From contig NZ_JAESVA010000004.1 in the NCBI RefSeq assembly GCF_020621385.1, positions 458,691 through 482,690 of the forward strand: a DNA stretch of 24,000 bases. The letters are read 5' to 3'. Made by a program: the position numbers and the translations under genes. Below, piece by piece: positions 1 to 24,000 of this stretch. Below the pieces are notes generated by a model. That model did no database searches, was not told where the DNA came from, and saw only the letters and a list, made by a program, of their open reading frames with translations. Positions within the stretch are counted from its first letter, which is position 1; the number at the start of each line of letters is the position of its first letter. This DNA comes from Acidisoma cellulosilyticum (GTDB lineage Bacteria; Pseudomonadota; Alphaproteobacteria; Acetobacterales; Acetobacteraceae).

Positions 1-786
1 GACACCGTGTTCGGCGAGCGCCTCCAGCGTGCTGACCCAGTCGATCGGCGTCGCAATTTGCGCGGCCAAACCCTTGATCGCGAGGTCCGGTCTGAAAATG
101 CGCGCACCATTGCCGCCGGCAAGAAGGATAGAATCGTCCTTTGGCGCGGCAGGCGCACTGTCCCGCAGAACGGTCGCGAAAGGTGCCACGCCGCTGCGCA
201 GCAAGGATGTGTGCGCCGCGACGTGAACGGCTAGCGGTTCCGCCTTCAATGCCCCGGCCTGTCGCGCGGCCTCGCAGAAACGCCGAGCATTTGCTTCCGT
301 CGTGCCGAGTACAAAGAGATCGCCAGGGTTCATAATGGCAATCTCGGCACCGTTCTGGGCCGCCAGTTTTTCGACCGCGCTGCGACCCAATCCGCGCGTG
401 TAAACCAGCCGTCCGGGCTCTGCACCCGCTTCGTCCATGATGCGGGCACGTTGATCGGTCATCTTTAGAGCCAAATCCGCTGACCATATGCCCGCGATAC
501 TCCAGGCAGCCATTTCCCCGACGCTATAGCCGGTCACCAGGAAGCGGGGCGGCAGCAGGTCAGCGATTGCCGCGTATGTCGCGAGCACCGCCGTGACCGA
601 CAGAAGTTGGTTCTGGCGATTGGATGATAGCGCGTCACCTGCCGTATCGTGCACAAGCCGCCGCGGATCCTGCCCGAGCAGACGGTCGGCGCATGCGAAA
701 ATGGGTGCAGCCGCCGGCGCCTCCGCGACCAGATCGAACATCTGAGGAGAGACCAGGCCTTGGCCACCGCAGAGGAGCGCCAGCAT
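1..786 (-). CDS. mdcH: Malonyl-CoA:ACP transacylase MdcH (malonate decarboxylase epsilon subunit); 3' end lies beyond the window edge
   Basis: Absent from the ORF track because it is open at position 1. My own minus-strand translation from ATG 786-784 (GTG at 789 also possible) gives MLALLCGGQGLVSPQMFDLV...LVTGYSVGEMAAWSIAG...AQIATPIDWVSTLEALAEHGV. There is no stop in 262 codons. GYSVGE is the FabD/MdcH GxSxG acyltransferase serine motif. The start overlaps the mdcB stop, and the gene is last in an mdc cluster. Confidence 0.85.
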   Translation of the reverse strand, partial: MLALLCGGQGLVSPQMFDLVAEAPAAAPIFACADRLLGQDPRRLVHDTAGDALSSNRQNQLLSVTAVLATYAAIADLLPPRFLVTGYSVGEMAAWSIAGIWSADLALKMTDQRARIMDEAGAEPGRLVYTRGLGRSAVEKLAAQNGAEIAIMNPGDLFVLGTTEANARRFCEAARQAGALKAEPLAVHVAAHTSLLRSGVAPFATVLRDSAPAAPKDDSILLAGGNGARIFRPDLAIKGLAAQIATPIDWVSTLEALAEHGV

Positions 787-1625
787 CACGCCTCCAGAGG
801 TTCGAGGAATAAAGCCATCGCCAGAAGGTCGGCGGCGCCGCCGGGGCTGAGGTTGCGCGTGACGAAATCCGCATGGATTGCCGCGACGCGCATAAGCCAG
901 TCGGGCGCCGCAATGCCACCCGCTGCGAGAAACCCGGTCGCCGCGTCCTGCGCAAATGCAAGGCCGGCCGCACCACCGCGATGGAGGAGGTTGGTATCGT
1001 CCAACTGCGCGATCAAGGCCAAGCAAGTCTGCACCCTGGCCGCTTCGGCATCGTCTGGCGCCATGCGGTGGGCGGAGCGCAAGGCAGGCAGGGCGATAGC
1101 ATAGACCGAGGGGAAGCCGGCGGCAGCTTCCGCCCTTGCGCCGCCGACCCGAAAGCGACGCCCGGCAACCGCGCCGTTGCTGGCGGCATTCGGCGTTGCG
1201 GCGCCGATCGCCCGTCCCCAACGCTGCGTGACGATATCGCCGAGCCTGCCATTGAGACCAAGGCGCTGACGCAAACCGGCGGCAGCGCAGAGCAGGCCGA
1301 GACCGAAGATCGCGCCACGATGCGTATTCACCCCGCCGGTCGCGCGCAGCATCGCCTTCTCGGCCGCGATGCCGATCCGGCGCAGGTCATCCATCTCGGC
1401 ATGCGCCGCGCCGGCAGCCGCCAGATCAGCAAAGAACGGTTCCAGGGTCGTGGCACTCAGCCTGAGGAGGGACGCATCCATGTCACGATGGGCACCGCAA
1501 TCGCGATGGCTGACCAGACCGGGCTTCGGATAGGTTTCAAGCTCCGCGCGCAGGCAGGCGCTGGCCCAGGCGCCAAGCGATGCGGGGGAGGTTTTCGACG
1601 CGCGGTGCGCCAGGGCCAAGCTCAC
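786..1625 (-). CDS. mdcB: Triphosphoribosyl-dephospho-CoA synthase MdcB (CitG family)
   Basis: 279-aa ORF with a GTG start that overlaps the mdcG stop (GTGA). The NTHRGAIFGLGLL motif is typical of CitG/MdcB. Position in the mdc cluster supports the call. Confidence 0.9.
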   Translation of the reverse strand: MSLALAHRASKTSPASLGAWASACLRAELETYPKPGLVSHRDCGAHRDMDASLLRLSATTLEPFFADLAAAGAAHAEMDDLRRIGIAAEKAMLRATGGVNTHRGAIFGLGLLCAAAGLRQRLGLNGRLGDIVTQRWGRAIGAATPNAASNGAVAGRRFRVGGARAEAAAGFPSVYAIALPALRSAHRMAPDDAEAARVQTCLALIAQLDDTNLLHRGGAAGLAFAQDAATGFLAAGGIAAPDWLMRVAAIHADFVTRNLSPGGAADLLAMALFLEPLEA

Positions 1626-2251
1626 GGACAGGCCCCCGCCAGGAACGCATCTTTGGGCATCAGCGCGACGGCCGCCTCATCTTTGACAACGATGCTGTCG
1701 ACCGAATCCCGCAATTCGCGCCATTGCACCGCGCCATGCGCCCCCATCACCTCGCCATCGATCCGCATCGGCGCAGTTCGCGCGATAGCGTCGATCCCGG
1801 CGAGCAAGCGGCGCGGATCTGCGGGCAAGTCCCAGAGAAGGTCGAGGTCAGAGGTCGGTGACAGGTAGGCGAGTCCGGTCATATGCTGCCAGGCAAGGCT
1901 GCCGAAGCATCGCGTTGCCGCATCAAGCCCCAGCAGGCTTCTGATGGTCTGTTGCCATTCATCGGGGGCCGTTGCCACCGCGTCGGCAAGGCCCAGCGGT
2001 GGCGCCATGCGCAGGATGTCCTGTTCTGCCAGGGTCAAGGCGATGCGTCTTTTGCCCTGGCTTGGCGGCAGCGGCAGTCCGAGGGGCCATTCACCCGGAG
2101 CATCGCCGGGAAGCGGACGCCGCAAAACGAGCGGAAAGCCCCACTCGGCCCAGGTGGCAACCAACGGCTCTCCGGCAAGCTCCGGTCGCTGGTACATCAG
2201 CCGGTTCCAGGCGTCCCGCGTCGGGGTCATCATCCAATGGCGCTGCCGCAT
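1622..2251 (-). CDS. mdcG: Phosphoribosyl-dephospho-CoA transferase MdcG (malonate decarboxylase holo-ACP synthase)
   Basis: ORF 1622-2458 trimmed to ATG 2251, 4 nt after the mdcE stop at 2256. ATG 2275 is an alternative. The SDLDLLW motif and about 209 aa fit MdcG. The upstream part of the long ORF overlaps mdcE. Confidence 0.82.
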   Translation of the reverse strand: MRQRHWMMTPTRDAWNRLMYQRPELAGEPLVATWAEWGFPLVLRRPLPGDAPGEWPLGLPLPPSQGKRRIALTLAEQDILRMAPPLGLADAVATAPDEWQQTIRSLLGLDAATRCFGSLAWQHMTGLAYLSPTSDLDLLWDLPADPRRLLAGIDAIARTAPMRIDGEVMGAHGAVQWRELRDSVDSIVVKDEAAVALMPKDAFLAGACP

Positions 2252-2255
2252 GGCG

Positions 2256-2972
2256 TCAGGCCGAGGCCAGAGCATCGATCCGGGCGGCGATGGAAGCGGC
2301 TTTGGGCCTGCCACCGCGATCCGCCCCAAGACCCCCGCGCTCATCCTGGCCAGCCGCTTTGCGAAGCACCGCGAGAAGCTGATCGGCGAGATTGGCCGTC
2401 GGGTCGAGCGTTTGATGGATAGCCCCCGTCTGCGCCAGATTCTCAAGCCCGGGTGCAAAGACCGGCGTGGCTTTCGCCATGTCCTGCAATTGCGCGATCG
2501 GCAGCTTGGTCACGCGCGCCATGGAGGGAAGATCCATTACTGCCGGATGGGCGCCGGGCAGCGCAAGCAAAGTATCGCAGGCCAAGGCCGTTGCGATGAA
2601 AGCCCCCGCCGCGCTGCCACCATAGAGCAACCCGACGGTGCGATGTCCCTGCTGCTGCGCCAGCAGCAAGGATTTCGCGAGATGGGCCAGATATTCGCTG
2701 AGCCCCATCAACTCGTCATGCCGGCTCATCCTCTGGCTGGCGGAATCGACCAGGACGAGGATAGGGCGCGGGGACGCTTGGCCGAGAAGGCCAAGCACTC
2801 GGCCGGCAAGCGTCAGGGCGTCTTCCACGCCGAGCATGGCACCGTCGGCGATGCCGACAACATCTACGACCTCCATGCCGCCAATGGCCCCTTCGCCGAA
2901 CAGCATCGAACCTTGGCGTTGAACGGAATGGCCGGCGGGAAAGAGACCCGCGAGGATGTCATCGAGCGTCAT
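2256..2972 (-). CDS. mdcE: Malonate decarboxylase gamma subunit MdcE (carboxyltransferase component)
   Basis: ORF 2256-3074 trimmed to ATG 2972 (MTLDDILAGLFPAGH...), which overlaps the mdcD end by 14 nt. The sequence LVLVDSASQRMSRHDELMGLSEYLAHLAK and a length of 238 aa fit MdcE. Confidence 0.88.
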   Translation of the reverse strand: MTLDDILAGLFPAGHSVQRQGSMLFGEGAIGGMEVVDVVGIADGAMLGVEDALTLAGRVLGLLGQASPRPILVLVDSASQRMSRHDELMGLSEYLAHLAKSLLLAQQQGHRTVGLLYGGSAAGAFIATALACDTLLALPGAHPAVMDLPSMARVTKLPIAQLQDMAKATPVFAPGLENLAQTGAIHQTLDPTANLADQLLAVLRKAAGQDERGGLGADRGGRPKAASIAARIDALASA

Positions 2973-3861
2973 CGGACGTCTCCCTTCTATCGCGGGCGAT
3001 GTCGAGAAAAGCCTCCACCGCGAGGCCGGGCAATGCCTCTGGCTGGGCCATGCCGAGCGCTTTCCAGACGTCATACCCGTCCTGCGCCTTGCCGAAGCGA
3101 GCGAGCCGGGTGGTCAGACGGTGTTGCTCGGCCTCCAGCACGGTGCGCGTGAGGGGCTTTCCGGCCGCCAGCGCCGCGACGGTCGCCGCACGAAATCCGG
3201 TTGCGTCATCGTCCACGAAATCATCCGCGCCGCCGATCAGGTAACGGTGCTTGCCGCCCATGGTGCGCCAGACGAAAGCGCGGTCGCGACTGTCGAATTC
3301 CTCGATCCCACGATTGGTCTCGATCACTTCCGGCCCACTGACGCTGATCCGTCCTTGTTCCGAGACGATGAGGTGCGAACAGCAGCCAGCGATGATCCCG
3401 CCGCCGCCATAGCAGCCGGCGCGCCCGCCGATGAGGCCGATGACGGAACATCCGGCCGTACGGGCCTCGACGATCGCGCGGATGATTTCGCTGATCGCGA
3501 GTTCGCCTGCATTCGCCTCCTGCAGACGGACGCCACCCGTGTCGAACAGAATGACGACATCCTGACCGAGTTTCCGCGCTGCTCGGAGAAGGCCGGTCAG
3601 TTTGGCGCCATGCACTTCGCCGAAGGCGCCGCCCATGAAGCGGCCTTCCTGGGCAGCAACAAGAACGGATTTACCGCTGAGTTTGGCACGGCCGACGATG
3701 ATACCGTCATCGAACTGCCGGGGCAGATCGAACAGGCCGAGATGCGGCGAGGCTTCACGCGCTTCAGGCCCCAGAAACTCTTCGAAACTGCCGTCATCGA
3801 CCAGCGCCGCCAAGCGCTGCCGGGCCGTCGCTTCGAACCAGCTCACAGCAAGGTTGCTCAT
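2959..3861 (-). CDS. mdcD: Malonate decarboxylase beta subunit MdcD (carboxyltransferase component)
   Basis: 300-aa ORF with acetyl-CoA carboxylase beta-like carboxyltransferase sequence (GGAFGEVHGAKL, FDTGGVRLQEANAGE, GGRAGCYGG). It has an ATGA overlap with the mdcC stop. Confidence 0.92.
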   Translation of the reverse strand: MSNLAVSWFEATARQRLAALVDDGSFEEFLGPEAREASPHLGLFDLPRQFDDGIIVGRAKLSGKSVLVAAQEGRFMGGAFGEVHGAKLTGLLRAARKLGQDVVILFDTGGVRLQEANAGELAISEIIRAIVEARTAGCSVIGLIGGRAGCYGGGGIIAGCCSHLIVSEQGRISVSGPEVIETNRGIEEFDSRDRAFVWRTMGGKHRYLIGGADDFVDDDATGFRAATVAALAAGKPLTRTVLEAEQHRLTTRLARFGKAQDGYDVWKALGMAQPEALPGLAVEAFLDIARDRRETSDDAR

Positions 3862-4172
3862 GCTTCGGGCTCCTCGATCATGCGCAGCCCCTGGGCGAGG
3901 CGCAGCGCCACCATGTCCGGTCTGGCGCCACCATCATTGATGGAGATGCGCAGGCCACCGGCCCCGCGCGCCACAAAATCGCCGATCACGGCTTCCCACA
4001 CAGCGCGGAAGCCATGGGCGGCCGTCGCGATGTCTATCGCACAAATGTCGGTATCCGCTGTCCGCTCGACCAGGACTTCAAGATTGCCCGAGGCGACGAC
4101 GCCGACGATCGCCTGCCGTCTTGCCCCTGCCGCCGGACGTGGAGTTTTGAGGGTAAAGGAGAGTTCTTCCAT
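3858..4172 (-). CDS. mdcC: Malonate decarboxylase delta subunit MdcC (acyl carrier protein)
   Basis: 104 aa. GVVASGNLEVL contains the serine that carries the 2'-(5''-phosphoribosyl)-3'-dephospho-CoA prosthetic group in MdcC/CitD. A perfect GGAGG SD lies 6 nt upstream and overlaps the mdcA TAG. Confidence 0.92.
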   Translation of the reverse strand: MEELSFTLKTPRPAAGARRQAIVGVVASGNLEVLVERTADTDICAIDIATAAHGFRAVWEAVIGDFVARGAGGLRISINDGGARPDMVALRLAQGLRMIEEPEA

Positions 4173-4181
4173 CGGTGCCTC

Positions 4182-5834
4182 CTACCAGTTCCGGAAACGG
4201 CTGGGCGGCTTGTACAGGCCACCTGACGCCAGCATGAGATCCTTGATCGAGCGGGCTGCGAGCAGGCTGCGATCTGCATCCAAGGGATTGATCCCCAGAT
4301 CCTCGGGGCGCTGGATGATCTTCCGCTCCCGCAGACGCTCAACCATCTTGCGGTCCCTTTGCCGCCCGATATCGGTATAGCCGGCGACCCCGCGGATGGC
4401 CTGCTCACGCTCATCCGTGCTGCGGCACAGCAGCAGATTGGCGATGCCTTCCTCGGTGACGATATGGGTCACGTCATCGCCGTAGACCATGACGGGGGCG
4501 AGATCGAGGTTGAGCTTTTGTGCCAGGGCCAAGGCGTCCAGCTGTTCGACGAAGAGCGGGACATTCTTGTCGCCGAACGTCTCGCCAATCTGCACCACCA
4601 GCTTGCGGCCGCGTCGGAGTGGCGCGGGGGAGGTGATATCGGCTTCCGCGCCGGCTTTCAGCCAGGGTTCGCTCGGGTGGCGGCGGCCATGCGGATCAGA
4701 CCCCATATTCGGTGCGCCGCCAAAGCCGGCGATGCGGCTGGTGGTGACGGTCGAACTATGGCCCGCGAGGTCGATCTGCAGGGTCGAGCCGATGAACATG
4801 TCGCAGGCATAAAGCCCCGCCGTCTGGCAGAAGGCGCGGTTGGAACGGAGCGAACCGTCGGGCCCAGTAAAGAAGACATCCGAGCGCGCTGCCACATAGT
4901 CCTCCATGCCGACTTCCGAGCCGAAGGAATGGACCTGCTCGACCCAGCCGGCCTCGATCGCCGGGATGAGCGTCGGATGCGGATTGAGCGCGAAATGGGA
5001 GCAGATCCTGCCCCGCAGGCCGAGCGCCTCGCCATAGGTCGGCAATAGCAGTTCGATCGCCGCCGTGCTGAAGCCGATGCCGTGGTTCAAACGCTTGATG
5101 CCGTAGGGTGCATAAAGACCCTTGATGGCAAGCATGGCGGTCAGGATCTGCGTCTCCGTCACGGCCGCCGGGTCGCGGGTGAACAAAGGCTCGACATAGA
5201 AAGGCTTTTTGGCGTCGACCACGAAATGGACAAGGTCGCCGGGGATATCGACGCGCGGCACGCGATCGACGATCTCACCCACCTGGGCGATGACAAGCCC
5301 GTCCTTGAAGCTCGTCGCTTCCACAACCGTCGGCGTGTCTTCCGTATTGGGTCCCGTATAGAGATTGCCCTCGCGATCGGCAGAGACGGCGGCGATGAGC
5401 GCGACATTGGGCGTCAGGTCGATGAAATAGCGCGCGAAAAGCTCAAGATAGGTATGGACCGCGCCGAGCTCGATCTGCCCGCCGAACAGCATCCGCGCGA
5501 TGCGCGCGGATTGCGGGCCGGAATAGGAAAAATCGAGGCGTCGCGCGATCCCCCTATCAAAAAGGTCAAGATGCTCCGGCAAGACGACGCCCGACTGGAC
5601 CATATGAAGGTCATTTATCCGCGCGGGTGCGGCATTCGCCAAAGCCCTGGCCAGAAGGTCGGCCTGTTTCTGGTTATCGCCTTCGATGCAGACGCGGTCG
5701 CCCGGACGGATAACGGCTTCCAGGAATTCGGTCAGACGTTCGGCTGGGATCATCTTCCCGTCCGCGACCGTCTGACCGGCGGCAATCCGAGCCGCGCGAG
5801 CGGTCTTTTGGTCGTTCCAGTTTTTCATGGCCAT
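4182..5834 (-). CDS. mdcA: Malonate decarboxylase alpha subunit MdcA (acetyl-S-ACP:malonate ACP transferase)
   Basis: ORF 4182-6215 trimmed to ATG 5834 (MAMKNWNDQKTARAARIAAG...; ATG 5828 is an alternative). The roughly 550-aa product shows MdcA-like sequence end to end (CIEGDNQKQADLLA, GFGGAPNMGSDPHGRRH, LYKPPSRFRNW). The 127 upstream codons are Pro/Arg-rich, cross the divergent intergenic region and overlap the regulator gene. Confidence 0.95.
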   Translation of the reverse strand: MAMKNWNDQKTARAARIAAGQTVADGKMIPAERLTEFLEAVIRPGDRVCIEGDNQKQADLLARALANAAPARINDLHMVQSGVVLPEHLDLFDRGIARRLDFSYSGPQSARIARMLFGGQIELGAVHTYLELFARYFIDLTPNVALIAAVSADREGNLYTGPNTEDTPTVVEATSFKDGLVIAQVGEIVDRVPRVDIPGDLVHFVVDAKKPFYVEPLFTRDPAAVTETQILTAMLAIKGLYAPYGIKRLNHGIGFSTAAIELLLPTYGEALGLRGRICSHFALNPHPTLIPAIEAGWVEQVHSFGSEVGMEDYVAARSDVFFTGPDGSLRSNRAFCQTAGLYACDMFIGSTLQIDLAGHSSTVTTSRIAGFGGAPNMGSDPHGRRHPSEPWLKAGAEADITSPAPLRRGRKLVVQIGETFGDKNVPLFVEQLDALALAQKLNLDLAPVMVYGDDVTHIVTEEGIANLLLCRSTDEREQAIRGVAGYTDIGRQRDRKMVERLRERKIIQRPEDLGINPLDADRSLLAARSIKDLMLASGGLYKPPSRFRNW

Positions 5835-5837
5835 TCG

Positions 5838-5941
5838 CTTTGTATGCATAATTGGCTTTCCATGAGCTATATGTATACATGAGCGACTGAAATGTCGATT
5901 GTGTCGTGCATTGCTGTCTTTGTATGGGTGCGATGCATGCA
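5838..5941. promoter_or_regulatory. Divergent mdcA / GntR-regulator control region with palindromes (candidate GntR/FadR-type operator sites)
   Basis: Perfect 10-bp palindrome ATGTATACAT at 5871-5880, flanked by direct repeat CATGAGC (5861-5867 and 5878-5884). 8-bp palindromes TATGCATA (5843-5850) and TGCATGCA (5934-5941). 9-bp direct repeat CTTTGTATG at 5838-5846 and 5918-5926. The T-GT-N-AC-A core fits the general GntR-family operator pattern. Locally AT-rich in a GC-rich window. Confidence 0.4.
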
Positions 5942-5956
5942 AGTGCGGAGGTCGGG

Positions 5957-6643
5957 ATGGTCGATGCGATAGAGGATGGGGCGTCAGAGGATACAGAAGG
6001 CGAACCGCTTCTGCTCTCCGAGCGGATACGCAATGCGTTGACGGACGAGATCGCGGCAGGCGAGTTGTTGCCGGGTGCCGCGCTTGACGAGCAACAGCTC
6101 GCGAACCGCTTCGGCGCCTCGCGCACGCCCGTGCGAGAGGCTTTGCGGCAATTGGCGGTCTCCGGCCTTGTCGACATCCGTCCCCGCCGGGGCGTGGTGG
6201 TGGCCCGCATGACACCGGAGCGCGTGATGGAGATGTTCGAGACTGTGGCGGAGATTGAAGCGCTCTGCGTGCGCCTGGCCACTTATCGCATGACGCCTGC
6301 GGAGCGGGGGCGACTGCTCGAACTGCATGACGAGGCGTCTCGCGCGGCAGAGGCCGGGGATGTGGATGCCTATGACGGCATCAACGCAGCTTTTCATGAG
6401 GCTTTGTATAACGCGACGCATAATGAATTTCTGGCGGAGCAAGCGATCGGCCTGCGCGGCCGGCTGAATGGGTTCCGGCGGACGCAGCTTCGGCACAAAG
6501 ACCGGCTCGACCGTTCGATTGCCGAGCATGGCGCGATCCTCGCGGCTATTGCAGAAGGCGACGGGGATACCGCTTCCCGACGGATGCGCGCCCATATGCT
6601 GAATGCCGCGATCGCATTGCGGCGTTACCTGGAAGATCGCTGA
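5957..6643 (+). CDS. GntR-family (FadR subfamily, FCD domain) transcriptional regulator, MdcY-like candidate regulator of the mdc operon
   Basis: ORF 5906-6643 trimmed to ATG 5957, preceded by GGAGG (5947-5951) at 5-nt spacing. N-terminal wHTH (LANRFGASRTPVREALRQLAVSGLVDIRPRRG) plus a C-terminal FCD-like helical domain. Divergent from mdcA. Confidence 0.85.
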   Translation: MVDAIEDGASEDTEGEPLLLSERIRNALTDEIAAGELLPGAALDEQQLANRFGASRTPVREALRQLAVSGLVDIRPRRGVVVARMTPERVMEMFETVAEIEALCVRLATYRMTPAERGRLLELHDEASRAAEAGDVDAYDGINAAFHEALYNATHNEFLAEQAIGLRGRLNGFRRTQLRHKDRLDRSIAEHGAILAAIAEGDGDTASRRMRAHMLNAAIALRRYLEDR

Positions 6644-6906
6644 TCGATTACTCTGCCAATGCCCGTAGCGATGAAGCCAAGCGATCTCGTCAAACGGCGC
6701 ATCGCGCTTCCTGCTCTTTCGATGGTGTAACGCTCTAGCCGAACAAACTGGCTGAATGGATGGTCGTCCCCCAGGACGATGGTGTCATTGACCGGAGTTC
6801 GGGCAGGTCCGGCTCCCAAAATTAGGTCGTTATTCGCGATTGGTCCGATGGGGGATAGGTTGTCAGATGCGAAGATGCTAATTTGTTCGTCAAGTTGAGG
6901 AACAAA

Positions 6907-8118
6907 ATGACATTCGATAATCCATCCCTTCCGGCGGCACCGATCAACCGCCGCATCTCCCTCCGCACCGTCATGGACGCGCTGCTCCACCAAGGACCGA
7001 TATCGCGGGCGGATATCGCCAAAGTGACGGGATTATCGAAGCAGACCTCGTCCGAAGTGGTCCGCATGCTGGAGGAGGGGGGCTGGATCCAGAGCATCGG
7101 CAATACCAAAGGGGCGGTCGGGCGCAGCGCGGTACTGTACGAATTGCGGCGTGACCGCGGGATGGTCGTGGGCGTCGATCTGGGCAGCAACAAGCTCCAT
7201 GCGGCCCTCGTTAATCTGGCCGGCGATGTGGTGGCGGAGGAGCTTGCCGTGACGGACGCGCAAGGCGGCATGCAGGTATTGCAGCAGGTGGCCGAACTCG
7301 TCACCAAACTCGCCAACCGTTCGAAGCCTGCCGATGCCACGCTTCTGACCGTGGCCGTCGGCTGCCCCGGGGCGCTTGATCCCACCTCAGGGTCTATCCG
7401 CTTTGCACCCAATATTCCCGGCCTCGATAAGATCGATGCTCTGGGCACGCTCAAGAAAGCGCTGAATTGCCCGTCTCTCACGATTGAAAACGACGTCAAT
7501 CTCGGCGTGCTGGGGGAGCAGTGGTATGGGGCCGCCGCAGGATCTGACGACCTTGTCTATGCCGCGCTTGGCGTCGGTGTCGGGCTGGGCCTGCTGGTGA
7601 ACGGCAAGCTTGCGCGGGGCGCGCATGGAGCGGCCGGTGAGATCGCTTTCCTGCCGATCGGTCCCGATCCCTTTTCGCCGGGAAGTCTGTCCACCGGTAC
7701 CTTGGAGCAGGAGATCGGATCACCGGGCATTTTGCGACGTCATGCGGCCGCCGGCGGTGAGGAGAAGTCTGTCCGGGACATCTTCGATGCAGCACTTCAA
7801 GGATCGTCCATTGCCAAGGCGACGATCGATGAGACGGGGCGACTGCTGGCACTTGGCCTTGCCGCCGTCACGGCACTTCTAGATCCCGCCGTCATCGTAC
7901 TCGGCGGAAGCATCGGCGTTCGCCCGGAATTGCTGGAGCCGGTGCGTCGCTATCTTGCGGCCTGCACGCCACTGCCGCCGCCGGTCGAACCCAGCCGGTT
8001 GGGCACGCGCGCTACCTTGATGGGCGCGGCGGCATCCGCGCTTCACCGGGCGCATAATGAGCTATTCGGCGCGCTGGACCTTGGCGTGGCGTTGAGCCTG
8101 CCTAGGCCAAGCCTGTGA
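6907..8118 (+). CDS. ROK-family transcriptional regulator (N-terminal wHTH plus sugar-kinase-like domain), atypical: lacks the zinc-binding His/Cys motif
   Basis: ORF 6883-8118 trimmed to ATG 6907, with GAGG 6 nt upstream. wHTH sequence LLHQGPISRADIAKVTGLSKQTSSEVVRMLEEGGWI. ROK signature-1-like LGVGVGLGLLVNGKLARGAHGAAGE. The 3' end overlaps the convergent ATPase gene by 17 nt. Confidence 0.85.
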   Translation: MTFDNPSLPAAPINRRISLRTVMDALLHQGPISRADIAKVTGLSKQTSSEVVRMLEEGGWIQSIGNTKGAVGRSAVLYELRRDRGMVVGVDLGSNKLHAALVNLAGDVVAEELAVTDAQGGMQVLQQVAELVTKLANRSKPADATLLTVAVGCPGALDPTSGSIRFAPNIPGLDKIDALGTLKKALNCPSLTIENDVNLGVLGEQWYGAAAGSDDLVYAALGVGVGLGLLVNGKLARGAHGAAGEIAFLPIGPDPFSPGSLSTGTLEQEIGSPGILRRHAAAGGEEKSVRDIFDAALQGSSIAKATIDETGRLLALGLAAVTALLDPAVIVLGGSIGVRPELLEPVRRYLAACTPLPPPVEPSRLGTRATLMGAAASALHRAHNELFGALDLGVALSLPRPSL

Positions 8119-8839
8119 TCATGGAGACGATTTCGTTTCGGGTGACCTCGTCGGTCCGACGAATGCCGATCTGCTCCCCATGGCGCAAAACGCAAATGCG
8201 ATCGGCAAGACGAAAGACCTGATCGAGATTGTGGCTGACGAGCAGGATAGAACGCCGTCGGGCGCGAAGGCCCGCGATGATGGACTCGACTCTCATTGTT
8301 TCCGCGACGCCCAGCGCGGCGGTCGGTTCGTCCATCAATACGAGGTTTGACGCCCATCGCGTGGCGCGCGCGATGGCGATGCCTTGCCGCTGACCGCCGG
8401 ACAGGTCGCGAATAACGGTGCCGGCGGAGGGAATGCGGACATCAAGGTCCTTCATCAGGGCCTCGGTCTCCGCGATCATCCGCCGACGGTCCAATCGTCG
8501 TAGCGGCCCCCGCGTCAATTCACGGCCCAGGAACAGGTTCATGTAAACGGTCTGGCTGTCAGCCAAAGCGAGATCCTGATAGACGACCTGGATGCCGTGA
8601 TGCTGGCTTTCCGCAGGGTCCCGGAAGGAAACGGCTTTCCCCTCTATCACCATGCGGCCCGTGGTCATTGGCTGGACGCCGGAAATGATTTTGACCAGGG
8701 TCGATTTGCCGGCGCCGTTGTCGCCCACCAGCGCCACGATCTCCCCCGGCATGATATCCAGCGAGAACTCCTGAATAGCGGTGATCCCGCCGAACATCTT
8801 ATGGACCGACTGCAGGCTCAGCACGGGCTCGCTGGACAT
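8102..8839 (-). CDS. Sugar ABC transporter ATP-binding protein, single-NBD FrcA-like (CUT2 type)
   Basis: 245 aa with Walker A GDNGAGKST, signature LSGGQRQ and Walker B LVLMDEPTAALG. Collinear by eye with rhizobial FrcA. GGAGG SD 6 nt upstream. Confidence 0.9.
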   Translation of the reverse strand: MSSEPVLSLQSVHKMFGGITAIQEFSLDIMPGEIVALVGDNGAGKSTLVKIISGVQPMTTGRMVIEGKAVSFRDPAESQHHGIQVVYQDLALADSQTVYMNLFLGRELTRGPLRRLDRRRMIAETEALMKDLDVRIPSAGTVIRDLSGGQRQGIAIARATRWASNLVLMDEPTAALGVAETMRVESIIAGLRARRRSILLVSHNLDQVFRLADRICVLRHGEQIGIRRTDEVTRNEIVSMITGLA

Positions 8840-8851
8840 CCTGGCCTCCTC

Positions 8852-10048
8852 TCAGCCTGGCCAGTCTATGGGGCGGCCGAAAGCATCATGGATTGTGCCG
8901 ACGCTCGGATTGCCGGATGAAAGGCCGGCAATGCCCACGACATAAGCGCGGGTGACGAAGGCCTGCGGGCGAAATCCGAAGACGACGCTGTCGCCGATCT
9001 GCGGTGCCCTTGGCCCTTCGACATCGATCATGCCGTAATAATCGATGGCGCTTGGCGGTGGAATCTCGACGCCATGCAGGGTCTCGGGACCTGATGCGGG
9101 CTCACGCGCGACCACGACGTTCATGGCATAATCAGGGAAAACCGGATCGACATAAAGGCCGCCGCCGAAGCAATAGGCGCGGCCGGCATGGATGTGCGAA
9201 ACCTCGCTGAGATAGGCGACTGCCGGGCGTTCGGGCAAATCATGGAGAGCGTGCAGCGGCGTCGTTCCGGTCAGACCATGGCCGGGCTCGCATTGCGTGG
9301 CGCCGTGATCGGCCAGACGCTGCAGGAAGATGGCGGAGTTTGTTCCCGGCGCATTGACCTCGATATCCCGTCTTCCGGACTTGGCGAGGGCTTCGACCGC
9401 GCGCGCCAGCGTGCCAAGGTTATGGGTTGTGTCGGCATCGCCCAGTTCCGGGGAGAACAGCAGGGCAGGGAATGTGGTGATGCCGGCGAAGCGCGCGCCA
9501 GGCAGGGCGTCAAGCGCATTCGCGACGTCGACCACCGTCTCGGCCGGAAATCCGCCCTCATGGCCATTGTAGAACCGATCTCCTGGCGCAAACAGACGGG
9601 CGAGCAATGCCTGTTCACGTCCAGCCGCCTGGTTTGCGGCGGCCGCTTCCGCCGCCTTCTCCCGATTGAAGACCGTCCAATAATCCGGCCGCATCGCGGC
9701 GCCGGCGGCGGCCTCCGCCCGGGGCACCTGAACGAGATGCCCGAGATGCCCGAGGCTCAGGCCAGCCCGAACACAGGCGCGAGCGCATTCCATATCGACG
9801 GCGACCGCGTGGGTTATACCGCCGGCAAGGACCGACCGGCAGAAATCGCCGTTGCGACCCATCTGCTTCGTCATCGCGAAGATCTTGAGGCCCGCGCGGT
9901 CGGCTGCCGCCTTGATGATGGACGCGTTCTCCGCCACGGCATCGAGATCGATGACATAGCTATTGGCGGGGATTTGCCCGGCCTGATGGAAGGCGATCGC
10001 CTGTTCGATGAGAGCCGGATTGCGGCGGCGGAGGACATCAAGAAACAT
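8852..10048 (-). CDS. YhfX-like fold-type III (alanine-racemase-fold) PLP-dependent enzyme, function unknown
   Basis: ORF 8852-10114 trimmed to ATG 10048 (MFLDVLRRRNPALIEQAI...), with AGAGGA SD overlapping the permease stop. Collinear with my recollection of E. coli YhfX (MTKQxGRN with the putative PLP lysine, GHLGHLVQ(V/I)P, EPGH(A/G)LTGT(T/I)P, FGFRxQxFVTR). Confidence 0.75.
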   Translation of the reverse strand: MFLDVLRRRNPALIEQAIAFHQAGQIPANSYVIDLDAVAENASIIKAAADRAGLKIFAMTKQMGRNGDFCRSVLAGGITHAVAVDMECARACVRAGLSLGHLGHLVQVPRAEAAAGAAMRPDYWTVFNREKAAEAAAANQAAGREQALLARLFAPGDRFYNGHEGGFPAETVVDVANALDALPGARFAGITTFPALLFSPELGDADTTHNLGTLARAVEALAKSGRRDIEVNAPGTNSAIFLQRLADHGATQCEPGHGLTGTTPLHALHDLPERPAVAYLSEVSHIHAGRAYCFGGGLYVDPVFPDYAMNVVVAREPASGPETLHGVEIPPPSAIDYYGMIDVEGPRAPQIGDSVVFGFRPQAFVTRAYVVGIAGLSSGNPSVGTIHDAFGRPIDWPG

Positions 10049-10058
10049 GGATTTTCCT

Positions 10059-11042
10059 CTAGCTTCGCTTTTCGCGCAGCGTTGTAGCGACGGCGACGAG
10101 AATGATAAGGCCACGGACCATCATCTGTTCCGCAACCGTCAGGCCCATCAGGATAAGCCCGTTGTTGAGCATGCCCATCAGCAGCGATCCGATCAGCGCG
10201 CCCACGACACTGCCAGTGCCGCCGTTCAATCTTGTGCCGCCGACAATGACGGCCGCGATGACCGTCAGGAGGTCGGAATCGCCGAGCGTATAGCGGGCGC
10301 CGTATAGCCGGCCGGCATAGAGCAAGCCCGCGAGCGCGGCACCCATCGCGCTGATGACGAGAACGCCAAGGCGCAGGCGGTCGACGCCGATACCGGCGGC
10401 GCGTGCCGCGCGATGATTGTCGCCGGTTGCCAGAACATGCGCGCCGAACTTGCTCTCACGGAAGACAAAATGCCCGGTGATGGTTGCCGCTATCGTCCAG
10501 ATCACCAGGGACGGAACGCCGAACAGGCTTCCCGCGCCGAACATGCCTGTAAAGGTCGGGTCGGTCACCGGAATGGAGCGAAGATTGGTCAGCCATCGCC
10601 CCACGCCGGCCAGCAGCCCCATGGATGCCAGGGTCACCAGAAAGGACGGGAGCCTGAGATAGGCGACAAGCGCACCGTTCATCAAACCGATCGCCGCGCC
10701 GGCCGCCAGACCGGCGACGACGCCCAGTTCCCAGACATGGTTCTGCATGGTGACAGCCGCGACGAGCGCCGAAATCGCGACGACCGAGCCGATGGAGAGG
10801 TCGATCTCACCAGCCGTGAGGGCAAAGACCATGCCGACCGCCATGACGGTGATGGGCGCGGTCTCCTGCACGATATTGACGAGGTTGGACCGCGTCAGGA
10901 AACCGTCACCCTGCAATGCCAGGGCAAAAAACGCGAAGATGGCCAGAAATCCGACATAGACGATGTAGCGGCTGGTATCGAGCCTGGCCAATCTGCCGAG
11001 CATGACCCTGGGGCCTTTCTGTTGCGTCACGTCTGACGTCAC
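10059..11042 (-). CDS. Sugar ABC transporter permease (RbsC/FrcC-like, BPD_transp_2 type)
   Basis: 327 aa, multi-pass hydrophobic, with GEIDLSIGS and GGTxLxGGxG motifs typical of CUT2 permeases. GTG start 10 nt after the SBP stop. ATG 11003 is an alternative. Confidence 0.9.
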   Translation of the reverse strand: MTSDVTQQKGPRVMLGRLARLDTSRYIVYVGFLAIFAFFALALQGDGFLTRSNLVNIVQETAPITVMAVGMVFALTAGEIDLSIGSVVAISALVAAVTMQNHVWELGVVAGLAAGAAIGLMNGALVAYLRLPSFLVTLASMGLLAGVGRWLTNLRSIPVTDPTFTGMFGAGSLFGVPSLVIWTIAATITGHFVFRESKFGAHVLATGDNHRAARAAGIGVDRLRLGVLVISAMGAALAGLLYAGRLYGARYTLGDSDLLTVIAAVIVGGTRLNGGTGSVVGALIGSLLMGMLNNGLILMGLTVAEQMMVRGLIILVAVATTLREKRS

Positions 11043-11052
11043 GACCGCGATC

Positions 11053-12129
11053 CTATTTAAGCGCGTCGATGACCGATTTCGGTGCCTCGCGATGCAGCGA
11101 CGCCTCGTAGCCGGCCAGCAGATTGGCTTTGGTGATGGTCATGGCCGGCGCGACAATAAAGCCGGGGCAAGGCTTGCCGAGCAGGCCATAGGCCGCGGCG
11201 GTTGCCATGGTACGCCCGAGTTCATAGGTCGCGTCGGCGACGATCGCAGCCACATTGCCGTTCTGGGCCATGTCGAGCGCGATGGGTTCGGACAGATCCA
11301 GCGTCACGATCTTTGTATGCTTGTTTCCAGCGGCACGCAGAGCGGCCAGAACACCCTCCGCAGGCTCGGCCCAGGTGACATAGATACCGTCGAGACCGGG
11401 CGTCTTCGTCAGCATGGCATTGGCGATGTCTTCGGCATTGGCCGGATCGGAAATGCCCTGCTGCTCGTTGATGGTGATATTCTTGTATTGATCCTCGATG
11501 GTGGATTTGAAGGCCTGATCGCGCTGGTTGGTGACGTAATATTGGGCATCATGGAAAATATAGCCGACCTTGCCCTTGTCGCCGATTGCGCTGGCAAGCG
11601 CATCGGCCGCGCGACTGCCCATGGCATGCAGGTCGTCGGTCACGATCGCGACGTAATCCTTGCCGGCCTTGTAGCCGTTGGGAACATTGGACAGAAAGAC
11701 CAGCTTCGTGCCGTCCGCCAGGGCCGGACGGAAGGCCGCGGCCGAGCCGACGGGATCGAGCGGCAGCGACAGGATGACGCTCGGCCGCCGTGCGGTGATC
11801 GTCTGCACGTCATCCATCTGCTTCGCCGAGTCAAAGCCTGCATCCGTCGTCGCTATGACCTTGATGCCGAGCTTGGCGAATGTATCGGTCGCACCGGCGG
11901 TAACGCCGTTGGTGAAATCGGACGTGGTGTGCCAAACGAAAGCGGCCGTGTAATGACCAGCCTTAAGCTTCGCGATCTCAACCGGCGTGAGAGACAGGGC
12001 GCTTGACGGTGTGGCGCTTTCGCCATGCGGTCCGACAGTCGCGGGGGCAGCGGCATAGACCTCAGTCGTGTAAGCAAGACCGAGGAGAATGGCGGCGGTC
12101 GCGAGAAGTTTTGAACTCAGTCTTGTCAT
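11053..12129 (-). CDS. Periplasmic sugar-type ABC substrate-binding protein (PBP type I, RbsB-like)
   Basis: ORF 11053-12225 trimmed to ATG 12129 (MTRLSSKLLATAAILLGLAYTTEVYA/AAP), with AGGAG SD 7 nt upstream. It has a signal peptide and a periplasmic-binding-protein-1-like body. Confidence 0.88.
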   Translation of the reverse strand: MTRLSSKLLATAAILLGLAYTTEVYAAAPATVGPHGESATPSSALSLTPVEIAKLKAGHYTAAFVWHTTSDFTNGVTAGATDTFAKLGIKVIATTDAGFDSAKQMDDVQTITARRPSVILSLPLDPVGSAAAFRPALADGTKLVFLSNVPNGYKAGKDYVAIVTDDLHAMGSRAADALASAIGDKGKVGYIFHDAQYYVTNQRDQAFKSTIEDQYKNITINEQQGISDPANAEDIANAMLTKTPGLDGIYVTWAEPAEGVLAALRAAGNKHTKIVTLDLSEPIALDMAQNGNVAAIVADATYELGRTMATAAAYGLLGKPCPGFIVAPAMTITKANLLAGYEASLHREAPKSVIDALK

Positions 12130-12163
12130 CCTATCGCTCCTGTTGATTGGTCCAGCCCCTGCG

Positions 12164-13411
12164 TCAGGCTGTCGTCTGGCCGTAGCTCGCCAAAAAAATC
12201 GCGAGGGCCAAAATGCCGTCTGCATAGGCGCCCAGGCTCACACGCTCTTCCAATGTATGGCAATGGACGAAATCGCCCGGCGAGAAATAGACGACAGGCG
12301 CGCCGCGCGCGGACAGGAACGGGCCTTCCGACCAGCCGGCGCAGGGGCCGATGCGCCCAGCCGCTGGTACCACGCTGCGGATGGCATCGATCAGCATGCC
12401 AATCGCAGGCACAGCCGCGTCCGTGACAAGCGGCGTGCCGCCGATACTGCTGTCGCGTCCCGCTGGATAGCCGAAGGTGACCGTGATGAGATCGTCCGTG
12501 ATCGCGTTTCGCACGACAGTTTCAAGCCGCTGCCGCTCCACCTCCGCGTCCTCGCCCGGGATCAGCTTGCGGATGAGACTGATGCGACAATCGCCGGGCA
12601 CGGCAATATAGCCGCCGGCATTGACGCCGGTGACGACCAGGAAGCCGGGCCCGATCATCGGATCCGACCCTGCGGCGCGGATCTCATCCGATAGCTGCCA
12701 TAGCGCCGTCAGGATGGCATTGCCGGCCTTCAGCGCGTCGACGCCTTGCTCAGGCAAGCCGAAATAGGCTGACTTGCCATTGACCGTTATGTCGCAGATG
12801 AAAAACCCCATATGGGCGGTATAGACATCGAGGCTCGACGGTTCGCCGTAGATGGCGAGGTCGGGTATCGGCCATAGGCCGGTATCATAGACCGGCATCA
12901 GCGCCTTCATGCCCGCACTGACGCCGGACCCTGGCTCCCCACTCTCCTCATCGCCGACGAAGGCCAGTTGCAGGTTGCAGCTTGGCGCGATGCCCGCGCG
13001 GTTGAGAAGGTCGATGGCCGAGAGTGCGGTCGCAATCCCGATCTTCATATCCGCCGTTCCGCGTCCCCAGATCTCCCCATCAACCTCGGTAGCCGCAAAG
13101 GCGTTCGCGCGATCGGTTCCAGCCCATCGCTCCTGCCACCCGCGGACATGCACGGTATCCGTGTGACCCACGAGGAGTACCGTGGGCCGGTCCGACGCGA
13201 TCGAGCGCCTTGCGCGCACATTGAAGCGACCTGTGGCGAAGGCCCATCGCGTGACCTCATCCAGTCCCAGGGTCTGAAGGTCGACTTCCAGCAGCGCCGC
13301 GATGTCATCCTCTTGCCCGGTGACGCTCGGGCAATGCACAAGCCGCTTCAGCCGGTCGATGGCGGCATCCGGATCAAGGGCCGCCTTGAGGCGATCTCTC
13401 AACATGGTCAT
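12164..13411 (-). CDS. M20-family metallo-amidohydrolase (ArgE/DapE/aminoacylase-like)
   Basis: ORF 12164-13444 trimmed to ATG 13411, with GGAGAG upstream. ATG 13405 and the annotated 13444 are alternatives. M20 metal/catalytic motifs LLVGHTDTV, GRGTADMK and VGDEESG are present. Confidence 0.85.
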   Translation of the reverse strand: MTMLRDRLKAALDPDAAIDRLKRLVHCPSVTGQEDDIAALLEVDLQTLGLDEVTRWAFATGRFNVRARRSIASDRPTVLLVGHTDTVHVRGWQERWAGTDRANAFAATEVDGEIWGRGTADMKIGIATALSAIDLLNRAGIAPSCNLQLAFVGDEESGEPGSGVSAGMKALMPVYDTGLWPIPDLAIYGEPSSLDVYTAHMGFFICDITVNGKSAYFGLPEQGVDALKAGNAILTALWQLSDEIRAAGSDPMIGPGFLVVTGVNAGGYIAVPGDCRISLIRKLIPGEDAEVERQRLETVVRNAITDDLITVTFGYPAGRDSSIGGTPLVTDAAVPAIGMLIDAIRSVVPAAGRIGPCAGWSEGPFLSARGAPVVYFSPGDFVHCHTLEERVSLGAYADGILALAIFLASYGQTTA

Positions 13412-13480
13412 CGAACACTCTCCAGCGGGCGGAAGCGACGACACAGGCGCCGCTTCCTTGGTAGGCGAGGATGGGCCGAA

Positions 13481-14896
13481 CTACTCGAAAGCGCGACCCA
13501 TCCCGGTCATGACGGATTTACGGAATCGCGCCAGCCAGAGTGAATAGAGGACACCGAAGACGATCCATATGCCGACGACATAAGGTACGGCCGTCATGGG
13601 GGCGGTGCCACCACCGACCGGAAGGGTCGACATCAGCACGCCCTTCAGCGGCAATAGAAGCAGGAGGGTCGCGATCAGGGGCACAAGCGCATGCTTGATC
13701 CAGCTGAATTCCGCGCCGCGGCGGCGATAGAAGGCAAACAGGCTGGCGCAGATCACGATATAGACGAGCACGATCGCAAGCCCCAGCACGGTACCCGCCC
13801 AGCCATAGACAGTCATCGGATCCCAGGTGAAGCCGAGAATCAGGGTGAGGGCGAGGGAGAGCGCCATATAAAGAACGGCGGCTTTCGCGGGCACCTGGCG
13901 CCCTGAAACCTCCCCAAGCACCGGTGGCAGAACGCGCTCGCGGCCCATGGCGTAAAGGATGCGGATGACGGAGTTGAAACCGGCCAGAAGATTGGCGAAG
14001 ATCGAGTTCAGCACCACGAGCTGGACGACAATGCCGGCGCCGTGACCCCAAAAGGCGTGAAACAACGGGTCCCAGGGATTGCCGCCTTTGTTGATGGCTC
14101 CCAGCACGTCTTTTACATGCGACGGCCCGTAGCCGGTGACGGCCGCCAAGGCGGACACAAGGTAGAAGATACCGATACCGCCCACGCACAGCATCAGCGC
14201 GCGAGGGATATTATGCTTGGGGTCGCGGGTTTCTTCACCCATGGTCGCGGCACTTTCGAAGCCGACGAACATCAGGATGAACCACAGCACTGCGGTGCCG
14301 ATGCCATTCAGGCTGCCGGATGCTGGTGCGCTGGCCGGATTGAACGTCGTCAGGGCAATGCCTTGCCCGCCGCCATGAATAAGAACGGTCAGAAAAAACA
14401 GCATCATCACGACAATTTCGACGAGCAGCATGACGATCGCGACTTTGACCGAGACCCCGATACCGCGACAAGCGAGAAACAGGATGAGCGCTGCCACGAT
14501 CACGGAATAGACAGCCCAGGACAAGCTGATGCCAGTTATCTGGGCCAAGAACTGCGCCAGAAAATAGCCGATTGCGGCCAGCAGCATCGGCGCCAGCATC
14601 GCATAGCCGCCGACCAGCAGCCAGCCCGTGACAAATCCGACCTTGGGACCCAGGCCGCGCACGGCAAAGGTATAGGCAAATCCGGCGGTCGGAATTTGCT
14701 TTGCGAATTGCGCGATGACGAAGGCGATAAAGAAAGTGGCAACCATGGCCAGGATCAGGGCAAAGCCGATGGCATTGCCGGCATTCTGGATGCCAAGCCC
14801 GGTATTGAAATAGACCGAGGTGGCCGGCCCCATGAAAGCGCAGGTCGCGGCAATGGCCCCGAACAGGCTGATAGCATTTTTGCGCAACTCAGCCAA
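13481..14896 (-). CDS. APC-superfamily amino acid (or amine) permease
   Basis: 471 aa, about 12 hydrophobic segments, and FVGFESAATMGEETRDPKHNIPRAL, which is typical of APC permeases. The start codon is TTG (checked in the sequence) with a G-rich SD-like GGGGGTG upstream. The next in-frame ATG is at codon 22. Confidence 0.88.
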   Translation of the reverse strand: MAELRKNAISLFGAIAATCAFMGPATSVYFNTGLGIQNAGNAIGFALILAMVATFFIAFVIAQFAKQIPTAGFAYTFAVRGLGPKVGFVTGWLLVGGYAMLAPMLLAAIGYFLAQFLAQITGISLSWAVYSVIVAALILFLACRGIGVSVKVAIVMLLVEIVVMMLFFLTVLIHGGGQGIALTTFNPASAPASGSLNGIGTAVLWFILMFVGFESAATMGEETRDPKHNIPRALMLCVGGIGIFYLVSALAAVTGYGPSHVKDVLGAINKGGNPWDPLFHAFWGHGAGIVVQLVVLNSIFANLLAGFNSVIRILYAMGRERVLPPVLGEVSGRQVPAKAAVLYMALSLALTLILGFTWDPMTVYGWAGTVLGLAIVLVYIVICASLFAFYRRRGAEFSWIKHALVPLIATLLLLLPLKGVLMSTLPVGGGTAPMTAVPYVVGIWIVFGVLYSLWLARFRKSVMTGMGRAFE

Positions 14897-14908
14897 GGAA
14901 CACCCCCA

Positions 14909-14959
14909 TTAAGTTCGTCACCCTGACGAATTAACAGTGATTTGAATTCCAAACGCAAG
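14909..14959 (-). promoter_or_regulatory. Putative sigma70-type promoter plus 26-bp near-palindromic operator in front of the APC/M20/ABC/PLP operon
   Basis: On the minus strand: CTTGCG (14959-14954), 18 nt, GTTAAT (14935-14930). Inverted repeat TTAATTCGTCA-GGG-TGACGAA(C)TTAA at 14934-14909. Its core is a perfect 7-bp arm with a 3-nt spacer (14914-14930 on the plus strand), and the outer TTAA arms are offset by one extra base. It sits 13-38 nt upstream of the TTG start. Confidence 0.35.
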
Positions 14960-15147
14960 ACTTAATCATCGCGCCTGCCTGGTCTCACCTGGGATGCCGC
15001 ACGAAGCCAGACATCAAGGAGCGGCCCCTTTGCGCGAACCGGGGAGCCTTCCTCCAAGGCGTAAGCCTCCGCAGCTTGAAGAGCAGACCCACCGCTTGCG
15101 AGGAAACAGCAGGACGGGCAGGGAGCCTATCAAACTTGCAAGCACAG

Positions 15148-16062
15148 CTAGTCCTGACGGTTCGGATGAAGGACAGGACGCGCGGCATCATCGCTTCGCG
15201 AGGCGGCAGCCCGAAACTCCGTCGGGCTTGTTTCGAAGTGTTTACGAAACGCCTTGGCAAAATAATTCGGATCCGCATATCCGCAGGCTGAGGAAATATC
15301 CTTCACACTCAGACTGGCATTCGCGAGAAGGCGGCTCGCCAGGCGCATCCGCTCCCGACAGATGAATTCCGCCGGGGCCAGTCCCGTTTCCGCTGCGAAC
15401 AAACGCGAGAAATGCGCGCGGCTATACCCGGCAACGGCAGCCAAGTCGCTCACATTCAAGGGCTGGTCAAGATTTGTGCGCACATGCCGACAAACACGTT
15501 CGACATCATCGCTGTTCGCTTCGGCGCGGATCGCGTGATGACGACCGAGCACGTCATCGACCAAGCACATCAGCACCGCGTAAGCGATGGCGGATAGGGA
15601 GCCGACAGCATCCCGATCAGCCGCCCGGTCGCCAAGTTCCAGACAGAAGCCTGCCAGACGATCGATGGTGGCGTGATCGAGGGTCAGCACCGGGCCGGCG
15701 GCGCTTTGAATAGCGTAGAGCAGCCGCAATGCCTCCTGGCCGGTCAGCCCGATCCAGAAGAAGGACCAGGTTTCCCCGGCCTCAAGCCAATATCTGTGCG
15801 TGTGCGGGATGGTGACCAGCATGGTCTGGCCGGGCGCGACGCGATGGAATTGGCGCCCGAAGCGCAATCGCCCGCAGCCGCTGATCGTATGTTGTAATAC
15901 GGCGAAAGGGAGCGGCCCGCGTTTCCGCCCGTCGAAACTATAGCCCGGCCCCACGGCCTCTTCGAGGCCGACGGTCGTCGGCATCACATGCAGCCGGCCG
16001 CGCCGCCGTGGTGCCGAGACGGTGGTCCGGAAGGCGCCTCGCTCGATGAGTGCGTTCAGCAC
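15148..16062 (-). CDS. AraC-family transcriptional regulator (N-terminal cupin-like sensor, C-terminal double HTH)
   Basis: ORF 15148-16119. I favour GTG 16062, preceded by GAGGGG at 7 nt and by the onset of high GC3. ATG 16107 and TTG 16119 are alternatives. C-terminal AraC signature: LAAVAGYSRAHFSRLFAAETGLAPAEF...ISSACGYADPNYFAKAFRKHFETSPTEFR. Confidence 0.85.
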   Translation of the reverse strand: MLNALIERGAFRTTVSAPRRRGRLHVMPTTVGLEEAVGPGYSFDGRKRGPLPFAVLQHTISGCGRLRFGRQFHRVAPGQTMLVTIPHTHRYWLEAGETWSFFWIGLTGQEALRLLYAIQSAAGPVLTLDHATIDRLAGFCLELGDRAADRDAVGSLSAIAYAVLMCLVDDVLGRHHAIRAEANSDDVERVCRHVRTNLDQPLNVSDLAAVAGYSRAHFSRLFAAETGLAPAEFICRERMRLASRLLANASLSVKDISSACGYADPNYFAKAFRKHFETSPTEFRAAASRSDDAARPVLHPNRQD

Positions 16063-16175
16063 AATTTTACCCCTCGAAGCACAGCTTTCTTCCTGCGGAA
16101 CGGGCATGATGTGTGTCAAGTTTGTCTTGCTGACAAGGCGCCCGAAGAGGCTGGCCGAACAAAGAGGGAGGGCTC

Positions 16176-17672
16176 ATGAGCCAAGCATTCAAAATCGCCA
16201 TCGTCGGCGCCGGCAGCGTGGGCTTCACGCGCACCTTGGTGCGAGACATTCTGAGCGTTCCGGAACTCCAGGAGGTGGAATTCGCGCTGACGGATCTCAA
16301 CGCTCACAATCTCGATATGATCAAGCAAATCCTGGACCGTATCGTCGCGGTCAGCGGTCTTCCCGCCCGCATTACCGCGACGACCGAGCGCGCGCGGGCG
16401 CTGGAGGGAGCACGCTATGTCATCTGTTGTGTCCGCCAAGGCGGGTTGGAGGCGTTCAAAGACGATATCGGTATTCCACTGAAATACGGCGTCGACCAAT
16501 GCGTGGGTGATACCATCTGCGCGGGCGGTATTATGTATGGCCAGCGTACCATTCCGGCCATTCTGGATTTCTGCAGGGACATCAAGGCCGAAGCTGAAAC
16601 CGGCGCGCGCCTGCTCAATTATGCTAACCCCATGGCGATGAATACCTGGGCGGCGATCGAGCATGGCGGTGTCGATACCATCGGCCTATGCCACGGTGTC
16701 CAGCACGGTTGGCGGCAGATCGCCGAAGTATTGGGTGCGGACAAGCCCGAGGATGTCGAATACATCTGCACGGGGATCAATCATCAAACCTGGTACACGG
16801 ATATCCGGTTCAAGGGCCGACCGATCGGGCGGGAGGAATTGCTGGCCGGTTTCGAAAGGCACCCTGTCTATTCGCAGCAGGAAAAGCTGCGTATCGATGT
16901 GCTGCGCCGCTTCGGCGTCTACTCCACGGAGTCGAACGGTCATCTGTCGGAATACTTGCCCTGGTATCGCAAGCGTCCCGAAGAAACCCGCAAATGGATT
17001 GACCTCTCGCAATGGATTCACGGCGAGACAGGCGGCTATCTCCGCATCTGCACGGAGGGTCGTAATTGGTTCGAGGAGGAATTTCCCCGCTATCTTCAGG
17101 AAGCCGAGATCGCGGTCGATCCGCAGCGGCGGACGGACGAGCATGCGAGCTATATTATCGAGGCGCTGGAGACCGGGCGCGTCTATCGGGGCCATTTCAA
17201 CGTTCCGAACAAGGGGCTGGTCGTCAACCTGCCGGCGGATGCCATTGTCGAAACGCCCGGTTTCGTCGACCGTTTCGGGCTCAACATGGTCGCCGGGCTC
17301 AAACTGCCCGATGCCTGCGCCGTGCCCTGCATAGCGTCCATCAACGTGCAGCGCCTTGCGGTCAAGGCCGCCGTGACCGGTGATATCGAGACGCTGAAGC
17401 TCGCCATGCTGAATGACCCGCTGGTCGGTGCCGTTTGCACGCCTGAGGAGGTCTGGCAGATGACCGATGAGATGGTCGTGGCGCAGGCCCGTTGGCTGCC
17501 GCAATATGCGGCGGCAGTGCCGGACGCGAAGCGGCGCTTGTCCGGGGCGCTTATCCCGACGCGGGACTGGGACGGTGCGGCCCGATTGCCGACACGCTCC
17601 GTCGCGCAGATGCGCATCGACCGCGCTCAGAAAGCGGAAGGTATGACGCCGGACAAGCAGATCGTGGCGTAA
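16176..17672 (+). CDS. Glycoside hydrolase family 4 enzyme (NAD+/Mn2+-dependent alpha-galactosidase/alpha-glucosidase, MelA-like)
   Basis: 498 aa. N-terminal Rossmann KIAIVGAGSVGF, plus NYANPMAMNTWA, GLCHGVQ and CTGINHQTW, collinear with E. coli MelA as I recall it. GGAGGG SD upstream. Confidence 0.9.
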   Translation: MSQAFKIAIVGAGSVGFTRTLVRDILSVPELQEVEFALTDLNAHNLDMIKQILDRIVAVSGLPARITATTERARALEGARYVICCVRQGGLEAFKDDIGIPLKYGVDQCVGDTICAGGIMYGQRTIPAILDFCRDIKAEAETGARLLNYANPMAMNTWAAIEHGGVDTIGLCHGVQHGWRQIAEVLGADKPEDVEYICTGINHQTWYTDIRFKGRPIGREELLAGFERHPVYSQQEKLRIDVLRRFGVYSTESNGHLSEYLPWYRKRPEETRKWIDLSQWIHGETGGYLRICTEGRNWFEEEFPRYLQEAEIAVDPQRRTDEHASYIIEALETGRVYRGHFNVPNKGLVVNLPADAIVETPGFVDRFGLNMVAGLKLPDACAVPCIASINVQRLAVKAAVTGDIETLKLAMLNDPLVGAVCTPEEVWQMTDEMVVAQARWLPQYAAAVPDAKRRLSGALIPTRDWDGAARLPTRSVAQMRIDRAQKAEGMTPDKQIVA

Positions 17673-17766
17673 ACGGCAAGGCGCTCGGCAGGGCGCCTCC
17701 GCGCTGGCCGATGAGGAGGCGTTAGACCTCCGGGCCTCGACCATAAATGGGGAAAAGGAAACCTTC

Positions 17767-19035
17767 GTGAAAGCTCGCCGATATCGGTGCCATCTGGCCG
17801 CGGCTTTTCTGTTCATCGCTGGCGGTTTTGCCAGTGTGCCGGCGCATGCCGCGCCCGTGACGCTCAACTTCTGGGCGGCCTGGGACCCCACCAAAAGCGA
17901 CGGTATCGACGGGATGAAGCAGATCGCTTTGTTCGAACAATCGCATCCGGACATCAAGGTTAATGTCCAGGTCATCGCTTTCGATGCGCTGCACGACAAG
18001 CTTATCACATCCGTGGTGGGCGGCGACGCGCCGGATATATCCTGGGGCCTGGTTGAATGGCTGGGTGAGCTGAACCGGATGGGCGCTCTGCCTGATCTGT
18101 CGGCGCAGATGAGCGCCGCGCCTGAGGGTAAGGCGCTCTACCCCAATGCCCTGGCGGCGCTCACGATCGACGGCAAGCTTCGCGCCGTGCCGAATTACAT
18201 CGGGCTTCGCGCTCTGCTCGTCCATACCGATATGCTCAAGAAGGCGGGGATCGCGGCGCCACCCAAGACCTGGGCGGAACTGCTGGCCGATGCACCGAAA
18301 ATCAAGGCCGCGACAGGCAAGCCGGCTTTTGGCATCGCGGGCACCGGCGTGCGCACGCCACAGGAACTCGTCATGTTCCTGGCGCAGAACGGCGTGAAGA
18401 TCGCGGTGCCGACCAAGGACGGCAAGTTCCGCAATGACTGGGCTGACAATCCGGCGGAGATAAAGCGCGCGGCAGAGGTCTTTGCCTTCTATCAAAGCCT
18501 GGCGACGACAGGCGCCATCGACCCTGCGGCGGCGGGTTGGGGCTATGATGAGGAAGACAGCGAATTCGCCCAGGGGCGCTATGCCATGGTCGTCGACGGT
18601 TCCTGGATGTCCGAGCGGGTCGCGCAGAATCCGAAGGAAATGGCGGATTTGGACATTGTCCCGCCGCCCTACAATACGACACCCGCGACCTTCTTCGAGG
18701 TCAATCCCTTCTACATTTTCAAAGGTCCACATGAAGCGGCTGCCTGGCAGCTCGCCCAGTTCATGATCGGCCGCGAATATCAGGGCGCAGTGGACCGTGA
18801 CCGCTCGCCGCGCATGGATGTCACCGGCGACGGCATCTGGGGCAAAAGCTTCACGGTGCTGACGCCGATCGGCGTCGTCTTCCCGCCGGTGCCCCTCGGC
18901 AGCATCACGCAGAGCATGGAGGATTCGGTCGGCCGTGTGTTGCTGAAACACCAGAAGCCGGATGTCGTAGCGGCCTGGCTGGGGCATGCGGTCAATAAGG
19001 CCCTGCGCCAGTCCGGCCAGCTGGGCAGCCCATAG
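17767..19035 (+). CDS. ABC transporter extracellular solute-binding protein, family 1 (CUT1 oligosaccharide type)
   Basis: 422 aa with a GTG start after AAGGA. Signal peptide ends ...ASVPAHA/APV. MalE/UgpB-like body (LNFWAAWDP, DISWGLVEW). Confidence 0.9.
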   Translation: MKARRYRCHLAAAFLFIAGGFASVPAHAAPVTLNFWAAWDPTKSDGIDGMKQIALFEQSHPDIKVNVQVIAFDALHDKLITSVVGGDAPDISWGLVEWLGELNRMGALPDLSAQMSAAPEGKALYPNALAALTIDGKLRAVPNYIGLRALLVHTDMLKKAGIAAPPKTWAELLADAPKIKAATGKPAFGIAGTGVRTPQELVMFLAQNGVKIAVPTKDGKFRNDWADNPAEIKRAAEVFAFYQSLATTGAIDPAAAGWGYDEEDSEFAQGRYAMVVDGSWMSERVAQNPKEMADLDIVPPPYNTTPATFFEVNPFYIFKGPHEAAAWQLAQFMIGREYQGAVDRDRSPRMDVTGDGIWGKSFTVLTPIGVVFPPVPLGSITQSMEDSVGRVLLKHQKPDVVAAWLGHAVNKALRQSGQLGSP

Positions 19036-19042
19036 GCGCAAC

Positions 19043-20029
19043 ATGGGAGCGGTTCAATCAATCGCCCGCGGCCAAGGCATCGCGCAGCGCGCCAAGACGG
19101 CTTTGGCGAAAACGCCAAGGCGTCGGCGGCGCCTGCCGCTGATCGCCTGGGTTTTCCTCGTCCCTGTCGCCCTGTTGCTGCTGGCGCTGGTTGCCTATCC
19201 CCTGCTGAATGTCGTTTGGGAAAGCGTTCACTACGTCAATCTCACTAACCCGACTGCGACAGGCTTCTCGGGCTTCGACAATTTCGAGACAGTCTTCGAG
19301 GATGACAATCTGCTGCCGGCGCTGTGGAATACTGTTCTCTGGACAGTATTCTCGGTGGGTGGGGAATATGTGCTGGGGCTCGCCTCCGCATTGGCCTTAG
19401 TAGGCCCCATCCGTGGCGGCGCCATATTCCGCGCCTGCATCATCATTCCCTGGCTGATCCCGATCGTGGTAGCGGGACTTGATTGGAGCTGGATACTCGC
19501 ACCCGACTATGGTGTGCTCAACCTCTGGCTCGTCCATATCGGTCTGCTCGCTCATCCGGTGGATTGGCTGGGGCAGTTGAATACGGCCCTGCCGACCGTC
19601 ACGCTCGCCAATGTCTGGCGCACCTTTCCCTTCTATACGATCAGCTTCCTGGCCGCTTTGCAGGCTGTGCCGCCCGAGTTGCATGAGGCGGCGGCCCTGG
19701 ACGGTGCGCCGGCCTGGAAGCGCTTCTGGCACATTTCCCTGCCGCATCTTCGACCCGTCACCCTCACGCTGGTGACCCTGCATGTGATCTGGACGGCGGT
19801 GAATTTCGACTTCATCTGGGTGATGACGGAAGGCGGTCCGCTCAACGCTTCGACCACGCTGCCGATCCTCATCTACCGCTATGCCTTGCAGAATTTCGAT
19901 GTCGGTGCTGCCTGCGCCCTCGCGGGTATGATGATGTCCGCCATGGCGACGATGTTCTTTCTGTATCGCTACGGGTTTATGGGCCTTGTCCGCGCGCGGG
20001 TGCGGCGCCTGAACGCAGGAGACGCATGA
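19043..20029 (+). CDS. CUT1 ABC transporter permease (MalF/UgpA-like)
   Basis: ORF 18986-20029 trimmed to ATG 19043, just after the SBP stop at 19035. It has about six hydrophobic segments and the EAA loop LQAVPPELHEAAALDGA. Confidence 0.88.
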   Translation: MGAVQSIARGQGIAQRAKTALAKTPRRRRRLPLIAWVFLVPVALLLLALVAYPLLNVVWESVHYVNLTNPTATGFSGFDNFETVFEDDNLLPALWNTVLWTVFSVGGEYVLGLASALALVGPIRGGAIFRACIIIPWLIPIVVAGLDWSWILAPDYGVLNLWLVHIGLLAHPVDWLGQLNTALPTVTLANVWRTFPFYTISFLAALQAVPPELHEAAALDGAPAWKRFWHISLPHLRPVTLTLVTLHVIWTAVNFDFIWVMTEGGPLNASTTLPILIYRYALQNFDVGAACALAGMMMSAMATMFFLYRYGFMGLVRARVRRLNAGDA

Positions 20030-20030
20030 C

Positions 20031-20876
20031 ATGGCAATGGTCGGCGCACAGGACCGGTTCACGCTGACGGCACGCTACGGCGTCCTCATCGCCTTTTCGG
20101 CTTTTTGCCTCTTTCCCTTTCTGTGGATGCTGGACACGGCTTTCAAGCCGATAGACGAGGTGCTGAGCACGACACCGTCCTTCCTGATCCGGCATCCGAC
20201 CCTCGTCAATTTCGCAACCGTGCTGTTGCACAGTCCTTTCCTGATCTATCTACGCAACAGCATCATCGTCTCGGGTTTCTCGACCCTCGTCACCATGGTG
20301 AGTTCGACCTTCTGCGCCTATGTGCTCAGCCGTTGGCCGCGGCAGAGCCCGGTGCGGGTGGTGGCGGGTGCCCTGCTGGCCTCGCAGATGATTCCGGGCG
20401 TTCTGCTTCTGGTGCCGCTTTACATGACGATGCGGGATTTGGGTCTGCTCAGCACCTATCTCTCGCTCATTATCGTCTATTGCACCTTCATGGTGCCGCT
20501 GGCGGTCTTCATGCTGCGCAGCTTCTTCGACGCCTTGCCGGTGGAGTTGGAGGAGGCGGCCGAACTTGACGGTTGTTCCCGCCCGGCCTTTCTGATCCGC
20601 ATTTTGCTGCCACTTTCGGTGCCGGGGCTGCTGGCGACAGGTTTGTTCGGTTTCGTCACCGCCTGGAATGAGTTCATGTTCGGATATGTCCTCATCAACG
20701 ATGACGCCCATCGCACGTTGACTCCTGGCATCATGCTGTTTCGGGGGGCGCATTCGACGGATTGGGGATCTTTGATGGCGGCCTCGGTCCTTACCATACT
20801 GCCCGTCGCGGTGAGCTTTCTGTATCTGCAGCGCTTTCTGTCGGGCGGGCTTTCGGTCGGTGCCGTGAAGGGGTGA
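20031..20876 (+). CDS. CUT1 ABC transporter permease (MalG/UgpE-like)
   Basis: 281 aa. ATG lies 1 nt after the preceding stop, with AGGAG 9 nt upstream. EAA loop FDALPVELEEAAELDGC. Confidence 0.9.
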   Translation: MAMVGAQDRFTLTARYGVLIAFSAFCLFPFLWMLDTAFKPIDEVLSTTPSFLIRHPTLVNFATVLLHSPFLIYLRNSIIVSGFSTLVTMVSSTFCAYVLSRWPRQSPVRVVAGALLASQMIPGVLLLVPLYMTMRDLGLLSTYLSLIIVYCTFMVPLAVFMLRSFFDALPVELEEAAELDGCSRPAFLIRILLPLSVPGLLATGLFGFVTAWNEFMFGYVLINDDAHRTLTPGIMLFRGAHSTDWGSLMAASVLTILPVAVSFLYLQRFLSGGLSVGAVKG

Positions 20877-20921
20877 TTCCCGATCATCGTGGGACGCCCA
20901 TCCGGAGAGCGGCGTGGTCGT

Positions 20922-21992
20922 TTAGTCAATCCGGTCGCTTTGCCGCTCGACCAGGACAATTGGCCAGAGTTCACCGGCGGGATTTGCCTTGCTGTCCAGG
21001 CGAGCGAGAAGAATTTCCGCCAGGCGCCGGCCGAGGGCCACGGTATCCAGGCTGAAACAGGTCAAGGCCGGAACCAGGAATTCCGTCATGGGCGTGTCAT
21101 GCACCCCGCCGATGACGGCGACATCCTGGCCGCAGCTTAGGCCAAGCTCAGCCAGGCGCCGGTAAATCCCGACCGCCATGCTGCTGTCGATGGCAAGCAT
21201 CGCGGTCGGGCGAGGAATGACATCCAGTAGCCGGGTGGCGGCAGCATAGCCGCCGGCGGGCGTGACATGGCCTTCTGCCACCAGGGCGCGCTCGAAAGGC
21301 AGGCCGGCGGCTTTCAGCGCACGGCGATAGCCCGCAAGGAAGAAGCGCTTCTGCATAAGGCTGTCGGCCGGTATGGCGATGGCAATCCGGCGATGCCCGG
21401 CAGCGATGAAGCGCGCGGTGGCAAACTCTCCCGCTTGTTCGAAATCAAGATCGATCCAGGGATGCGGGCCGCCCGAGCGGCTGCGGCCGAGGGCCACGAA
21501 GGGGATGCCGACCTCCGCCAGATAGTCCAGTCGCGGGTCCATCGTCCGCGTCCAGGGCAGGATCAGCGCATCGACCTGGCGCTGCTGGATGATGCGGCGC
21601 AACCGCGCGAGCGGGTCCGCCGTCGCGCCCGGCTGATCGGGCATGATGACCAGATCATAGCCTCGCGCGCTCAATACCTGCTGGGTGCCGCCGAACAGCG
21701 ACAGGAAGAAGGGTTCGCCGTACGCCGCACGCCCTTCCGGGATTTCCCAAAGTAGGCCGATATTATGCGTGGCCCCTTTGCGCAGGCTACGGCCGGATTG
21801 CTGGGGCACATAGCCGAGTTCGCTGGCCGCGGCGATGACGCGCTTGCGCGTCTCGGGATTGACGTCCGGCTTGTCGTTCAGCGCGCGGGAGACAGTGCCG
21901 ATAGAAATGCCGAGCCTCGCCGCGAGATCACGAATCCCTGAGGCTCCGGCCTGGGCGTGAGGGATGAGGCTTGGCTTCTTCATGCTGGACAC
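20922..21992 (-). CDS. LacI-family transcriptional regulator
   Basis: 356 aa (GTG 21992; ATG 21983 is an alternative). N-terminal HTH IRDLAARLGISIGTVSRALNDKPDVNPETRKRV...LGYVP, followed by a periplasmic-binding-protein-like sugar-sensing core. Confidence 0.9.
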   Translation of the reverse strand: MSSMKKPSLIPHAQAGASGIRDLAARLGISIGTVSRALNDKPDVNPETRKRVIAAASELGYVPQQSGRSLRKGATHNIGLLWEIPEGRAAYGEPFFLSLFGGTQQVLSARGYDLVIMPDQPGATADPLARLRRIIQQRQVDALILPWTRTMDPRLDYLAEVGIPFVALGRSRSGGPHPWIDLDFEQAGEFATARFIAAGHRRIAIAIPADSLMQKRFFLAGYRRALKAAGLPFERALVAEGHVTPAGGYAAATRLLDVIPRPTAMLAIDSSMAVGIYRRLAELGLSCGQDVAVIGGVHDTPMTEFLVPALTCFSLDTVALGRRLAEILLARLDSKANPAGELWPIVLVERQSDRID

Positions 21993-22011
21993 CGCGCAAC
22001 CTTAGCTTTGT

Positions 22012-22056
22012 CTTGACTTGCTCACCACTCCGATCATAACGTCGTAAACGTTTACG
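22012..22056 (+). promoter_or_regulatory. Putative promoter (CTTGAC-N17-CATAAC) with a perfect 14-bp LacI-type palindromic operator just downstream
   Basis: CTTGAC at 22012-22017, a 17-nt spacer, then CATAAC at 22035-22040. CGTAAACGTTTACG at 22043-22056 is a perfect palindrome with the central CG characteristic of LacI/GalR-family operators. It lies in the divergent lacI/oxidoreductase intergenic region, 56 nt before ATG 22113. Confidence 0.5.
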
Positions 22057-22112
22057 GACTAGTCTCCGCCCAAGGGCAGAAGAGACGGACGCAAAGGCGA
22101 GGGGACGATAGG

Positions 22113-23135
22113 ATGAGTCTGCGTGCGGTTTTGACCGGATGCGGCGCCATGAGCGCGGGATGGATTGACGCTGCCAAACAGATACCTGGCCTGTCGATCG
22201 CAGGCTTCGTTGATCTTGATCCGCGGCGTGCGCAGGCTGCGGCGGCCAGTTGGGGCGGCAATGCGCAGACCGGCGCGGATGCGGTCGCGATGATCGACGC
22301 GCTGCGCCCGGATATCCTGTTCGACGTAGCGGTGCCGATGGCGCGCCATACGCTCGTCGCGCAGGCGCTAAGCCGCGGTTGCCATGTTTTGACCGAGAAA
22401 CCGATGGCGGAGACCATGGCGCAGGCGGCCGATCTGCTGGCCAGGGCCAAGGCAGCGGGCCGCATTCATGCCGTGATCCAGAACCGCCGCTATATCGCGC
22501 CGATCCGGCGCATTCGGCGGCTTCTCGCGTCCGGCGTGCTGGGCCGTGTCACCAGCCTGCATTGCGACTTTTTTCTCGGGCCGCATTTCGGCGGCTTTCG
22601 GGAGGACATGCGTCATGTCCTTCTGCTTGATATGGCAATTCACACTTTCGACGCCGCGCGCTGCCTCTCTGGTCAGGATGCGGAAGCGGTCTATTGCCGC
22701 GAATGGAATCCCCCCGGCTCCTGGTTTGCGCACGAGTCTTCGGCAGCCGCTATCTTCGAACTCACCGATGGTGCCGTCTTCACCTATCGCGGCTCCTGGG
22801 TCGCGCAGGGTCTCGGCACGAGTTGGGAAAGCGCCTGGCGCATTGTGGGTGAGCGCGGCAGTCTGGTCTGGGATGGGCATGACGATATTCGGGCCGAGAT
22901 CGTGGGGCCGCCACGCAGCCATCTGTTCGACACCGCGCAATCGGTTGAAATTCCACCACGGGATGCCGAAGACCGTATCGACGGCCATCTCGGCGTGATG
23001 CGCGATTTCGTTGCTGCGATTGAGGGCGGCTTACAGCCTGAAACGCGGGGCGAGGACAATATCAAAAGTTTCGCCATGGTCATGGCCGCGATCCGCAGTG
23101 CGGAAAGCGGCATGCGCGTGGCGGTTGACGTCTGA
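22113..23135 (+). CDS. Gfo/Idh/MocA-family NAD(P)-dependent oxidoreductase
   Basis: 340 aa. N-terminal Rossmann AVLTGCGAMSAGW and the family-typical EKP motif (HVLTEKPMA), followed by a C-terminal alpha/beta dimerisation-type domain. Confidence 0.88.
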   Translation: MSLRAVLTGCGAMSAGWIDAAKQIPGLSIAGFVDLDPRRAQAAAASWGGNAQTGADAVAMIDALRPDILFDVAVPMARHTLVAQALSRGCHVLTEKPMAETMAQAADLLARAKAAGRIHAVIQNRRYIAPIRRIRRLLASGVLGRVTSLHCDFFLGPHFGGFREDMRHVLLLDMAIHTFDAARCLSGQDAEAVYCREWNPPGSWFAHESSAAAIFELTDGAVFTYRGSWVAQGLGTSWESAWRIVGERGSLVWDGHDDIRAEIVGPPRSHLFDTAQSVEIPPRDAEDRIDGHLGVMRDFVAAIEGGLQPETRGEDNIKSFAMVMAAIRSAESGMRVAVDV

Positions 23136-23152
23136 CGGAAAGGGACCGGGCA

Positions 23153-24000
23153 ATGGACCTGCGCATCGGCACGATGGTGAAGTGCAATCAGGGGGATGTC
23201 GGCGCTTATCTGCGTCAGATCCTGCCACATGGTTTTGAGAGCATCGAGCCTTTCTTCTGGCAGAGCCTGGGCGGCGCCGATTTGCCGCGTCTGGCCGGCG
23301 AAATCCAGGAGGCGATCGGCGATCGCGATGTCACTATCTCGACCCTCGGCATGTTCGGCAATCCGCTGGAAGACGGGGCACTTGACCGTGCGACGCTGGA
23401 CGGGTGGAAAGCGCTCATCGACAATGCTCATCTTTTCGGTGCCAAGACGATAGCGGGCTTTACCGGTCGCGTGCGCGGCCGCCCGATCGAGGAGAGCCTG
23501 CCGCGGTACAAGGAGGTGTGGGGAGGGCTTGCGCGCCGCGCGGCGGATCGCGGGCTGCGCATCGCTTTCGAGAATTGCGCCATGGACGGCAATTGGGCCT
23601 CCGGCGACTGGAATATTGCGCATAATCCGGATGCCTGGGAGTTGATGTTCAATACCTTGCCGGATGAGAATATCGGCCTGGAATGGGAACCCTGCCATCA
23701 GATGGTCTATCTCATCGACCCGCTGCCGCAGATTCGCAAATGGGCGCCGCGTATCTTCCATGTCCATGGCAAGGACGCCACCATTCGTTGGCAGGTCATC
23801 CGAGAACATGGAATATTTGGAAAACATCCCTTCGTCTTCATGCGCACGCCGGGCTTTGGCGATTCCAACTGGACGGATGTGATTTCGGAACTTCGGCTTG
23901 CGGGCTATCGTGGATCGATCGATATCGAGGGCTGGCACGACCCGGTCTATCGCGATGCGCTGGAGATGACAGGGCAGGTGGCAGCCCTTCACCATTTGCA
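23153..24000 (+). CDS. Sugar phosphate isomerase/epimerase family protein (xylose-isomerase-like TIM barrel); 3' end lies beyond the window edge
   Basis: Absent from the ORF track because it is open at the edge. My translation from ATG 23153 gives MDLRIGTMVKCNQGDVGAYLRQILPHGFESIEPFFW...RIAFENCAMDGNW...EWEPCHQ...FHVHGKD...GSIDIEGWHDPVY..., with no stop in 282 codons. The E/H/D metal-ligand pattern is typical of this TIM-barrel family. It starts 17 nt after the oxidoreductase stop. Confidence 0.85.
   Translation, partial: MDLRIGTMVKCNQGDVGAYLRQILPHGFESIEPFFWQSLGGADLPRLAGEIQEAIGDRDVTISTLGMFGNPLEDGALDRATLDGWKALIDNAHLFGAKTIAGFTGRVRGRPIEESLPRYKEVWGGLARRAADRGLRIAFENCAMDGNWASGDWNIAHNPDAWELMFNTLPDENIGLEWEPCHQMVYLIDPLPQIRKWAPRIFHVHGKDATIRWQVIREHGIFGKHPFVFMRTPGFGDSNWTDVISELRLAGYRGSIDIEGWHDPVYRDALEMTGQVAALHHL

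Follow-up and report, generated by a model that had tools for sequence, protein, structure and literature searches.

Several described systems resemble parts of the locus reported here, including the canonical route of N-acetylglucosamine (GlcNAc) catabolism (NagC/ROK, NagK, NagA, and NagB/NagB-II), the fructoselysine operon frlABCDR and the cluster yhfZYUT-php-yhfS-yhfX-yhfW of Escherichia coli, and FrcBCA, a CUT2 fructose importer of Sinorhizobium with a half-size ATPase. The ong cluster of Pseudoalteromonas prydzensis, which serves the oxidised chitin monomer GlcNAc1A, comprises OngB, OngC, OngD, KdgK, OngIT, and OngR (PMC9537276, PMC12017989). Literature searches found no functional study of YhfX, its E. 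coli neighbours, or COG3457. Here we examine a YhfX-family gene and its surroundings in the window, the whole 24,000-nt stretch of Acidisoma cellulosilyticum DNA that was analysed.

Gene array and upstream region

The following features are found in the window.

6883..8118, plus strand: ROK-family transcriptional regulator with wHTH and ROK domains (Pfam ROK and HTH_24/MarR_2)
8102..8839, minus strand: half-size CUT2-type ABC ATPase, 245 aa, with one Pfam ABC_tran domain
8852..10048, minus strand: YhfX-family fold-type III PLP enzyme, 398 aa (Pfam Ala_racemase_N and YhfX-like_C)
10059..11042, minus strand: CUT2 ABC permease, single copy (Pfam BPD_transp_2)
11053..12129, minus strand: periplasmic sugar-type substrate-binding protein (SBP; CUT2) with a Sec signal peptide (Pfam Peripla_BP_4)
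12164..13411, minus strand: M20 (ArgE/DapE-like) metallohydrolase, 415 aa, ATG start (Pfam Peptidase_M20 and M20_dimer)
13431..13457, no strand assigned: hairpin with 10-bp arms, an inverted repeat in the 69-nt APC-M20 spacer
13481..14896, minus strand: APC-family permease, 471 aa, TTG start (Pfam AA_permease and AA_permease_2)
14910..14934, minus strand: operator-like imperfect inverted repeat TTAATTCGT-N8-CGAACTTA, 25 bp, 14-38 nt 5' of the APC start

The array, read from the APC permease through the M20 hydrolase, SBP, permease, and YhfX-like enzyme to the single-domain ATPase, lies entirely on the minus strand. The sequence and the ORF list confirm the spacers of 69, 34, 10, 10, and 12 nt given in the first-pass annotation, and Shine-Dalgarno motifs (GAGGA and GAGGAGG) overlap or directly adjoin the stop codons ahead of the YhfX and ATPase genes. 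The array looks like one transcription unit, as had been suggested, and a scan of the window found no terminator-like site between the six genes; the 11 terminator-like matches in the window (7.1 ± 3.0 in shuffles) are all within coding sequence. The hairpin in the APC-M20 spacer was rejected as a terminator because it lacks a U-tract; no terminator is predicted there, and its fold is not better than that of shuffles (z = -0.38). The six genes include no kinase, isomerase, dehydrogenase, or aldolase, which agrees with the earlier reading. The extent first given for the operon, 8102-14959, holds for the six genes, although its upper end is 63 nt past the APC start and takes in the 5' region with the operator-like site, and the convergent ROK regulator was omitted despite being part of the system.

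The ABC components are of sugar type, with modest similarity to characterised proteins. The SBP has weak profile matches to RbsB, AlsB, and the rhizopine SBP and weak matches to ribose, arabinose, and allose SBP structures, while the permease is GguB-, AraH-, and RbsC-like with scores under the cut-offs. The ATPase aligns only to the first half (residues 1-240) of the XylG, RbsA, and YtfR models of about 500 aa.

The M20 gene, which has an alternative GTG start at 13444, scores 153 bits against TIGR01910 (cut-off 217.6), and its best PDB relatives are DapE proteins (E = 4e-17). The motifs HTD, GRGTADMK, and GDEESG are present, and the seven metal/catalytic residues (H83, D85, D121, E155, E156, E190, and H385) are invariant across 36 orthologues, which bears out the view that the catalytic motifs are intact. 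In the same orthologues, the DapE lid histidine is replaced by an invariant Tyr216, the DapE asparagine is also missing, and several tryptophans are invariant, a pattern that we count in favour of an amino-sugar substrate. We propose that the protein is an N-deacylase.

The YhfX-like protein, identical to NCBI protein P0001 and encoded between the permease and ATPase genes, is 39% identical to E. coli YhfX (PDB 4KBX; E = 3e-76). A Foldseek search with its AF2 model (pLDDT 89) returned 4KBX (TM 0.90), D-threonine aldolases (0.66-0.70), and alanine racemases (0.58-0.63). The PLP lysine K61 (MTKQ) is invariant, and the catalytic residues are intact. Across all types of YhfX cluster, invariance (≥97%) holds for K61, H101, H104, R151, E254, E273, E282, H285, D336, R360, and R367, with Y337 close to it, which argues for one chemistry in all of them.

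Conserved unit and YhfX neighbours

About 58-63 of 80 alphaproteobacterial genome loci, spanning Hyphomicrobiales, Rhodobacterales, and Rhodospirillales, carry a colinear, same-strand series of ROK, M20, SBP (one to three copies), permease, YhfX, and ATPase genes, and 16 of 80 metagenome loci have the same ROK-M20-ABC-YhfX core. Carriers of the operon include Ruegeria sp. TM1040 (TM1040_RS01745-01770), Sinorhizobium fredii NGR234 (pNGR234b), and Aminobacter aminovorans (pAA01). No other conserved genes surround this core in the related loci compared, and the conserved unit is, as judged from gene order, the ROK regulator, M20, ABC importer, and YhfX. The gene-neighbourhood check proposed in the first-pass annotation therefore shows strong co-conservation of M20, the CUT2 ABC genes, and YhfX (about 60 of the 80 genome loci, plus the 16 metagenome loci). 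The permease and ATPase are 61-79% and 63-76% identical, respectively, to those of related loci, and the SBP gene is tandemly duplicated in at least 32 of them. No database name or paper assigns a pathway to the set, which had likewise not been recognised at first reading; the operon is real, widely conserved, and unstudied.

The ROK gene of the window is convergent with the operon, overlapping the 3' end of the ATPase gene by 17 nt, and its product has NagC- and Mlc-like scores under the cut-offs. With 42-51% identity to the ROK gene at the head of the operon in about 60 of 80 loci, it is the orthologue of that first gene and part of the system. The operator-like repeat has no other match in the window at three or fewer mismatches (0.01 expected by chance), and 27 of 80 related genome loci share its core, AATTCGT-N8-CGAACT, always just 5' of the leading ROK gene of the ROK-M20-ABC-YhfX operon. 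The repeat is probably the binding site of the ROK regulator and the promoter region of the operon. Both ROK regulators and Peripla_BP_4 SBPs are sugar-sensing families.

The APC gene, whose start is identical to that of NCBI protein P0121, occurs in none of the 80 related alphaproteobacterial loci and is not part of the conserved unit. The permease reached no NCBIfam equivalog. Its orthologues elsewhere (46-67% identity) directly adjoin YhfX genes in seven of eight contexts examined, the eighth being a decayed fusion, and this adjacency extends to other phyla. Examples are ROK kinase, ROK kinase, YhfX, APC, NagB (L088; NagB 289 bits, over the 236.9 cut-off), NagB-I beside YhfX-APC (L175), ROK regulator, ROK kinase, YhfX, APC (L176), SIS, PfkB, YhfX, APC, YhfX (L092-L094), and YhfX, APC, YhfX, ROK kinase (L091). 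These clusters contain no hydrolase, and therefore their substrate would be a single small molecule with a free amine. For the APC permease of the window, we propose import of the free-amine form of the operon's substrate. Because APC is absent from the 80 loci, pairs almost always with YhfX in other phyla, and is preceded in the window by a ROK-type repeat, the window is a hybrid of two alternative YhfX modules under one probable ROK operator.

The neighbours of YhfX are the best functional clue. In 17 of 80 genome loci (16 SIS and one NagB-I), the ATPase gene is followed within 136 nt by a same-strand glucosamine-6-phosphate (GlcN-6-P)-deaminase-like gene, with no further such gene elsewhere in about 1.6 Mb of those loci. 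In the two loci scanned, the SIS genes score 307-318 bits against the NagB-II model (cut-off 430), and the SIS protein of L026 scores 29 bits against FrlB (22% identity). Among 80 metagenome loci, a SIS gene follows the ATPase in six and NagB-I in three (L137, L142, and L146), with 225-231 bits against the 236.9 cut-off in the two scanned (L137 and L142). That a single slot is filled by two unrelated folds known for the same activity indicates selection for that activity. Deaminase genes and sugar kinases also accompany APC-YhfX pairs, and an E. coli-type yhf cluster (L159) carries NagB-I (299 bits). This context points to a hexosamine-type amino sugar, although the window and about three quarters of related loci lack a kinase or deaminase, and the GlcN-6-P link rests on a minority of loci.

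The hydrolase partner of YhfX varies among M20, CE4-like, amidase, PTE/Php family, and alpha/beta-hydrolase proteins, which fits a deacylation needed only for a blocked amine. CE4-like-PfkB-YhfX occurs in seven loci (L001-L004, L011, L115, and L145) and PfkB-M20-YhfX in two (L162 and L163). The PfkB kinases of some variants could be 2-keto-3-deoxygluconate (KDG) kinases, which counts against an amino-sugar reading.

Proposed pathway and alternative substrates

We tentatively propose, at a probability of roughly 45%, that the locus is an operon under ROK control for breaking down a hexosamine-type amino sugar with N-acylated and free-amine forms. The CUT2 ABC importer (SBP, permease homodimer, and half-size ATPase homodimer) would take up the neutral N-acyl sugar, and M20 would strip the acyl group to expose a primary amine, while the APC permease would import the already deacylated, charged form directly, bypassing M20. 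YhfX would then form an aldimine with the amine and act at the amine-bearing carbon, either by C2 epimerisation (e.g., mannosamine to glucosamine) or by beta-elimination with re-addition (e.g., loss of the lactyl ether from muramic acid). The product, glucosamine or its 6-phosphate, may be converted by a sugar kinase and GlcN-6-P deaminase to fructose-6-phosphate and ammonia; the genes for these two enzymes presumably lie elsewhere in this genome, whereas many relatives have them within the operon. The ROK regulator would repress at the 25-bp inverted repeat before the APC gene until the sugar is present. Comparative data fit two earlier suggestions, namely that the hydrolase acts first and the PLP enzyme on its product, and that the substrate joins sugar-like with amine- or amino-acid-like character. 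The proposal offers a testable role for the orphan YhfX family, which E. coli carries too. Against it, the usual substrates of M20 ArgE/DapE enzymes are N-acyl amino acids whose carboxylate is free, and we know of no M20 carbohydrate deacetylase and no PLP-dependent amino-sugar epimerase or ether lyase; a literature search found no PLP-dependent hexosamine epimerase.

An amino-sugar acid, raised in the first-pass annotation, survives as an alternative that we consider unlikely. It would be N-acetyl-D-glucosaminate (GlcNAc1A) or a related 2-acylamino-2-deoxy-aldonate, which M20 would deacetylate to the sugar-like D-amino acid glucosaminate (also importable by APC), YhfX would convert to KDG as a fold-type III dehydratase/ammonia-lyase, and KDG kinase and KDPG aldolase would pass to the Entner-Doudoroff pathway. 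The characterised ong pathway follows exactly this logic, and such a substrate would combine the features of an N-acyl amino acid (M20, APC) with sugar-like character (CUT2 SBP, ROK). The structures nearest YhfX after 4KBX, the D-threonine/beta-hydroxyaspartate aldolases with their beta-hydroxy-D-amino acid substrates, fit glucosaminate at least as well as the hexosamine reading, and PfkB kinases adjoin YhfX in several variants. However, the best scores of these kinases are as ribokinase-, IolC-, or ribose-1-P-kinase-like proteins and not as KDG kinase, neither RidA (OngD) nor KDPG aldolase is associated, and neither M20 nor YhfX is a homologue of OngB or a close one of OngC. M20 enzymes are also typically L-specific, whereas glucosaminate is D at C2, and the recurrent deaminases of two folds and the ROK kinases would be left without a role.

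The glycated amino acid (Amadori/Heyns) or opine-like conjugate initially suggested is not favoured, and we regard it as improbable. The two importers would recognise its sugar and amino-acid halves, a kinase and SIS deglycase would act as in frl, and the N-acyl or amino-acid part would be left to M20 and YhfX. The gene content of L092-L094 (APC, PfkB, SIS, and YhfX) mirrors frlA/frlD/frlB, the E. coli yhf cluster is directly beside frlABCDR, and one YhfX locus (L169) has an AP_endonuc_2 (FrlC-family) gene. However, the window APC permease, at 24% identity over 160 aa, was rejected as FrlA-like, profile scores place the SIS proteins with NagB-II, GlmD, AgaS, or GlmS (307 bits for NagB-II compared with 29 for FrlB), and the same slot is occupied by NagB-I, for which we know of no deglycase activity. 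An N-alpha-glycated amino acid offers no free amine to PLP, and the associated genes include no amadoriase, oxidoreductase, or opine dehydrogenase. A purely amino-acid pathway that has borrowed its transporter seems very improbable; in it, M20 would cleave a dipeptide or an N-acyl amino acid, and the amino acid set free would be racemised by YhfX, as by the same-fold ornithine and lysine racemases. The best M20 scores are to ArgE/DapE-family models, YhfX has an alanine-racemase N-domain, and racemases do occur in fold type III (PMC13397332), but the position of the OrnR catalytic cysteine is alanine in the window and variable in the family, YhfX has a glutamate (EPG motif) in place of the pyridine-nitrogen arginine of Alr/OrnR, and the transporter, regulator, and attached kinases and deaminases are all sugar-type.

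Comparison with described systems

The importer resembles FrcBCA in having one Peripla_BP_4 SBP, one BPD_transp_2 permease, and one single-domain ATPase of about 250 aa, but here an enzyme gene separates the permease gene from the ATPase gene, and the SBP is only weakly similar to any characterised sugar SBP. An APC permease with sugar-processing enzymes recalls frlABCDR, and YhfX clusters of other phyla have a frl-like APC, PfkB, and SIS content; unlike frl, the window lacks a kinase or deglycase and orthology to FrlA/FrlB, and the attached SIS/NagB genes resemble amino-sugar-phosphate deaminases. In the E. coli yhf cluster, the PLP enzyme is of the same family, with no difference in the conserved active-site residues, and it too has a hydrolase partner; some metagenomic versions also have NagB-I or PfkB attached. 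Its YhfT/U transporter, Php, YhfS, YhfW, and PRD protein are all missing from the window, where M20, the CUT2 ABC importer, the APC permease, and the ROK regulator take their place.

Canonical GlcNAc catabolism likewise combines a ROK-type regulator with a sugar importer and N-deacylation and, as in the relatives of this operon, has a GlcN-6-P deaminase at the operon end. It differs in that NagA, which was not found here, acts on the 6-phosphate whereas M20 would deacylate the unphosphorylated sugar, and the additional PLP enzyme has no counterpart. Unlike the ong cluster, with its SSS transporter, the window has an ABC system and an APC permease, its PLP enzyme is of the YhfX family with another C-terminal domain, RidA and KdgK are missing from the operon, and related operons carry GlcN-6-P deaminases that are superfluous to the ong route. 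The two systems are alike in placing a metal-dependent N-deacetylase before a fold-type III PLP enzyme that would act on a sugar-like amine, together with a dedicated transporter and repressor.

Organisation of the operon and its regulator

The operon at 8102-14959 is catabolic and of familiar architecture, and its enzyme pair, an M20 hydrolase and a YhfX-like PLP enzyme, is without characterised precedent.

Six-gene array (from the ORF list and the sequence), operator-like repeat and ROK regulator
14910-14934, minus strand, operator-like repeat TTAATTCGTCAGGGTGACGAACTTA, 14-38 nt upstream of the APC start
13481-14896, minus strand, APC permease
12164-13411, minus strand, M20 hydrolase
11053-12129, minus strand, Peripla_BP_4 binding protein (SBP)
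10059-11042, minus strand, BPD_transp_2 permease
8852-10048, minus strand, YhfX-like PLP enzyme
8102-8839, minus strand, single-domain ABC ATPase
6883-8118, convergent with the ATPase gene, ROK regulator with an N-terminal wHTH (HTH_24/MarR_2) and a ROK domain

The YhfX-like and APC proteins match Acidisoma cellulosilytica entries at NCBI with 100% identity. The tight same-strand spacing described in the first-pass annotation holds to the nucleotide, with spacers of exactly 69, 34, 10, 10, and 12 nt, and no terminator-like sites were found between the six genes. A hairpin in the APC-M20 spacer was rejected as a terminator or attenuator, since a U-tract is missing and its fold is not better than those of shuffled sequences. 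The 3' ends of the convergent ROK and ATPase genes overlap by 17 nt (8102-8118), which leaves no room for a terminator between the two. The regulator has the features of a NagC/Mlc-type ROK repressor, namely a wHTH, a ROK domain, and a conserved palindromic putative operator. Upstream of their ROK-led operons, the related loci are enriched in an imperfect inverted repeat whose core, AATTCGT-N8-CGAACT, occurs in 27 of 80 loci, every time just before the ROK start. The TTAATTCGTCAGGGTGACGAACTTA element is the sole match in the 24-kb window (0.01 expected by chance). The window APC gene occupies the position held elsewhere by the ROK gene, behind the same presumptive operator, which argues, at the level of sequence, for ROK control of the six genes as a single unit. 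The regulator itself seems to be without the Cys-rich zinc motif typical of the ROK family; read by eye in the window translation, the region is GAHGAAGEIAFLPIGPDPFSPG and contains no Cys.

The importer consists of a binding protein of the Peripla_BP_4 family (cluster B; Pfam PF13407, E = 9e-36), secreted by way of a signal peptide, MTRLSSKLLATAAILLGLAYTTEVYA, evident at the N-terminus of its sequence, an RbsC/AraH-type BPD_transp_2 permease (Pfam PF02653, E = 3e-39), and an ATPase of 245 aa. The best NCBIfam matches of the permease are GguB, AraH, and RbsC, every one below its cut-off. The ATPase has one ABC_tran domain, and its alignment to XylG/RbsA covers only their first half, so that instead of the fused ~500-aa double-domain ATPase of CUT2 importers there is a half-size variant, which is conserved in related loci. 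None of the six proteins reaches equivalog level in NCBIfam, and the YhfX-like protein matches no model at all. A nucleotide search of a plasmid collection returned only short ABC-ATPase matches, and literature searches returned nothing functional for YhfX, the yhfS/T/U/W genes, COG3457, or the set of ROK, M20, and racemase. In line with the earlier impression that the gene set belongs to no characterised pathway, none of the annotations, curated models, and papers in the library searched gives a function for it or for YhfX.

A conserved core and a second YhfX partner

A genome scan with one genome per species identified 265 YhfX relatives, and the best 80 loci (YhfX identity 61-72%) were compared by tblastn, clustering, and phmmer annotation. 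In approximately 58-63 of these best 80 of 265 loci, the genes ROK-M20-SBP (one to three copies)-permease-YhfX-ATPase are colinear on one strand, and the other loci are mostly truncated contigs. Co-conservation of the M20, CUT2 ABC, and YhfX genes, which had been proposed as a check on the system, is therefore confirmed. The ROK regulator, inverted and downstream in the window, must join the conserved unit. Carriers include Mesorhizobium, Hoeflea, Kaistia, Devosia, Labrys, Nitratireductor, Thalassospira, Paracoccaceae, and a sponge symbiont, and the copies on the Ruegeria sp. TM1040 megaplasmid (TM1040_RS01745-01770) and on Aminobacter aminovorans pAA01 are annotated with generic product names only. 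Nothing further is conserved in the flanks of the core among the best 80 loci. Not one of the 80 has counterparts of the window's APC, AraC, GH4, or GntR gene, and the latter three were rejected as members of the system on this count. These three lie within or beside two neighbouring loci, a malonate decarboxylase gene set (786-6215, minus strand) and a separate sugar locus (15148-23135), the latter with no member co-conserved with the six genes.

Neighbouring loci in the window
786-1625, minus strand, CitG/MdcB-like protein (mdc set)
1622-2458, minus strand, MdcG (mdc set)
2959-3861, minus strand, carboxyltransferase subunit (mdc set)
3858-4172, minus strand, acyl-carrier protein MdcC (mdc set; PF06857, Pfam text "Malonate decarboxylase delta subunit (MdcD)")
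4182-6215, minus strand, alpha subunit MdcA (mdc set; Pfam match from residue 132)
5906-6643, plus strand, GntR/FCD regulator, divergent from the mdc genes (GntR domain from residue 37)
15148-16119, minus strand, AraC regulator (sugar locus)
16176-17672, GH4 alpha-galactosidase (545 bits, above cut-off)
17767-20876, CUT1 ABC binding protein and two permeases (sugar locus)
20922-21992, minus strand, LacI regulator (sugar locus)
22113-23135, Gfo/Idh/MocA oxidoreductase (sugar locus)

As the Pfam match of MdcA begins at residue 132, its true start is probably near 5822; the listed start of the GntR/FCD ORF overlaps the over-extended MdcA ORF. The GntR/FCD protein is probably the malonate regulator and lies outside the six-gene operon.

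Other YhfX arrangements were also observed. Among the genome-scan loci, the YhfX proteins most similar to that of the window (70-72% identity; L001-L004 and L011, from Lichenihabitans and Acetobacteraceae MAGs) are encoded in another operon, seen also in L115 and L145, with the order GATase1_like (PF07090)-SBP-permease-ATPase-496-aa weak CE4-like protein-PfkB kinase-YhfX; it has no M20 or ROK gene, and in L004, where this was checked, a LacI regulator lies upstream. In some loci (L015, L026) a second YhfX gene lies divergently upstream of ROK, with ROK itself present twice and SBP three times, which indicates local duplication of the module. In L169 (454-6270) the order is MFS transporter-YhfX-AP_endonuc_2 (a xylose-isomerase-like TIM barrel of the FrlC family)-GH4 glycosidase-LacI; unlike this glycosidase, the window GH4 belongs to a separate, non-conserved unit nearby.

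Orthologues of the APC permease (46-67% identity) were found in other phyla, in Cohnella, Ktedonobacteria-like, and unassigned metagenome contigs, and the APC gene abuts a YhfX gene in seven of the eight contexts looked up. The eighth (L087; Alicyclobacillus dauci CP104064.1, 10001-11254) has a truncated APC fused to a remnant of the YhfX C-domain. This "amino acid permease" shows a faint N-terminal match to YhfX-like_C, covers 68% of APC, adjoins an IS605-family transposase gene, and looks like a decayed YhfX-APC pair. The metagenome scan yielded two more YhfX-APC pairs, in L095 and L119. Typical clusters read ROK kinase-ROK kinase-YhfX-APC-NagB (L088), NagB | YhfX-APC (L175), ROK regulator-ROK kinase-YhfX-APC (L176), and SIS-PfkB-YhfX-APC-YhfX (L092-L094), and no hydrolase genes occur in these APC-type clusters. 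APC is a second, independent partner of YhfX, and because its orthologues pair with YhfX elsewhere, the window joins an APC-YhfX module to an M20-ABC-YhfX module, a combination present in no other sampled locus. Two diverged YhfX paralogues flank APC in the Ktedonobacteria-like and Cohnella contigs (L092/L093, L091, L094; in L093 their identities to the window YhfX are 42% and 38%), which hints at a heteromer or two sequential PLP steps.

The M20 and YhfX enzymes

The catalytic residues noted earlier in both enzymes are intact and invariant among orthologues. In the M20 hydrolase, residues mapped on DapE alignments include the di-metal ligands and catalytic Asp/Glu (H83, D85, D121, E155, E156, E190, and H385), all invariant in 36 orthologues. 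The closest relatives are DapE and ArgE (E ~1e-17), and scores stay below curated thresholds (TIGR01910, 153 bits against a cut-off of 217.6; ArgE/DapE equivalogs, 66-106 bits against 284-460). The window M20 is a distinct subfamily by sequence, in which invariant Tyr216 and Ala270 replace the lid-domain His (oxyanion hole) and Asn of DapE, its substrate-holding residues, and several Trp are invariant. These features are compatible with a sugar-bearing substrate, without proving one.

YhfX is an orphan family with thousands of members, a representative in E. coli, and a crystal structure (4KBX), and no known reaction. The window protein combines an Ala_racemase_N barrel (PF01168) with a YhfX-like_C domain (PF21279), has an invariant PLP lysine (K61), and is 39% identical to E. 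coli YhfX (E = 3e-76). Its AlphaFold model (pLDDT 89) superposes on 4KBX with a TM of 0.90, followed by D-threonine aldolases and beta-hydroxyaspartate aldolase (0.64-0.70) and then alanine racemases (0.58-0.63); a YhfX profile run against PDB sequences gave D-3-hydroxyaspartate aldolase as its sole other match (E = 0.018). Since K61, H101, H104, R151, E254, E273, E282, and H285, as well as D336, Y337, R360, and R367, show little or no variation among ABC-, APC-, and E. coli-type members, the alignment suggests a single chemistry across the family. The invariance of H101, H104, E282, and H285 further hints that the enzyme may depend on a metal.

In Alr the second acid/base is Tyr265', and racemases carry an Arg at the pyridine nitrogen. 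By motif alignment, not structure, Glu254, part of an EPG motif that is invariant in YhfX, takes the place of this Arg. In the same alignment, the counterpart of the catalytic Cys164 described among the features of OrnR (PMC13397332) is Ala195 of the window protein; 52 of the 61 window-type (alphaproteobacterial) sequences have A here, and other YhfX cluster types have C, A, or L. An OrnR- or Alr-type racemase was rejected because the Cys position is variable and the Arg is replaced by Glu.

Proposed amino-sugar catabolism and comparison with known systems

Among the best 80 of 265 genome loci, 17 have a glucosamine-6-phosphate (GlcN-6-P) deaminase-like gene that follows the ATPase gene codirectionally, no more than 136 nt away (16 double-SIS proteins and one NagB-I), and none has such a gene elsewhere in its flanks. 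Against the NagB-II model, the two SIS proteins scanned reached 307-318 bits; the one from L026 had only 29 bits to FrlB. The same slot is filled by SIS in six metagenome loci and by NagB-I in three; two of the latter scanned gave 225-231 bits against a cut-off of 236.9. The NagB of the APC-type cluster L088 (289 bits) and that beside an E. coli-type yhf cluster (299 bits) are above the nagB equivalog cut-off. Sugar kinases of two families (ROK and PfkB) accompany YhfX, and its hydrolase partner varies among M20, a CE4-like protein, an amidase, PTE/Php, and an alpha/beta-hydrolase. Lactate dehydrogenase, NanA, and NagA genes are not consistently associated with the loci. The non-orthologous swaps of deaminase, kinase, and hydrolase around a constant YhfX are the signature of a four-step pathway of deacylation, the YhfX step and phosphorylation in either order, and deamination to fructose-6-phosphate.

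Our preferred reading, at a probability of about 0.45, is that the operon serves catabolism of a hexosamine-type amino sugar occurring in an N-acylated and a free form. The ABC system would import the N-acyl form for deacylation by M20, the amine form would enter directly via the APC permease, and YhfX would perform PLP chemistry at the amine-bearing carbon, its product joining the pathway as glucosamine or GlcN-6-P. The substrate may be ManNAc/mannosamine, via epimerisation, or MurNAc/muramic acid, via a PLP-assisted loss of the lactyl ether analogous to MurQ elimination, or else another hexosamine. The specific assignment of the YhfX family as a PLP hexosamine C2-epimerase or a muramic-acid ether lyase yielding glucosamine, with M20 as a new family of carbohydrate de-N-acylases and the two as a new GlcN-6-P entry route, is more tentative and on balance doubtful. 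We know of no amino-sugar conversion of either class by PLP, and a literature search returned nothing functional for a PLP mannosamine epimerase or for muramic acid with PLP.

The window and its relatives give the orphan YhfX family a concrete context, a self-contained regulator-importer-deacylase-YhfX module that recurrently ends in a GlcN-6-P deaminase. The system is widespread in culturable, model-friendly bacteria (Ruegeria sp. TM1040, S. fredii NGR234, Aminobacter, and Mesorhizobium) and a homologous structure has been solved. In soil and sea, amino sugars make up a large share of organic nitrogen, and the preferred reading, if true, would add a new route for turnover of their carbon and nitrogen there, a kind of PLP chemistry new for sugars, and a previously undescribed family of carbohydrate deacylases; the more specific YhfX and M20 assignment, if true, would likewise mean a widespread, previously unseen GlcN-6-P entry and a function for the E. 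coli yhf y-gene cluster.

An Amadori or opine substrate fits worse than either amino-sugar catabolism or a route like the ong pathway and is improbable. The window APC permease is only 24% identical over 160 aa to FrlA of the fructoselysine (frl) operon, counterparts of the SIS deglycase FrlB and the PfkB kinase FrlD are absent from the window, and the SIS proteins of related loci are 22% identical to FrlB, with 307 bits to NagB-II against 29 to FrlB; orthology to FrlA and FrlB was rejected on these identities. Plain amino-acid racemisation, for which the barrel domain might speak, also fits worse than those two readings, and with the racemase residues replaced or variable we consider it very improbable.

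The main rival, itself unlikely, is that M20 and YhfX form a counterpart of the N-acetylglucosaminate (ong) pathway (PMC9537276). This reading would account for the aldolase/dehydratase-like fold of YhfX, for the preference of M20 for N-acyl amino acids, and for the presence of an APC permease and of PfkB kinases, but leaves the deaminases and ROK kinases unexplained. The ong families, namely the OngB-type deacetylase of D-aminoacylase fold, the OngC-clade PLP deaminase, RidA, KdgK, and the SSS transporter, are absent from the window, and all that the two systems have in common is the fold type of their PLP enzymes, and PfkB in some related variants. If N-acetylglucosaminate were nevertheless the substrate, a different bacterial class would have its own, non-orthologous form of this recently discovered oxidative-chitin pathway.

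Follow-up and report, generated by a model that had tools for sequence, protein, structure and literature searches.

The E. coli gene yhfX (b3381) encodes an orphan protein with a solved structure (PDB 4KBX; C-terminal domain PF21279), and our literature search found no paper that assigns a function to YhfX proteins. In its classic context, found in E. coli, Bacillus (B. thuringiensis) and Cetobacterium, it is surrounded by the other yhf genes in the order yhfZ-yhfY(PRD)-yhfU-yhfT-php-yhfS-yhfX-yhfW. In E. coli this cluster adjoins frlABCD, the fructoselysine operon, which combines an APC permease, a GlmS-like SIS enzyme and a sugar kinase for an amine-bearing sugar derivative and itself contains no PLP enzyme. 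A route that does employ one is described in Pseudoalteromonas, where N-acetylglucosaminate from oxidised chitin is degraded through OngB, OngC and KdgK; of these, OngB is a D-aminoacylase of the amidohydrolase type, and OngC clusters with D-Ser deaminases and D-Thr aldolases; uptake is by an SSS-type transporter, and RidA is present alongside KdgK (PMC9537276).

Here we analyse a YhfX homologue encoded in a 24,000-nucleotide stretch of Acidisoma cellulosilyticum DNA (the window). It is 39% identical to E. coli YhfX over its full length and has the same two-domain fold, and like the E. coli protein it has no assigned function. Its partners are instead a ROK protein, an M20 hydrolase, a CUT2 ABC system and an APC permease, and none of the classic neighbours (PRD protein, DUF2620, YhfT, Php, YhfS, YhfW) is found in the window. 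The conserved neighbours of such genes in several phyla suggest a hitherto undescribed route of amino-sugar breakdown.

A YhfX-family gene inside an ABC importer operon

The gene for this 398-residue fold-type III PLP enzyme occupies positions 8852–10048 of the minus strand, from an ATG at 10048 to a TGA at 8852–8854. It lies between the genes for an ABC permease (10059–11042, minus strand; BPD_transp_2, RbsC/AraH/GguB-like by Pfam and NCBIfam) and a sugar-type ABC ATPase of 245 residues (8102–8839, minus strand; Pfam ABC_tran and NCBIfam). The permease stop codon, TAG at 10059–10061, leaves a gap of 10 nt before the YhfX ATG and is spanned by the GAGGA Shine-Dalgarno motif of YhfX within TAGAGGAAAATCCATG; the ATPase ATG at 8839 lies 12 nt past the YhfX TGA and is preceded by GAGAGGAGG. 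The gene order (binding protein, permease, YhfX, ATPase), both gaps and the overlap of the Shine-Dalgarno motif with the permease stop are as the sequence-only reading described them.

Upstream on the same strand are the genes for a Peripla_BP_4 periplasmic binding protein (11053–12129; CUT2 or ribose-type by Pfam and NCBIfam), which likely starts at the ATG at 12129 and continues into the signal peptide MTRLSSKLLATAAILLGLAYTTEVYA; for an M20 (ArgE/DapE-type) metallo-amidohydrolase, a predicted deacylase (12164–13444; Pfam Peptidase_M20 and M20_dimer, TIGR01910 153 bits), in which H94, D96, D132, E166, E167, E201 and H396 are conserved among 69 orthologues; and, as the first gene of the unit, for an APC-superfamily permease (13481–14896; Pfam AA_permease/AA_permease_2). 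A ROK-family regulator with an N-terminal winged HTH (6883–8118, plus strand; Pfam ROK and HTH_24/MarR) is inverted here and converges on the ATPase gene with a 17-nt overlap; it is orthologous to the ROK gene that leads the operon elsewhere (40–51% identity, ~70 loci). A consensus scan of 6600–16200, uninformative for a GC-rich genome, returned no sigma-70-like site, and spurious antisense ORF clusters produced by crude ORF calling in these GC-rich loci were disregarded.

The Peripla_BP_4 binding protein, BPD_transp_2 permease and sugar-type ATPase together characterize a CUT2 importer, with an atypical ATPase: it has one NBD and matches the N-terminal half of the XylG/RbsA/YtfR models (NCBIfam, profile positions ~1–240 of ~500), whereas the RbsA/XylG models have two. 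The search for a close solved structure of the binding protein returned none, with 2ioy the best PDB match (E 1e-14); since its PDB relatives are all remote (ribose, arabinose and allose binders, E 1e-14 or weaker), they do not allow a ligand to be named.

Domain profiles and structure prediction identify the window gene as a genuine YhfX-family member. Ala_racemase_N (PF01168, 59.7 bits) and YhfX-like_C (PF21279, 82.4 bits against a cut-off of 27) both score above their cut-offs, the match to 4KBX covers residues 1–393 (E 2.9e-76), and the AlphaFold2 model (pLDDT 87.8), a check that the sequence-only reading had proposed, superposes on 4KBX with a Foldseek TM of 0.90. That reading had also placed the PLP lysine in an MTKQ motif, and the alignments agree: K61, which follows barrel strand 1 in AMTKQ (the region reads AMTKQMGRN), does not vary among 25 close or 39 diverse family members and aligns with the lysine of RPHIKTHK in the genome's own DSD1-type protein. 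This is presumably the lysine that binds PLP in the DSD1/DTA family. A shallow YhfX alignment compared by hhalign with the genome's Alr and DSD1-type proteins paired only 20–31 columns, so that the PLP-lysine region was aligned with the family HMM with filters off, by which Alr still remained unaligned (E 0.17). Ten residues, K61, R65, H104, R151, E254, H285, Y299, Y337, R360 and R367, are invariant even when classic-type members are included, and four of them (R65, R151, R360 and R367) are arginines.

Similarity to the other enzymes of this fold is more distant. D-threonine aldolase, DSD1-type D-serine dehydratase and alanine racemase share the TIM barrel and beta-domain (TM 0.56–0.68), the first two at the level of fold only (TM 0.65–0.68), although the PLP lysine is at the position equivalent to that of the DSD1-type enzyme. 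The C-terminal domain of the window protein is PF21279 rather than PF14031 or PF00842; neither D-ser_dehydrat (PF14031, with its metal site) nor the PHxKTHK and KANAYGHG-type motifs are present in it. Judged from motif and predicted strand, with no superposition, the window protein reads C-E254-P-G where the genome's own Alr reads A-R-P-G and where fold-type III comparators have R-x-G. A glutamate at the position contacting the pyridine nitrogen is typical of decarboxylases of this fold, and alanine racemase uses arginine; its presence here neither proves nor excludes racemase chemistry.

Most database records label such genes 'alanine racemase' or 'predicted amino acid racemase', and the Ala_racemase_N domain is indeed present. 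That the window gene encodes a plain alanine or broad-spectrum amino-acid racemase is nevertheless extremely improbable. The protein has no match to Ala_racemase_C (PF00842), which carries the second catalytic base; the pyridine-nitrogen arginine of the Alr/DadX RPG motif is replaced by E254; the YhfX family profile reaches the genome's Alr only at the E value given above; NCBIfam gives no equivalog match; and the conserved neighbourhood is of sugar type. Two genuine, complete Alr genes with Ala_racemase_C elsewhere in the genome also speak against a housekeeping role of this kind, which the sequence-only reading had named as a possible refutation.

Conserved partners across phyla

Of 80 alphaproteobacterial loci, 71 keep YhfX between permease and ATPase in this order, with median spacings of 12 and 11 nt, and because these related loci keep the order with such tight spacing, the arrangement exceeds chance. 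The embedded gene is therefore not peculiar to one genome. The usual alphaproteobacterial order is ROK-M20-SBP(-SBP)-permease-YhfX-ATPase (~70 of the 80 loci), and ~30 loci have a second binding-protein paralogue. A stoichiometric tie between YhfX and the importer, as first suggested from the window, is not required: an Acidimicrobiales locus reads permease-ATPase-YhfX, and APC-type modules exist without any ABC system.

These APC-type modules bear out the co-occurrence of YhfX with an APC permease that the sequence-only reading pointed to. Homologues of the window's APC permease adjoin YhfX in Actinomycetota, Chloroflexota and Bacillota (loci L114, L115, L116 and L117 among them), always without M20, and the permease next to YhfX in Embleya is 40% identical to that of the window. 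M20 goes with the ABC form (the alphaproteobacterial loci, L096 and L077) and is missing from all six APC-only modules, a distribution that fits a deacylase exposing the primary amine needed by a PLP enzyme. The window is the sole locus among 81 alphaproteobacterial loci compared that joins APC and ABC/M20 genes in one operon; this favours the view that the PLP enzyme is supplied both by the APC permease and by the ABC importer with M20.

YhfX is often accompanied by a sugar kinase, of the ROK type or, in L001 and L077, of the PfkB type, the latter being ribokinase-like and not KdgK-like. APC-type modules often add a ROK sugar kinase and a GlcN-6-P deaminase, either NagB-II-like or bona fide NagB-I; both genes are found in the modules of Embleya, Ktedonobacteraceae and Phaeacidiphilus. 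The SIS proteins that accompany YhfX are NagB-II-like (161–275 bits on NF046059), and in 16 of 80 alphaproteobacterial loci a double-SIS gene of this kind (267–275 bits) adjoins the operon. In one metagenomic APC-type module this role falls to a bona fide NagB-I (TIGR00502, 289 bits versus a cut-off of 236.9), so that two unrelated types of GlcN-6-P deaminase fill one slot. In all, a GlcN-6-P deaminase and a sugar kinase are encoded with YhfX in L082 and 15 other alphaproteobacterial loci and in L085, L114, L116 and L117. No NagA, RidA or glycosidase gene was seen in modules whose neighbours were scanned or read. The window's own operon contains neither kinase nor deaminase; the genome has a NagB-I-like gene on another contig (193 bits, below the curated cut-off) and nagA also elsewhere, and a close NagB-II was not found in it.

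The module is present in at least 565 species-level genomes, from bacteria of soil, the rhizosphere and the sea, and frequently resides on plasmids or chromids; we propose that it has spread horizontally. The operon is also carried by Ruegeria sp. TM1040, whose YhfX orthologue is TM1040_RS01765, and by Sinorhizobium fredii NGR234. All 13 sequences sampled from ROK/M20/ABC/APC-type contexts form a single clade (SH-aLRT 95), to which the classic yhf type does not belong, and the two kinds of context occupy different halves of the family tree.

Candidate substrate and chemistry

These partnerships suggest an amino sugar as the substrate, rather than an amino acid freed from a conjugate. The sequence-only reading had argued from the proximity of yhfX to frl in E. 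coli that the family may act on amino-acid moieties released from glycated or otherwise conjugated substrates. In its explicit form, YhfX would racemise, epimerise or eliminate on the amino-acid part of an Amadori or Heyns compound or of an O-glycosyl-serine, leaving the sugar part to be phosphorylated and deglycated. Such a substrate would be both sugar-like and amine- or amino-acid-like, as expected where one module relies on both a CUT2 ABC importer and an APC permease; M20 enzymes act on N-acyl amino acids; the GlmS-like SIS proteins include the deglycase FrlB, with FraB and GfrE as further examples; and beta-elimination on an O-substituted serine matches the kinship with D-Ser dehydratase and D-Thr aldolase. 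The links to frl itself do not hold up, however. The window's APC permease is no FrlA orthologue (only 24% identity over 160 residues, E 4e-4); the SIS partners are nearer NagB-II than FrlB, to which they are 22% identical; the bona fide NagB-I of one module releases ammonia and no amino acid; the yhf cluster and frl are separate, convergent transcription units in E. coli; and the window protein and the classic yhf-cluster type fall into separate clades. In addition, PLP cannot bind an alpha-glycated amino acid through its secondary amine, and CUT2 binding proteins usually take monosaccharide-sized ligands. We consider this explanation quite unlikely.

YhfX is quite possibly, if not yet probably, the enzyme that stays constant at the core of a catabolic module which has spread horizontally and serves a hexosamine-like (amino-sugar) nutrient. 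From the partner genes we infer the class of substrate, the sequence in which the steps follow and a chemistry of the epimerase kind. The CUT2 importer would bring in an N-acylated form, from which the M20 amidohydrolase would release the primary amine, and the APC permease would import the free-amine form directly. YhfX would form a Schiff base with the freed amine via K61 and then effect a rearrangement at the amine-bearing carbon, upstream of GlcN-6-P deamination; the simplest such reaction would be a racemase-type 2-epimerisation from a mannosamine-type to a glucosamine-type sugar, before or after 6-phosphorylation. A sugar kinase and then a GlcN-6-P deaminase, encoded in the operon in other genomes and presumably elsewhere in the window's genome, would yield fructose-6-P and ammonium, and the ROK protein may act as a sugar-sensing repressor.

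The more specific proposal that the ROK-linked YhfX clade is a PLP-dependent hexosamine (or hexosamine-6-phosphate) 2-epimerase, an activity so far undescribed, is conceivable but doubtful, and we know of no precedent for a PLP-dependent epimerase acting on free hexosamines. Against the hexosamine reading as a whole count the restriction of the deaminase to the 16 alphaproteobacterial loci noted above and the lack of kinase and deaminase in the window's own operon, in a genome with no close NagB-II and a NagB-I-like gene below the curated cut-off. M20 ArgE/DapE-type enzymes and APC permeases normally handle carboxylate-bearing substrates, and together with the four invariant arginines this makes a sugar amino acid or a phosphorylated substrate a better fit than plain mannosamine.

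Two alternatives take up this carboxylate. An unlikely one, our initial hypothesis, makes YhfX a deaminating lyase analogous to OngC: an N-acyl-2-amino-2-deoxy-aldonate such as N-acetylglucosaminate would be imported and deacylated by M20, YhfX would convert the product to 2-keto-3-deoxygluconate with loss of water and ammonia, and the pathway would be completed by a kinase and KDPG aldolase. A zwitterionic sugar amino acid would be a fitting substrate for an APC permease and an M20 enzyme and would agree with the invariant arginines; D-threonine aldolases and related beta-hydroxy amino acid enzymes come next after 4KBX in structural similarity; a PfkB kinase is paired with YhfX in two loci; and a published precedent exists, in which GlcNAc1A is processed by a deacetylase, then by a PLP deaminase of fold-type III and KdgK (PMC9537276). 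We demoted this glucosaminate-dehydratase idea because NagB-type genes and ROK kinases were found in the modules: it leaves the recurrent GlcN-6-P deaminases of two unrelated folds without a role, and the usual kinases are of the ROK type, the PfkB kinase itself not resembling KdgK. Furthermore, YhfX lacks the D-ser_dehydrat C-terminal domain, and modules whose neighbours were scanned or read show no RidA or aldolase gene. A search for literature on glucosaminate ammonia-lyases found only work on the unrelated fold-type I enzyme DgaE.

In the other alternative, the substrate is a substituted glucosamine with a carboxylate, and YhfX would eliminate or exchange the group beta to its amine, for example converting muramic acid to glucosamine and lactate with the amino group kept. 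This would jointly explain the amino-acid-type APC permease, the preference of M20 enzymes for a nearby carboxylate, the invariant arginines, the supply of GlcN to kinase and NagB, and the absence of NagA. It is purely inferential, the modules contain no lactate-handling gene, and we know of no beta-replacement by a fold-type III enzyme; we regard it as very unlikely.

The constant partners of YhfX narrow the candidate substrates to free or N-acylated hexosamines and closely related sugar amino acids; should the 2-epimerase proposal hold, the family, including the orphan E. coli gene, would gain its first function. Much of the organic nitrogen in soil is in amino sugars, and the wide carriage of the module suggests that it may be a common route of amino-sugar recycling.

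Relation to described catabolic routes

The frl operon resembles the YhfX modules in its combination of APC permease, GlmS-like SIS enzyme and sugar kinase, but FrlA and FrlB are remote relatives only, and the YhfX modules lack FrlC and FrlD; the window contains no PfkB (FrlD-type) kinase. With the Ong route the modules would share a logic, namely import of an N-acetylated compound, deacylation, and action of a fold-type III PLP enzyme on the freed amine (PMC9537276). The window's predicted deacylase is of the M20 class, unlike OngB, and the modules have ROK kinases and GlcN-6-P deaminases where the Ong route has RidA and KdgK; neither of the latter is encoded in the window, which sets it apart from the Ong system as described in PMC9537276.

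Canonical amino-sugar catabolism (NagC/NagK/NagA/NagB, with NanK/NanE for ManNAc) likewise employs a ROK regulator and a ROK kinase, and like it the extended YhfX modules end in a GlcN-6-P deaminase, NagB-I or NagB-II. They differ in having no NagA and no NanE, in an M20 enzyme that replaces the deacetylase, and in the inserted PLP enzyme, and deacylation would precede phosphorylation. If our reading is correct, M20 deacylation, epimerisation at the amine-bearing carbon, phosphorylation and deamination would constitute a new route that bypasses NanK, NanE and NagA.

The YhfX operon and its surroundings

In the window, the gene for YhfX, a fold-type III PLP enzyme (398 aa; ATG at 10048 to TGA at 8852-8854, minus strand), lies in an operon headed by an APC permease (13481-14896) and continuing on the same strand with an M20 hydrolase of the ArgE/DapE type (12164-13444), a Peripla_BP_4 binding protein (11053-12129, if translation starts at the ATG preceding an evident signal peptide), a BPD_transp_2 permease (10059-11042, stop TAG at 10059-10061), YhfX itself and a single-NBD ABC ATPase (8102-8839). 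The gene for a ROK regulator, whose N terminus carries a winged helix (6883-8118, plus strand), is convergent with the ATPase gene; the 3' ends of the two overlap by 17 nt (8102-8118), which leaves no space for a terminator between them, and no terminator-like hairpin is found at this overlap. At the permease-YhfX junction, TAGAGGAAAATCCATG, a GAGGA ribosome-binding motif spans the permease TAG, 10 nt ahead of the YhfX start, and 12 nt separate the YhfX TGA from the ATPase ATG at 8839, with GAGAGGAGG just before that ATG. ORF and Pfam reading show that the sequence-only reading had accurately described an enzyme gene within a binding protein-permease-enzyme-ATPase order, with these gaps and a Shine-Dalgarno motif over the permease stop.

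Positions 1-6643 hold a malonate decarboxylase cluster, apparently unconnected to the YhfX operon, with a divergent GntR/FCD regulator at 5906-6643; mdcA lies within an ORF at 4182-6215 (minus strand), and its true start is probably internal to that ORF because the Mal_decarbox_Al match (E 6.6e-285) covers residues 132-677. On the other side, an AraC regulator (15148-16119, minus strand) is divergent to a GH4 glycosidase (16176-17672), followed by a CUT1 binding protein and two permeases (17767-20876), a LacI regulator (20922-21992, minus strand) and a GFO/IDH/MocA oxidoreductase (22113-23135); no ATPase gene accompanies the CUT1 set within 15148-23135.

By sequence, the protein clearly belongs to the YhfX family. 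Pfam places Ala_racemase_N at residues 33-264 and YhfX-like_C at 279-383 (82.4 bits, cut-off 27), and E. coli YhfX is a full-length homologue (PDB 4KBX, E 2.9e-76; 39% identity by BLASTP). An AlphaFold model built with 25 homologues as input (pLDDT 87.8, pTM 0.90) matches 4KBX at TM 0.90, while the next structural neighbours, D-threonine aldolases, beta-hydroxyaspartate aldolase, alanine racemases, and D-Orn/Lys and DAP decarboxylases, follow at TM 0.55-0.68 and 12-20% identity; judging from this model, YhfX is a distinct branch within fold-type III. The MTKQ lysine picked out in the sequence-only reading as the PLP lysine holds up on alignment: K61 (AMTKQ) is unchanged in 25 close and 39 diverse family members and pairs, in a family-HMM alignment, with the RPHIKTHK lysine of a DSD1-type enzyme from this genome. 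Also invariant across the family are the polar residues Q62, R65, H104, Q107, R151, Y160, E254, T262, E273, E282, H285, Y299, Y337, R360, Q362 and R367. Past the last predicted barrel strand, YhfX reads C-E254-P-G, the genome's alanine racemase (Alr) A-R-P-G and its DSD1-type enzyme M-R-V-G. The pyridine nitrogen is contacted in fold-type III enzymes by Arg in alanine racemase and by Glu in the EPGR motif of ornithine/DAP decarboxylases, and we take E254, from the motif and not from superposition, to be the counterpart of this position.

YhfX is very unlikely to be simply an alanine racemase, as databases usually name it. The rest of the genome encodes two complete Alr proteins with Ala_racemase_C domains and two DSD1-type enzymes, and YhfX occurs in one copy only; YhfX is not the housekeeping racemase. 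No NCBIfam model gives YhfX a name, E. coli yhfX is annotated as a 'putative PLP-binding protein', and none of the sources searched assigns a function to the family, which does have a solved structure.

Distribution of the operon and its APC permease

Close relatives of YhfX are encoded at at least 565 loci in our survey of one genome per prokaryote species, and we analyzed the best 80, all alphaproteobacterial and 60-72% identical. About 70 of these read ROK-M20-SBP(-second SBP)-permease-YhfX-ATPase, all on one strand, where SBP is the ABC binding protein. The permease-YhfX-ATPase order is kept in 71 loci with median gaps of 12 and 11 nt, so the embedded position is an inherited trait of this operon type and not an oddity of the Acidisoma genome. 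In the window, by comparison with this common form, the ROK gene has shifted to the opposite end and points the other way, and first place is taken by an APC permease gene; a permease of this type is found in none of these best 80 of the at least 565 loci. Some 30 of the 80 (within L002-L071; e.g., L002, 4881-7007) carry two tandem paralogous SBP genes, whose products share ≈50-60% and 60-74% identity with the one SBP of the window, and the sequences hint at two related ligands.

Embedding is not obligatory, as an Acidimicrobiales locus reads permease-ATPase-YhfX and many YhfX modules are without any ABC system. The spread is patchy: YhfX occurs in 3 of 300 evenly sampled Alphaproteobacteria, in none of 8 same-genus genomes and in 1 of 18 same-family genomes, and the operon type is present on 13 alphaproteobacterial plasmids or chromids. 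In the sole same-family homologue (L112/L113, G318:C4:1435219-1436404), a TAG interrupts the reading frame and residues 324 and 327 flank a gap; as the genome is only 62% complete, either a pseudogene or an assembly error could explain this. The YhfX family is small overall, with 226 clusters (50% identity, E ≤ 1e-30) among 1.84 billion representatives. A tree of 110 family representatives groups all 13 ROK/ABC/APC-context sequences in a single clade (SH-aLRT 95), with both classic yhf-context sequences in the opposite half (midpoint root, quick search).

Nine loci provide contexts beyond Alphaproteobacteria. On an Embleya replicon, YhfX comes directly after a permease that shares 40% identity with the one in the window, in the order ROK regulator, APC, YhfX, ROK kinase, NagB-II-like SIS protein; Sciscionella reads ROK-YhfX-APC-ROK kinase and Nonomuraea ROK-YhfX-APC. 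We also searched with the permease only and read four contexts, selected by taxon and extent of contig irrespective of YhfX. A metagenomic contig reads ROK, ROK kinase, YhfX, APC, NagB-I; a Ktedonobacteraceae contig ROK (divergent), APC, YhfX, ROK kinase, SIS; and Phaeacidiphilus ROK (divergent), ROK kinase, APC, SIS, YhfX. Since YhfX turns up in contexts picked irrespective of it, this permease group is a dedicated YhfX partner, and the co-occurrence of YhfX with an APC permease proposed earlier is borne out. Its proposed link to the E. coli fructoselysine (frl) system is not: the permease is no FrlA, with which it shares 24% identity over 160 residues, and the yhf genes of E. coli form a unit of their own that converges on frl. 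In the fourth context, Alicyclobacillus dauci CP104064.1 (L115, 8001-9254), a called permease gene has a faint YhfX-like_C match at its start, a degenerate fusion near an IS605 OrfB gene that, by sequence, looks like a decayed YhfX-APC module.

Partner enzymes and a candidate pathway

A double-SIS gene occurs in 16 of the 80 alphaproteobacterial loci, straight after the ATPase or, in L014, beside YhfX. Its products score 267-275 bits on the NagB-II model, under the equivalog cut-off of 430; their best PDB relatives include GlcN-6-P deaminase entries, and identity to the deglycase FrlB is only 22%. The SIS proteins of Actinobacteria and Ktedonobacteraceae are likewise below the cut-off at 161-199 bits. 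In the metagenomic module, NagB-I, unrelated to SIS, occupies the same slot (289 bits; NCBI equivalog cut-off 236.9). That two non-homologous enzymes would share GlcN-6-P deamination in one module is the strongest clue to a pathway via GlcN-6-P. The sequence-only reading had YhfX act on the amino-acid part of a glycated or glycosylated substrate, a proposal now weakened by this NagB-I replacement, by the remoteness of the module proteins from FrlA and FrlB, and by a binding protein of monosaccharide type.

A ROK-type sugar kinase recurs among the modules (L085, L095, L096, L114, L116 and L117). M20 accompanies the ABC form (alphaproteobacterial loci, L096 and L077) and keeps its metal and catalytic residues in 69 orthologues; none of the six APC-only modules has it. 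In an Acetobacteraceae/Lichenihabitans MAG variant (L001, 1733-9197, and L005), the order is GATase1_like, SBP, permease, ATPase, a 496-aa ORF, a PfkB ribokinase-like kinase in place of the ROK type, and YhfX; the ORF, with a weak, sub-threshold match to CE4 polysaccharide deacetylases, replaces M20, and this other deacylase and kinase appear to serve equivalent roles. No NagA, RidA, glycosidase or aldolase is seen in modules whose neighbours were scanned or read as called genes.

The nutrient looks sugar-like to the CUT2 binding protein and ROK regulator, and amine- or amino-acid-like to the APC permease, M20 and the PLP enzyme. An N-acylated form would enter via the ABC system and M20 would free its primary amine, which the APC permease could also take up directly; YhfX would hold the freed amine as an aldimine, a kinase would phosphorylate the sugar, and NagB would release the nitrogen. 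Since NagB still frees nitrogen after the YhfX step, YhfX is most probably non-deaminating, and the most economical reaction that a PLP enzyme with a racemase fold could run while retaining the amine is to invert the carbon that bears it, which would convert a mannosamine-type to a glucosamine-type sugar, free or as the 6-phosphate. We consider a hexosamine-type catabolic module with YhfX upstream of GlcN-6-P deamination probable and the epimerase step specifically rather unlikely; the module and a YhfX 2-epimerase taken together fall slightly short of an even chance. We know of no precedent for a PLP-dependent epimerase on free hexosamines. A further weak point is that the window operon has no kinase and no deaminase gene; elsewhere the Acidisoma genome holds nagA and a NagB-I-like gene below cut-off (193 bits) on other contigs, and no close NagB-II is found in it.

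A carboxylate- or phosphate-bearing substrate would better suit M20, the APC permeases and the presence of four invariant arginines in YhfX. A rival reading, by analogy with the oxidised-chitin (Ong) route and its fold-type III PLP deaminase OngC, would make YhfX a deaminase acting on N-acetylglucosaminate; it has published precedent (PMC9537276) and would agree with a PfkB kinase and carboxylate-preferring partners, but gives no account of why NagB genes and ROK kinases are present. Purely by inference, YhfX might instead catalyze beta-replacement on a 3-O-substituted glucosamine such as muramic acid, which would reconcile most module features.

Relation to known amino-sugar systems

In regulator, kinase and deaminase the YhfX module is similar to nag/nan amino-sugar catabolism, and in its logic of deacylation followed by a fold-type III PLP enzyme to the Ong route; it equals neither. 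We class it not as a new kind of system but as a probable operon for amino-sugar catabolism whose PLP step is undescribed.
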